In this document: positions 1 through 64,000 of the stretch, piece by piece | Layout: each line of letters starts with the position of its first letter | Numbering within the stretch: the stretch's first letter is position 1 | Assembly (NCBI GenBank): GCA_010405405.1 | Contig: MU004234.1 | Coordinates: 1,763,275-1,827,274 of the forward strand | From: Microthyrium microscopicum | Lineage: Eukaryota | DNA length: 64,000 nucleotides | Direction: 5' to 3' | Notes under the pieces: model-generated | What the model was told of the DNA's origin: nothing | Database searches by the model: none | Seen by the model: only the letters and a program-made list of their open reading frames with translations | Program-made: the position numbers and the translations under genes

Positions 1-1094
1 TTTCCTAGTATTAAATCTATAAATCCTCTTTACTAGATAACTACTTAATACTACGTATTTATAATACATATTATAGAATAGGCCTAAATATAAATACATA
101 CTTATAATTCTAAAGTTATTAGGCGCTTCTTTACCGCTATAAGATTAAATAATTAGTTAAGTACTACTATTAGTAAGGAATCTTATAATATTAGCATTAA
201 AGATTTAATAAAACTACTAGATCTTTTAAATTAGTGCGTAATAAAGCTAGAAATAGTTAAAGCTACTACTACTAAAGAAGATAAATAGTAAGAGAAGGTT
301 AATAATCCTAAGGTATATATACCTAATATTAAGGATAAAGATAGTATAAAATATTATAATAAAGATAAGATTAATATAATTAAAGTTAATACTAAAAATA
401 CTAAAGACACTAGAGATATTAAAGATATTAAAAATAACGCTACTAATATTAATTTAGATAAAGATAAGGATAATAGATTTATAACGTCCTTTATAGCAAT
501 AATAAATACTCTACTACAAAATTTGTCTATACTTATCTTACTAGAAATATCTCTACTATTTATTATACCTTAGCCTATTTTTTTAATTCTATAACCTCTT
601 TACCTCTAGAATTAGTATCTAATACTACTATCTAATGCCTTCCCCTAAATTAGATCCTATAGTAAACTTAAAGAGTTAAATCTTACCTATTTTATATAGT
701 AGGATGCTCTTAGGTTACTAGAATAAATACTTAAAGACTAGTATTAATAGCTTCCTAAATTAGCCTATAATCCTACTTTAGAACCTACCTAAAATATTAA
801 GATAGGATATCTAATAGTAATATTCTATTAGTAATAGGACTTATAATATTAGTCATTTAGTATTAAATTAGGCAATATTCTTAACCTATAGTAAATCTAG
901 TAGAGTTAGGAAAATTATTAGTAATAACTAGGCAATATTAGTATTAAAAAGAGCGCTTTAATTTATATACCTATATATAATTCTATATTGTCTAGTTCTT
1001 AATATCTTAAGCTTTAAATTTACCTATTTTAGTATTGGAATTCCTTAGTCAAGATGAGGTAAAGTTAAATAGCATTATAGGGTTCGTCGTTACA
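1..1094. mobile_element. RIP-degraded repeat, truncated by the window start; ends in an LTR-like terminus (...GTCGTTACA)
   Basis: Very AT-rich and TpA-saturated with CpA/TpG almost absent. A degenerate acidic ORF is readable on the + strand. Composition switches to normal GC shortly after CGTTACA at about 1088-1094. Family not identified. Confidence 0.6.
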
Positions 1095-1293
1095 AAAATA
1101 GATTAGTAGTAAATTACTACTAGGGGCATTTCTATAGCAACTGCCCTAAAAACGCCATCGAACGCCCTCCTCCTACAGCTAGAGACTTTGCTCAATTCAC
1201 TGTTTTTCTACGGTATTCCACACCGCCATCAATCAGACACTTGAACAAAAACGCCACTTACCACCATGGGCGCTTCGTAAATGTCATGACTGC

Positions 1294-4200
1294 TCAGATT
1301 GAAATAGCAAATCGACTCTTGCCCCTAATCCGTTTGCCGTATTTGTAAAAGATGTACGGAAAGCTACAAGCATCAGCTATTTTAACATTCACTCTCGAGG
1401 CGCCATGACTTACGGAGCCATAGCTAGTGCAAGAAACGCCAATAAACTCGTCGCCCATTGATATCCCAGTTCTGGATGAATAAGAGATCAGTTTTATTGT
1501 TCCTTGAGAGTGTCTATAACATGCTAGACATGAGCAGGAGATTGCTTACTGTTATACATCTGCACTCCAAACAGCGGGAACGCAGCCGCAAAGCTCGATC
1601 TGGCAAAACTATTGGCTGCAAGCGCACTAGCAGCGTACAATGGATACTAGGTATTCACTCTGTCATCAGTAAAGGTGCCTCGTGCCAGAATACGCAGGAC
1701 ACCGGCAGCGAGCGGGCAGATGCAAGGCCATGCAGAATGCAACTGGCATCTTGCGTCTGTCGGGAATGCACGCTGTGTGGCACTAAGAGGGGAAATGGTT
1801 GCTTACACATTCTACCAGGAAGGTAAAGATACCAGAGAAGCACCAAACGGTCCTATCATTGAATCATTGTAAGCAAATATGAAGACCATGAGATCGACGA
1901 AAGTGGAGTATCATAATCTTCAGAAGATTCACAATGACGCCGACATATCATTATGATCGAATGAGAGTAATGTGGCCAGCGCCACTTAAGAGACTCACCC
2001 GAGACCAAATATGCCACTGGATATGATTGGAACTGCAAAGCTTCCATGTTAGCTTCTCGGGCTCTTCTACACTGACTTGCAGCAGACGCCAACAACGGTG
2101 CAACACGTTACTGGCATTTCAAGTCTGCAGAAAGAAGGCAAATCTCACCAATCCAATGGACCTGTAAAGTGGAACGATCAGTCAGCCTCCGTTCAATATC
2201 TTTCCACCATTCGGACAACACCACTGGCCTGGTAACAGAAAAGCATTGTGTACCACACAAAGACACTCGACTTACACTGGGATACGTAGTCCACGCAAAG
2301 CCTGCTTCATCGTTAATACAAATCACAATCAAATCAAGCTGTCCACCATCCAAACGCCTCTGCTACACGACTTGCGCATGTACACACAGCAAAGCAGCGA
2401 CGCTTCGACCACAGCACAGGGGTTCGCAGCGAAGCAACTGGAGAGACATTACCAAAGAGACCAATAGGTACAAGCACAGCACCGGCAATCGTGGGCGGCA
2501 ACCTAAACTCCGGCTCTGATGCACCACTGGCACCAGGATCTGAGCCCATCTCCTCTTCTCCTCGTCTTTCTTGCTCTCGCTTGCACAGCCTAAGGTACAT
2601 GGTATCCCACAGGAAAGAGTTGCACCCAATACCAATAATCATGCCGGCAAAGATACCTAGAAAGGTCAGGCCAATCTGCCAGAGCTGGAAATCGTGGTTG
2701 TTCTCGAAGACGAGTGTAAACGCGCCGAAGAATAGGTAGATTATGCCCAATAGAATAGCGGACAAGAGGCACAAGTTCAGACACTGGGTCAAGTTAGCAG
2801 GGGTTTAATTCTCCGAAGGAAGGTTCTGCAATGGCGTTTTGTTTGACTGTTGTGCAAGAATGTACATATGTAAGCCACGAGTGTTTTGCTCCACTTACCA
2901 TGGGCTCTAGAAAGAGTAGCTCAAACGGGCGTGTACAGGAGAGCATGATCTTCTTTGGAATTGAACGGTCCATTATTTCGATTTGCGCTTTGTATCGCTG
3001 ATCGCCCGTTTCTTTACGCAGCTTGCGAGCCTTGTTGCGGAGGACGACTGGGTGGTAGGTTTCGGGCACGAATAGGACGATCAGTGTTAGTTGTACACCG
3101 GCCCAGATCATCAGGACCCAGAAGGACCAGCGCCAGTTGGCATATTGGTTTATGAAACCACCGATCAGCGGACCAACTTCAGGCCTGGAGTTCGTAACGT
3201 AAAAATCAGTGACCGGTCTATCAATGTTGGGAATGCAAGATGCTGTTCGATAAAGGGGAACACAGCAACAAAACAAATAACGGACACGTTCACGCCGTGA
3301 GACGTTGGAAGTGATTAGCAATGTATGTAGTGCTGTTCCTGCGACGCAGGATTTGTAGCTCTGCAGACGGTAGCTGCCGCTTCGCAAGGCACACATTGTA
3401 CATGGGCGAAGATTGAGCAACAGTTCTGCTGCGAGAGCTTGCTGACAGCTACAAGATCTTGCGATCGGTCCCCGCTATGTTCTTTTGAAACCGGGAGACC
3501 AGAGCCGCAAAGATCACAACCGCTATATCAGTGATATTATAGCTGACCGGACCAAGGTAAAAGCAACTGTAGTCGGCTAAGCAGCTTACTACAGTTCGTA
3601 TATGCCAAAACACGTGCGCAAAAAATTTGGAATATAGACGTACCCAATAAACGGACTAGCCGTATAAACCATCATAGGCGTACTCAGCTCAGCGCGAGTG
3701 AACATATCGCCCACCGTCCCACCCGCAACTGATAGAAAAGCGCTGCCCGACAAGCCACTGAGAAAACGGGCGACGAGAAGGGTAGCCAAGTTCGGAGCTA
3801 GAGCGCATGGCAAAAGCCAGATGATGAAAAAGATGTAGGACACAATGTACACGAGGCGTCGGCCGTAGAACTGTGAATAGAAGCAACAAAACGTTAGTCT
3901 ATGTAAAGATTCTCGAGTCCTGATACCAGCAGGATAGTGGTTTGAAAGTACCCCTGCAGGAAGACTGTGGTTGTGCTGTGCTTCCACACCAATTGACATC
4001 AGCTTACCTCTGATAAAGGGGCTAGAACCTGTGGTGCGATCAGTTTGAATTGGTAAAACTGTTTAGGCTCTTTGAAGAGACGTACCATTGGGCCTAGTCC
4101 TAATCCTGCGACAAATATAGAGAGACCAAGAGTTGCTAGCTCCTCGGAAGTGTGGAATTCTGGTATAATCTGTGTATAGGTGAAAGTATACAGAGACGAA

Positions 4201-4727
4201 GTGCATGTTCTACAGACAGATAGTATCAGCGCCGAGTAAATTTAGCTCTGTTTGAATGGCCACCAGACCAGGCAGTCACTAAGCTCTAATTAATGAAGAG
4301 TTGTAAGCAGATGTACTTACACACAGAGAGAACTCAAGGAGACAATCAGAACTATCGACCATTTCCGTAACCTCCCCATACTTCTGGGACTCATGGGGTC
4401 GGTTTCGCCATTAAACTTGACTCTGAACTTTCCTTCATCCGTGTCTCGCTTCTTTTCTGGATCCCCTTCAGGGACTTGTGCAGTCACATCTTCGTCGCTT
4501 CCTTCGTCCTGTCCAAAAATCGAAAATCCGTCATGTCCTCCATGAAGCCGTGACCTGGTACTGGTCCTAGTTATTGATGGTGATATCCTTGGTGGCTGTG
4601 ATTGGATGCTGCGCGCTGGAGTAATGTGTTGATGACCAGTTTCCAAGCCAGGTTCCTTTATTGGTTTTGCGTTATGCCTACTGTTGGCGTATGCGAGGCC
4701 TTCACCCTCTTCCTTCTCCATTGCCAT
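1294..4727 (-). CDS. MFS multidrug/H+ antiporter (DHA1, Tpo1/Flr1-like), about 13-14 exons
   Basis: Exons joined at GT-AG sites give ...KWSIVLIVSLSSLCV, FYGRRLVYIVS, LLVARFLSGLSGSAFLSVAGGTVGDMF, GPEVGPLIGGFINQYANWRWSF, VPETYHPVVL, PEFRLPP, YPLYAASALAANSFARSSFAAAFPLFG and FPYIFYKYGKRIRGKSRFA. Stop TGA at 1294-1296. Confidence 0.9.
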
Positions 4728-5602
4728 AGGTAACTCCAAAAATGTTCCGGTCTGTTATGTTGTCAGACGCGTCCAGCAATAATACTGACGTTGAAGATTT
4801 GCTTGGGTGAGAAGAACCTAATGACAGTGCTTCCTGGAGAAGTCAAAGTTAGGCAAGCTCGCTCATGGATCTTGATTTGGGTGTAGTGGCGGAGGTAGGT
4901 GTTAGGTTATGTCTGTTCCTCAATGCATTATTTCTCGACTTATATCCGGGAATTTGAAGGTTCCGTTTGTCCATTGGGCTTGCGATTTGCAAGCCGCTGC
5001 AACAATCAGTCCTCCGTCTAGTCTACCAACTTGATTACTAGTAGTAGATCAAGCATTTTGGGCACTGTTCTGTCGTGATCGTCTGATAAAGTCGACTTCG
5101 GCATCAAAATCCGCGTTTTTTTGAGAAGAGAAGGGGCGACAACACCATGACGTAAAACAAAGGTTTGGTGGAGGAATGCGGAATGATTTCCGCGCATGCT
5201 GGAATCAAAATATGAATGATGAGTCCAGTCAACTTGTAAACCAAACCCCCAACAAGTTTTGAAGATACTGATTTCTTTTGCAGCAAATTCCGTTATGGAA
5301 AGGAAGTTGGGGTGGGGACCATTTCGGTCGTGCTACGGTAAGTTGTACTATCAATTCCTTGATGCCCTCTTTCATAAAGCAAGTAAGTCTTTAGATCTCG
5401 TAAGATTATGAGAGCGACTTGTATCGAGTTGAAAATAAATAAATGCACATATATGAGTATCTCGAAAGATTCTCTGCACCATACGCCAAAATGTAATAAG
5501 AGCGGAGGCGGAAGCTTCTAGCGCTTGAGTCAAAGGGTTCAAGCCTCCAAGATATCTCCAACTACATCTGGAAGAGCTCCTTTGTCTTCACTCTCTCAAG
5601 TC

Positions 5603-7351
5603 ATGCCATCGCTTCCATATAACGAACCTGATATAACCACCCTTCTATCCCAGTCGTCGTTCTTATTGCTACTGAATCTGGTCGATTTTCTACTGAACTA
5701 TGCACTCTACTGCGGTCTCCTCGGGCAGGTCCTCCTGGGTATCGCTTTCGGCAAACCAGGCGGCAACTTCCTAAATGAATCTACCCAGCAGGCCATAGTG
5801 CAACTCGGTTACATCGGTCTCATACTTCTCATATATGAAGGCGGCCTTTCAGTATGCATGAGATCCGTCTGGGCCAATCTTGGCCTCTCCACTGGCGTCG
5901 CATTGACTGGAATCGCGGCTCCGATAGCCTTATCCTTTGTACTTCAGCCGTTGCTTAATGCAACTCCGCTTCAAGCTTTCGCTGCAGGAGCATCATTATG
6001 TTCAACAAGTCTGGGGACAACATTTGCGGTACTCAATGCAACTGGATTGGCCAAGACTCGACTCGCTTCGGTTCTCAGTACTGCAGCTATGATGGACGAT
6101 GTCGTTGGGCTTGTCATGGTCCAGATCATCTCCAACTTGGGGTCGTCATCTGGGCCACTAGATCCCGCAGTGGTTGTCCGTCCTATTGCTGTATCAGTCG
6201 GATTTGTCATCCTAGTACCATTAGTTTGTCACTACGCCATCCGGCCAATCCGCCGTTCTGTGGGCGATAAGAGCTTGGTGGATAAGATTCGCAAGCTCTT
6301 TGCGACCTCAAGAGCAAGATTCGTTCTTCACTCGGTCTTTCTGTTTGGGATGACGGCCGCAGCAGGCCACAGTGGAACGTCGGTTTTATTTACTGCTTAT
6401 TTATCTGGTGCTGTGATCAATTGGTGGGACACTGAGTCCACTCCTCGGCCGTCTAGCAGCATTGTCTCTCCCGAAGCTATAGATAACACTGATATGGTGG
6501 CCAAGGTAGATCAAACGGCACAAATGCAAGAAGACCAAATAATTAGAGATGCCTCCAAGCCGGAAGACACCAAAGAGGAATCTCCTCATCGTCACAAAGC
6601 GGCCGTGAGTGCAATTGCACCTAAAAAGGAAGTCCCCATCTACTGTGATGAACTGTCAGGGCAAAAAATCTACGCCGTCTACTTCTATGCACCGGTGGAA
6701 AGAATATTCAAGCCTTTTTTCTTTGCCAGTATTGGCTTTTCTATTCCCATATCAAGCCTCTTTGAGGGCTCCCTGATCTGGCGTGGCATTGTTTACACGG
6801 TTTTGATGGTCTTAGCGAAGCTTCTCTGCGGAGTATGGCTCCTTCGATATAGTTTCTTGTCGAGGCTAGGTAGTCGCATTGTGTTCGGGTTTGCGCGAAT
6901 AAGAAAAACTCTGACTGGCTATCATCTCTGGTGGAAACCTTCCCAAACAAAGGAAGTTCACAACCCAACTGAGCACACATGTTCGAAGGCCGATACTGCT
7001 GGCTCAAACCCAATGCCTAGTTCGCAGTCACCTCCGAAGCCTGCCAATTTCAAAGTCGAAGCTCCCGTGTCCTTATACCCGGGCGCCATGCTCGGCTTTG
7101 CAATGGTTGCACGCGGTGAGATTGGCTTTTTGATCTCCTCCATTGCTGAATCGAAAGGTGTCTGGAAGACAGCCGGAAGCCAAAACGGTCAGCAGAATTC
7201 CGACATCTTCATCACTGTCACCTGGGCAATATTTCTTTGTACTTTTATCGGGCCCGTTGCCGTAGGCCTGATAGTGCGACGTGTCAGGAGATTGGAACGG
7301 ACTGCTACATCTGGAGGCAGAGCTGCTTTGGGTTCATGGGGACTGCAGTGA
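5603..7351 (+). CDS. Na+(K+)/H+ exchanger family (CPA2-like) antiporter
   Basis: Intronless ORF from ATG 5603 (MPSLPYNEPD). Motifs LGYIGLILLIYEGG, GASLCSTSLGTTF, AAMMDDVVGLVMVQII, PFFFASIGFSIP and GFAMVARGEIGFLI. Confidence 0.9.
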   Translation: MPSLPYNEPDITTLLSQSSFLLLLNLVDFLLNYALYCGLLGQVLLGIAFGKPGGNFLNESTQQAIVQLGYIGLILLIYEGGLSVCMRSVWANLGLSTGVALTGIAAPIALSFVLQPLLNATPLQAFAAGASLCSTSLGTTFAVLNATGLAKTRLASVLSTAAMMDDVVGLVMVQIISNLGSSSGPLDPAVVVRPIAVSVGFVILVPLVCHYAIRPIRRSVGDKSLVDKIRKLFATSRARFVLHSVFLFGMTAAAGHSGTSVLFTAYLSGAVINWWDTESTPRPSSSIVSPEAIDNTDMVAKVDQTAQMQEDQIIRDASKPEDTKEESPHRHKAAVSAIAPKKEVPIYCDELSGQKIYAVYFYAPVERIFKPFFFASIGFSIPISSLFEGSLIWRGIVYTVLMVLAKLLCGVWLLRYSFLSRLGSRIVFGFARIRKTLTGYHLWWKPSQTKEVHNPTEHTCSKADTAGSNPMPSSQSPPKPANFKVEAPVSLYPGAMLGFAMVARGEIGFLISSIAESKGVWKTAGSQNGQQNSDIFITVTWAIFLCTFIGPVAVGLIVRRVRRLERTATSGGRAALGSWGLQ

Positions 7352-7579
7352 ATAGGTCTCGTCACTGGGAAGTATCACCATCGACGTTCCAAGACTGGCC
7401 GCAATAGAGGTGGAAGGAGCTGGAGAAAAGATGCTTTACGGTCAGGATTGATATTTGCAACAGTTTTAAGATATGGAATTGGTAATGATTCTAGCATCTA
7501 AATTGCACTCATCCAAAAATACGACACCGAAATACCGGATAACAATGGGACAAAGTCAAGAAATCACAGCCGCTTCGAT

Positions 7580-9490
7580 CTAGCAATTTCCGTCTTGTCT
7601 AAGCATTTGCCCAACAACTATCAAGCCACCTATTGCAGGTGCAGCCATGCAAGCAATCGCGACCAGTATACCACTGAGAGTGACAAATGCTTCTCGAAGA
7701 GTGTTCGTGTTTCGGGGATTATCCCAAGCGCTTTGCACAGTGTCCCGTATCCAGTCCATGACCATGGCTTCGAAGTGGTCACTGAGAGGAGCCAAGACAA
7801 CGCCGGTCACGAACCAGCTCATCGTCCATCCGCGTTGAGCTCTCGTGCTTTGACGGTTTTTGAACCAGGATGACAGCTTGCCTTTGAGAAGTATGCAGCA
7901 CAGAGCCAAAAGTAGAGTTACCACAATTTGAATTGTCCATCGGGGCCCTTTGCCTGGGAGTGATGTCTGACCTTTCTTGTAATCTCTTTTGGCTGGGTCA
8001 TTCTCAATCGCGCTGCTGGTATATCCTCTTTTATCCTTGGGCGGAACTACAACATACTCGGCAATCACCTGCTTTCGGGCAAAGGGCGTACAGGCTGGAA
8101 CATGAATCCACCTTCTTGGCGGTTTGTCATGCTCGTGTATCTTAGGGTTTGCGCTAAAAGAGCAGCATTCAATCGGTTGCAGGTCTCCTCGCTTGATCTG
8201 ATCCTCGCCGGTGGAGGCAGTAGCTTTGAGCTCTCCGTGAGAAGCAGAGCTTTCTAACTGACTGAACGTGTAAGTCATTGACTCGTGATGGGGCTTGACA
8301 TCGTTTTGATCCAATTCGCCTACCACATCTCCGAAAATACCGCCACGCTCTTTGGCTTCGTCCATAATATCGGAGCGTACGAGGAATAATGCGTCATAGT
8401 TTGGGGTAACACATTGTGCTACACAATTCAGAGCCGACATGAGGATATATGGAATGACGGTCAAGGCGCAAGTAGCATATCCATGAATCGCAGTATATTT
8501 TCCCCGAGCGGCCATCAATGAATAGGCACCATAGGAGACCTGTATCAAGGCAATCACTGCTTTCGAAAGCCCGAACGAATTGGCAATGACTCTGCTTGGT
8601 TGGTAGTGTGGGGATGGTTCCGTGAGAGATTTGAGATCTTGGTTCTCAGGAGGGTTTACTGTCGCATCAGCAGGGACACAGGCCAGTCGATAGCCCTTCG
8701 GTATAGCCAGAGCGCCGTGGACCTTTCGATATCGAGGGTAGATACGACTGGATATGACCACTGGTAGGACCTCCTCCATCCAGTTGGGAGACCAAACACT
8801 CATCAATACGTGTTGGTGTTGACCTCTCGCTTCTGTCAGCGTATGTTGGTTCTCGTTGAGCGGGGATGAGCTTGTTGCCGGCGAGGTCGTGGCTGTTGCG
8901 GAAGCGGCCAGCGAGGAATTTCCCGGCGAAGAGTTGACTAATCCAGAACTTGGTGTAGGGGACGTGGATGTTGATGGAACATGGGATTCGTCTTGAGCTT
9001 GAGCAGTTGTTACCGTTTCTGTATCAGTCGTTGTTCGGCAGTGACCTATACTCTCACCGGCGTGAGGAATCCATGTTTTTGATCGAACAATCATACAAAG
9101 AGCGCCGGATCGTAAAGCAATTTGCAGCTCATCTGTTTGCTGCCACGCACCCCTTCTGATCAAAGCTGTGAGTGCGCGTATCATCCCAGATGTTGGCAGA
9201 AACAAGGCTAACGCCATGGCAAAAAAGGTTGACTTCTTATTCTCTCCAGGCATTGGTCTAACAGTCGCGCAATGTGCAAAATAGTTCGCCAAAAAGAAAA
9301 CAGCGATTTTCATGATTCCAACTGTTTCACAATAAGGAGTGGAGCCGTCAGGGCTGGTGATAGTGGAATTGCCATGGTTCGTGTCGGAGAAGATTGAGAT
9401 ACTCTTGTCTAGCGTATTGAGCGGAAGCGCGGCAGTCAGGTTAGAACATGCCAAAAGGGCCAAGAGGAGCAGTGGTGTGAGAGGTGACAT
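7580..9490 (-). CDS. Uncharacterised fungal multi-pass membrane protein with signal peptide
   Basis: 636-aa ORF with an N-terminal signal peptide, several hydrophobic segments (FFLANYFAHCATV, ALTVIPYILMS, APAIGGLIVVGQML) and an S/T-rich linker. Confidence 0.8.
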   Translation of the reverse strand: MSPLTPLLLLALLACSNLTAALPLNTLDKSISIFSDTNHGNSTITSPDGSTPYCETVGIMKIAVFFLANYFAHCATVRPMPGENKKSTFFAMALALFLPTSGMIRALTALIRRGAWQQTDELQIALRSGALCMIVRSKTWIPHAGESIGHCRTTTDTETVTTAQAQDESHVPSTSTSPTPSSGLVNSSPGNSSLAASATATTSPATSSSPLNENQHTLTEARGQHQHVLMSVWSPNWMEEVLPVVISSRIYPRYRKVHGALAIPKGYRLACVPADATVNPPENQDLKSLTEPSPHYQPSRVIANSFGLSKAVIALIQVSYGAYSLMAARGKYTAIHGYATCALTVIPYILMSALNCVAQCVTPNYDALFLVRSDIMDEAKERGGIFGDVVGELDQNDVKPHHESMTYTFSQLESSASHGELKATASTGEDQIKRGDLQPIECCSFSANPKIHEHDKPPRRWIHVPACTPFARKQVIAEYVVVPPKDKRGYTSSAIENDPAKRDYKKGQTSLPGKGPRWTIQIVVTLLLALCCILLKGKLSSWFKNRQSTRAQRGWTMSWFVTGVVLAPLSDHFEAMVMDWIRDTVQSAWDNPRNTNTLREAFVTLSGILVAIACMAAPAIGGLIVVGQMLRQDGNC

Positions 9491-10367
9491 TCTTGAGACC
9501 TAGAGGTGACATCGAAAGACGAAAGGGTGCTGGATATAGGGTGAATGTTCCCGTAGAGTCAATAAGTCGGATCTGTAGTTGAGATGAAGAAGTCAGTGGC
9601 TTGGAAAATTGTGAACCTTTCGATATCTTTGTTTCAAGGTGTACTAGAGTGTTCTTTTAAGATGCTACTCTATACCCGGGCAGCGTGAGCTACCTTTGAG
9701 TATTCGAGACACATTGCTAGATCTGTTGCATGAGTACAATGGCATCAGTTACTCTAATGTATGATTGCTCGCCTGCAACATCGCAAACTGCATATGGAAC
9801 TCGAGCGGATACTGGCAGATGTCTTCCATTAGCAGTTTGGCAATATGAAGAGAAAATAGATCACGATTCGTAGAAAGCTTTTCAAGAACGGAAATTACAG
9901 CTTCGCTGAGACAATACAACAATGTCTTATCTGCAGCAAAGTCTCAACAGCGTGGTCATGCAACCACATACGCTACTACCTTTAAGACAAAGAGGCTGGC
10001 TTATATTCTTTTACATCAATTGTTTCTGCATGCGAGGCCATTTTGCAATGTACATTGCCGGGACATCGAGCCAGAGACTTGCAACTCTTGAATGGCTGCA
10101 TGTCTAAAGCTACGATTCCAAAACAGCAAGAACATTACACTTGAAGTCTCGCTATCAATTCCTGCAAAGTGTTAGCGTGAGGCATCATCTAGCAACGAGA
10201 GAAACATATCCAGATATCTTCAAATTGGACATGACTAATCAGGCTAGCCGGTTACCCGATTCTGAAGATGACAAGAAAAGTTGATGCTCGTCCTTCATTC
10301 TTTCAACCATCACTGGCCAACATCCACCAAATACCTCTCAATAACTCTCATTTATTAGATAATTCCA

Positions 10368-10768
10368 ATGTCTCTGTTACCAGCTACTATTGTGAGCGGC
10401 CAGGGACTCTTTCTGCTTTACAGTGGCATCTACACTCTTTTCTTCCCCAAAAAAGCTTCAGCCACTGGGCCACTGGTTGGCACGCCAATCGAAACAGTGC
10501 GCGTCCTAAGGTATGTCCTACAACAATCATCGCTAAGCGAATGGAGCCTGACAGACGTAGTGTGACGTCGCTATCGCTCGGGACGGTTTATCTTCTCGTT
10601 GTTAAACTAGGGGAGGCACGTTTGCGGGACTTTATGCTGGTATCAATTCCGGGACGCTTGTTAGCAGCTGTCGTTATGTGGCAGAACGGAGGAGGATGGA
10701 CGAATGTAGGCACGTTCGAAGCGCTGAATGCAGTAGCCAATTTGCTGGGTTGGCTTTGGACAAGGTGA
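10368..10768 (+). CDS. Small hydrophobic (about 4 TM) hypothetical protein, 2 exons
   Basis: ATG 10368. Intron GTATGT(10511)...CTGAC...TAG(10560) joins MSLLPATIVSGQGLFLLYSGIYTLFFP...VL to SVTSLSLGTVYLL...GRLLAAVVMW...LLGWLWTR*. Confidence 0.7.
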
Positions 10769-11525
10769 ACTGCTCAAGAAAGCAAAGAGCTTTGTAACTT
10801 CTAGGTCGAATAGATCTGATAATTTGAAATGATAGCAAGCTGTCTCTTGACCTTTTGACTGCTGAATCATAAGCGCGTTTTCGTGATGATGAGGATTGAG
10901 GAGGAGCCGAGAAGCGTCATTGGACCTAGAAAGCCAATGGGTATCAAGCTTCAGTAACCCTCGAATCCAACTCAAGACCATCCGAGTGCTGGCTCGTTCA
11001 ATTTTCTTGCCGTGGATCGCGTTAAAATATTTAAACAGAGAAGCATTTCTGAATACTGGGCCAGAGGAGGTATGGATGACTAAGCTTGGATTGCTCGAGG
11101 TTGGACCTGCTACTTTGAGGTAGCTAAAACCTCACGTGCCCTGTTAGTTTGTAGAAACCTGCAACAACATTTATCCGCTCTCTGCTCTACATCGCGGAGC
11201 AAGATAATCCATTCCGATCCTGCACGTTCCCGGCAAGGCTGTCCATAAGGCTGAGGGCCTTTGCCTGCGAAGCCTCTGAAGTTTGAATTCTGAGTAGGTC
11301 AACTAACACCGATGGTTTTGATGAATTTCAAAGGGTGAACTGTCATGGCTAACTTTTCCAATCAGCATCTACGCGGTGTTGTCACTCATTACAGCATCCA
11401 GATTCCATCTATATTGCGTCGGTTTCACGATTCAACCGACTGTGCAATAGAAATCGTCCACCTGACCACTTAATTCAGCCTTTGGATTTGCAAGCGGGGT
11501 GAACAGCTCTGGAGCTCTTCTCATC

Positions 11526-13838
11526 ATGGCCGAACATCAATCCTATCCGTCACCTGGTGAGGGAGTATCTCGTCCTGAGCCTGGTCCTTTCTACGGGTCT
11601 GCCTCTGGACCAGCCGATACCTCTCAGGATGTGCCACAACTAGAACTCACCGATGCGGACAAGAACCAACACCAAGAACTTTTGGCGGGGTTAGAAGACC
11701 ACATCAATCCCAATCTCCACCATAGCGGCGTTCAAGAAGGCAACCTTCTTGTCCAACACCATCCAGCTCAACACATTGCGCGCGAAGTGATGAACCTGGA
11801 CCATAACGAACATGTGGCTCAGTATGCTACTATGAGTATGGACCATGCATCTGAATCCGATGGCCCAATGGGAATGGCAAAGCCACGGTCGAAGGTCTCG
11901 CGTGCTTGCGATGAATGTCGGCGGAAAAAGGTAAATTCGATCTATACTCTAATGTTTGTACAAGCTAATCCTGGTTTATAGATAAGATGCGATGCCACTG
12001 CTGACAACGACGCAGCGGCATGTACTGCATGTAAAAAAGCCAGTATGATTTGCCAGTTTTCTCGGACGCCTCAGAAGCGCGGTCCGTCAAAAGGGTTCGT
12101 ACACGGCGTTTGATAGTCACGACCTTTCTAATTTTGTTATAGGTATATCAAAGAGCTTGCTGATCGTGTATCATCGCTTGAAGGTGCCCTTAAATATGGT
12201 GGCACCGACTCCTTGTCGGGAACCCAAGAAGACAGCACATTCATCATTGAAAATGCTTTCAGTGCCATCAACGCCACAAACAAGCGAACACATAGCATGT
12301 CGGAAGGCGTCAGCGATCACTATTCAGCTTCGGGACGGACTGGATTCCAACCCTTGGAAAATCCTAACCTCCACTTGGATGAGGGTCTCGCCAGTCTCTA
12401 CTATCAGTCTATCCACCCATATCTTCCTTTCCTCCCACCAACAGTCCAATCTTTGCGCGATTTAGTCAACAGCGTCCAACAATCTTCTCGGAATGCTCTT
12501 GTTGCGGCCATGGAAGCTACCCTGCGCTCCGTTCAGTATAATGGCATCGTCGATAATTCTGGACCTACGCCAGCCAAGGCTGATGAGTTGTTGCGGCTGT
12601 CAATCTACAATGATCAAATTGGCCTTGCCCACTTGCAAGCACTGTTGTTCCTCGCTGTGGATGCTTCCAATCGTGGTGGTCAAATCTTAGAAGGTGGTCA
12701 TGGACCTCGACCTCGGAACTTTCTAGCTCAGGCGTTTGAGGAAGCTCGAACTCTTGATTTATTCAATAACGTTGTCATTCAGCGCACGGACGAAGGGTCT
12801 TTGGCCCTTCCTCGATCCATCGCAGTCTGTATTAGCGTGCTTGATGCTTTCACATACGTTGCCAATCGAAAACCTGGTGCTAAGCCCACACTTGGAGTAC
12901 CGCCTACAACGCTGCCTGGCGATAAAGGACGAATCGAAAACAGATTGTATTGGCTTGGCCGTTAGTACTTCGAGCTCCATTTGCTTGACTTACCCCTTGA
13001 CTAACATATCATAGGTCTTGCTGCTCGACTTTCCGACCTTCTTGCCATAGAAATCGGTGATCGGGTTATTGGCTCCACAGAAGATAGTCGATTTCTCAAT
13101 TCGAGAGTTTCGGCGGATTCGGATAATCACAAAAATCTGATGGTGATGAAACATGGCTTCATTCTACTCCTGGAAGAGTTCAAAGAGGTTTCTGGGATGG
13201 ACAAAGATGCATTTCTGAGCATGGCATTTTGGTATGTCTGGGGTCATGTCGAACTCCACTTCTGGCCAGTGATGGAAGCCAAAAACCTTTTCTACCCTCT
13301 GCGTCGGATAATCGATCTCCTTAGCTCCCAGCAACAATCTGTAGTGACGCCATTCACTCACCATTTCACCGGCTTCACCGCTCATGTACTCACCCAACTC
13401 TGCGACTTTTCCGATACTCGAGACACCGCGTCCAATCTTCTCGACTCCCTAGAGAGTACTCTGTCTCAACTGATCCCCCAGTCAGATACAATATCCTACG
13501 ATGCTGTCATTCGCGACGCCGTCTCCCGGAAGCGAGCTTCTTTACCCACCAACTCTAACACGGCCGCCAGCCCGATTTTGGGTCTGGAACACCTCGCAAA
13601 CGCTGCTGTGAATAGCACCTCTAGTGCAACTTCTGGTGCACAAGCCGAGACGAATGGCACTACAGAGTCCAAGGAGCCCGCTCGTCCCACGCCTCCCATC
13701 AATGATAGTGGCATTGCTGCGGCAGCAGAGGCAGCGGCAAAGGCAGCTCAATTACATATGGGCAGCGCAAATAAGCTCAAGCCATTTGACCCAGAGCAGA
13801 TCAGTCAAGAAGGATATCTCTGGGCATTGCTGGGCTAG
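11526..13838 (+). CDS. Zn(II)2Cys6 (GAL4-type) transcription factor, Rgt1-like family, 4 exons
   Basis: SRACDECRRKK|IRCDA...CTACKKASMICQFSRTPQKRGPSKG|YIKELADRV across introns at about 11931-11981 and 12095-12142. Middle region YYQSIHPYLPFLP. Third intron at about 12961-13014. TAG at 13836-13838. Confidence 0.9.
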
Positions 13839-14761
13839 AAGTCTAGCTTGTTCACTGGTTATCCTAGTCCTGCTCCTACTCCAGCAATCCACGAACCTCT
13901 GATCACCGATTTTTCTGCCCGCAATTCACAAACTGGTCCCAAAGCTCATCGTGTGTTATACGATCAGAGCGACATTAGCGTGACTAGCTATGTTGACGCG
14001 CTGAAAAGTGCCGCCAGCATGACGCCTCCCAATGCCTCTGGTCGACTCAGCAATTCTGCCACTGCTCATGCGCTGGCTAATCATCTAGACATTGGCCATC
14101 GAGACTCTTTGCAAGAAATCATTCCCCAAACCAACATGAACTATCATCTCAGTCCCCCCACCCACCCATCCTCCCATCCTTCCCCCAATACATCCTATCC
14201 CCAAACCCCCGAGATCATCGTCACAAACGATTCGAACAAACACTTGGAGTCTTCTAGCAATCACAATATGGAGCAACCAATTGGCGAACACACGTCCTGG
14301 GATCCACATAACATTGATCCCAACTTGCTCGTTCCCGACGGATTTCTATCCACTGAAAATCAGGATCGGATGGTGGAGGATTACTTCAAGTAGAGTTAAT
14401 CTGGAGGTATACATTGGCGGTGGGGATGGTGCGGTACACTTGTTTGAGTATTGCGTTGGTTGAGCCTACATACTTGTATAATAGAGCATTCAAAGTTGAG
14501 TACAGGCGTCGATACCCATGAATTTACAATAGTTTCAGAGTGATTGTCACATTGATATTGGTGAGATGGCATTTTTGTCACGAGCTGTGATCTTGGTACA
14601 TTCTTTTGATTGCAGTACTAGAGTAGATTTCCCGTGCCGTAGACCTCTTTCGTGGTGAATCTTGAGGAGTCCCTCTTGCCACAGGTGAAGTAGAACGCCA
14701 TTATTATTATATGATGCTGCATATTAACATTAAAGTGAGATATGATAGCCGACAGATAAAA

Positions 14762-16349
14762 CTATGAGTGGCTCAATCCGATGCGTTCCCATGTACCTTC
14801 GAAATCAGAGCAAAACTGGACAAACTCGTCACTCTGTATACTCGCAATGATAGCATCCTCAACCAACCGATGCCGTTCCTCGTCTGATAGAGCTGCATAG
14901 CCTGCCAAATTGGCAATGACACTAGGCTGGGCAGCAAGCTGCGCAATTAGCGCATTCGATGGTAGCGGCGGATGAGACATGGACAGATTCCGGCTGGCTG
15001 CGGTGGTGGTGGGTGAGGACGTCCTTGCTACAATCGTGGGCGATGTTGTTCTGGCAGTTGATATGCTTGTCACGTCTGGCATTGGACTCGTGGGATTGGG
15101 ATTTGTGGTGGGCAAATCTGCTGCTTGGCTTGAATGGCGTAGTGGAGATGGGTTTTGAACACTGAAGTCTGACGAGTGAGAGACTGCGGTGACCGGCCGG
15201 GCGGCGGGATGTGATGAAGATGGGCGCGATGATGAAGTCTTGAAGGGCAGCTCTTGTAAAGGCGGAAGGATTGTGCTGTTAGTTTTGTAAGGTTGGATAA
15301 ACTTGGCATTCTCATAGTTAGGAACGGTTGCGGGAACTCCCGAGAGACTTGAGTTGGATGCCGCGAAGGAGGATGGATGGTAGTCCTGCGGAGATGCTGT
15401 TTGTTTGTGTATGGTAGTAGTATCTGTAGGGCTGGAGTTCTCTGGTGCTTCTTGGATTGTAGTCAAAGTCGCTGAACTTGTCATTGGCCGTGCTGATGTA
15501 TATGAATGCATGGCATTTACTGAAGTAGAACGGATCTCAGAGAGCGGTTCTCGAATGGCCGAGGGCTCATGACTTGTTTGTGCGCGCAAACCGGATATGC
15601 CTGGGGCAGGCGAGCTCTGTGGCATTCCTTGAGCAATGGAAGGCACGACTAGCATATTGCTGTTGGCCTTTGATTTGCTTCTACTGTTGACCTTTCGTGG
15701 CACTGAAGCCTTACGGATAGGTGTGCGCGCCATGTTCACAGCATTGGGAGTAGTCGATGGTCTAGGCCCAGAATTGGGCCGAGAAGTCATGTTTGCGCTG
15801 TCTATGAGAGAGATACCTTGCATTTTCATCCAGTCCAGAGCCTGATTATAGTGATGGGCCTCCGCAAAGCGCATTTGTATACGATGGACCTCGTTGTTGT
15901 GGGTCGTATGGCGGAGTGCAATAGTCAAGCTTGTGGATCGATATAGGCCTCCAATAGGTAATTGCTCATGGCGAAGTTCGATACGGAGGTTTCGGGCTAG
16001 ATCTACTGCAGCGTTGCTCTCTTTGATTTTGTCAGATACTGGGATAGAGTCCTAGCAAGGTATTGTTAGGTCTCTCGAAGCGATCAACGGACATGCAAGA
16101 CAATAAAAGAGCCGCACAGCGGACTTCGCAAAGAAAAGGTAGACACAAGAGAAAAGACACGGAACAACAGCTACATCAGTATCATACCAGCATGTTTACT
16201 CCTTGGAACACAGAGAGAATGGAGTAATCAGTGACATGTTGGGCAGTAATGTTGCAATTCAAGTCGTCAGTTGCGTGAAGCCATGAGAAAGTGGTGACAG
16301 CTTCGGGATCGGTAGCCTGAGAAAAGCGAACAAGCGGAAAGGAGGACAT
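14762..16349 (-). CDS. REC114: Rec114/Rec7-like meiotic double-strand-break protein, 2 exons
   Basis: Exon 1 MSSFPLVRFSQAT...FSWLH (16349-16188), intron 16187-16052, then exon 2 with HRIQMRF..AHHYNQALDWMKMQG (PH-like region), a long S/P/T disordered linker and a C-terminal LVEDAIIASIQSDEFVQFCSDFEGTWERIG helix. This is the Rec114 layout; assigned by motif recognition only. Confidence 0.65.
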
Positions 16350-17086
16350 GGCAGTCAAAATCAAAGATGCAGGGCGAGGTGTCTCTAGAGTCTAGACTGG
16401 ATTATGGGAGCATTCAAAGGTTGGTGTTGTATTGAAGTTATCTAGTAATTTCAAAAGTCAAGGAGCCTCAGTGATCTGGGGGAGACCGCCGTCTCGTGCT
16501 GCTGAATCAGGCAAGGTCGACCTTGTACATGGCAAGAGCAAAGAGTGTGCTGTATACCTACCGGTACAGATGTGGAAGGAGCGACTCTGCATTTGCGGAA
16601 GGTGCAACCCACCAAGCCCACCAGGTACATACGCCGAGATAGAGTAATACCTGCTAGACGTCTACCAAGCATTGATGTTACCTCCGAGCCAGCTGCAATT
16701 GTCAACAACATTTGAAGCTTGAGTCTAGGAAACCATCTCTTGGTTTGTAGATGAGGAGGTTGGACTTGTGGAGTTGTTGTAAGAAAGAAAAAGAGGCTTG
16801 AGATTTCCTTGTGGCGCAGTGTCTCACCAGCCACCAATGCCAAGACCTGGACCCTTGCTAGAGCATCTGCCATCCATGGATCTGTCGCGGTTCTTGCAAT
16901 TGAAACTCGCGATCGTCTGAACTTCATCCATTAACCTCTCTTCAATCGCATCACCCAACAAACCACTTCATCCCACACTCCACCTCATAATCATTATCCA
17001 CCCATCGCCAAGCATTCCTCGCTCGTTTTTGTCTGGGTCGCGTCTGCCAGCGCAAAGACCTGCGCGTCTAACTGGCCCTAGCATTC

Positions 17087-20000
17087 ATGGCTCCCCGCGA
17101 GGATGAAGTTGCGGAAAATGGCAGCAACGATGAATCGGATAAATTTCTAGAAGAACTTGCCGCTTTTCATGAAAAGAGAGGGTATGGTTTTACCCGTTTG
17201 CGCGCCATCGCGATTAATCCCCTGCTAACCTGACCCAGCACCCTCTTCGAACCTCGCCCCAAAGTTGGTCCTCGATACATTGATTTACTTAAGCTCTACA
17301 AGCGAGTCGTCGAAGAAGGAGGCTATGATAAGGTTTCTGACACACGGGGAAACAAACTAGCCTGGCGCCGGATATCTGCAGACTTTTTGCCTAGCAACTC
17401 CCACATTGTGCAGTTGGCTTTTCAGGTCAAGACAGTCTATTACAAATTTCTCTCGTAAGTTGCATACCCTCATCAAAGGAAGCTCTTCTCACCAGCTCAG
17501 CGCCTACGAAATCACCCATATTCACAAAAAAGAGCCTCCACCGAAAGAGATATTGGAAGACCTCACTGCCAAAGGCGGCGACCTTCTCAATCGCACCTTA
17601 GAGAACTATCATAGACGAGCGCTCCCTGAAGTCGAGAAATTAGCCAACGGCATCGAAACCGAATCAGACGGAGATGAGCACGATACACCAAAAGCTGACA
17701 AGATGGATGTTGATCCACCAAGCACTGGTGGGCGCGTTACACGAGGTAAGGCAAGCGCAACTGCACCAACGTCTTTACTGACGCCAAAAGCTGGCCTGCG
17801 ACAAGCTCCTCCTCAGCGAGTGTTGTTCGGTCAAGACGGCGATGGATCTCGACAATCGCGTAGCGGAGGCGTAGACTCTCCTACACCTGGCAACGGTATA
17901 AATGGTACTTATAGCTCAAGCGCTGCTTCTGCCACGATTGCAAACTATGATCCTCGACCCATTGCGCCGTCACTCGTTAAGCCCGTAGCGACTCCTGCAA
18001 ATAGCTCCATTCATTTCCGAGAACTTTCAAAACGACACAAAGCGACGTTGCGCCGCAACAAGGGCATTTCATTTGCGAAAGGCATGATGTTCCCTGGAAC
18101 CGGCTTCACTGGACCAAATATTTACATGAGATGTGTTCGGGCTCTGGAAAGTGGAATACAAGACGAAGTCAAGTATGCTCTTCATCATCTGGTGAAAATA
18201 TCATTCGAGCGAGGCGACAAATTTCTATTCTCGCAATTCACAAATCTGGCGGATGAGTTGATTCATGCTGTTTGTAACGTTAGCACAGCGTGGTACGAGC
18301 ATCCAGGATGGGAATATTCATGGACATTTGCTGCATCCAACCAACCGCATGTACTGATGGAATTATCAGGAACAAGCAATCTCATTGAAAAGATTCAAAG
18401 CTTCCCTGCTGTAGACATCAGTTCTGTTCATCCGGATACCTTCAACAACATCGTCAACAATGCATCCCAGGCTTGTTTGGTCATACGCAATATGGTCGTT
18501 CTGGAAGATAATGCGCGATACTTATCGGAGATGCCAGTGATTCGAGACATGATGACAATTATCTTCCAATTGCCTCGAAGAGCCGAAACCGTGGAGGTCA
18601 AATATTACGCCTTGGAAATTGCTGAGCTTCTTACCAAATACTGGGTTCTCGATGGAAACGACGATTTCTACCTATCACTACTCGACATGGTTGATCAAAA
18701 TTCAACAGATCGAGGGATGATCATCACAGGCCTTCGAACCCTCAGCCGCATTTCAATGCTTCTTGAAGCCCCGAACAGATTGGAAAACGCTCCGATTGGA
18801 CTCATCACGAAAGTTTATCATTGGCTGCTTGTGGAGGATGAAGAATTACGTACTGCGTGTCTCGATCTACTCTACCAGTACACTGCCATTACCGAAAACG
18901 TTAATCACCTTGTCAAAGCTATGGATACAGAGTCTATGGTTGATACTCTTATGACTTTCGTCATGTCTGGAGCTATTCGCATAGGAATAAATTCGGAAAC
19001 AGCAAAAGAGCCTGAGGTGGAACATATACCGGTGTCATCAGCTCCCGCCGACGAACTACCGAAGCTTGCCCCCAGCGTAATACAAAAGCTTTGCCAGATC
19101 TCTGATCCAAAGGATCAGAGCTCTTCTTGGTAAGTTTGATAGACTGGAACTTACAGAATCAACACTAATGCTAAGTAGGCTTCGAACATGCTTTGTGGAA
19201 GACCCCAACGGCGAGATCACCCAGCTTGCCTTGTGGTCCGCTTACAATGAGGCATTCTCCAACGCGCCCAGTGACAACGTACTCATGGTGGCAAAGGATT
19301 TCATCACGAACGTTACTAATGTCTTCCCTAAGGCCGTTGCGAGAGTCGTTCCGCATGAACAGGACCGCAATAGATCGAAATATACTATGAAAGGAATATC
19401 GCCTCGAGCCGTTCCTATTGATCTGCGGGAACGCGCACTTGCGAGATGTCGCTGGCGTCTACCTGTTCGACAATCAACTGAGAATGCTAACCAGATGCAA
19501 ATATCTGGCGGGCTACACAAAGATTGCGACATCTGGTTTTCGCCAACCAATCCTGAAGAAATGTGGACCCACATCGTCGAGAAACATCTAGAAATTCCCA
19601 GAGATCCCGACAATCCACGAAGATTTAAAGACGGCCTAGTCAAAGGTACTGGCCGCAAGTTCGCCTGTCTCTGGACTGGGTGCACTCGCTTTCCGTCTCC
19701 AGGAATCGAGGACGCGCATAAAGTCAGTATGCATGTCAAGGTTCATCTGCCTGACACCGACACTACTGGCGGCGCGATCCGAAAACACTCAAAAGCTATT
19801 CACAAAAGCGACCATTCTGGTTCCATTCCTCGATATTATCGTAACACGCCAGTCGATGAGCAAGGGAACCCGGTGGGTCTTTCTCTTTCTGCGCTATTGG
19901 TTCTGCGCAACCTTGCACGCCAGATGCTCAAGATTGAGAGCAATGATATGCGAGGTCGCCAGAATTTGATAGAGCGACATTTCGCTTTACATCAACAAAA

Positions 20001-20127
20001 GATCGCAGATGTGGTTACGTTCAACTGGAGCCTGCGGCATTACACTCCGGAATTCATGCAGTATGTCAGCAAAGGCATGGAAATGGCGCATAAGCTGCCT
20101 CGTCTTTCAAATGGATCTAATGAATGA
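17087..20127 (+). CDS. RSC9: RSC chromatin-remodelling complex subunit Rsc9 (ARID, ARM-like, RFX-like winged helix, C2H2-like)
   Basis: ARID region (FHEKRG..., IDLLKLYKRVVEEGGYDKVSD...KLAWRRI), GPNIYMRCVRALESGI..EVKYALHHLVKISFERGDKF, WLRTCFVEDPNGEITQLALWSAY and LSALLVLRNLAR. Several GT-AG introns. Confidence 0.92.
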
Positions 20128-20653
20128 TCTTGGATGTTCTTGGGCTCGACTGTACAATTATGACTGTTTTGGCATAAATTATTATACTAGTATTAGACGG
20201 GCGGCTGCCATGCGTACGAGGCAACAGATGGTGGTTGAAACTTGTATTTGTAGGCAGCAGGACATGACCAGCCTTATGATACCTATTCGTCTGCTTCATG
20301 CGGAAGTTCAATTCAAAAAGATGCATTGCACAATTATCTTCTTATTTAAGTCTGTGTAAATCTAGTACGCGAAATGCATCGTGTATCGAAATGTTGGGTG
20401 GCGGTTGACAACTCGAGACAGGCGCGCGCTGGATCTAAAGCCCTCGCGGTTACAGCGCAGCCTGCTTAAAGCTCAACACCAAATGCATCACCAACATCAT
20501 ATAACCATCCGATGAAACACTTCTTGCGTCCCTGACCCAAGCTTCCGGACCATTTGCACGGCACCCCTCCGGTACCGACCACGCAACATCCTCCTTGATC
20601 ATGGCCAAACTGGCCACTCAATTCCCTCCATTTCATACTCGGTAGCGTTCATC

Positions 20654-21951
20654 ATGGGGTATCGTGCTCTCGCGGTCGCGATTCTTGCTATCTCCTTCTT
20701 CACATTTGTCGCCTTCTTTGGTAGACTACCTGGACTACGGCGAACTCCCATAGGACTCTTACATCGCGTAATATGGGTCTATATCCCCAACGGCCTCAGA
20801 GGCGTGGATAAGTCCATTTCAGGCGGCCGAATATCGAGGTCATTTCAGCGCGGATATCAGAAGCTTCTGTTCGAGAAACATCCCATTGTTCTAGTAAAAC
20901 CACCTTCCTTTCAGCTTATGCACTGTACTCACAATACTAGATATTCTTCCTCTCCTTGATAACCGCCTGCGCAGGCCTCTTCCTCCCCGCCGCCTGGCAA
21001 TATCTTCCCATCTACCACAAACTCGGAATCGTCGTCCTCCTCCCTCTTCCCTACATCTTCACCCGCCTCTGTAACATAACCAACGCATCTTCTCCGCACA
21101 TAGTCAACCACACCAACGTCATCAACAACCTCACCCAATACCCCTACGACTACAAACTCTTCCACCCCAACAACATCTGCCGCACCTGCGACCTCCCCAA
21201 ACCCGCCCGCAGCAAACACTGCTCACTGTGCCGTGCCTGCGTCGCCCGTGCCGACCATCATTGCATATGGGTCAATAATTGCCTTGGCCGCGGCAACTAC
21301 AAATACTTTCTCAGCCTGCTCCTCAGCACCTCCATCTTGCTCGCCTATGGCGCCTACCTTGCGTACGTGACTCTCAAGCCCCAGGTTGCCGAAAACATCC
21401 GCCAATACCCTGAATGGCATGTCCTCGAATATGCGAACCGCACAGATTACACAGGCCGCATGCTGTGTTTTGGCGAGTGGGTGCTTGATGTCCTCGCAAC
21501 CGCCTTTATGTTGGGCGGTGTTTCACTAGGCGGCGTCGGATTCTTAGCTTTCCTGACAGCGCCATTACCGGCTGGTCTACTCTCGTATCACGTCTACCTC
21601 ATTTGGGCAGGCATGACGACCAACGAGAGCGGCAAATGGGGGGATTGGAAGGAAGATATGGCGGACGGACTCTGCTTCATAACCGATTTTGACACCAGAG
21701 ACAGCTGGTCGTATCCTAGCTTAGACAATAACCATTACCACCCTGATGTCTGGAAGGCAGGCGGTTGGCCAAAACGAAGCGGCCAGTTCCTCGTCCTGAC
21801 GGGAGATGGTCAGCATCCGCGCAATCTGCAACAATCAATCAAAGATGTTGTAGGTGATGCGGAGTGGCGGCGGGTGTGGAATTTGAAGGAGGTGGAAAAT
21901 GTGTACGATTTGGGATGGTGGGAGAACGCGAAGGATTTGCTTACGAATTGA
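20654..21951 (+). CDS. SWF1: DHHC palmitoyltransferase Swf1
   Basis: FFTFVAFFGRLPGLRRTPIG N-terminus, YPYD..LFHP..CRTC..KPARSKHCSLC..CVARADHHCIWVNNCLG, GMTTNES and NVYDLGWWEN. Intron at about 20894-20940. Confidence 0.92.
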
Positions 21952-22346
21952 TGAGGTTCGATGGAGTATTGTTGGATATGCATTGCATTGCTTGGATGTC
22001 TTGCTGGGCTTCTGGGCTTATAGAATAATCCTATCAGTTTGTTTACTTCGAGTTCGGGTTCAGCCTAGTCCTGGCTGCTGTTTCGTGCGCCATGGAAACA
22101 ACTTTCTTCAGAAACACAGCACCAAACACTGAGCAGAAGTAGTACTAGGCTTGAACTTTTCTTGCATCAGAATATCTTTTTCCAACGCTCCAAACATAAA
22201 GTTGATTAGGAAGCGTGCTGAGTAACACGATGATCACGAATACGCGGTTCCAGTCCCCGCAACACCTATAAAAGCTGCCTGCGGTGCTGAAGGAGAAACT
22301 CTTCACTGACACCAAGCTATTTAGGTTTGTTTCTGATTCTCAAATC

Positions 22347-23308
22347 ATGGCTGGACCACCACTTCAAGAGTAAGTGAATTCAATCCGAATATCTCTTACG
22401 ATGATTGGGTTCATAAGACAAGTGCTTAAGACTAAACCGTCGTCATACAGTCTCGCTGCTCTAGCAAACCACTTCCTCACCGAAGGACCGACCAAATTTC
22501 TAGATATTGGCCCTCGACGCATCAGGGTTCTATTCAATGGTGTTTACATAGTCGACACTACTGCCGCAAAGCAAGTTTGGGAACATCACCGGTATCCACA
22601 GTTCTACGTCCCGCTGGCCGATGTGAAGCAGAGCAATATCTCCACCATCAAAACATTTGCTGCAAAAGACGGACAAAATGGGGCATCGATTTTAAAGATC
22701 GAAGTCAATGGGTCAAACGGCAAGAAAACTACTGACCGAGCCCTTGCTTTCGGACCTGGTGCTGGACAGCTCAACGGTCTAGTACGCCTAGAATTCAGCG
22801 CAATGGGTACGTATCCCAATCCATACACCATCATAACGCTTCAAAACCTACACACCAGTAACCCTATAGCTAAACCTCGCCAGATAAATGGTTCGAAGAA
22901 GACACCCCCATCTACATCCACCCCAAAGACCCCTTCAAACGCATCGACATCCTCCCATCCACACGACCCATCCAAATCAAAATTGCCAACCACACCATCG
23001 CGTCCAGCAACTGGAGTGCGCACCTGAACGAAACTGGTCTGCCCACGCGCTTCTACTTACCACTGACGTCCGTGGATCCCAGTGTTCTGCGCCCCAGTGA
23101 TCTCAGGACGGGTTGTCCGTACAAGGGCGTTGCAGAGTATTATCATGTGGAGGTGGGTGGGAGGTTGTATGAGAATATTGTGTGGTATTATCGGACGCCG
23201 ACGCAGGAGAGTGCTGGGGTGGCGGATTTGGTGTGCTTTTATAATGAGAAGGTTGATATTTTGTTGGATGGGGAGGAGTTGGTGCGGCCGAAGACGCATT
23301 TTGGGTAG
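22347..23308 (+). CDS. DUF427 double-domain protein, 3 exons
   Basis: PRRIRVLFNGVYIVDT..A..VWEH..YPQFYVP, then after an intron WFEEDTPIYIHPKDPFKRID, ETGLPTRFYLP, TGCPYKGVAEYY and VCFYNEKVDI. Confidence 0.88.
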
Positions 23309-23612
23309 GCAGGGGGCATGTTGATACGGTTGGAGAAGTATAGCGCCTGGAGACAGTTTGTTTATGCTACGAGAAGCAGCAGTTGGAATAGGACATCAGA
23401 ATCACATGTTAGAACTGGACTGCCAGTCACTGCCCTACAAGATCATGAAGCAGCCAAAATAGGTCGGAAAAACATACGGAACACATAAAGAGAGAGATCT
23501 TCATGGATTTAGAAGTCCACAACGACTATTACACATGTTATCTTGGCCAGAAAGTACCTTTCCGGATATCGAGTGCTAAGGTAATCTTTGGATCTCAAAG
23601 CTATCGTCTCGC

Positions 23613-25813
23613 TTACTGCGCCGGCGACACAATATTGTAATCTTTGAAAGTCGCGTTGCCAGCTATAATAGCGGCCTGCTGATTGACCGAGCAAGAAGCA
23701 CCAATACTCCATATATTACAAGCTCCTGGTAGCGATGGAGGTAGCGGACGTGTAATGTTGAAGCTGGACGACGGTCCCTTGGAGCTATATGTACCGTTTC
23801 CGACACCAACATTTGATATCTTTCCAGTTGCGATGTCTTTATTGAAGAGGGAGCGGTCGAAGATTTGAAATAATGTTTCTGGTTGATATCTGTGGGCTGC
23901 GGAGCATGTATCAGTATGACGAATTTGCATGATCTAGTGAGTGCGATGTTACTTACCAAGATGGCCAGCTTGGAAGACTCGTGAGAAAGAGACTTTGTTG
24001 TATTGTCGAACGACTCCCCCGACGTAGCTTTGGTTGGTTTGGATATTCTGGTAGCCTGCGCTTCGAAATTTTGAAGCATCGGTGTAGTTTATATTCAGGC
24101 TTACTTGCTCGCCGCCGAGCCCTATTCACATCATGATTAGCAGATTGTTCTTTCCAGGTTATCGTCGTACAGCATGAACTACTTACAATTACAACGATAA
24201 TCCAAGTCCCCATGAACTATCGCAAGTTTGATGCCACGACTGGCGATATAGCTCAGGTCATCAACTCCATTTCTTACTGATGGGTCGCCTGTCTCGAAGA
24301 ACCAAGTGTTCAATAACTCGTTGCTGTTGTATGTAAAGTTGACGGCAGCCCCAAGGTCAGATTGTACCGAAGCTTGATTCAGGTAGCCAACAGCATATGA
24401 AGCTCCCATCGGGTCAGGGACCTTTTGTGCGATGTTGAAAGCGGCGATCTAATAACATTAGCACGCTCACGCAAACAGTGGCTTAGCAGTACTAACCTTG
24501 GTATCCGGGAAGGCGCCCTGCACGTAGGCATAGCAGTACTTGGTAGCATCTGCGCAGACTTGGTTGACAGTGCTGTTCAGTCCAATCTCATCAGGGTCGT
24601 ATTTTTTTGACAAGGCCCGACAATTCAGTACTTGGTCTTTGCAGCCTGTCACTGGCCTTGAATAGTTGGCTTTGACTTCATTGTATACTTTCTCATCGTA
24701 GAGTCTGCCTTTGGCGCCATAAGTGTTGTTGTACGCATACTCTGGCCAGGCAGGCCCATAGTATAACCCGTCCATACACCCACTGATAATTCCTAGGGTG
24801 TCCAGATGTAAATGGATAGCGGAAGAATTGCTCAATGCGCCGGCCTGAAGTTTCTGGTTTTGACGCCCGAAGTATGCAATGGAAGATGGACCGTAGACGC
24901 CGCCATACTAAAACTGTTAGCGGATTGATGGGAGCTTGTATGTGTCAAATTACCGAAACCGTCCATAGATTGATCTTTGTTTTTTCAGTGTTATACTGTG
25001 GAAATCTAAAATGATCAGTACATTTTGACCGCATTCACAGGTAGATGACCTACTGTGAGAACCAGACTTGAGAGAAATGCCATAGTGTTCGTGCGCTCTG
25101 TCCTGCCGTCGAGGCTGTTCTCGACATATTTTGTGAAGGAAAAGTTCCAGTCCAATTCAGAGGAGTGGCCGCAGTAACATTACTACCGCCGACAGGATTG
25201 ACCAATTCTGAAAGTAAATCCAAGGTGCCATTGGTTAAACTATCATAGGAGAACCCGGTCTGTGACGGCTGGTCTATGTAGAGCAAGTTGGAGTTGCGAT
25301 TCCACGAATACGGGTTGAAGGTCGTGGTTTTCGAATCCTTATTCACAAGGCAAGGCCCGTTCTCTTCTATTGCCGATGATGCAGACGCTGCTCCTGGTCC
25401 TCCTTCAAGATAAATTGTGGTTGGAGCAGATGAAGGGTTGTTTTGAGATTCTATAGAGACGTTACATTAGCCTCCTACATTGCTTACTTAGATCGAATAT
25501 TTCCAATCTGCTACTTACCAAAGAACCAAAAGAACATGTTAACTTCGTATGGGGTCGCAGAATCCACAGTCGAAGGTATGTGAACGTAACCAGAGAATGC
25601 TTTAAGACCTGGGTAGCAATTTAAAACCGTTGTCTGAGCATAGTCAGCGTGAAATCAGTACATGAATATGTTGCTTACATTTCTCAGACTCAAGGAAGCG
25701 CCGGGCACAAGTATTGATGGCATGACTTGGATATTCTGCACTTTGGGTGGAAATCCTCCATCACCAAATGCCAGAGAGGCCAACGATGCCAACAGCGGCA
25801 ATTTGGAGATCAT
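23613..25813 (-). CDS. Secreted serine carboxypeptidase (peptidase S10), multi-exon
   Basis: Signal peptide [17 protein letters not shown]. Motifs [54 protein letters not shown] (catalytic Ser), HGDLDYRCN (Asp) and FSRVFQAGH (His). Confidence 0.9.
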
Positions 25814-26987
25814 GGTATTTCTTTGTTTAGTGTATTCGTCGTATATCTTTCACCAGTTCAAAACAGATTTGGACATAGAAGCCTAGTTCTGTAAGAGGGT
25901 ATTAAGATAACTTGAGTACTTTGGATAAGTTGATTTTGTCCTTCCTTCATCTAAAGTGTGCATTCAGGTTTTATACGCCAAAGAAACTATGCGATTGCGG
26001 AAGCCTGGAATGTGGCTGACCAAACGTAACGGAACTCGTCACGATGTACAGCTTTTGTTTTGGTGATGAGATCGACGTCCAGGTACCAAGCAAAATCCGA
26101 GGGTACTGACGCTACGCAGGATACAGCCGAATTTGGAAGGTTTGAATGGATATAGCGATTGTGGCTGTGAATGATAAGCAATTACAATCTAGTAGTAGGA
26201 AGCAAGAGCGCACAAGTCCGAGGGACAATGTTTTAAGTTTTTGAATAGATGTGCATTTTGGGAGCTTCAGTGGTTAATGGTCTATAACTTATGAAATGAT
26301 TGTGAATCGTGATCGCTCAATAAGCTACCTATTGATGGTATGCTATATTCACTTGATCCCGCACCCTAGACGGATCGTGAAGGATTTCTTGATGTTCCTG
26401 CCAATTATAGGCACTCGACTGAAAAGTTGAATCTTATTGCGGCACAATAACTTTTTATTGACTTAACCAATAAGGGGGTAATCTATTCAGCAAACTATAG
26501 CAAATAGCACAATTGGCACAAGGGTTGCTTTAAGATCCTGGTTACGGTAACCTGTAGAATGGCAAGTTCCGAGTTTGTATTCGACTAAGCTTATTTCCAT
26601 TAGGAACCATCATACCAACCGCTGCTCGTACCAGCTAACTCAATGCGAAATTGTCCATCATTCGTTGTTGGCCTGGGTTGACGTAGATCGTGGCTTGGTG
26701 GTTTCACATCACTGGCCTTCGTCTATTGAACCCGAATTGATCTAGTCATGAATTGTAGATGAATCTTTGAAGATTCATCTTGCGAAAATGTGAAATCTTC
26801 ACGTGTACGCAGAATGTGTTTTGCTTCTGTCAGGTAAGTCTTTCAATCGTTTGAGTGATTACCCGAGTCCTTTTTATTGTGTGTTGATAAAGATACCGTA
26901 AGCCGGCCATAACGCTACGCATTATGGAGTACACGACAAGTTATTGACAAGCGGAGAGGATACATGGCAAACTCTAGGTCTTTCGAC

Positions 26988-28210
26988 TCAGAGCGGAAGA
27001 ATGTACGGATCGGGGCCGGCTGGAATGATTTTAGCTTTGATGGCCAATGTATATCCGGGTTTGTACTGAATGAGACAGTGTTAGTGATTCTCACTTGATA
27101 AATCATTGAGTTCTTACAAGCTCGAACTTGGTGGTATTCTTGAAAGCACCACCATTTGTCGTTTCGCTCTCATCCCAATACAGATTTCTCAGCCACTGAT
27201 GAATATTGGGATAATCGTGCCGGATCATCTTCAAATTACATTTGAAAATGGTATAATATGCCACATCAAATCGAGCCATAGTTGTATACAGTCTAATATC
27301 CGCTTCAGTGATATTCTTCCCGAACAAATATGGCTGATTTGCTGATTTCGAAAGATGTTCTTCCACCCGATTCAGAGACTTGAAGAGCGTGTAGACATGC
27401 TCATCGTATGCCTCCTGAGTGGAAGCAAATCCACATTTGTACACGCCATTGTTGATCGTGTTATACACCCAGTTATTCATGGCTTCAATATCAGCTCTAA
27501 GGTGCGGCGCAAACAAGCCTGCTTCACCCTTGGTCTCTTCACGACGTTCCACGGGCAGAAACTCGTCAAAGGCAGAATAGAACATGCGAATGATCTCGCT
27601 GCTCTCGTTATTGACAATCGTCTCTGAATTACTGTTAGCATTCTTCATACCAGAAATAAGCCGCTTTACCAGTCTTCTTGTCCCAAAGCATCGGTACAGT
27701 CACAATGCCCGTATAGCCGGGCGCAACCTTCTCATAAAATTGGCGCAAGTAGCGAAATCCGTAAAGTGGATCTTTGTCTGCAGCAAAAGTTCCCGTAAAT
27801 TCCCATCCCTTTTCAGCGTCTTTCCCGTCGAGTTCGACGAGCTGAACAACGTCTTCCAGTCCTTTTAGCGCTCTGGTGATTATTGTCCGATGGGCCCATG
27901 GACATCCATAATGGACGTATAGAACATAACGCCCGTCTTCAGCTGGAAAGGGCGAATTGGGGTCTGGTGAGACAAAGTCACGAAACACTGTGAGCTAGTT
28001 AGTACCATTATTCTGTGGGATGTCGATTACTCAAGGTAAAGACCCAATTGGGGGCCTTTTTTGGAAATAAACTGACCAGAATCTGGTCGTCTAAATCTGC
28101 CATCGCCATCAGCATAATCGCCCGCTCTCCAGGAAGCCTATAAATTTCAGCCTTATAACTTGCTTCAGACATGAGGATGCAAAATGATGTACCTTTTTAG
28201 TCTCCGTCAT
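26988..28210 (-). CDS. Omega/Xi-class glutathione transferase (ECM4/YqjG-like glutathionyl-hydroquinone reductase)
   Basis: DGRFRRPDS, FPAEDGRYVLYVHYGCPWAHRT, TVPMLWDKKT|ETIVNNESSEIIRM, NNGVYKCGFA and TEADIRLYTT, ending IIPAGPDPYILPL*. Four introns. Confidence 0.9.
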
Positions 28211-29929
28211 CTTTGCCAGTGGAAGGAGATACTTTTTTCGAGTCTCTTACAGGAACTAGTTTTGATGAGATCTTGAGAATTCGTGCTACTGAGAATGGCG
28301 TGTAGGTCATATATGCATGAGAACAACTCGTTCCTCTTAAAAGTTATGATGTTAGAAAGCTCCACTGAGAAAAGCTCTCTTGATTGGTAAGGCAAGCTTC
28401 TCTCGGAAGACCTGCAGTCCGTTCCGAGTTGGGATTAAATCGACAGCTCGTAAGCAACAGTGAAGACGGAGTTTAATAATTCAACCTAATCATTTCGAAC
28501 TTGATATCACGGGAACTAACTTCGTAAAAGCTGTTTATGAGTCTTTATCCTGCAATATAGCAGTAGATTTCGCCTATAATCAAATATACAGAGAGCTAGT
28601 GGTTGCAGCAAGCAGTCAAAAATGGGTCCAATCAAAGAGAACCAGAGAAAGCCTGCTATATATTTGTTGCTGGTAGAGAATTCAATCTTTTTGGTGTGCC
28701 ATCATATTCTAAGGCTATTTGCTTTCAGATAATAATAATGAAAATTAACCTCACTCTTTTAAAGCTGCCTACCCTATCGTCCTCCAATTTGACCCTTTGG
28801 AATAGGTCGAATCCACGCCACAGAAAGGTTCATCACAATAGCAATGACTCCCAAAATCCAGATAGATTTTCCATAGTTCGTTACATTATAGCGAAAAATG
28901 ATAGCTCCAATGACACCACCAAACTATATCGCATGTCAGTCCACCAACTCCGATAACTCTTTTGAGGGGCTTTAAAAACTTACGTTGCCTACTGCGCCGA
29001 CAAAACCGGACACAATACCATTGGCCTGTGGATGGACGTGAGGAACCAGCGCAAAGTTGGCGCCGTTGCTAGCGTCCATGAAGAATGCGAGGCCAGCGAC
29101 AAGACCAATCATGGTGTGTTGGTTATGTGAATTGGCGAGGCCGATGGCAAGCATAAAGACACCCATGGTGACACCGAGGAAGTGGATCCATATTTTCTTG
29201 GCCCAGAGGTTGCCTTTGGTATATTTGTAGATGATGTCGCTGATAATTCCACCTGTTTGTTGTTAGCAAGTTTATAGATCAAGAAGGGCGAGTGGTTAGA
29301 ACGTACCAAGAGGACGACCATAGACATTCAGAAGACCGAACATAGCGGCCCATCGGCCTGATGAGGTTTGGCCTAGTTTGGGGAAGTTCTTGAGGTAATA
29401 AGCTCCGAGAACGGAATTAATGGCAAGCTCAGATCCAAAGGAGTTGAAGTAGCATGCCATAAGCGCGACTGTTTGAGGAGAGATGAAGACTTTGAAGATT
29501 TCCTTTGCACTTGGTTTCTCGATGACTTCGTGGGCATACTCGGCATCGATCTCGGTGACTTCACCTTTTCCAAACTCTACGTCCTTGGTGATAGCTAGCT
29601 TGTCAACCTTCTCCGTCGAATCCGCTGGTGATGCGCCAGTGCTCTCGCCGTAGACAACGCTACTTTGGGGAACATGCCGGCCTTGCTCATGGATGACTCT
29701 CAAGTTGGCTTCAACAGCCTCATGTCGCTCCGACCACTTGCCAACAGGTGTGTCCGGGCATAAAACGACCATCAAAATAGCTGTGCCCACGATAATAGCA
29801 AACGGTACGAAAAAGGCTCGTCGCCAAGCATCGTGAGGTGAAAGCTTGTAGTGTCCAACAAAGTGGTCGAATATAGCAGGCATGATAAAGTAAGTAATAC
29901 CTCCGCCAGAGTTCCCAAAACCACCCGTC

Positions 29930-30143
29930 TATGACGCGTAATAGCGGCTAACCTATTCATATTAAAGAATACCAAAACCAAATCCTACAACCCCTAAATC
30001 TTAACCATAATTCTAATTTAGCAACGTATTTCTCTATTTATAATAATTTTAAGACCTATTCTAAACTCCCCTTAATAAGGGCTATCTTTAAAAGATATTT
30101 TTAAGAAGATTTATTTTTAGTTACGTAGTACTATAAAATATCT
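29930..30143 (+). repeat. Left terminal inverted repeat (214 bp)
   Basis: tatgacgcgtaatagcggctaacctattcatattaaagaataccaaaaccaaatcctacaacccctaaatc...tagtactataaaatatct matches the reverse complement of 40940-41153, differing mainly by transitions. Confidence 0.95.
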
Positions 30144-33100
30144 TTAAAAGCAAAAAGGTTACTAATTATTAGTAAGATAGTATCCTTATATAATACTATA
30201 GCTTACATAGAAGGATATAATAAGCTATATATAGATTTTAGTATAGTTATAAGAATATATTATAAGTAAAGATATTAGTTCGTAAAGAAGCTTACTAAAT
30301 TTAGTAAAGGAATATTCTTTAAAAGGACTATACTTACAATATCTTTCCTAAAATAGCTTTAATAAATAAAATAACTCTATATAAGGGTTTTAATTAGAGT
30401 AAATACTATAGAGCTCCTTCCTTAAAAGGATAAAAGCAAGATTATAAATTTATAACTATAGTAAAGTTTAATAAAGCTTAATAATAGTAGTTCCTTACTA
30501 AATTAGCTTATAAGTAAGCCTTAGCTATAATATCCCTTTTATAGTATTATTCCTTTTATAGATTCTTAGGTTATTCCTTTATATATTATCTCTTTAGATT
30601 AAGTATTAAGTCTTAGTAGTAAGGAAAATATAATTCTTTACTAAATAATATTATTCTAGTATGTTATCTTTTTTACTTATAACTACTTTACTAACTTTTA
30701 GTAAATCTAAGTTGCTAAAAACTTCTATCTCTTTAGCTATAATGTCTTCTAATGCTTTTCTACTACTAATTTATATTCTTAAAAGTAATTTCTAGCTTTT
30801 AATATAATTATATAAGCTTTAAGACATTAACTTAAAGTATTTTAGACTTTTCTATTTATATTATATAAAGTAAAGTTACGTTCTAGTAAGCCTATATCCC
30901 TTAGCTTATATACTAAATTATTATATATACTATTTAGCTTACTAATTAGTAGAACTATTAATACTAAAAGTATAAGTATTCTTTATAAATACTAATTATC
31001 TTATAAAATGTATCTATACTTAAATATTTAAGGAGCTAGCTTACTATTATAGAATACTATACTTATAAAAATATAAAAAAAGTAAGAAAATAGTATAAAA
31101 TTAGCGCTAAGATAGTTAGTACTACTATATAATAATCTTATAGAGCTAAATTATATATAAGTTTATCTTTTCTTATTAAATTAAGTATAACTAATATAAT
31201 TAAGTAATAAAATTATAGTAAAGAAGGTTTAGTAAAGTAAGATTTTTTAGTATTAAGTAAAAGAGAGACTATAACTCTAATTTAGCTATTATATCTAAGT
31301 AACGCTAAGCTAGTTTATATAGTAAGTAGTATATATACCTAAGTCTTATTAAGTTTCTTTATAGCTATATTAAGAACTAAGTAAATAAAGGAATAATATT
31401 TTTTTAGCTATTTTATAAAAGAAGAAAAAAAAATATTATTTATAATTATCTAAAAAATTTTATATAATTTAAAATTATATAGAATTTATAGTAATTATTT
31501 AAGCTTATACTATATAGTAGTTTTATACCTACGTAGTCTTATTATAATAATTTAGTAGTAAATATTACTTTAGGAATAACATTCTACTACTATAAAGTAA
31601 ACCTTCTTAGCTAAAAAGCTTTCTTTATTCTTAATTCTATACTTTCTAGTATAGTATACTTCTATATATATAAAATTAATTATAAAGCCTATTATACTAT
31701 TCCTTTCTAAAGACTACTTAAGAGAATACGTATAGTAAAATACTTTATAATAAAATACTTAGTATTTTACTTATAACGCATACTCTATAGATAACCTATT
31801 AAAATATATTAAGGTATTTATCCTTTATAAAAAGATACCTTATATAAAGAATTAAGATATTATTTTACTTATTATATAAGGAATTAAGATATTATTTTAC
31901 TTATTATATATATTTATTTTAGTAAAATAAAAAAAATAACTTATAGTTACTTTTTAAAGTACTATTTAATAATTACTTAGCTTTAAAGTAGCTAAAATTA
32001 GTAAAGATTACTAGTCTAACCTATCTCTATAACCTAGTCTAGTTTTCTAAATATATAAATATTAATTAGCTAGAATAGCTATAAAGCTTTTCTATTACTA
32101 AGTAGTATTATTTAATACTATATATTACTTAGGTAAGTAGAGCTTTCTATAATAAAGCTTATTAAGTAGTATATTTATACTAATACTTAGTAAAATTACT
32201 ATAAAGGTATCTTAATAAATCTTAATTAATATTAAGACCCTTTTAAGGTAATAATATTATAATAATCTTTATAACTATTTATACTTTAGTATTTATTATT
32301 AAAGATATCTTATTATACTTTATTAGTTACTCTTCTTTAATACGCTTTCTAAAGAAGATTAAAATAGTAAAGTATTTTTTATATTAATTTTTTTCTTTTA
32401 AAAAAAAGTCTTAATATCTTTAATATTAATACGTTCTATATTAATATATTATATTACGCTAAGTTAATCTATAATAATATAAGTAATTTTTAACTATTAA
32501 TTAATTAATATTTTAGTTATACTAAATACTATAACTACTTACTACCTAGAGATACTATATATAAAATATAAATAATATTACTACCCTTTATTAGTTATAG
32601 CCTACTATAGACTATTATCTATAATAGGCTTATTAATAATAACTAATTACCTCCTTATTTAAAATTTTTATCTTATAGATAGGCTTACTAGTTATAATAA
32701 AGTAATTCTAGTATACCTTTTAAGTCTAATCTTGTTTTTCCTTTACCTATTTTACTAATAATACTTTCCTAAGGCTATAATTCTATATAACCTATTATAC
32801 TTATATAGTAGTTATACTCTAGTCTAAAGTATAGTAATTAGGTTATTCTATATATTAAAGGAGCTTACATTTTATAATATAAAGGAAAGTTAGTTAAAAA
32901 CTAGCATATTATTTAAATACTATTTAAACTAAATACTAGTAAATTAGTAATTAGAAAGAAGATTACCTAAAAACTAAAGCTAACTACTATAATTTTCTAC
33001 TATAATTTTTATTTAAACTAGGCTTTCTAAAGACTTTCTAATATTATTATAGCCTTATTATTATTATATATAGAGATAATTCTATATACTACCCTATATC

Positions 33101-34899
33101 CTTAAGAAGTATAAGTACTATATTAAGAATAATATAAATAGTATAAGTAGGTTATAAGATTATTAACCTATATAAACTATAAGCTCTTAATTTTACTAAG
33201 AGTATTCCTATTTATAAAAAGTAATCCTACCTTAATCTAGTATTAATAAGTATATTTAATACGTTAGCCCTAATATATAATAGAGATTATACTTTTTACT
33301 TTAGTATAAAGTATATATCTTTTCTAAGAAGGTTAAGTTTATTAGGTAAGGACTCTAAGTAGCCTTATTAAAGTAATTTAACTATATTATTTATTAGCTA
33401 GTAGTTATACTTTAGATATACTTAATTTTTCTTTAAATAAAAATCTTAATATATATTATTAATCTAAAGTAGTAAATATTATTATTAAAAGAATATAGAT
33501 ACAAAAGCCTTTAAAAAAATAGAGAAACTTTATTACTTAATATATAATTAGTAGTATATTATAAGAAAAGTAAGAATATACTTTCTATTAATATATACTA
33601 AATAATATAAATAGATATTAATAAATATTATTATTAATTTATTAATATATAAAGGCAAGCTAGTTAACTACTTCTAAATATCTTTATTTAAGTAGCGTTC
33701 TTCTTAAGTTAAAAAGTATTAGTCTCTAGTAGATAGAAGTAGTAACTATAACATATATCTAAATACTAAATAATTAAGTAGTAAAAAAGTAGCTTAGAGT
33801 TAGCTAGTATTTAAAAATATATTACTAGCTATAGTAGTTACTAACTAGTTATTATACTTATTTATAAAGGAATATTATAAAATCTAAGTAGTTAAACTTT
33901 TAACTTATAAGGCTTATATATCTATCTACCTTATTACCTAGTAATAATTAACAACTTTAAGAATAAATTAAAGGTTTATTTAAGATATCTAGAAGTATAG
34001 AATAATAGGCTTATATTTTATATATTATAATTAATAAAAATAAAAATATAAAAAGTATATTATAAGCTATCCTTTGCTAAATTTAAGCCTATAATATATA
34101 CTTTAGATAAGTCCTAAATTTACTCTATTATTTACTAATTTACTTTAAGATAGTAAAGATTACTTTTAGTATTTCTATTTATTTTAGTAGTTATTTTTTA
34201 ATATATTTACTTTTATTATTATTACTACGCTTAGGATAATAAAGTAAGTATACTACTTTATTTACTCTAAGTACTTATTATATATTTAGTTTTTTTATCT
34301 TTTTAAAAAGTCTTCTATCTATAAGAATAGTATTATATTAATAAGTTAAAGCTAATTATAAACTTAGGTATATATTATAAGTATTAATTAAAGTATAGCT
34401 AGTAGTACTTCTTTTTAAAAAGATAGTTATATCTAATATAATAGTATATCTTTATAAAGAACTTTATTATATATATATTAATAAAGTACTAAATCCCTAC
34501 CTACTATATTATTAATTAAGGTAATACTTTATATAGAAAAAATATATATTAGTAATAAAATAACTAATAAGTAAGAATTTATTTACTTCCTCCTACTATT
34601 AAAAAGAATACTAACTTAATATTAGACTAATAAAAATCCTAATTTAGGTAAATATTAGCTCCTCTAGAGCTATATTAGACTCTAATTATTTTCTTAGTTT
34701 ACCTAAGAAATAGTTAAAGTCTAATATTAAAAGATAAAGACTTAAAAATACTAAGAGCAGTATATATAAGTTAAATTTAACTCTCTTTTAGTATAGTATA
34801 CCTTTTAGTAGTATATTATCTAAAATAAAAAATAGATTAAAATTATAAGTTAATATAGGTATAACTTTCTCTAAATCTTACTCTATAGTTAAAGTTACT

Positions 34900-35775
34900 A
34901 CTTTATAAGATATTCTAATATAGAAATATTTAGCTAAAAAGTCCTTAAAATAAATAAAGCTTATATATTCTTAGCTACTCTTTTAGTTTACTAAGAGGTA
35001 GCTAAAGATTTATAAGCTTTATTTTACCCTATATATTATCTTAATAATATTTACTTTAAGAGTTATAGATTTAATTAAGTCCTTAATACTAATAACTAAA
35101 TATAAATTAATATAATATAATATTAAATTAAAGAATCTTACTTAGCGCTCTTTTATAAGGACCTTTAGCGCTATATAGATAGTAAAAAGAAGTTAAATAT
35201 TTTTAAGGTACGTTTAAAAATAGAGAAGATAAAGATATATATAGATCATAATAGTAATATAATAGGCTTATTAGTTAAGTTTAGCAACTTAAATCTTCTA
35301 AAAAGTAAGGATATATTAATATTATTAATATGCTTTTAAGGTAGACTATAGAGATTATATAAGTAAGTAAGAAGAATTCTTAAAAACATAAATAAGGCTA
35401 AGGTAAGCTTTATTTAGATAAATAGTACTAAATAGAGAAAATATTACTAGCCTATTTATATTTTAAATAATACTAAAAAAATTAATATATCTTTAAAAGC
35501 TTTAAAAGAGATAAATAAAGTAAAGATTAAAAAAGAATAAGAAAAGAATAAGTAATTAGTTTAAGAGGTTAACTTTAATAAAGGCTACTCTCTTTATAAA
35601 TATAATAGTAAGAGGTTATTAAAGCGCTATTATAAATTTAATAATAAGGATATAGATAACTATATTATATATAAAGAAAAAAATAAAGTTACTCCTAATT
35701 AAAAAGTCTTAGAAGAATATAGTCTAAATATTAAAGAGCCTACTACCTTTACTCTTAAATATCTAGTAGCCTAAT
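34900..35775 (+). pseudogene. RIP-degraded internal ORF of the TIR element, unknown product (boundaries approximate)
   Basis: One frame reads protein-like for about 200 codons (..KVRLKIEKIKIYIDHNSNIIGLLVKFSNL..CF*GRL*RLYK..EVNFNKGYSLYKYNSKRLLKRYY..) with only TAA/TAG stops. No family recognised. Confidence 0.35.
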
Positions 35776-37149
35776 AATTAACTTTATTAATCCTCCTTAA
35801 GTTATTTCCTACGAACTAATATTATATCTATCTTAAACAAGACTATAACTCCTCTATAAACTAGTAGCCTAAGAAAGTCTATTAAAATTAGAGTTAAAGC
35901 TTAATAACTATTATTATATATCCTAATAAGTAGCTAATAATATTAAATAGAAATATAACTAATCTTTTATAAGAATATATTAATACTTAACTAATAACTT
36001 CTTTAGCCTCTAAATTTATAATTTAGTACTACTTTTAATTAATTTAATTTTTAGTTAGTAGTTCTAGTTCTAGTAATATTTATAATAATATTATATAAAT
36101 TCCTTAAGCTTATTTTTTAACTATTTTATCTTTATATAGTAGTTTTCTATACTATATTTTATAACTTCTACTTAATAAATTATATTAATTATTATATTTA
36201 CTAACGTTTATTTAGGTTTAACCTATAAGTTAATAAACTACTTAAGAATTCTAAGAGCATTAGTTTAGTAGAATAAAGAAGGAGCATAATAAGTTAATAA
36301 GCTAGTTACTTATTATTTTATAGCATACACGTAGTCTTATATAAGGATATATTATTAGATTAGTTAGCCCTATTTTAGTAAAGGCTAACGCCCTTACTAA
36401 GATTTAGTCTTATTTAAGTTTAAGGTTTATATATAAATATATACTAGTAATTAAGGCTTAAAGTATAAAGTTAATATTTTATAGCTAAAATTTAAGAAAC
36501 TAAAATTCTTTATTATAATTTATTTATAAAGAGTAGCGTATAAGTTAGTAAATAAAGATATAAATAGAGTATAGTATAAACTAGCTAAATAGACGATTAT
36601 ATAATAAATACTTTAATATAACGTTACTACTAGTAAGGTACTAAGGTACTCTAAGTAAGCTAAGATATCTACTATCTACTTTCTTACTTAAGCCTCTAAG
36701 CCTATTACTATATAGATCTATACTCTTAATATACTACTTAAAAGGCTTAATAACTATTTAGAATAAATTAATAAGAAAGTAAGAGCTTTATTACTTATTA
36801 AGAGTCTTAGTTATTAATAGGAATACTTACTATAGATGCTTATAGTCTTTCTTATTAAATAATAGTTCTTATATTAGTATTACCTATTACGCTAATAAGA
36901 TATAACTACCTATTATAGATAGCTTAAGCAAGTAATTAGTTATTTATAGAGATATCTAAAGCTTAATAGTAGGTATTAAACTAATAAATATAGAAGAATT
37001 ATCTATTAAAAAGTAAAACTAGCTAATATAAAACCTTTAAAGAGAAACTAAGTAGTTTAAGCCTACCTTCTAGCCTAATTATAGATAAACGTACTAATAA
37101 AATATATTAATTTACTAAGTACTAAGGCTTAGTCTAACTACTACTATAA

Positions 37150-38528
37150 GTAACTACTATATAAATTTATAAGCCTTTACTTAGGTCTAGCTATAATAAA
37201 GTTATATACTTATATAGTAGTTTTAGTAGCTTTTTTCTAGCTTTAGAAGCAATATTAGTATTAAACTACTCTTTACTAGCTTTAGAAGTAATACTAGTAT
37301 TATCTTTATTACCTTTATTATTATCCTTATCCTCTTTATTAGGCTTATAATCTAAGCCTTTATTATCTTTTATAACTAAGGTTATAAGTTTAGATAGAGG
37401 CTCCTCTTTATTATTATTTAAAAAGGGTAATTTCTATAGCTAGAGGTTCTTAAATTTAGAAGTATTAATTATAAGAAGCTTTAGATCCTCTATTTTAATA
37501 AACGAATCTTTCTTAATAACCTTTTTTATACTAGGTATTAGTATTAATTAACTTCTTAATATTAATAATATAGACTTAAGCTTAAGGGTTATAAATTATC
37601 TTTTTTTAAGAATAATATACTATTAATATATTTTATTCTTACTTATCTTCTTTAACTTTATTATAAAATATTCTATAAAGTTATTAGTAAATATTAACCT
37701 ATTAGTATTAAGGTTATTTAAGATAATTTAGAAGACTTAAGGCTATTTAGATATAGTAATATAAGAAGCTAGAATAAGCTTTTTTCTTAGCTTATAATAC
37801 TTTTCTAGTATAGCTTAAGAAAAGTATCTTACGACTTATTTTTTAACTAGGTTAGTAAAGTTCTAGATTAGTTAATAGGTAATAAATCTATAAGTTATCT
37901 TAAATACTAGTAGATAGTTAGTATATATTATTAGCAAAATATCCTACTTATAAAACTTTTATACCTTCTTTTTTAAAGACTTATCCCTATCTTTATTAAT
38001 TACCTAATCTATAATATATACCAAAATCTAAATATACTATTTAATATTTAATTAAGCTAGTTTTAGCTTATTAGTTAGATCTTTCTTAATACTTTTTATA
38101 TAGTAATATTATATACCTTTCTTTAGTTAGTCCTTTAAACTTAACGTAGCTACTTAATTAGCCTTTACTTAAGTTAATTCTTTACTTATTCTAGTATTAT
38201 ATCTTACCTAATTAGTATAAGCTTTAAAAGCCCTTACTAGAGAAGGTTAATAGCTATTTACTCTTATATTTCCTTCTATTTTAACTAAAGATTAATATAC
38301 TAGAGAATTATTAATCTTAATAATATTCTAAGGATTTATAATAATATAAGGCTTTAGTAATAGCTCTTTATACTATCTTAGATTAGCGTTAGAGTAGTAA
38401 AGCGTAGTAGATAGCTTATTACTTCTTATAAGTATTATTATATTAGAAGGTATATTTATTAGTTTTAAGTAAGTATAGTAGCATAGCTTAGTTTTCTATT
38501 TATAATTAATTATTATACCTAGAGGCAT
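37150..38528 (-). pseudogene. RIP-degraded second ORF of the IS3EU-like element (3' end approximate)
   Basis: ATG at 38528-38526 begins a long frame in tandem with the transposase, with a possible Cys cluster near the N-terminus, a charged middle and an acidic tail with a 42-bp internal repeat (about 37238-37300). Confidence 0.5.
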
Positions 38529-38884
38529 TTTTTTATAATAGCTAGTTAAAATTAAGCTTAGTTTATAAGTAAAGCTATGCTATTAACTATTAGGATCCTA
38601 TTTAATAATAGTAGCTATTAAATAAACGTATAAAGTTATTTTATTAAAATAGAATAATATTTATTAAGGTAGATAATAATAGTAAAGTAAAATAATAAAT
38701 ATTTCCTAAGTAGCAGGATTTATTATTAGAAATATTAATTATACTTTACCTTATAAAGTATTCTTAAAGAAGTAATTAAAGTATATTATATTAAAAATTT
38801 ATAGTTAAAGTATATTATATTAAAAATTTATATATCTTTACTAGTACTAATATAAGATTAAGGTATTCTTATTAAATTAGAACC

Positions 38885-40574
38885 TTAAAATTCTCCTAAT
38901 ATATTTAAATTATATTCTAGTTTAAAGGCTAGACTAGCTTCTCTACTTTCCTTAGCTAATAAGTATTTAGTACTAATCTTATTATATAATATCCTTATAG
39001 TTACTATAACTATAAAATAGTTTAGGTAATCTATAATAAACTACTTACTACTAATTAGAGTAGAGAATAAATTTAAGCGTAGCTTTACCTCTAACTCCTT
39101 ATATACCTCTAAGAATTATTATAGCTAGAGATAAATACGAATAAATAGCTTACTTAGTCTACCTTATTCTCTACTAAGAGGTTTATTAAGATTAAAATTA
39201 ATAAAAGTAAAGAAACTATTATATAGCTTATATATATTTACTAGTAAATAGGTATCTTTATTCTATCTACTTACTACTTACTTTCTTTTCTTTATTAGCT
39301 TTCTAATAATTAGTAACCCTTAATATTTAGTATTAGGAGCTATTATATAAAGGAAGTATAGTTTTCTATTTATAGCGTAAGGCTTTTTCTTTTTATTATT
39401 TATAATCTTATAAGAATTCTAGTTATTAATATATTTCTATATAACTATTTATAAGTATAGTATAAAGATTACTAGTATAGCTATATAGTCTAGATATTTA
39501 TCCTTTATATAGGCTTTCTAATCTTCTAGGGATTTAAAAAATAACTAAAGAATATAATATTAGTTATAAAGAGGCATAAAGGTAAGTACTATTTTCTTAT
39601 ACTTTCTACTTTATAAGCGCTCTACTACTTAGTTCCCTCTACTAACGTTTAATCTACTAGTTCTATATACTAGTTCTATAAAAATAATAATCTTTAAAAA
39701 GGATTACTTACTACTAATTCTCTATTATAAGCTTATAATACGCGTCTACTATTATAACTATTTTATTTCTATAATCTAACTAGATAAATTAAGGCTAAAT
39801 AAGGTTTAGCGTATTAAGTAAATTATTTAAATATTAGTAAAAAGTACTAATGCTTATAGTATTTAAGATACTAACATAATACTAAATAATATATTAAGAG
39901 AATATATTAATATACGTATATATTTTAATTTTAAAATTCTTAAGCTTATTATACTTATTAACTAACTAGACCTAGTTAAGCTCTTTAATAATATAGTCGC
40001 CTTATACTTAATAAGATTACTTCTAACGAGCTTATATTACTTTAAGATCTACTTCCTTCTAAATCTACTATAGAATTTATTATAAAACCTTATATCCTTA
40101 TTTACGTAGCCTATTAACTATTAAGTAGTATCTATAATTCTTAATACTAATATATAATCTATTAAGTTTAGCTTAAAATACTACTAAATCTTTAATATAT
40201 GCTACTTCTCTTTCTTCTTAGAATATATAAAGGTTTTACTATTTAAGTCTTAGTTTCTTATATAGTTACTAAAGTATCTATAGTTTTATATTATAGCTAT
40301 AGACCTAGAGAAGAATATAAAGCTCTTTTTTATTATAGTTCTAGAAATAGAATAGCTATTTAGTAAGTTTCTTAAGTTTTTTTATAATTTTAAGTAGTTT
40401 CTACATAATAATTTTCTATTCTTTAATCTTATAGTATAAGATTAAAAGAAATACTTTAGTATTATAATATTTTTTTAACTACTTAAGTAAATCTTAGTAT
40501 ATATACTCCTTATTATTAATAAGATATTTAATATTAAGGCAATACTCCTCTAAATTAATATAATAAGTAAGTAT
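38885..40574 (-). pseudogene. RIP-inactivated DDE transposase: N-terminal Clr5-like HTH plus IS3/integrase-like core, one intron (39602-39545)
   Basis: Raw translation GDYIIKELN*V*LVNKYNKLKNFKIKIYTYINIFS*YII*YYVSILN...FI*LDYRNKIVII...YRTSI*N**IKR**REL. Reversing RIP transitions gives approximately GDY.V.GPN.VWS.DGHDKL..FGIEIYA.ID.FSR.I.WC.VG.SN...IRSD.G.E...YGTS..NQRIERWW, followed by WNSHKI and GKPYFLY. Confidence 0.85.
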
Positions 40575-40939
40575 CCTAAAAGAATTATTAGTAAATAAAG
40601 TAGAAAGAAAAGAAAAGAAAGATAGAAAAAAGAAAATAGGTAGAAGTTAGAAAAGAAAAAGAACTTATAAATTATCTATAGATAAAAGAATTTCCTATAG
40701 ATAACTTATTAAAGAATATATAATATTACTACGTAGCGTCTTCTAATTTATTATTATATTAAAACTAATATTATATAGTATATACTTTACTAACTATATC
40801 TATATATAGTATTTACTTTTTCTAAGCTTAGAAACTTAATATATTCTTTATTACTCTCTACTATATACTAAGTCTACTCTTATTTATATAAAGATAGTAG
40901 TTACTTACTAAGAATATTATAATAGAGTATTAAGGTTTT

Positions 40940-41153
40940 AGATATTTTATAGTACTATATAACTAAAAATAAATCTTTTTAAAAATACTTTTTAAAGATA
41001 GCTCTTATTAAGGGAAGTCTAGAATAAGTCTTAAAATTATTATAAATAGGGGAATACATTGCTAAATTAGAATTATAATTAAGATTTAGGGGTTGTAGGA
41101 TTTGGTTTTAGTATTCTCTAATATGAATAGGTTGGCCGCTATTATGCGTTATA
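40940..41153 (-). repeat. Right terminal inverted repeat (214 bp)
   Basis: agatattttatagtacta...gatttaggggttgtaggatttggttttagtattctctaatatgaataggttggccgctattatgcgttata is the reverse complement of the left TIR. Confidence 0.95.
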
Positions 41154-41630
41154 CCCGTTAAGGCATTGGCGGTGCCTACGATGTTCTTGTCGAAGAATCC
41201 TGTGCTCCAGACCTGGCATGGGACGAAAGAACCGCCTAGAATACCTACGAAAAATCGAAGGATAATCAGCCCTTTGGCATCTTTGAGAGCGATCGCACAA
41301 GCAGTTGGAATGGCGCCCAAGACGAGCGTGCCGGCGAAGACATATCGTGGGCCGAATCTATCGCATAAAGGGCCACTAATGGCGCGGACGATAAGTGTTG
41401 CTGTGAGGGCGAGGATGTTGGAATTTGCGATTTCGTTCTGGCTGAGATGAAGATCCTTTTTGATCGTTTTGGTGATGAGAGGCGACCAAGCGTACCTGAT
41501 GATGGATTAGGGACTAGATAATTCAATATGTAGAGCTTTGAAGGCATACCACGACATGAAAGCTACCATAAAACCCCACCAGGAGAAGAAGAACACTCGT
41601 CCATAGACATTGAATGGATTTGATACTGGT

Positions 41631-41652
41631 ATCGATCTGGCATCGATCTGGC
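41631..41652 (-). repeat. Perfect 11-bp tandem duplication (ATCGATCTGGC x2) frameshifting exon 1 of the nitrate transporter
   Basis: Removing one copy converts [12 protein letters not shown]...LW* to [32 protein letters not shown]. Confidence 0.9.
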
Positions 41653-42094
41653 TTTCTTATTGACAGGATTCACTTCTGGAGCCTTGAAGAGAACGGTAGG
41701 ATCGAAGGGTAAGAAACCCATGGTTGAATTACTACTTTCGCAGCGTGTAGTCCGACGGATTGTAAGAAAGAGAAAAGACCAAAGTATGCAGCGTCTCAAA
41801 AGTTTGCCATATCAAAAGTACCTGGGGTTCCTTGTTGTAGTAGTCTTGTAGATCAATCAAGTGCAGTGACACTATATATATAGATCTCTAGTAAATTCCA
41901 TCCGGCCACACGCTACGTCTCCATATCTTGCCAGTCGATGAGATCGAATAATCATTGCTTCGAATCATTGAGGTGAATCTCCGGGAGAAGCACACATCTA
42001 GCCAAGTCTTCTCCGATAACATCAATGATCAGCTCAAGAAACATCCATATATCGAGGTTTTGGTGGGAGTTGGAATGTAGTTAGGAAAGAGATT

Positions 42095-42102
42095 CTCCGC
42101 GG
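42095..42102. promoter_or_regulatory. NirA/Nit4 nitrate-induction site CTCCGCGG with nearby GATA (AreA/Nit2) cores
   Basis: Exact match to the CTCCGHGG consensus about 375 bp upstream of the nitrate transporter ATG. GATA/TATC cores at about 41924, 42015, 42236 and 42303. Confidence 0.6.
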
Positions 42103-42704
42103 CAACGATTGCGGATTTCCATAGCCAATGTAAAACCAGCTTTTCATTCGACGTAATGCAGCCAAGGGAATGGTGGTGAAATCCAAGAGAAGTCAAGAAA
42201 GCCAAGGGGAAAAGATTGCGAGGCCAGGCCTTAAATATCAACTTCTCCCCACACGACCCCCACATTGCAGCTCCAAGAGCTAAGATTGAATTGTGTATCC
42301 CTTATCATTTTCTAAGATCGGAGAAAGGAAACAAAATATTGAGAATCTGAATTCAGCTCCTCTAACGTTGATTCTAACTTGGCAATCTTGTGCGTGAACC
42401 TTGTTGGTCTTCATCACCTGCGAATTACCAAGAGACCAACAATGACACTGGAAGAGAACGACTTCTTTGGTACAATTTGTGTGCGAAACAAAATAGACAG
42501 GGCTTACCCCCTAGTCAAGCAACCACAAATCAACAAGCATACCGCACATCATGGCAACACCTTGCGCACATCTAATTGTGTATGAACAAAGTCATTTTCA
42601 TTATGTGTTGCCAACATATACAGTCAGTCAACATTAGAATTACAATAAACATTTTTCTGTCCGCCCATTACAGGCACAGCATCATCTCATCATTCAGCAG
42701 TCCT

Positions 42705-43471
42705 TTACAAGGAAGCATACATGCCCGCACCAACAGCAGCAAACAGCGCAGCAACTGGCACAGATCCCTTGATGGCACCGCTACCCTTGGTTGTGCTGTT
42801 ACCAGAGCTTCCACTGCCTTCAGAGCTGTTGCCAGCGTTTGCATTGACGATCGCAGAGCCACTGACGCCAGTGTCGTTCTTGCATGACCCGCTGTCTAGC
42901 ACAGTCGCGTTCTTGCGGAATACGATATCAGCGCACTACAATCATGGTTAGCCAAGAACAGAATTCTGGAGAGATGGTGTGGTTTACGTTGTAGAGAGCG
43001 GCACCGGTGGAAGAGATGGTGATGACCTGAATGGACGCTTGTGTGCCATCGGTGATGTTTAGCGGCGAGAGTTTCGATTGTCCAACCTTGGACAGGCAGG
43101 TTTGGCCGGCACCGGTCTCGTTGTACATTGGGATGAGCGAGATGTTGAAGGTGGTTACTGCTGCGCCTAGCCCGAGGTTGATTGTGGTGAGGGCGTCGGG
43201 GTGAGAGCTATTCCAGACGACGGAACCGCCGTCAAGTGGCCAGGCAGTGCGGTTGTTGGCGCTGGTTTCTTGACCGATGCCGGCGCCTGCTATGCATTAG
43301 AAAATGGTCAAGTAGTGGTGAGTAGAGGAACGTACATGGGTAAAACCATTGGGAGATGCTTTGGTTGTTGGTGGCAAGGGCGAGAGAATCGGCGCGCCAG
43401 AGAGGGTAGGTGAGATGGAAGTGAGCCATTGCGGCGGGAATGAGTGTGAGGAAAAGAGTCTTGAACTGCAT
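42705..43471 (-). CDS. GPI-anchored copper-binding LPMO-like protein (BIM1/Cbi1, X325 family), 3 exons
   Basis: Signal peptide followed by His1 (AAMA|HFHLTYPLWRADS), QWFYPC|AG, RTAWPLDGGS, INLGLG, CL, ASIQVI..GAALYN|CADIVF, an S/G-rich linker and a hydrophobic GPI tail. Confidence 0.8.
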
Positions 43472-45351
43472 GATGGTGACTTTGGTTCTTGTTGCTAAGT
43501 GTCAATGTGGTTTTCTGATTTCTGGATGAACAAAACGAGGGGTGGAGAAGAAGCTGAACCAAGGAGCAGGGTCAACACTACTTATTATATGTTCCAACAG
43601 GCCAAGCCAGCATGGTCGCATGAAGGCACGGTAGCACGGCAAGCTCTTGCAGGCACAATTTGAAGCTCTGGCCATAACGAGGGAGTAAAAAAGAAGGCTC
43701 CAGGTGAGCGGCGCGAAAAAGAATTACCTCATGGGCTTGTGGAGGCGTGCATGTTCGCGATATGGGAACGCGTTGATTCGTGAGAATGCATGAGCTAGTA
43801 GACTTGCACGAGGGAGGGCCAGGACATGGGGCATGAACGGGAACAACCAAGACGGGCTCTCGGGTAGGCAGGTGGACACTTGAAGGAATTTTGAAGGTCA
43901 CATCAGTATCCAGGCCCTTGAAACCTTGCATATTCGTGGCTTGATACTTGGTTAGCGAAGCGGCTCGGAGAGCTGTAGTTATGGTATAGGTCAGGGTCTT
44001 TCGCGATGAAGATCGCTTGGAAGCGCTGCCATTGCTAATAGTAGACACGGTACATGAACCCGACATCGGGCAAACCATGAGTGCATGTCGACTCTCGCCA
44101 AGATGCACAGCTACATGTGTACTGGCTAGCTATCGCGTATGAATGCAGGATCCGACAGACAGGGACAAAAGGTGAGAGGTTGAAGTTGAAGTTGGAGATG
44201 TGAGACTAAGGTTTGTGGGGTAGAACCACCACCAAGGCTGACTTCAGAAAGCAGCAAAACAACACTCCAGGCTAGCATGGCTGAAATCGGCAAGAAAATT
44301 GAGAAATCTTACATGGGAGGCCAGCCAGGCACTGATTCAAAAATCTCCAACCTCCAGGAACCAACAAAATCGACCTCCTCTGTGCAATAAAAGAGCTCCA
44401 TGCAGCGGATTATATCTTGGCAAGGCTGAGCTTGAATTCTATTGGCCAGAAACTTGCTCAAACATTCGCTCGAGCAGGGCTTGGCACGCTAGGGTCTGCA
44501 TGTTGGAGCATAAGAGGCGTAGAGCTAAGTTCCTGCCTCGCCTAATTTTCTTTCCTACCTTTGTCTGAAAGAAGGTAGAAGATCGTGAGAAAGGCTGGTG
44601 AAGGCGATATATTGGAGCTGGACAGACATGAGGTAGGGATACGCGAGGTTTGTACGGTTGGGAGCCATGGTATGCTTCCCTAAGTTTCCTCATCCCATGT
44701 ATAAAGTCGGAGGAAAAGGTTGCAGTTGGGATTGCGAATGCTTTGCAAATTGCGCAATTCTTCAAATAATCTTGATGTGTTGATAAAAGCACCGAGACAC
44801 TGGTATCCAATAATCTAATGTGCCAAAGTCTAGAATTCTACTTAGTTTCACGCGAGGACACGCGATATACGGAAGTATTATTCGCGATAGACCGTGCCCA
44901 GATATTGATGGAGGAAACATGCTCAAGAAGCGTATCATCTGGTACGTAGAATGATGCTCACGTGCTGGCATTGAATCTAGACATGACAAAAGAAAACTGT
45001 ACCATATAGGTTGATCTCCACATCTCGAAGTGAAATAACGCGTGGAATATCTCCAGGAGTGCCATTGAACTATCAATAAGATCATATAGGCAGATTAAAC
45101 ATGCACTATCCAGACCTCCACAACCCACTCACTGGGAGCCACTATGCCGTCTTCTAGTCCTGTCTTGCCTGTCATATCTATGTACAACATGTCGATCGCC
45201 ATCGTCGCTCGTCCAATACCCGCTCCGTCGGTCCCGTCGACACTCGCAACTTCATGATATTCGTCAGTCATGTCAATGCTAAGTAAGATCCACACATGCA
45301 AATGCCAAAACAACAAAAGATGATCGCAACAACAATCAACAACAAACTTTC

Positions 45352-46937
45352 TCACCAAAAACTACTCTTCTTCTTATGCAACGTCTGCGGCACCGGTATG
45401 CGCTCATCACTCGACCTCCTAAGTCCCAAAAAGCTCTTCTTCGGCTTCGCCTGCTGCTGCACTTGCCCACCCAGATTCAGCATCGAGGCTGCAGGTCTAC
45501 CACCCCCTTGTGCTCCATACGGATGCAGGTACGTGGATGGCCCAGCGGCACCCTGGTACCCTCCCAGATTCACGCTCGTCTGCGCGCCTGCTGCATGGCC
45601 ATACATTGGCGCTGACTGTCTTTGTGGTGGCCGGGGTGGTTGAGAGGATTCAAGAAGGTTAGCCTGATCGCCGTATTTCTTGCGTAGGCGGGCTGTTTCG
45701 CGCTCGACTTCGGCTTCGCGTTTCCGACGCTCTTTGTCTTCTGCTTCGATCATTTTGCGGATACGCCGTGCTTCCATCTCATCTGCTTTCGCCTGCTGTT
45801 GGCGGCGCGCTTCGGCGGTGCGTTTCTCGGATTCTTGTTGTTTGCGGAGACGTGTGGCTTCCGCGTCAATCTGCCATTGCTCGCGGGCGTCCGGGGGTGG
45901 GGCCTGGAGCGGCGGTGTGGATTGCGCACGTCCGTAGGGAGAGTTCGATATGCGATGGGGTTGTGCTGCTGATCCTGGGCGAGGAGGTGGTGTTGGGCCG
46001 GGAGGGCGGACTGCAGCGGGCGAGGTGAGGTTCATGGAGCTGGCGTTGCCATTGAGCATTGGGGTGGACTTTTTGCGGCCAAGAATTCCGCCGCTGTTCT
46101 TGCGAGGCGCTTCGCCTGTGTTGAAGCAGTCTTTGCGTTGTTGGCAGTATACGTCGCGTATGACCCATGCGCTCAGTAGTAGGACTACTTCTAAGCCTTT
46201 GTAGTCTTCCATATCTATTCTGTGGAAGTTTGACTCGTAGAGGGTGATGTCGCGATAATTATGTAATATGGCGACCATGATATCTGGTTCTTTGCCGCCC
46301 TTCTTTTTCTTGTTCGTGTCTGTCGATTTACCTGTTAGGTAACACACGATATTGTTCGATAATGACCCTTCCTTCTTCCACATGAATCGAAGTAGAGGAG
46401 TGGTAGCATCAGCCAGCGGATCATTTGCGCCCCGATCTAAACTGCTTGCGCTGGGAGTTCTAAATGACATTTGAGGCATGGAAAAGTGATATGTATCACT
46501 CCCCCAGTTTGCACGTTTTTCAGTTACAACTACCTGCTGATCTGGATTATAGAGTTGTACTCCAAACTCGGCCGGAATTAGAGGAGCAGGGGCTGGTGGG
46601 ACACCATTCTGAGCGCGTATTTCCTGAGCAGAGAGCGTGGGCTGTTGCCAGTTTGGCCGTAGTAGGACCTCGCCATAGTTTAGATCGGGTACATATGCAT
46701 CAAACAATGCACATGCGTATAAGTTCTTCGCGATAGGGGTCGAAGGGTCTGGAAAGCGGAGGGTGTATCGTGGCTCAGGGTCAGAGTCGTGTTGTGTAAA
46801 AAGGAGGGAGTAGTCATGGCGACTTGTGCGATCTGTGGATGGGCGGAAGAAGTAGGCTATATCAAAGTAAGTTTGAGGCTACCTCAATAGCGGATACTAG
46901 AGTAGTTGAACTTACTGGGGAGGTTAGAGTCCAGCAT
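45352..46937 (-). CDS. Conserved fungal hypothetical protein with a coiled coil and a P/Q-rich C-terminus, 2 exons
   Basis: MLDSNLP|TYFFRP...PEPRYTLRFPDP...YACALFDAYVPDLNYGEVLLRP, QLYNPDQQV, FRTPSASSLDR, KEPDI, LYESNFHRIDMEDYKGLEVVLLLSA, ending LHKKKSSFW*. Confidence 0.85.
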
Positions 46938-47385
46938 CGTGGCTACGCGAGCTGTATGCGGGATCTATGGAGCGCGAGGTAGAGTAGTGCGTTGGCAAAT
47001 GGTGGATGACATGGACGACAGAGAAGTGCCAATAATGACATACACGTCTAGTAAGGGTGACTGAAGTTATGTATAGGGTAAGAGAAGAAGCATAGTAGTA
47101 GGATGTTGTGAAGCTCAAGGCAGTAAGTGACAGGCGCTTTGAAGTCTCCAGGCACGATGAGGGATGAGGCTGAGTAAATCTTGGTCCGTGATCTCCACTT
47201 TTAAAGGATATAAACGGTGGCTTGGCCAGTCAAAGCTGGGGAGCAGCGTTAGGTAGGGGAGTATATATTGTGGCGTTATTATTGCTCTACATTTCCATGA
47301 TTTACGTTGGCCACTATTTCAATTCACTATCACTTATTTCTTGGATAACCTGGCAGTAATATGAATGATCTGGTATGGTTGTATC

Positions 47386-49063
47386 CATTTGCTATATGCA
47401 GAATTATTTTCGGAGGGCGCTTGGGCCTCGAATTCTCGCGCAGCACCCTTCACATCTTTAATATTTAATAAATAACTAAATACTATAATTTCTTACTAAC
47501 TATGTATCTATTTATTCTCTACTATAGATAGTCTTATTAAGCATCTTATTCTATATTATTTAATATATGCAAAATATTATCCTATACTAAAACTAAGTTA
47601 CTAAAACAAGACTTATTAGAATTACTAGATCTATAGCCTAATTAGCTCAACTAGAGTGTTTTCCTCCTAAAATTATAACTACTAAGTATAGCTTCTTATA
47701 AATCTATTACTTATTATATAGACCCTTATATCTAGGCTATAAGACAAACTTAGACTTAGGTATATTAGCCTAGTAGAAACCCTATTAGCCTAATTAAGTA
47801 TATACGCGCTAAAGCGTATCTTAAATATAGATAAACTATTTTATAGGTTACTAAATAAATTTACTATAGTCTAAAAACTATTAAGTACTAGAAATATAAT
47901 CTAGATATATATAGATTAATATAAAAGCTATAAGATAAGTTATATAGAGTACTACCTTAACTAACTATTAAAAATAAAGACGCTATATTATAATATTTAC
48001 TCTTATTTAATTAGCTCTTATAGAACAAAATAGTTTACTAGTTAGAAAAAGAGCGTAGAATTAATATAAATTAAAGTATAATATCTTATTTGCTAAAGAA
48101 AAGAGCTTAGAATAAGAAAGCCCTTATAAGAGTTTTAAATATATATAGTAAAGAACTATAAGTATTATATCTTTAAGATATAGTATAGTTTAATAATAAA
48201 GATTTAGTCTTCCTTAATAAGTTTATCTTTAAAGAATAAATAGGCTAAAAATATAGTACTTATATTCTAATTAGATTACCTTCTTGTTAAACTTAGAGTC
48301 TTAGATATAGAAAGACATAGGCTATTCTTATAACTATTACGCTATAGGGTTATCTTCCTTATACTAGTATATAAGAGAGTTATTATAAAGTAAAGAACTT
48401 CTACGATTAGATTAAAAACTAGCTTATTCTAGTACTATATAATTACTTTAAAACTTAAATACTAGTAGTAATCCTTAATAACGTATCTATCTATATAGAT
48501 TCTAATATTAAGTAATTATTAAAAGTAGCAAATTACGTAGTTTAATATCTATTACTATATTCTCTAAATTTTAATCCTATAGAACTAACGTTTAGTATCT
48601 TAAAGGCTTAGATTTAACGATATTAAATTACAAAGTAGCGAAGTGCTACATCTTTTAAGGACTTCTTAGAGCATGCTTTAGCTTATAGTAAATGTAATTG
48701 TTTTGTAATAGCTTAGTTTAGACATACTACAAATAGTATATATTATAAAAAAACTAATATATATACGTTCTTTACCTTTCTTATAGAGTATAAGCGATTA
48801 GCTGCTATAGAACTTTATTAGTAAAGTAAATAGCTATTATAGTATTAGACTAAAGTATCTTAAGCGTCTTAATTATTTATATATATATTATATATCTATA
48901 AGATCTAAATACTAAATTAAGTTATTATAGATTAAATTTTAGGTATATATAGAAACTAATAATAAGACTACTATTTACTAAATAGTATCCCTCTATCCTC
49001 CTATCCTTACTAACTATTCTATACTAGCTAGTAGTCCTTATCTATATATGCATATAGCAAATA
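47386..49063 (+). mobile_element. Tc1/IS630-like DNA transposon (about 1.7 kb), RIPed, with a DD34E transposase remnant at 47688-about 48820
   Basis: Reversing RIP gives LVFLDES...GYLPCTG...VVILDNASIH-(34 aa D to E)-YLPPYSPDFNPIELTFGILKAWI. Short inverted repeat ATTTGCTATATGCA (47387-47400) / TGCATATAGCAAAT (49049-49062). The TA TSD is clear only on the right. Confidence 0.8.
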
Positions 49064-50355
49064 TAAATAAAGACTACTAACTAGTACTTTCTAGGCGCTA
49101 TCTAATTTTATTTAAAAACGAGTTAAGATTCTATTATATATTGCTATTTATATAGTAGCTTTTAACTACTATACTAAAGTCCTAATAGAACTCTTTATCG
49201 TCTTAAATATAAGACTAGCAAGCTAAGGCCTTTACTCCTATATACTTTAACGATATATAGAGAATATAAGAATAAAGATATAGAAGTTAGAGTCCTATAT
49301 AGAGAATAGTATTTTTTAATATAGTAGAGACGTACACTAGTAAGGAGAGAATTCTAAGAATCTTATTACTACTTTTAGATAGTAGCAATCTAGTAGTAGT
49401 AGAGTCCTAGCTCTTTTAGTATTCCTTTTAGAATAGCAAGCTAGTAAAGCCTAACCTCTTATAATATTCCTTTAGAATAACGAACTAGCAGAGTCCTAGT
49501 AAATAAACTAAATAGATAGAGAAAATACATGCTAAATAGTAACTTAACCTAAATAAACTAAAGAAATTAAGGAAATATATACTAAATAGTAGCTTAACCT
49601 ATAATTTATAGAGATAATATAGAGATAGCACCCTATAAGGAATAAAGTTCTATAGCTCTAAGTCTTAAAGCTAAATTAAAGTTAATCTAGTAAGCTATAA
49701 GGTATAGAGTCCTAACTTCTTTAATAATATTATTAAGAAAATACACGCTAAAGGGTAGCTTAACCTAAATAAACTAGAGAAATTAAGGAAATATATACTA
49801 AAGAGCGGCTTAACCTATAGTTTATAGGTATAATATAGAGGTAGACTACTAAGAGAGTTAAAATCCTATTTAGATCCTAGTCGTTAATAAATTATAGTAG
49901 ATTGCTAAAGCTAGTAATATAATATTATAAAAAGAGACTTATTAATAGTATAGATACTAAAGAATAAGTTATCCTAAATAAAAAGATAATAGAATAGGAA
50001 TAGTAAACTAGTGCTAACCTAAGTAATAAAGTAATATATTAGTAAAGATAAGTATTAAATAAGAAAGATAAAGAAGTACTAGAGAATAGTAAGTAAAGAA
50101 TAAATTTTATACTCTTTTTATACTAAGCAATACTAAATTAGGATATATTTATTATAACTAGCCTCTATATCTATATTATATATTAAAAAGTAATTTATTA
50201 GTAATAGTAAAGCACTAGTATCTAAGAATAGACTTATATAACCTTAGTATTAAGACTAGAGTAAAGAACTTACTAATAGAAAGATAAATAGTAAAAGTAT
50301 ACTACTTAGTATTAAAGAAGAAAATAGTAAATACCTAATTTACTATAGCTAAAGT

Positions 50356-50365
50356 NNNNNNNNNN
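50356..50365. other. Assembly gap (10 N)
   Basis: Run of 10 N, with a 312-bp near-duplicate on either side (50044-50355 vs 50459-50770). Confidence 0.99.
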
Positions 50366-50458
50366 ACGTGCGATCCCACGGAGTGTCCGAGCTTGGACAC
50401 TACGGTACTTTTTGCATTAGTTGAGCCGTTTAGGTAGGGATCGCCCTGCGGCGTCACA
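50366..50458. mobile_element. Un-RIPed LTR-like terminus (...GCGTCACA) abutting the gap
   Basis: 93 bp of normal GC content with CpA/TpG intact inside fully RIPed DNA. It ends in CGTCACA, typical of an LTR end. Confidence 0.55.
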
Positions 50459-53400
50459 AAAGATAAGTATTAAATAAGGAAGATAGAGAAGTACTAAAGA
50501 ATAGTAAGTAAAGAATAGATTTTATATTCCTTTTATACTAAGTAATACTAGATTAGGATATATTTATTATAACTAGCCTCTATATCTATACTATATACTA
50601 ATAAGTAATTTATTAGTAGTAATAAAGTACTAATATCTAAGAATAGATTTATATAATCTTAATATTAAGACTAGAGTAAAGAACTTACTAATAGGAAGAT
50701 AAATAGTAAGAGTATACTACTTAGTATTAAAGAAGAGAATAGTAAATACCTAATTTACTATAGCTAAAGTTATATAGTATTTAGGTATTAAGGAAGAGAG
50801 GTTAAGAACTACTAATAATATTATATAAAGCTAGTATCTATACTAGCCTTAATATTAATAATATAATTTATTAATAATATAAGATAATATTACTAAGAAT
50901 ATAGATACTAAGAAGAGAACTATTAGCTACTTATAATATATAGTATTATTATATATATTAAATTAATAAGATATACTATACTAAGAGATAAAGTTACTAT
51001 ATAATTATAAATATAAAGTAAGTATAGCATATTAAGAATAGTTAGTAATAAGATTACATTTAGAAATAAAGTTTAATAATCGTAAAGCTTTAAATAATAG
51101 TAAAATATATAGGTAATTATAATATAAATAATAAGAGATAATTATTAGCTATCTATAAATATATCTTTATAAAGTTATAGCCTTAGTAGTTAAAGATATT
51201 AATATACTATATTAATCTAGATAATATATATTATAAGTATTTTTAAAGAAGATATTTAGCCCTTACTAAAATTTAAGAGTAGTATACTACTCTTTAGTTA
51301 TAATCAATATACTAATTTTTTATATATTTCTATTTAGCTTTACTATATATTAACTATGATATATATCTTATTTATATTTACTATCTATAGTTTATATAAA
51401 TACTCTAAATAACCCTATCTTTATCTTATTAAATAATATAAAATATTAAGTAAATAATAGCTTAGTATTAAACCTACTAAAAAATTAGGCTATATTATCT
51501 TACTATTTACTTTCTTAATATTATAAGACTTTATAATTTTACTATAAAACTATAAAATCTAAGAGACTATACTAAGTACTACCTTCTAGCTAATATTATA
51601 TATACTAGTATATAAATCCTAATTATATTACTACTTATCTATTATAATTAACCTAATAAGTTAATCTCTACTAATCTATTACTACTAATAATTACTATTA
51701 CTTACTAATTACTCTTATTAGTATATCTAAATATAATATTAATTCTTTCCTACTATAATTATAGTACATTATAATATTATATCTTTAAATCTTTATATTA
51801 TTAGCTATACTAGCAACTTTACTTTATCTATTTATTACGATCTATAATATCTTCTTTATTACTATCTTAACTATTATAGTTACCTTAATCTTATAGGCCT
51901 TACTACTATAATTAGGTATTAGGTTATACTAAAGGTACTAATATAGAGAATTTAATACTTTAGCCTACGTCTAATTATAAATAATAGTAATCCTTTAGTA
52001 GTAAGTTCTCTCTATTATATTCCTATTATAACTTTCTAAAACGTAGTAAGTAATAGTATTTATATGTTTTAATACTTATAAAGTCTTATCTATTCTTAGT
52101 TTTCTCTATTACTTTTATAAACTACTTTATATATAATATTTATTAAGAACTCTTTTATAATACTTTATATTTTACTTCTATACCCTTCTATATTATTAAC
52201 TACCCTAATACTTACTCTACTTACTCTATTTACTTTTTATAACCTTAAATTATCTTATTATAATTAATTTATAAGTTCTTAATCCTTAGTACGATTCTTT
52301 AAGTTTCTAAGCTTAACGCTACTAGTTAGCTCTTAATATAATCTTTAGCTTTAAAAGCTATAGTAACATCTCTAATACTAGTAATAGCTTAACTAGTATT
52401 TGCCCTCCTATCTTATACCTTAGTAGTGCTATTAGTAGTACTATAGGATTCTATTACTATAAGCCTAATAACTTATATATTATAATAATTAATCCTTCTA
52501 ATTCTATTATCTATTACTTACTTTATTAAATTATAATAAACTCTAACGTAAGTTAATATTTCTATTATCTTTATATATTACTAAGTTATAAATAGGATCT
52601 ATAGATTATTATTAGTATAGACTACCCTCTAGTTAATATATAGATTTAAGACCTACTACTAATTAATATTAGATACGCTATATATAAAATAATAATTACC
52701 TATAGCACCTAATTCTCTAAAGAGACGCTACTTAACTAGAACTCTTTTACTTCTCTAAATATATAAGAATTCTCTACTATAGTACTCTTCCTTTACTATA
52801 TTACTTAATTATATTATTATAGTACTTAGTACTTAGATTATCTTCCTATAAATAGTACTTAACTTTATCTAACGACTTATACTTATAATTATAACTAGCT
52901 AGATCTATATAGATATATAAGCTATCCTAACTACTAAAAAAGATTATACTCTAATTATATTCTTTATAGTTAACTTATAACCTACTTTCTTTATAATACT
53001 AATACTAATCCTTAAGTCCTTCTACCTCTTACTTTAGTATAATACCTACGTCTTATCCTCTTCTCTATAACTCTTTATAACCTTTATTAACTTCTATAAT
53101 ATAACTAAGCGTTCTAGGGCTTAAATATAAGAATCTAATGTTATTTAACCTTCTTACTTTATATAGAAGACTTCTTACTAGTAGTTTTAATTATTAAATA
53201 GTAGTAATAAGATTATAGTATTATTTAACATTTCTGCTTTATAAGAATAGTATCTTACGAATAGTTTCAGAATAAGGAACAATAGCAATAGAAATAGACT
53301 AGATATTAGTAGTTAATTATTTCTAAAATTATTATTTACTTAGTTTTATAGTTATAGACGAGATATTTAGGGGTCGTTTTTAATTACGACTAATACTAAA

Positions 53401-54085
53401 CTACTAATACTATAATAACTAATTTAATTTTCTAAATCTTTTCTACGCTAGTTAAAAGCGTTATTCTTAATAAGTAATAAAAGAAATAATCGTAAAATAT
53501 ATTATAAATACAAAATAATAGAGGCAAAGCAAAAGATAGGAAAATATATAATAATAGACATAACTTTAGTAAAATTCTAGTAAATTAATTACTTATAAAT
53601 TAATAAAGATAGGCTAGAGTTAGTAAAACTATAAATTATAACTACTAATGCTAATATACTAACTAATACTTACCTTTATTGTCTACTATGCTATTATATC
53701 CTTATAATCGCTAACTTAGCCTTAACGCTATTTATATTAATATAAAGATTAGCTATACCTCCTTTAGGGCGACCTTACTTAATCTATCTAACCTACTTTT
53801 TTATCTAGGCGTAAATTCTAATTAAGATTAAATTAATAACGTTATAATCCCTTACTAGATAATATATATAATTATTATTAATATAAGTACTAAACTTTAG
53901 GTTTAGTAAAGAAATATTTTCTTTATTAACTATATACTATAGCTATATAAAAGACTTACTAGCTATGTCTCTAGTTAGTATTATATACTAGACTATAAAG
54001 GTAAAGAAATCTTATTTATAATTTAGTATAAATATAGTATTAAACGTTATATTATTTATAGCTAGTAGGTCTAAAGGTAGCTCCT

Positions 54086-54307
54086 TGTAAGGAATCCTTA
54101 CAGGTTTGGTGTTATAGTATTTAGATATAGAGATCTAATCTTATAAATAAGATCTCTTTATCTCATTTAGGGTTAGTATATCTAAGGATTCTTTAGGCCC
54201 TATATCTTTATATCTATAGCTACATTCCTAGATCTCTTTTCTCTATACTTAGATCCTATAATACTAGCTATTTTCTACTTACTTATTACGCTTATTAGCT
54301 CCTTATA
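54086..54307 (+). repeat. 5' LTR (222 bp)
   Basis: TGTAAGGAATCCTTACAGG...ATTAGCTCCTTATA, a direct repeat of 61576-61797. Confidence 0.93.
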
Positions 54308-57300
54308 TAATTTAAGTACTTCTATATTAAATTTTACGCTTTACGCATATTTTGCGTATTATTAATAAATACGTAGAGGCGTTTAATAATTCTTATTAGA
54401 TTACTATAGTTATACTATAGATTTAACTAATTAGCATTTAGCAACACTATCCTTAATTAGGATTAGCGTTACTAAAGGTACTAGCAAATTTATAAATACT
54501 AACTAGAGCAATATAAATTTAGCATTATTTATTAGAATAAAGACTACTTAGAGGCCTAAGCTTTGCTCTATAATATTCTTCTTAAATCTATAGAAGCATT
54601 TATATTATTTCCTCTCTACTAACTATAAAATATATTTACCTTGTTCCTTATTAATTTATATTTATTAAATCTATTAAATTAGTTCTAATTTATTAAGAAA
54701 TACTATATTATTTAGTTACGTATTACTATAAGTAAGGTACTACTTATTCCTAATCTTAAACTAGTATTAAGTAACTCTTATATTGCCTATAAGCGTAATA
54801 GCGTTAATATTTAAAGCTATTTAGTTTTACCCTACCGTAGCAAAGATAGCTACTTTGCTAAGAAGCTAGTCGTTCTAAATATAGGAACTAATTAATAGTC
54901 TACTATTACATTAACGCTATAGTAAGAAAGTATCTTAATAATTAAATCTATTAAAAAGTTACCTCTATTACCTAAAGTAGCTTTAGATAATAAAGATAAA
55001 GAATTCCTTTATTAAAATACTTAAGTTAATATTAACATTTAATAACCTTATAAAATCATTACTAGACTATTAACTATAGTACTTATTACACTAGTAAGCA
55101 TAATAAAAGAGCTAAGATTAAAAGGTAAAGAAGTATTAACCTCTAGTACCATTATTAGTAATTTATTAGACAAAGATATATTAAAAGTAAGATTACCTAT
55201 TAATATTTACTATTAATTAGAATTACTAGTACGCAAAAAAGAACCTTATAACGTTCTTATATTATTTTTACCCTATCTACTCCTAGAACTAGTAGACCTT
55301 AATAGTAAAGTTATATTACTCACTAGTATAAAGCCTTTATTTATATAAGCCTTATATAGAGTTAGACTAGAGGTAAAAAAATAGATATTAATAGTTCTTT
55401 AGAATAATCCTAATAATTCTACTACTCTTTAGAAATATTATATATTAATATCTAATAGTAAGTATCTAAACTAATATATTAAGTTTATAGAAAAAGATTA
55501 ATTCTTTAAATAACTATATACTACGTTAATAATTAATTAAACTATAGTATTATATTACTAGTCTACTTAAAAACTTTAAAATTAGCTAGTAGAAGAACTT
55601 ATAGACGCTAATATAAAAGTAGGTTAACTAAGTAAATTAGTAAAAGTACTACAAAAAGAAGTAGCTACCTATTAGTAAATAATAATAGATCTTAAAGCAC
55701 TTACTAGCTAAATTTATTATAACTATAAGTTAGTACTAACTACTACTTATTTAAATAAATAAGTAGCTTTTACTAAATTAGTAAAGAAGCGCAATACTAA
55801 TCTACAATATTATAAGCTAGTTATTAACCTTTACTATTAGGTCTAAGAACTTAAGGATAGACTTTAAATAAATTTAAACTAAGCTTATATTAACCTAGAT
55901 AATTTAGAAAATAATATCTTCTTAGATTATTCTATACTATAAGTAACATATCTAGTAGTTTTATACTTATAGCTTTAAGCCTAAGGAATACACTATATCT
56001 TATTATTATTAGTAGCTAATAATACCTCTTTAGTAATACTTACAAAGTTTAAAGAACCTAGTAATTTTAAAAGTAAACCTACATACTATAAATAATAGAA
56101 GGAAAAAATATTAGATATACTTCTTAATAAGAATATATATTTATACGTCTCTACTAAAAAGAAAAAGATTAAGTTTATCTATATTTATTATATTAGCCCT
56201 ACTTATAGTATTATAGTTATATAGAAAAGTTATAAGTTAAAAGACCTTTATAGTACTATAAAAGAAATATAGATAGATCTAGATAGTTATTACTACTCTA
56301 AGAACGCTTTTAAAGATACTAAGGCATAGTTAAAGTTCTTAGATACTAAGATAAAAGATATAAAAGGTCTTTAAGCCTTTATTAACTACTTCTTAATAAA
56401 TTTAATAGATATAAAACTATCTAAGTATAAGAAGATTATTAAATTACAAAATCTTATTAACTATAAGTTTACAAATCTACTAGTAAGCTAATATTTTAGT
56501 AGTTTTATTATATTTTACGCTTAACTTTACCTAATTACATACTAAATTAATTATAAGCCTACTACTATAAATAATACCTCTTATAGCTATAATAATAATT
56601 AGTCTACTAATAAAGAAGCCTAAAATAATAAAACTAGTAACGTTAACTATCCTATAAACGTCTTTAATGCTTTAAAAATAGATAAACGTTATATCTATTA
56701 TAAGTAAAAGAGTTACTACTACTTTAATAAGACTACGCTATATAAAGATTAGGAACCCTTATTTAATAATAAGATTAAAACCTTAATTATACTTTTAGTA
56801 ATAATATTTATAAAAGTTTAAAAAGAATAGTAACCCTTTATAGAAAATATTACTAAGAATAATAATTATTAGTCTTTAAACTAGATACTTTTTTACTAAG
56901 CTATAAGAAAGAGCTAAATAAGATTAAAATATATAATAAAAGAAAGAAACATACCTTTAATACTAATACTAAGCGTATAAAGAAGATATTTTATTAATAT
57001 AATAAAGAGTAGTACTAAAATACTAAGAAAGCTAAAGAAACATTCTATTAGGCTAAAGAAGACTATAAAAATATTAAAGAGAAAATATAAGAAAAGACTA
57101 AGAAAATACTTAGCTACCTTTACTAGCATATTTAGTACCTTAAGTATAAAAATACTATTTATAAGAGATAAGTTTTACTAGTATACTTATACGCTATCTA
57201 TATTTTACTAGCCTTTATTATACTAATAGTATAGCTTTAAAATATTAAAAAAAAAGATTCTATTATTAGATTATAATAAACTATTATTAACTTAGTATTT

Positions 57301-60300
57301 ATACTATAGTATTTAACCTACTTTAATGCTAATATTTTAATTAATACTAGTAGTAACGTAATAAGAATTATTAACTCTTATTATCTTTAGTAATATAATA
57401 TTCCTACTTTTTAACTTATACATCTACGCTTAGTAATACTTATTAATAGCAAGTTAGTATCTATAATTAATAAAGCTACTATCCTTAACCTACGTATTAA
57501 ATACTACGTTAAGTAGATTAGCTATTTTGTTATAAAAGTAGCTTCTTATAATCTAATCTTAGAAGCACTCTAGCTAGATTAATATAAAGTTAACTTATAT
57601 AAAAGTTTAAGAATATTAACCTTCTATAGTATAAGATATATTATAAATTATATTATATTACGACGCCTAATTACTATAGACCTAAAAAAACAATTTATAA
57701 ACTTAGAATTACTTAAAGAATTAGATATTACTTTTATATCTATAGTAGCATTTAAGAAACTAATAAAGCGTAAAGACGTTATAGTTAATATATTCTAGCC
57801 TAAAGATTTTAATAACAAAAAAGAAAAGAAACCTCCTAATAGTAATAAAAATAATAATAATAAATTTACTATAAACCTTATTATATATACTATATTAGAG
57901 AAAGACTATCTTAAATAGTAAGATAAGTAAGATTACTCTTACTTATTAAGAGAGAAGATCTTAAAACTTATCTTAAAACGTTTTTACTAACATTTTAAAG
58001 TCTTTAATCTAAAGCGTTTAAATATTTTTATATCTTACTATAATAAATATAATTACGCTATTAATCTTATTCCTAACGCTAAAATTTTAAAACGTTAATT
58101 TATATTAATATTACTAAAATAAGCCTTAGTTATTAAATAATATATTAAGAGTTTACTCTAGCGTAATTTTGCTATAGGTTTAAAATCTTAATATACTATA
58201 TTTATACTTTGCGTAAGTAAGCTAAGAGAAGGTATCTACGTCTATATTAATTATTATAGGTTAAATAATATTACTATTAAAAATAGTAATATTCTACTAC
58301 TTATTAGTAAGATACTTATACGCCTTATAAAGGTAAAGTATTACTTTAAGTTTAACGTTATTACTACCTTTAAACATATTTATATTAAACTTAGAAATAA
58401 ATATAAGATAGTATTCTTAATACGCTATAGCCTATTTAAGTTTAAAGTGCTACTTTTTAGCCTTATAAAAAGACTAGAGACATTCTAAGTATACATTAAT
58501 TATACGCTAATATAATTTTTAGACAATTTTATAACTATTTATTTAGATAATATTCTAGTATTTAGCAAGATACTAAAAGAATATAACGCCTACATATATT
58601 TAGTACTAGATATATTAGAACATATAAGCTTATTCTTTAATATTAAGAAGTTAGAGTTTACTATTTAAGAAGTAAAATACCTTAGTCTAATTATTACTAT
58701 AGAAGGCATTAAGATAGACTCTTTAAAGGTTAATATAGTAGTTAATTAAAAATAACTAAGCTATTTTAAAAATATTTAGGCATTTTTTAAATTTACTAAC
58801 TTCTACTAATAGTTTATCTTTAATTACTCTACTATAGTAGTACCCTTAATAAATCTTACTTAGAAAGATGCTTTAGCTATATTCCCTTAGAATCCTAATA
58901 GGCCTAAAGAACAAGCTTTTAAAAAGCTAAAAGTAGACTTTACTAGCATACTAATATTTTAATACTTTAACTATACTAAAAAAACTTAGATAGAAATAAA
59001 TACATTAGATTAGACTTACGCTATTATATTATTACAAAAAAATACAAATAGTAATCTAAGACTAGTTACCTTCCTCTTTAAAAAGATATTACTAGTAGAA
59101 TATAATTATAATATTTACAATAAGAAACTACTTACTATTATCTACGCTTTTAAAGAATAAAAGCCTAAATTATTTAGTACTAAAGATATTATAAAAGTAT
59201 TCTTAAATTATTAAAATCTTTAAATCTTTATAAAGATTAAGAAGCTTATACACTATCAAATACGCTAGGCTAAATTCTTATTATAGTTTTACTTCTTAAT
59301 TAAGTATCACTCTAGTAAAGATAATAGTAAAGTTAACACTTTAACCTAAAGATTATAGAATATATCCTAAAGTAATAAAGACCTATAGGTTAAGTAATAG
59401 CATTAACTACTCTTATTCCTATATTAATTTAGTACTAAACAAGCTATTAAACTAGCTATAATACTTATTAACCTTATTACTTTATCCTTTATATAGATAG
59501 CTATACTTACGTTAGATAAGCTAAATATTACTATAGTAAGAGAGTCTAATTTAGAACCTATTATAGAAAGCTTTTAGAATAGAGCTTTAGCTAGTTTAGA
59601 TAATTTACTACTAGTTAACACTAAATTTCTAAATTTTAATCTAAAGTAGTTTATATAAGAAGTAATAAAAGTAAGTAAGAGAAATAAGTTACTTATCACG
59701 ATTTAACTAGTAAAGGCATAGAAAGACTACTTTTTATTCTTTAGTATACTAGATTAGAATTAAATCAAATTAATAGATTATAAGGCTCTACTAAATAGTA
59801 CTATCCTTTATTAATAAAAGTTGTTTATACTAATAACGCATTTACGAAATAAAGTAATAAAATAAGCGTATTAATATAAAGTTATAAATTATAGAAGAAC
59901 TATAACAACCTACTACTACCTTTAATAAGATTATTAGTAGCTAAGAATATTAAAATACGTTAAAAAATATATTAAAGGTTATTACTATATTTTTACAAAA
60001 CTAATACGCTAAAAGAAGTAAGGGCTCTTTCATTCGTTCTTTTTGCTAGATTAGGCTTAGTCTAACATCTTTATAAACTTTGCTATTTTACTACTACGTT
60101 ATATATACTAAGATATAATTTACTAGTATATTATAATTATTATTAATTATTTAACGCAATTACAATAGTTTATTACCCTCTTAAGTCTTTTAATAAAAAT
60201 AATAGTTATAGTATTTATTAATTAAGTATAAAAGTTATATAGTTAGCTAGATTCTATCCTTTTAGATTAAGGAACTTAATTTATTTACCTTTTAGGGTCA

Positions 60301-61575
60301 CCTATATAAATATATAGGCGTTATATTAAGATTAAGCACTACCTAGCATCTAGAGTCTAATAACATTACTAAAATAACTATTACTACCTTAAAATAGTAT
60401 CTTAGATCCTTTATTAATTAGGATTAGGATAATTAGGTAGCTCTATTACTATTTACTAAATTTATAGTAAATTCTACTATAAGTGCTACTACTAATTTTA
60501 TACCTTTTAAGATATAAAACAGTTTTCTACTAAAATTAGAACTTAAGTCTACTTACTATTTATTATCTAAAGTATTATACGCTTCTATTATAGCGCGTAA
60601 AGAAGTCGTTGCTACTAATTAAGTATAAAATAGTTAAAAAAAGCTTTATAAATTCTTAAAGAAGTAATTAGTATAGGTTTAGGCTTAATAAAAGCTCTAT
60701 ACTAATAAGTATTAACGTCTAGTATTAGATCTCTATCCTAAGAACTAAATACGCCTTAACGTTTAAAATTATAATATAACTCATTCTTTAAAAATACTTA
60801 ACGATAAAAGCGCTAGTTCCTTTAAGATATTATATAAAATTAATAAAGTAACCTATAAATTAGATCTTCTTAAATTAATAAAGATATATCTAGTATTCTA
60901 CACTTAGCTACTATATCTAATTAATAATAATATATATCTATTATAGAAATTAAATCTGCCCTTAGTAGTTATTAGTAAAAAAGAAAGTAAAGAGGAATAG
61001 CTTATTAATACTATTATTAATAGTAAATAAAATAGTAGAAGTAAGAATAAGGTACTTAAATATAAAATTAAATAAATAAGATTTTATAATAAAACTTAAT
61101 AGCCCTAAAAAGATACTATTAACGTACCTAATACTATATTAGAATTCTATAGGCTTTATCCTTAGAAGCCTAGTTTATACCCTTCTTAGTCCTTGCTAGT
61201 AAATAAAATTAAAGAAGAAGATTATAATATTAATAAACTACTTATAAATTAGAATTATATAGCATAAAAAGTATTATATTTATTTATTTTTATTAAAGCA
61301 TTATACCCCTAGTTTAGTTTTTTAATTTACGCTACTAAAAAGATTATAGAATACTATAAACTAGCTTAAATAGACATCCTCTTCTTTATTAAATAGATTT
61401 AGATAGTACTAAGGTAAGTAGATAATATATTACTATATTTCTTAGTAGTAATATATATAAAGGAGTTTTATATTTATATAGACTAGCCTAGCTTAGCTTA
61501 GATTAACTTAGACTAGACTAAAATAAATTAGATTAGAATACAGCCTATAAGGTTTATTTTAGAGAGAAAGAGTTA

Positions 61576-61797
61576 TATAAGGAATCCTTACAAGTTTAGT
61601 ATTATAGTATTTAGATATAGAGATCTAATCTTATAGATAAGATCTCTTTATCCCGTTTAGGATTAGTATATCTAAAGATCTCTTAGGCCCTATATCTTTA
61701 TATCTATAGCTATATCCCTAGATCTCTTCTCTTCGTACTTAGATCCTACAATACTAGCTACTTTCTGCTCACCTGTCGCGCCCATTAGCTCCTTACA
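61576..61797 (+). repeat. 3' LTR (222 bp)
   Basis: TATAAGGAATCCTTACAAG...CCCATTAGCTCCTTACA followed by the TSD CTCCT. Confidence 0.93.
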
Positions 61798-61962
61798 CTC
61801 CTCTTATATAGTAAGACTAGCTCTATTCTCTACATTCTCTATATCTAAAGCTAGATTAACCTTTATAGCTAAATTATCTATATAGTAGGATATATATAGT
61901 AATTTATACTTACTTACTATATAAAAATAAGATCTCTCTATATCTTATCTAGCCCTTAAAAC

Positions 61963-62037
61963 TAGCCTATATTTAAGAAAAGCTCTTAAAGTAGGCCTAT
62001 ACTTAAGGAAAGCTCTTAGAGTAGGCCTATACTTAAG
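61963..62037. repeat. 30-bp tandem repeat (about 2.5 copies)
   Basis: TAGGCCTATACTTAAGGAAAGCTCTTAGAG-like units. Confidence 0.7.
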
Positions 62038-63829
62038 AGATATAGTTCAAACTTACTATAGGTCTTAAGTAGGTAATAGTAAATTAAGAGGTATAGTTAA
62101 AGTATACGCTACTAGTAAAGATATTAATATAAATAGACTAATACTATATAGCATAGTAGAAGGTAGTTACATTATACTATAAGTAGATTTAACTAGTAAT
62201 AAGAATAGTATGCTAAGAAAATAGATAAACTATAGTAGCTAATCTATAAGAGCTAAGTAGAAAGATAGCGCTAGTATTTATATATATAATAAAGTAATAT
62301 AATATACTCTAAATATGCCTACTATAGCTTAAGAAGTATAAAGTATAAAAAGACGTTATTTATCTTACTTATTCTACGTTTTAGCTTAAAGATTAGCTTT
62401 ATCTTCTACCCTCTTATGCGCTTAACTCTAAGTAGCGTTAATTTCTTACTTATACTTCTTAAATTCTATATCTCTTAACTCTTTCTCTCTATCTAGCTTT
62501 TCTTAAGATTAATAATTACGTTCTATAATATAACTCGCCTTAGTAGCTTAAGAATTAAGACGAGCTTATATTAATATATTAATAACTTATATAACTATAC
62601 CTTATACTTCTCTCTATTCTTATTCTACCTACTTATTACTAGTATAAGCCTTACGCTCTCTCTAATACTTAAGTACTTCTAGTAAAGGATTTATAATAGA
62701 ACTATTAACTAAATAAGTAGATACTTATTACTATAATTAAGAACCTATAATAGAGTAGTAAAGACTATTATTATTAATAAAATAAGAGTAATCTTTATTT
62801 AGATATTCCCTTTTATTATAAACGTAAATAAATAAAATTTCATCCTATCTAGCTTACTTAGTAGTAAATACATTACCCTAAAGAGTAATATAATCTATAA
62901 GCTAATTTTAATAAGGAGTAAGTATTAAAGTATATTTACTAATATTACTAGTAATAGCTAACGTAGTAGGCGCCTTTAGCTCTATTTTATAACGTATATT
63001 TATATTAACTTTATAACAACTACTCTTTAAGTAATTAGTATAATAAAAGATATCTAATACCTATATCTATAAATTAAAAAGTTTAATAGTTAAGTTAATT
63101 AGAGTAGTAGAAGTAAAGGTAGCTAATTTATACGTAGATTTCTAGTTAATATAGATATTATTAACTATATAATCTTAATCTTTTATATATCTACTTAAAG
63201 TAACTAACTTTCTCTTAATTATAGTAATAAAGAACTCTATATAATTAATTCTACTATGATCCTAAACTATAATAAAAGTACTACTACTTACTTTAATATA
63301 GACCTTAAGGGTAAAATTAATAATATAGTCTACTAAAGCCCTTAACGTATTACTAGTATTTAGATTAACGTTACTACTAGGTATAATTAACTTATTAACC
63401 CTAGTATACTTCTTCTATATAGAATAATACCTCTCCTTTTACTTCTCCTTCTACTATAGTATAAATTTATAGCGCTTAGTAGTAGTAGGCATAGGTAAGC
63501 TACCCTCTTTGCCTTTATCTTTATTAACATCTTTGTTATTATTAATATCTTTAACCTTATTAATATCTTTAATATCGTCTAGCCTACTTAAGCTATTATT
63601 ATCCTTATCCTTAATATTATCTAACCTACTTATCTTATTATTACTAACTATCTTAACCCTATTATCTTTATTATTAATACTAGACTTAAAAGTAATATAT
63701 TTACCTCTAAACGTTACTAACTTTATAGTTACCCTCTTATCTACTAGTATTATTAAAGAATATCTATCTATAATATAGTAGGTAACCCTCTTATTACTCT
63801 TAAGATTACTCTAAGCAATAACTTTAGCC

Positions 63830-63980
63830 TTCTTAGGGATTAGTTTAGTAGTAAGCATCTTATTAAGATTTAATTTAGTAGTAAGCGTCTTCTTAAGAAT
63901 TAGTTTAATAGTAAGCGTCTTCTTAAGAATTAGTTTAGCAATAGGTTTCTTTATAGAAATAGGTTTAGCTATAGGTATCT
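63830..63980 (-). repeat. 30-bp tandem coding repeat (about 5 copies)
   Basis: TTCTTAAGAATTAGTTTAGTAGTAAGCGTC-like units; the minus strand reads KKTLTTKLI-type decapeptides (plausibly KKTPAAKP before RIP). Confidence 0.7.
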
Positions 63981-64000
63981 TTTTAGTATTTAGTATAGCC

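Follow-up and report, generated by a model that had tools for sequence, protein, structure and literature searches.

The closest described systems are the IS3EU DNA transposons, a superfamily defined by TA..TA termini and by target-site duplications of usually 6 bp (Kojima & Bao 2023, PMC10045372). This combination of ends and duplication is the signature of IS3EU and GingerRoot, while IS481EU elements duplicate about 4, 15 or 25 bp (PMC10045372). Fungal IS3EU families end in TAYGG..CCRTA and have terminal inverted repeats (TIRs) of more than 30 bp (Kojima 2025, PMC12730594). A second protein alongside the transposase is part of the IS3EU description quoted in PMC8232023. According to the parts of these articles drawn on here, fungal IS3EU elements, their 6-bp duplications, their cargo and the identity of integrase-core proteins as IS3EU transposases are already published (PMC8232023, PMC10853768, PMC12730594), so that the locus described below opens no new kind of system.

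We analysed a 64,000-nt stretch of Microthyrium microscopicum DNA, named the window, which carries an AT-rich, RIP-mutated island of about 11.2 kb (29930-41153). We read this island, with a probability of about 85%, as a dead, RIP-mutated copy of an IS3EU cut-and-paste DNA transposon inserted into a nitrate-transporter gene and likely to contain a nested 6.2-kb block (Table 1).

Table 1. Positions, strands and supporting evidence of the features of the element and of the gene that it interrupts.
Feature	Position	Strand	Evidence or remark
NNP nitrate/nitrite transporter, downstream part, frame still open	29296..29928	-	MFS_1 positions 125-258; 882 homologues, best 67% identical
Whole element including target duplications	29924..41159		element proper 29930-41153
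Left target-site duplication CCCGTC, 6 bp	29924..29929	.	duplicated T-G codons of the host gene
Left TIR, 214 nt, starts TATGACGCG	29930..30143	+	arm alignment, purine/pyrimidine collapse
High-copy repeat, probably a nested element	30221..36443	.	contig depth; boundaries approximate
Interior of the IS3EU element at single-copy-like depth, perhaps with a second gene	36444..39037	- (guessed by analogy with relatives)	
Transposase exon 2, frame 1 counted from 41153, 169 codons, 12 stops as read	39038..39544	-	true 3' end not fixed
Intron, 58 nt, GTATAA...ACTAAT...TTTAG	39545..39602	-	frame shift of homology; position shared with L039
Transposase exon 1, frame 0, 324 codons, 42 stops as read	39603..40574	-	phmmer; RIP-aware alignment
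Possible Clr5-like HTH within exon 1	~40559-40410	-	
Right TIR, 214 nt	40940..41153	-	arm alignment, purine/pyrimidine collapse
Right target-site duplication CCCGTT	41154..41159	.	last base is a C>T at CpA
Nitrate-transporter gene, upstream part	41156..41506	-	MFS_1 positions 14-125; junction against 13 orthologues

The two TIR arms are 91% complementary; their mismatches are transitions only, and after purine/pyrimidine collapse they are 100% identical over 214 nt. The termini are TATGACGCG.. and ..(rc)TATAACGCA, with TAT at 29930-29932 and ATA at 41151-41153, which gives the TA..TA arrangement. The ends read TATGA and TATAA, and would fit the fungal TAYGG only if C>T/G>A changes had hit both arms. 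The flanking hexamers match at five of six bases, the odd one being the C>T change. The TIRs, the termini and the 6-bp duplication with a single CpA>TpA change were all proposed in an earlier sequence-only reading of this DNA, and our measurements bear them out. Both flank/TIR junctions are bridged by contigs of four sequencing runs, all from one sample that is possibly the source of this DNA.

The exact ends are fixed, as that reading had also held, by the conserved gene into which the element is inserted. In the right flank the Pfam MFS_1 profile is matched up to position 125, and in the left flank from position 125 onward. Moreover, GTAN..TGGFGN is read once in all 13 full-length orthologues examined, whereas the window reads ..NALTG, then the element, then TGGFGN... 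These two independent lines, the profile junction and the orthologue comparison, show that exactly 6 bp, corresponding to two codons, are duplicated. Removal of the island together with one hexamer restores the nitrate-transporter gene exactly, and one copy of this gene is thereby recorded as lost through insertion. The best-named relatives of the nitrate-transporter gene and of the transposase both point to dothideomycetes.

The base composition changes sharply at the element borders, with a GC content of 0.17-0.22 inside and 0.41-0.49 outside. RIP is recognized by a TpA/ApT ratio above 0.89 and a (CpA+TpG)/(ApC+GpT) ratio below 1.03. The element lies past both thresholds (1.62 and 0.07, compared with 0.71 and 1.31 in the flank), its TIR arms differ by transitions alone, and the damage stops at the TIR ends save for the one change leaked into the right target duplication. 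As read, the 493 transposase codons contain 54 stops, the start codon is destroyed and two of the three catalytic residues are altered. RIP would have acted on the element because the genome contained it more than once. It implies that another copy existed, although none of the IS3EU part turned up at ≥95% identity.

The interior of the island is not uniform in abundance. Summed contig depth in run X1, which describes one sample and is not a copy number, reaches 900-4200 over 30221-36443, compared with about 108 for the flanks and 40-250 across 36397-40806; the block is 10-40 times more abundant than the rest. Contigs of other copies of the block diverge from the window before 30221 and behind 36443. 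No homologue of the block was found, and neither ends nor a target duplication of a nested unit were definable in this AT-rich sequence. The block is probably a nested insertion from another repeat family of far higher abundance, and for this reason the IS3EU element proper probably measures about 5.0 kb. Of the 11.2-kb IS3EU element with long TIRs proposed from the sequence, the TIRs are confirmed and the superfamily is supported, while the size is probably inflated by the block.

A reading in which the full 11.2 kb forms a single large IS3EU element with cargo, and 30221-36443 is IS3EU-borne sequence common to many relatives or derivatives, would account for the single 6-bp duplication that brackets the entire length and for the uniformity of RIP from TIR to TIR. 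It also has precedents in multi-cargo fungal IS3EU elements, namely Styx/REP9 with four genes (PMC8232023, PMC10853768, in the parts consulted) and TET/JBP carriers of 7.4-7.5 kb. However, derivatives keeping the block should also keep the TIRs, and in run X1 the TIR-containing bins are only about 1.4-1.8 times as deep as the flanks; the contigs of other copies leave the window sequence at both block limits, and no open reading frame (ORF) of 80 related loci matches the block. We consider this reading improbable, and retain that of a nested block within a smaller IS3EU element.

In the remaining internal part (36444-39037), the purine/pyrimidine 3-periodicity peaks at 36750-38500, with values up to 5.5, and no homologue was found. 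No second gene besides the transposase was identified in the window, no TET/JBP, alpha-kinase or DUF3716 remnant was detected in its element, and a search of the element for polymerase, protease and capsid genes was negative, detection in RIP-mutated DNA being weak.

The transposase pseudogene occupies about 40574-39038 on the minus strand, at one end of the element, and consists of two exons separated by one intron. Its start is probably the ATA at 40574-40572, an ATG changed at TpG. The intron is genuine, since the homology leaves frame 0 and continues in frame 1 over 39602-39545, and the canonical 60-nt GTATGT..ACAG intron of an un-RIPed relative, L039, occupies the corresponding protein position. 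The motifs WS.DGHDKL, IRSD.G.E and NQRIERWW are each compatible with RIP reversal (C>T/G>A) at exactly one place, 39968-39942, 39785-39762 and 39662-39639, respectively; all three follow one another in order within a single frame of the minus strand. Both the intron-containing ORF and the catalytic core of the sequence-only reading are thus recovered. The three catalytic positions are now N instead of D at 39959-39957, an unchanged D at 39776-39774 and K instead of E at 39650-39648, with a D-D-E spacing of 61/42, compared with 59/41 in the relative P0002.

When the translation was searched by phmmer with X at the stops, 73 relatives were retrieved at E ≤ 1e-3, eight of them at E ≤ 1e-10, with a best E value of 7e-17. 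RIP-aware alignment of exon 1 to eight homologues gives scores of 209-273, all in a single frame, whereas shuffled sequences reach maxima of 47-51 across six frames (sd 3-9, highest 73). Exon 2 scores 65-92 with seven of the eight (shuffle maxima 54-73) and 133 with the L039 exon. Pfam found no family in the six X-read frames of the window, and the gathering cut-off of PF24764 (rva_4, integrase core) was not reached, as expected after RIP; the family assignment is made through the relatives and the custom RIP-aware alignment scheme.

Among these relatives, 39 of the 40 longer ones scanned pass the rva_4 gathering cut-off; the W..D...K motif is present in 56 and NQRIE in 35 of the 73 matches, many of which are fragments. 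Un-RIPed relatives occur in metagenome contigs within TIR-bounded elements of 2.7-7.5 kb. Ten of the 11 TIR-bounded relatives begin with TA (L064 begins with TG), and seven carry TACGG on at least one arm. The target duplications that were to be tabulated follow the expected length in part: among the ten relatives with both flanks, perfect 6-bp repeats are present in three, 5-bp repeats in two and none in five (L002, L004, L029, L039 and L064). At its terminus, L041 agrees with the published IS3EU-1_TuIn in 18 of the first 19 bases. Tet_JBP is carried by L066 and, below the cut-off, by L041, both of which have TACGG ends and perfect 6-bp duplications; the TET/JBP-carrying relatives measure 7.4-7.5 kb, and DUF3716 is carried by L004. 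In several relatives the transposase is followed by a second ORF of like orientation, and these ORFs are not homologous to each other.

The structure model of the relative P0015 (pLDDT 78) is composed of two three-helix bundles and a β-β-β-α-β-α-β core, with TnsB, IstA and the retroviral integrases (RSV/PFV/HIV) as best PDB matches (Foldseek E values of 3e-5 to 1e-3, identity 10-15%). The conserved blocks of the relatives, W[SH][IV]DG.DKL, [RT][ST]D.G.E and NQRIE.WW, coincide with the Repbase IS3EU rows in the consulted alignment, Data S3 of PMC10045372, whereas its Ginger2 rows differ (..SQSQGS[IV]ER.N..). Membership of the IS3EU superfamily, as previously proposed, is therefore supported at the sequence level by the motifs, the ends and the target duplication, together with the TIRs, the TIR-bounded elements of the relatives and the L041 end. 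An integrase of Ginger1, Ginger2 or retroviral type was considered and rejected: the N-termini of the relatives have HTH bundles instead of an HHCC zinc finger, and the core motifs are unlike the Ginger2 rows. More generally, assignment to another integrase-type group, Ginger1, Ginger2/TDD, Polinton/Maverick or IS481EU, draws on the RNase-H-fold core common to all of them and on the fold search, which matches retroviral integrases and TnsB alike; we judge it very unlikely in view of the motif blocks, of the ends and 6-bp duplication, of the HTH N-terminus without a zinc-finger match and of the negative polymerase, protease and capsid search, weak as detection is in such DNA. That there is no transposon at all, the inverted repeats and hexamers having arisen by chance or by misassembly at an AT-rich isochore edge, is barely credible even though the reads supporting the junctions come from one sample, possibly the source of the assembly, given the transition-only 214-nt repeat, the exact restoration of a conserved gene, the adjoining transposase pseudogene and the junction-crossing contigs of four runs.

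The Clr5 domain takes its name from a silencing factor of fission yeast, and many Pezizomycotina proteins labelled 'hypothetical' are annotated with it. Clr5 (PF14420) is found in 20 of the 40 relatives scanned at E ≤ 0.01, 15 of which lie above the curated cut-off, and three phmmer alignments extend into the Clr5 part of the matched relative. The window's own X-read frames give no Pfam match to PF14420; for five out of 14 Clr5 segments the best alignment falls at 40571-40407, with scores of 36-50 against a null of 33-35 (maxima 40-50). The Clr5-like HTH proposed earlier thus holds for the relatives and leaves a weak trace in the window itself. With rva_4, with or without Clr5, encoded inside TIR-bounded elements, the proposal that fungal Clr5/integrase-core hypothetical proteins are transposases of mobile elements is supported by the relatives. 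In the literature searched we found no mention of Clr5 together with IS3EU or transposases, and the link appears to be unreported there. As a speculation that we consider unlikely, Clr5 might natively be the end-binding HTH of fungal IS3EU transposases, free-standing Clr5 host proteins might be domesticated transposase N-termini, and 36444-39037 might be the gene of an undescribed IS3EU accessory protein.

By analogy with the family, the intact transposase would have had about 490 residues, with two HTH bundles at the N-terminus, of which the first was of Clr5 type, then a D-D-E core of RNase-H fold and a C-terminal region made up of helices, and would have bound the long TIRs and cut at the TA..TA ends. 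Insertion into a staggered 6-bp cut, followed by repair, would have duplicated 6 bp when the copy landed in the NNP transporter coding sequence, between two conserved glycine-rich codons; RIP would then have altered nearly every CpA/TpG of the element. The IS3EU element of about 5.0 kb would run from one TIR through the transposase, which reads from the right end towards the interior, and some 2.6 kb of further sequence to the second TIR. In this account the anatomy, target duplication, RIP, homology and intron were observed; the transposition chemistry, the order of events and the nesting are inferred.

At this locus an IS3EU insertion of a filamentous ascomycete is delimited exactly, the conserved host gene fixing its ends and target duplication, and the hypothetical proteins that are often annotated as 'integrase core / Clr5' in Pezizomycotina are placed in the IS3EU superfamily. 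The locus also illustrates that a RIP-flattened transposase is recoverable by reading through stops, which improves repeat annotation, such copies being invisible to ORF- and Pfam-based pipelines.

Compared with the IS3EU superfamily in the consulted parts of PMC10045372, the element and its relatives share the TA..TA termini, the 6-bp duplication, the TIRs, an HTH-type N-terminus without HHCC zinc finger, and the transposase blocks W.[IV]D..[DH]KL, CID.[FY]SR, [RT].D.G.E and NQRIE.[WL]W. Unlike the fungal families described there and in PMC12730594, the window copy is destroyed by RIP, has TIRs of 214 nt rather than just '>30 bp', and ends in TATGA/TATAA instead of TAYGG; in addition, the N-terminal HTH of its fungal relatives is recognized by Pfam Clr5. 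The TET/JBP-carrying IS3EU families of rusts and Tuber indicum (PMC12730594, as far as consulted) have the same transposase family and a counterpart in L041 and L066, whereas the window element lacks a detectable TET/JBP or alpha-kinase remnant. Styx and REP9 of Zymoseptoria (PMC8232023 and PMC10853768, likewise in part) are also dothideomycete IS3EU-type elements that have TIRs, duplicate 6 bp, encode an rve-type transposase and include copies affected by RIP, and REP9-1 and REP9-2 carry DUF3716, as does L004; Styx is however active, 7.9 kb long, with 36-43-bp TIRs and four genes, whereas the window copy is dead, with longer TIRs and no detectable DUF3716. Bacterial IS3/IS481 transposases, TnsB/IstA and retroviral integrases share the RNase-H-fold D-D-E core seen in the relative's model, but at 10-15% identity and with other N- and C-terminal domains, whereas the transposase described here is encoded by a eukaryotic gene with an intron.

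A transposon bounded by terminal inverted repeats (TIRs) and carrying a DDE transposase gene lies in a coding exon of an NNP nitrate-transporter gene, where its insertion duplicated 6 bp, and RIP has since mutated its whole length. It forms an island with sharp edges, with a GC content of 0.17–0.22 against 0.41–0.49 on both sides, and its RIP indices are extreme (TpA/ApT 1.62 and (CpA+TpG)/(ApC+GpT) 0.07, as compared with 0.71 and 1.31 in the neighbouring 1001–29929). At its left end the element reads TATGACGCG, and its right end is the complement of TATAACGCA. Its TIR arms, 214 nt long, are 91% complementary as read and 100% identical over the whole 214 nt once the bases are collapsed to purine and pyrimidine; all arm differences are therefore transitions, as expected for a once-perfect TIR with RIP striking each arm independently. 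The 6-mer at the left flank, CCCGTC, and that at the right, CCCGTT, differ solely by a C>T change preceding A. C before A is the preferred RIP context.

On either side of the element an open frame runs along the minus strand; the two divide Pfam MFS_1 between them at profile position 125, which ends the match of the right flank and begins that of the left. The left flank retrieved 882 NNP-family nitrate/nitrite transporters, the best of them 63–67% identical, with Microthyrium microscopicum and Tothia fuscella proteins as the best-named homologues. The sequence ..GTAN(3 residues)GG[FW]GN.GGG.. at the insertion site is present once in 13 of the 13 full-length orthologues inspected, and the window reads ..GTANALTG, then the element, then TGGFGNSGGG... 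With the island and one 6-bp copy taken out, the conserved transporter gene is restored exactly, which fixes the duplication at 6 bp and puts the ends where the sequence-only reading had placed them. The arm comparison thus confirms the 214-nt TIRs, and the flanks and the restored gene bear out the target duplication with its one CpA change. Since both halves of the host gene are still open and well conserved, the insertion is not ancient relative to gene decay.

Contigs of four sequencing runs span both junctions (28900–30003 and 41080–42100), and, as all four come from one sample that is possibly the assembly's source, they argue only against a local misjoin; these runs, the only ones found, yielded no independent strain or empty-site allele. 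The element must once have had a second copy, since duplicated DNA is what RIP targets. No such copy was detected at ≥95% identity in the reads of the four runs of this sample, and none within the window by blastn or after purine/pyrimidine collapse, where short matches only were found and taken as chance. Two other AT-rich blocks (1–1000 and 47300–64000; GC 0.18–0.26) have RIP indices resembling those of the element (TpA/ApT 1.55–1.65; (CpA+TpG)/(ApC+GpT) 0.16–0.17) and no sequence in common with it. They are probably other RIPed repeats, so that the window sits in a mosaic of genes and repeats.

Features of the RIPed element in the window and of its un-RIPed relatives (L, loci in metagenome contigs, with positions in the contig)
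Feature	Position	Strand	Details
Element	29930–41153		RIP-mutated
Transposase gene	~40574–39603 + 39544–39038	minus	493 codons, 54 stops as read
L066 element	5599–13045		un-RIPed; perfect 6-bp duplications; Tet_JBP ORF, E 4e-11
L041 element	261–7746		un-RIPed; perfect 6-bp duplications; Tet_JBP ORF below cut-off
L004 element	36–5050		DUF3716 ORF 3953–4456, minus strand

Pfam recognized 0 families in the six frames of the element translated with X at stops (X-read). Nevertheless, for each of the three transposase motifs proposed from the sequence alone there is a single place that fits once C>T/G>A changes are reversed, and the three places follow one another in the expected order in one minus-strand frame. 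The X-read translation of 40553–39054 (P0001) was used as a phmmer query against 1.84 billion representatives and matched 73 proteins with E≤1e-3, of which 8 reach E≤1e-10 (best E 7.3e-17); those with names come from Venturia inaequalis, Letrouitia and Aspergillus spectabilis and are annotated as "integrase core domain-containing" or hypothetical. Among the 40 longer matches scanned, 39 contain PF24764 (rva_4) and 20 an N-terminal Clr5 domain (PF14420) at E≤0.01, 15 of these above the curated cut-off. The matches share WS[IV]DG[HY].K, followed ~60 residues on by RSD.G.E and ~39 further by NQRIE.WW; the first motif is found in 56/73 and the last in 35/73, many matches being fragments. Six short database "proteins" (P0006, P0008, P0037, P0044, P0047 and P0056) have exact five-residue words (for example IKIYT and FYRTS) in common with the window's RIPed translation, and look like gene calls on RIP-mutated copies of the transposase in other assemblies.

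The homologues were aligned to the DNA with a RIP-aware scheme built for this analysis, in which T may be a former C and A a former G, reversals outside TpA are penalised and a score offset keeps random alignments negative. Eight homologues scored 209–273 in minus-strand frame 0, against 47–51 for shuffles over six frames (sd 3–9, highest 73), and 7 of the 8 scored an additional 65–92 in frame 1, further downstream. The alignment of the database homologue P0015 covers 145 positions, of which 40 are identical without reversal and a further 59 with it. The shift of homology between frames spans 39602–39545, which reads GTATAA...ACTAAT...TTTAG, and at the equal protein position the un-RIPed relative L039 has a canonical 60-nt intron (GTATGT..ACAG). 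Both observations bear out the intron-containing ORF proposed earlier, and the frame shift across the intron sets the gene model given in the table, whose probable start codon reads ATA. N, D, K stand at the catalytic positions instead of D, D, E.

The N-terminal part is less distinct. Of 14 Clr5 segments taken from relatives, 5 align best at 40571–40407, immediately upstream of the remainder and in frame with it, with scores of 36–50 against null means of 33–35 and null maxima of 40–50; three phmmer alignments also extend into the Clr5 domain of the matched protein. The reading as a Clr5-like HTH plus integrase core thus stands for the DDE core, by the RIP-aware scores and the rva_4 relatives, with Clr5 itself weakly traceable in the window. 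An AlphaFold model of P0015 (pLDDT 78) predicts two three-helix bundles, a β-β-β-α-β-α-β core and a helical C terminus, and among solved structures it best matches TnsB, IstA and retroviral integrases.

A search of metagenome contigs with a profile built from 18 relatives located 443 related stretches, and 80 of them were retained. Inverted repeats bracketing the transposase were sought in 39 of these loci, mostly longer contigs, and 11 clean, un-RIPed cases were examined further. These TIR-bounded elements measure 2.7–7.5 kb (7.4–7.5 kb for L066 and L041), with TIRs of ~33 to 370 nt; 10/11 start with TA, L064 starting with TG; one arm of L004 begins with TC, and TACGG is found on at least one arm in 7/11. 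In seven relatives (L004, L012, L029, L039, L059, L064 and L069) the transposase reads inward from one end. That relatives of the transposase sit in such TIR-bounded elements upholds the proposal that the fungal "Clr5/integrase core" hypothetical proteins are transposases. Target duplications follow the 6-bp rule in part: among the 10 relatives with both flanks, perfect 6-bp direct repeats are seen in 3 (L037, L041 and L066), 5-bp repeats in 2 with clean TAC.. ends (L059, GTTAG; L069, GATTG), and no flanking repeat in 5 (L002, L004, L029, L039 and L064), chimeric metagenome assembly of the repeat being one possible cause. Duplication length may therefore vary within the lineage. A further locus, L033, has long degenerate-repeat arrays in inverted orientation (5346–7560 and 11457–12237) flanking its transposase relative, which gave spurious high scores in RIP-aware scans.

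The 11.2-kb span from TIR to TIR stands, but by contig depth it is probably not a single unit. Contigs of the four runs were placed on 28900–42100 and their depths summed, a measure that differs from copy number; contig joints with only 21–23 letters on one side were disregarded as repeat artefacts. In run X1 the summed depth is ~108 in the flanks, 150–190 in the two TIR-holding bins, 40–250 over the transposase-bearing part (36397–40806) and 900–4200 over 30223–36396. The step delimits a block of 6.2 kb (~30221–36443) at 10–40 times the depth of its surroundings, dropping in X1 from ~3000–4000 on the left to ~1000 on the right, and is repeated in the other three runs, most weakly in X4. Contigs of other copies diverge from the window just before 30221 and just behind 36443, and many variants of the block differ from the window by transitions. 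The block is an abundant RIPed repeat. Were it part of the IS3EU family, its abundance should be matched or exceeded by that of the TIRs; the block is probably a separate repeat family nested in the element. Without it, the element measures ~5.0 kb, within the size range of the relatives, and the transposase, which reads inward, has its start ~580 bp from one end. No convincing candidate was found for the block's own ends or target duplication, the block matched none of 380 ORFs (≥150 aa) from related loci in RIP-aware alignments, and RIP-aware scans for reverse-transcriptase, integrase, endonuclease, Tc1, hAT and CCHC motifs gave counts at or near shuffle expectation.

A second ORF beside the transposase, a defining IS3EU feature in the sequence-only reading, was not recovered by homology searches of the interior. 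Purine/pyrimidine 3-periodicity, which is unaffected by RIP, shows modest peaks at 34950–36150, in the block, and at 36750–38500, in the single-copy interior, reaching 5.5, compared with ~2 in the known transposase region and 8–14 in host exons; stop-codon density and strand assignment from periodicity are non-discriminating in RIPed DNA. Word-based protein searches at E≤0.01 gave no match for the X-read translations of 34950–36149, plus strand (proteins of 220–700 residues), or 36954–38753, minus strand (330–1050 residues). In RIP-aware alignments of ORFs from related loci (380 of ≥150 aa; 992 of ≥100 aa) the transposase is the sole match, and none of the 992 has a homologue in 36444–39037; the other top scores (up to 83) belong to low-complexity ORFs, the shuffle null reaching 80. 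None of the relatives' second ORFs, those with Tet_JBP and DUF3716 included, scored above the null against the element, and these ORFs show no mutual homology. The lineage thus shows no evident conserved second protein of IS3EU.

By analogy with DDE transposases and IS3EU, the N-terminal HTH domains would bind the TIRs, the D-D-E core would cut at the TA ends and join them to a 6-bp staggered target, and gap repair would yield the duplication. Full-text literature searches, judged mostly by titles and abstracts, gave no account of Clr5 as the N-terminal HTH of fungal IS3EU transposases, and the Clr5-domain paper that was consulted simply lists the domain. The domain's occurrence suggests a possible domestication link between transposase N termini and host Clr5-domain proteins.

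According to Kojima & Bao 2023 (PMC10045372), TA..TA termini are found in every complete IS3EU family, and the duplications are usually of 6 bp. The Repbase IS3EU cores in its Data S3 (VWHIDGYDKLKP / ..CIDGFSR.. / R.D.GTEN / ..NQRIE.WW..) equal the blocks of the window's relatives, whereas its Ginger2 rows differ (..SD.GREF.., ..SQSQGS[IV]ER.N..). The motif blocks, ends, target duplication, relatives' cargo and fold, taken together, lead us to judge the element a member of IS3EU, in agreement with the sequence-only reading. IS3EU elements of fungi are already in the literature. The Zymoseptoria element REP9/Styx is described as 7.9 kb long, with TIRs of 36–43 bp and 6-bp duplications; it carries four genes, and DUF3716 occurs in two (PMC8232023, PMC10853768), and the DUF3716 of its REP9-1/REP9-2 proteins is also found in L004. 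TET/JBP-carrying IS3EU families are reported in PMC12730594 from rusts and Tuber indicum, with ends TAYGG..CCRTA; the end of IS3EU-1_TuIn from Tuber indicum, as printed in Table S1 of that 2025 paper, is nearly that of L041, with 18 of the first 19 bases equal.

Follow-up and report, generated by a model that had tools for sequence, protein, structure and literature searches.

A RIP-saturated inverted-repeat block splits a host reading frame

The window, a 64,000-nucleotide stretch of the Microthyrium microscopicum genome, contains an AT-rich block of 11,224 bp (29930–41153) that carries inverted repeats of 214 nt at both ends. The following features frame this block:

29930–30143, plus strand: left terminal inverted repeat (TIR), 214 nt
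40940–41153, minus strand: right TIR, 214 nt
29924–29929: left copy of a putative target site duplication (TSD), CCCGTC, read directly
41154–41159: right copy of the putative TSD, CCCGTT
29296–29929, minus strand: downstream half of a host reading frame broken by the insertion
41160–41547, minus strand: upstream half of the same host reading frame, broken by the insertion

The TIR arms are 91% complementary, every one of their 19 differences is a transition, and in a purine/pyrimidine alphabet they are identical at 214 of 214 positions. The flanking hexamers agree at five of six positions, with a C/T transition as the sole mismatch. Excising the element and one TSD copy in silico yielded a 326-codon stop-free stretch across the junction (115 + 211 codons), and the split frame is still open on both sides of the element. 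The TIRs, the near-identical hexamers and the restored host frame are the features of a class II TIR transposon.

For comparison with other copies, we matched public contigs (Logan) of the source organism from three runs, X1, X3 and X4, against the window; these runs represent one sample, probably the source of the window's assembly, and are not mutually independent. One contig of single-copy depth from this sample joins 29463 to 41165, indicating that the flanks are neighbours in a paralogue. Two X4 contigs start exactly at 29930 and are preceded there by unrelated GC-rich DNA, from which it follows that the left TIR terminus is common to other insertion sites.

GC content is 17–22% in 30–41 kb and 41–53% in the flanks. 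The RIP index (CpA+TpG)/(ApC+GpT) is 0.06 in 30144–37150 and 0.04 in 37151–40939, compared to 1.31 and 1.36 in the GC-normal flanks, while TpA/ApT is 1.63–1.64 in the element and 0.70–0.71 in the flanks. Transitions account for 1261 of the 1335 variable places among X1 contigs matched to the window. The initial annotation, made from the sequence by eye, had described RIP and TIRs here, and both are borne out: the frame is real, a RIP-saturated inverted-repeat block that splits a host reading frame. The element is now wholly non-functional.

The interior is divided by a sharp break in abundance

Between the TIRs we distinguish the following features, with the basis of each:

30144–30220, no strand: 77-nt spacer from the TIR to the many-copy block, of uncertain status, dissimilar to the unit that follows it
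30221–36443, no strand: many-copy repeat block, 6,223 bp, putative passenger DNA (contig depth, stacking, loose ends)
30221–30351, no strand: unit of about 100–130 nt, single here and tandem in other copies (backward joints, loose-end consensus)
34672–34727, no strand: 56-nt palindrome in the purine/pyrimidine alphabet (transition-blind scan, score 44)
35308–35364, plus strand: RIP-mutated copy of P0001-family residues 140–158, a Cys/His motif (codon scoring against shuffles)
35577–35741, plus strand: RIP-mutated copy of P0001-family residues 169–223 (phmmer, codon scoring against shuffles)
36444–40939, minus strand: low-copy part, presumed transposition genes (depth, paired contigs, stop-poor segments)
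37026–38579, minus strand: coding relic, 518 codons with 35 stops (purine phase, periodicity)
38738–40430, minus strand: coding relic (stop-poor frame, purine phase)

Over 29901–36438, summed contig depth in X1 is 460–2985, compared to 107–124 in the flank, and bins stand at 4–28 times flank depth in X1 and 3–15 times in X3, although summed contig depth should not be read as copy number or used to rank parts of the element. From 30380 to 35813, every variable place listed has 3–19 distinct contigs stacked on it. Bins across 36439–41108 reach 0.6–1.8 times flank in X1 (summed contig depth 65–190), and the contigs listed for this stretch comprise two versions, one identical to the window and the other 5.6–11% different. 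AT-rich DNA is under-covered in some runs, with the right part of the element at only 0.2–0.3 times flank depth in X4. The break in abundance is sharp at 36439–36443, and loose contig ends cluster at 30220/30221 and at 36443. The natural inner boundary therefore lies at 36439–36443 and not at 37150, where it had been drawn initially. That the sequence is or was multicopy agrees with the many diverged contigs of the source organism that match the interior. Roughly, the interior and the TIR-proximal right part differ 10-fold in the number of diverged copies, which argues for repeat DNA that rides or is nested in the element and against one coherent cargo module.

The TIR itself seems low-copy. 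In X4, two contigs end at 29930, five plus five break at 30220/30221, and four to eight are found per interior place. The loose ends before 30220/30221 share a consensus, and contigs contain backward joints there from 30351 to 30232, 30330 to 30224, 30318 to 30223 and 30298 to 30221.

When the element was compared with itself and with the whole window in a transition-blind scan, the TIRs and the 56-nt palindrome were the only hits, in agreement with the initial annotation, which had seen no internal LTR or TIR pair. The scan gave no direct repeat scoring at least 40 within the element, which speaks against an LTR retrotransposon; the TIRs themselves demonstrate that repeats outlast RIP in the purine/pyrimidine alphabet. 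The ends of sub-blocks align no better than shuffles, and a search for a duplication flanking the many-copy block found none. Nested known transposable elements, with short copies bearing transposase and ORF2 as the commonest form, had been named as the outcome that would overturn the cargo reading; the interior did not resolve into known elements, and the transposase-side part is the rare component.

One stretch of the interior derives from a host gene

Pfam searches of all six frames of the element returned no families. RIP-aware counts of three polB motifs were 2, 2 and 0 compared to 1.7, 1.4 and 2.2 in shuffles, motif C being the one with zero, and the RT motif was counted 6 times compared to 6.6; the initial report of no RT or polB is thus upheld. 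The best stop-poor segments of 30144–36443 score 109, 108, 105, 105, 95 and 74, within the range of 200 dinucleotide-preserving shuffles (mean maximum 98.7, 95th percentile 136). Purine 3-periodicity exceeds the 95% null only at 34.8–36.0 kb and is not significant across 30.1–34.7 kb, where short stretches on both strands give purine-phase hints (30.2–30.8, 31.0–31.5 and 32.3–32.9 kb), and no purine-rich strand is consistent across the block. Several protein-like frames had been proposed for the interior. Of these, the plus-strand frame at 34.9–35.8 kb is retained on its 3-periodicity, while those at 30.2–31.0 and 32.5–34.0 kb are chance-like.

The retained stretch corresponds to a hypothetical protein of M. 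microscopicum, P0001. A phmmer search with one 300-residue frame against 1.84 billion proteins matched the P0001 family at 35577–35741 (E = 1.3e-6). Under codon scoring, this segment has 24 identical and 26 RIP-derivable residues of 55 and scores 158, compared to 34.0 ± 2.9 in 20 shuffles; at 35308–35364, 5 identical and 13 RIP-derivable residues of 19 give a score of 76, compared to 31.5 ± 2.7 in 15 shuffles. The remainder of P0001 was not found within the element. Two collinear blocks, P0001 residues 140–158 and 169–223, with a homologue elsewhere, are the pattern of transduplication. The Cys/His block is conserved in P0003, a distant homologue of P0001, which sets the direction as gene to repeat. 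The 34.8–36.0 kb stretch is the sole coding-looking part of the block, and it is a gene fragment and not a gene, leaving the interior without the multiple genes first ascribed to it.

The right part carries the long coding relics

The only significant long coding relics of the element lie on the minus strand at 37.0–40.4 kb. Stop-poor segments in the right part score 186, 173, 168 and 148, compared to a shuffle 95th percentile of 130. At 37026–38579 the purine phase fits the minus strand, with a periodicity of 9–11 that exceeds the 99% null. The stop-poor frame of the second relic extends to 41152 (805 codons, 61 stops), and its coding-like purine phase stops at about 40430. Searches of Pfam, PDB and word-seeded HMMER assigned no family to these relics. 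The initial annotation had placed a transposase and an ORF2 at 37.1–40.6 kb; coding relics are indeed significant there, but no transposase family was detected, and the DDE assignment is for the same reason unproven. The right-hand relics probably encoded the transposase.

Origin of the interior

We prefer, at about even confidence, an explanation in which the interior is passenger DNA: a dispersed repeat, bearing a transduplicated piece of a host gene, that either became nested in a low-copy TIR transposon or was captured by it, and was RIP-inactivated along with it. The 11.2-kb block would be a single defunct copy of such a class II (TIR) transposon, which probably moved by cut and paste on its 214-nt TIRs; it would have duplicated 6 bp on entering a host reading frame and been destroyed by RIP afterwards. 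The 6.2-kb piece at 30221–36443, presumably foreign to the TIR family, would come from a dispersed repeat with about 10–20 other diverged copies in the same organism. This piece would include the P0001-family fragment (two blocks, at least 74 codons) and would have inserted into a roughly 5-kb TIR element or been captured by it; the minus-strand relics at 37.0–40.4 kb may be that element's own genes. The observations on which this reading draws are the frame, the RIP, the copy-number contrast, a block that lacks terminal repeats of its own, and the P0001-derived fragment.

A different arrangement, somewhat unlikely, is that the interior is intrinsic to the TIR family, the window holding a rare full-length (autonomous) copy and the other copies of 30.2–36.4 kb being non-autonomous derivatives without the transposase side. 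To the left of the break, at 30215, X1 depth remains about 9 times flank, such that some block copies continue toward the TIR, and depth across 29.9–31.3 kb is about twice that of 31.3–35.0 kb in X1 and X4, as expected if the end were carried twice or as short derivatives. Two joints, 30928 to 39320 and 36439 to 38302, would be deletion derivatives linking the block to the right part; each rests on one contig with a shorter side of 23–24 nt, however, and joints with a side under 30 nt are often false. Deletion derivatives normally keep both ends, but the right subterminal bin, 40642–40939, is not many-copy (1.8, 1.2 and 0.5 times flank in X1, X3 and X4), the right end of this element finds no match in the sequence that other copies have after 36443, and the X4 contigs that reach the TIR terminus are outnumbered 10 to 2 by those breaking at 30220/30221. 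On the other side, the open host frame halves and the TIR arms free of transversions suggest that a second insertion had little time to follow the first, and favour a single event; the lack of a duplication flanking the block likewise counts against a nested or captured passenger. Truncation is common in one fungal family, hAT-H3, with 39% of 471 elements affected (PMC6710886). It is unlikely that the whole 11.2 kb moved as one and took over 6 kb of passenger DNA, the host-gene fragment among it, into a Dothideomycete gene. The element would in that case be a TIR transposon of an unassigned superfamily whose 214-nt TIRs and 6-bp duplication are otherwise typical of Polinton-type elements, and would represent either a passenger-carrying class II lineage new in fungi or a Polinton-derived relic.

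The block could also be one classifiable nested element that lacks terminal repeats, either a 5′-truncated minus-strand LINE or a Helitron with a captured gene fragment, which we consider quite unlikely. The absent terminal repeats fit both, and X1 depth declines from 28 to 4 times flank from left to right, as 5′ truncation on the minus strand would produce, but the stacked contigs do not drop with it (15–18 at 35813). Helitrons are able to take up pieces of genes as DNA, and CTAG then T at 36444–36448, downstream of a (TA)-rich palindrome, resembles a Helitron 3′ end, although such sequence is low-complexity in RIP DNA. RT motifs at chance, an empty Pfam search, an inconsistent purine-rich strand, a sole coding-like stretch on the plus strand and shared sequence that continues leftward of 30221 in other copies all speak against either element. 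Very unlikely is a true multi-gene cargo element (Starship-like, Polinton-like or another giant transposon) with genes made unreadable by RIP. In its favour are the Polinton/Maverick combination of TIRs hundreds of nt long and a duplication of 6 bp, and the purine-phase hints on both strands; RIP at 19% GC would hide most homology, as in a neighbouring RIP block where only DDE_3 surfaced, at 20.4 bits. Yet the empty Pfam search, the chance-level motifs and frames and the flat periodicity of 30.1–34.7 kb oppose it, phmmer on one 300-residue frame gave a host-gene fragment and no mobile-element protein, the many-copy and TIR-linked parts are unequal in abundance, and 11.2 kb falls below the sizes of Starships and most Polintons. 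An assembly artefact in the interior or at the 36443 junction is highly improbable: among the contigs listed none runs from end to end, and both TIRs contain breaks between Logan contigs, but short-read contigs are expected to break in repeats, the ends are coherent (TIRs, duplication and restored host frame), and window-identical contigs exist at 36540–36979 and 37108–37881.

Returning to the passenger-DNA reading, the description of the element as cargo-carrying survives in part, as the TIR unit far exceeds its coding part and bears DNA dispensable for transposition, including a piece of a host gene, but no readable gene set is present.

Comparison with known elements

Elements of this kind are already known, and multi-gene cargo in the style of Starships or Polintons is not supported. 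The closest precedent is hAT-H3 of Pseudocercospora fijiensis and related Dothideomycetes, a 9.5–9.9 kb hAT element with a captured histone H3, amplified and RIP-mutated, with 20-bp TIRs, an 8-bp duplication, a recognisable hAT domain, a whole H3-like coding sequence and hundreds of copies (PMC6710886). Both are large TIR-bounded class II elements in AT-rich blocks (11.2 kb here) with host-derived coding sequence aboard, amplified and RIP-inactivated while the original gene stays intact, and both have many truncated copies. In contrast, the element here has 214-nt TIRs, a 6-bp duplication, no detected transposase family and just a fragment of an uncharacterised gene, and its TIR-linked part seemingly exists in about two copies. 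A hAT identity, which calls for an 8-bp duplication and short TIRs (PMC6710886), does not fit 6 bp and 214 nt. In Dothideomycetes the same process is described for histone H3 and for a DNA methyltransferase gene (PMC6710886), and the present locus is a further example of host coding sequence amplified in repeats and then RIP-mutated, with the source gene surviving.

Starships encode a 'Captain' tyrosine recombinase (DUF3435), whose gene comes first at one end of the element, and their accessory genes are intact; the flanking repeats of the Starship Hephaestus, which prefers TTAC sites, are not true target duplications (PMC10104507). The element here is likewise a RIP-vulnerable Pezizomycotina element with TIRs, flanking direct repeats and DNA beyond its mobilisation genes. 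Unlike Starships it measures 11 kb, with no intact genes and no such recombinase detected: no frame gave any Pfam match, although a long minus-strand relic does begin within about 0.7 kb of the right end.

The likeness to a small Starship or Polinton drawn initially thus finds no tyrosine recombinase, polB, ATPase or capsid signal behind it. Polintons/Mavericks have a 6-bp duplication, TIRs of hundreds of nt, a protein-primed polB and a retroviral-type integrase, and are usually 15–20 kb. The duplication and TIR length match, but the element here is smaller, its termini are not AG...CT and no integrase signal was found. By polB and integrase the candidate failed, with no Pfam matches, motif C at 0 compared to 2.2 expected and motifs A and B at chance level, in tests whose sensitivity is low after RIP. 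Pack-MULEs and other transduplicating TIR elements, of which Turmoil-1 of C. elegans is reportedly an example, acquire pieces of genes as DNA and hold them between long TIRs, and MULEs make 9–11 bp duplications. The non-functional gene-fragment passenger between long TIRs is shared, while the 6-bp duplication, the lack of a MULE domain and a passenger that is mostly repeat DNA rather than genic are not. Mutator/MULE was rejected despite the long TIRs, given that the nine bases on each side do not match and Pfam shows no MULE domain. Long TIRs with a 6-bp duplication might prove unusual for Ascomycota, if the TIR superfamily can be assigned.

The locus also carries a caution: once RIP is saturating (19% GC), base composition alone accounts for most of the 'protein-like frames' that the eye picks out. 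It offers a method as well, since real history can still be read when transitions are disregarded. Recoding to purine/pyrimidine, together with codon scoring tolerant of C>T and G>A, brought out perfect TIRs, showed that no terminal repeats lie inside the element, and recovered a host-gene fragment that ordinary searches come close to missing.

AT-rich blocks in Dothideomycetes can be nested mosaics of RIP-degraded transposable elements. The block described here resembles them in its saturating RIP, its unclassifiable relics and its repeat families side by side, but its mosaic lies within one clean frame of TIRs and duplication, in an otherwise gene-dense, GC-normal region. The same 64-kb window also holds a Gypsy-like RT relic and a DDE_3 relic, and the one Pfam match in the neighbouring RIP block, DDE_3, is weak, falling below the curated threshold of 28.6 bits.

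An AT-rich element with long inverted repeats interrupts a host reading frame

The window has a GC content of 41-53% with three AT-rich blocks, and the block at ~30-41 kb has GC 17-22%. The RIP index (CpA+TpG)/(ApC+GpT) is 0.06 at 30144-37150 and 0.04 at 37151-40939, against 1.31-1.36 in the flanks, and TpA/ApT is 1.63-1.64 in the element against 0.70-0.71 in the flanks. Another AT-rich RIP-type block, at 1-1000 (GC 23%, index 0.17), is truncated by the edge of the window, and the third AT-rich block holds a run of 10 N at 50356-50365 that may be masked sequence or an assembly gap.

Features that delimit the element
29930-30143 and 40940-41153: inverted repeats (TIR arms), 214 nt, 91% complementary
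Immediately outside the TIR arms: hexamers CCCGTC and CCCGTT
29296-29929 and 41160-41547 (minus strand): host reading frame (326 codons or more) split by the insertion and still open on both sides

All 19 differences between the TIR arms are transitions. Recoded as purines and pyrimidines (R/Y), an alphabet that RIP leaves unchanged, the arms agree at 214/214 positions, and identity ends abruptly at their inner ends. In-silico removal of the element and one hexamer produced a 326-codon stop-free minus-strand stretch across the junction (115 + 211 codons); neither half of this frame matched a Pfam family.

We aligned Logan contigs of four public runs to 28500-42500 at a likeness of at least 80%. 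Runs X1, X3 and X4 share a single sample, from organism A, and are probably the reads from which the assembly was made; X5 derives from another organism (organism B) and yielded short pieces only, with 138 contigs aligned. Among the organism A reads, one contig of single-copy depth links 29463 with 41165, indicating that both flanks are adjacent in a paralogous locus; this paralogous contig also joins 41257 to 41537. From the TIRs, the hexamers, the restored frame and the paralogous joint it therefore follows that a host reading frame received the 11,224 bp either in one insertion or in an insertion that was later added to. Elsewhere in the window, blastn found no copies of the element at word size 11 and only low-complexity matches of at most 55 bits at word size 7, and an R/Y scan found none.

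The left interior is present in many diverged copies

Depth was read qualitatively, since summed contig depth is not copy number and AT-rich DNA is unevenly covered: with flanks at 107-124 in X1, bins across 29901-36438 reached 460-2985 (X1), 2966-13898 (X3) and 122-1392 (X4), and bins across 36439-41108 reached 65-190 (X1) and 474-1092 (X3). Most aligned X1 contigs (1961/2472) were less than 99% like the window, and transitions made up 1261 of the 1335 X1 variable places. At 40 listed variable places, all within 30380-35813, the other letter was carried by 3-19 different X1 or X3 contigs. Across 36.5-40.6 kb the listed contigs fell into two versions, of which one matches the window exactly and the other differs by 5.6-11%. 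The boundary is sharp, as contigs from other copies enter unlike sequence after 36443 and one joint starts at 36439. Qualitatively, 30.2-36.4 kb exists in some ten to twenty diverged copies and 36.4-41.1 kb in about two. We refer to 30221-36443 as the many-copy block and to 36444-40939 as the right part.

On the left side, each run has 10-14 contigs that break at 30220/30221, with two common consensus sequences upstream of the break. These shared sequences, together with several contigs that go back (30351 to 30232, 30330 to 30224 and 30318 to 30223), show that other copies hold a tandem array of a ~100-130-nt unit that is single in this copy. The 77-nt stretch from the TIR to 30221 bears no resemblance to that unit, and loose-end consensus strings of other copies do not recur in the element, except for one that mirrors a 32-nt tandem repeat at 31.8 kb. 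This repeat lies at 31834-31903 with 97% identity between units. Copies vary around it by indels of 57-135 nt, so that 31.35-31.9 kb is probably non-coding and variable. Near the right TIR, a purine-rich low-complexity tract (AAAGAAAAG...) occupies 40592-40640, where another copy has 31 different G-rich letters.

Coding relics are concentrated in the right part

Stop-poor segments were scored by adding 1 for each sense codon and subtracting 9 for each stop, and were compared with the best frame of each of 200 dinucleotide-preserving shuffles. Across 30144-36443 the six frames scored 109, 108, 105, 105, 95 and 74, within the shuffles (mean 98.7, 95th percentile 136), and interior frames that had been drawn from stop-density maps were later found to lie within the shuffles too. 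Across 36444-40939, four frames scored 186, 173, 168 and 148, above the 130 that marks the 95th percentile of the shuffles.

Coding relics of the right part
37026-38579 (minus strand): relic of 518 codons with 35 stops
38738 to ~40430 (minus strand): relic in an 805-codon frame with 61 stops; ~560 codons have a coding-like phase

Purine 3-periodicity is unaffected by RIP but insensitive, as one real host ORF and a DDE_3 relic in the next RIP block also fell below threshold; it exceeded 95% of the null only at 34.8-35.9, 37.05-37.7 (also above 99% of the null) and 38.2 kb. Its phase indicates a minus-strand orientation for the right-part relics and a plus-strand orientation for the stretch at 35.0-35.9 kb. 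Of the three protein-like frames proposed for the interior in the initial annotation, the plus-strand frame at 34.9-35.8 kb is thus upheld by periodicity and purine phase, and the other two are within shuffles.

The two minus-strand relics start ~0.7 kb inside the right TIR, the expected place of transposition genes. Their earlier designation as a DDE transposase plus ORF2 remains a guess, since Pfam, PDB and word-seeded searches assign them no family: phmmer against PDB with one whole minus frame and with 37026-38579 gave chance matches only (E of 0.16 or more), and a word-seeded search with 37026-38579 (minus strand) found none among 8000 candidates.

Searches for known repeat classes in the many-copy block

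An R/Y scan in which the element was compared with itself and with the whole window recovered only the TIRs and a 56-nt palindrome (34672-34727). The ends of 30144-36443 and those of 36444-40939 aligned no better than shuffles, with the TIRs serving as positive control (214 vs 25.5 +/- 4.3). Because the TIRs show that repeats survive RIP in the R/Y alphabet, the scan and the end alignments exclude both an LTR element that is intact and a nested element with TIRs. A displaced rDNA unit was likewise ruled out by the absence of Rfam matches at E up to 1.

No Pfam family was hit at an E of 1 or less by the six translated frames of the element (X at stops). The neighbouring RIP block, searched as a control, returned DDE_3 with E = 5e-4; its 20.4 bits fall short of the curated 28.6.

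Relics detected elsewhere in the window
48309-48620 (plus strand): weak DDE_3 relic (PF13358, Tc1/mariner-type) in the next RIP block
~57000-60500 (plus strand): Gypsy-type RT relic seen by eye, with motif YLDNILVFS at 58540 (Y-x-D-D, D>N by RIP)

The region of the Gypsy-type relic has strong purine periodicity (6-12). Some relics therefore stay detectable at such a level of RIP, with poor sensitivity. RIP-aware counts of polB/RT motifs in the element were at chance (2, 2, 0 and 6 vs 1.7, 1.4, 2.2 and 6.6 in 30 shuffles), and a composite RT motif scan, which also missed the window's Gypsy-like relic, found nothing. A search of the literature on Microthyrium microscopicum found nothing about its repeats.

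The many-copy block carries a fragment of a cellular gene

A HMMER search of 35031-35930 (plus strand, X at stops) against 1.84 billion proteins returned two proteins at E up to 0.001. The best match (E = 1.3e-6), which we call P0001, is KAF2675218.1, 'hypothetical protein BT63DRAFT_450204 [Microthyrium microscopicum]', for which Pfam gave no family at a useful score. The other, P0002 (E = 4e-4), was rejected as spurious, being a repetitive 1186-aa protein matched over 32 residues. We then scored alignments to P0001 in a RIP-aware manner, in which a window codon counts when C>T and G>A changes suffice to derive it from a codon for the aligned residue.

Segments matching P0001
35308-35364 (plus strand): copy of residues 140-158 (GVYRCHRCAFEVDHGECTG), a Cys/His block; 5 identical and 13 derivable of 19
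35577-35741 (plus strand): copy of residues 169-223; 24 identical and 26 RIP-derivable of 55

The longer segment scored 158 (34.0 +/- 2.9 in 20 shuffles) and the shorter, collinear with it in a different frame, scored 76 (31.5 +/- 2.7 in 15 shuffles). Residues 1-139 and 224-339 were found nowhere in the element. The two blocks lie 212 nt apart, and because the 10 residues 159-168 were found beside neither, we do not claim a simple intron between them.

P0003, a homologue from another source with 25% identity, conserves the Cys/His block, which is therefore native to the P0001/P0003 family, so that transfer ran from gene to repeat. The many-copy block thus carries a transduplicated piece of a cellular gene. 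In X1, bins across 35038-35971 are at 7-8 times flank depth, and the listed variant rows there are on 7-18 contigs, indicating that the fragment was amplified with the repeat and mutated by RIP, with the named gene intact; at ~430 bp, the shared stretch may be too short to expose the source gene to RIP. P0001 and P0003 represent a small unnamed fungal protein family with an acidic N-terminal part bearing STNSWVD, a GVYRCxxC...CxxCG motif and a C-terminal coiled-coil-like region; these were the only two members found among proteins of 186-594 aa, and residues 160-235 of P0001 found none among longer proteins.

The origin of the many-copy block

We place about even weight on the block being a foreign passenger in the TIR element. 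That it is instead intrinsic to the TIR family seems rather unlikely to us, even though depth remains ~9 times that of the flanks at 30215, outside the block. X4 has only two contigs that start exactly at 29930, preceded by foreign GC-rich DNA, against 5 + 5 breaks at 30220/30221 and 4-8 contigs per interior place. A family-intrinsic block also fits poorly with a right subterminal region that is not many-copy, and with the absence from the element's right end of the sequence that follows 36443 in other copies. Joints of 30928 to 39320 and of 36439 to 38302 would be deletion derivatives holding both parts, as an intrinsic block predicts, but their shorter sides are 23-24 nt and flagged unreliable. 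An intrinsic block is also favoured by the still-open split host frame and by TIRs without a transversion, which imply little time since insertion. As for a duplication flanking the block, its two sides share no word of at least 8 nt besides TATATATA and TTTAAGAA.

By eye, a 10-nt repeat, ATTAAGGYTT, occurs at 36450 and 40929; we did not count it as a flanking duplication, because a similar word also lies at 36420.

Comparison with known systems

The element is a TIR transposon killed by RIP, with passenger DNA of repeat and host-gene origin, and elements of such kind are already known. The initial annotation, which had proposed a multi-gene, cargo-carrying DDE transposon like a small Starship or Polinton, was right in part: the element carries passenger DNA, but multi-gene cargo is not supported. 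Polintons pair a 6-bp duplication with long TIRs, as the window element does; unlike them, it has no polB or integrase signal, and its termini differ. Starships depend on a DUF3435 'Captain' recombinase and have intact genes as cargo (PMC10104507); neither was seen in the window element.

The nearest described case is a hAT element of Pseudocercospora fijiensis. Its account gives a length of 9.5-9.9 kb, 20-bp TIRs, an 8-bp duplication and a captured histone H3, with hundreds of RIP-inactivated copies, 39% of them truncated (PMC6710886). With its 6-bp duplication, its 214-nt TIRs and no hAT domain found, the window element falls outside this hAT-H3 family. In the way it works, it nevertheless resembles that element.
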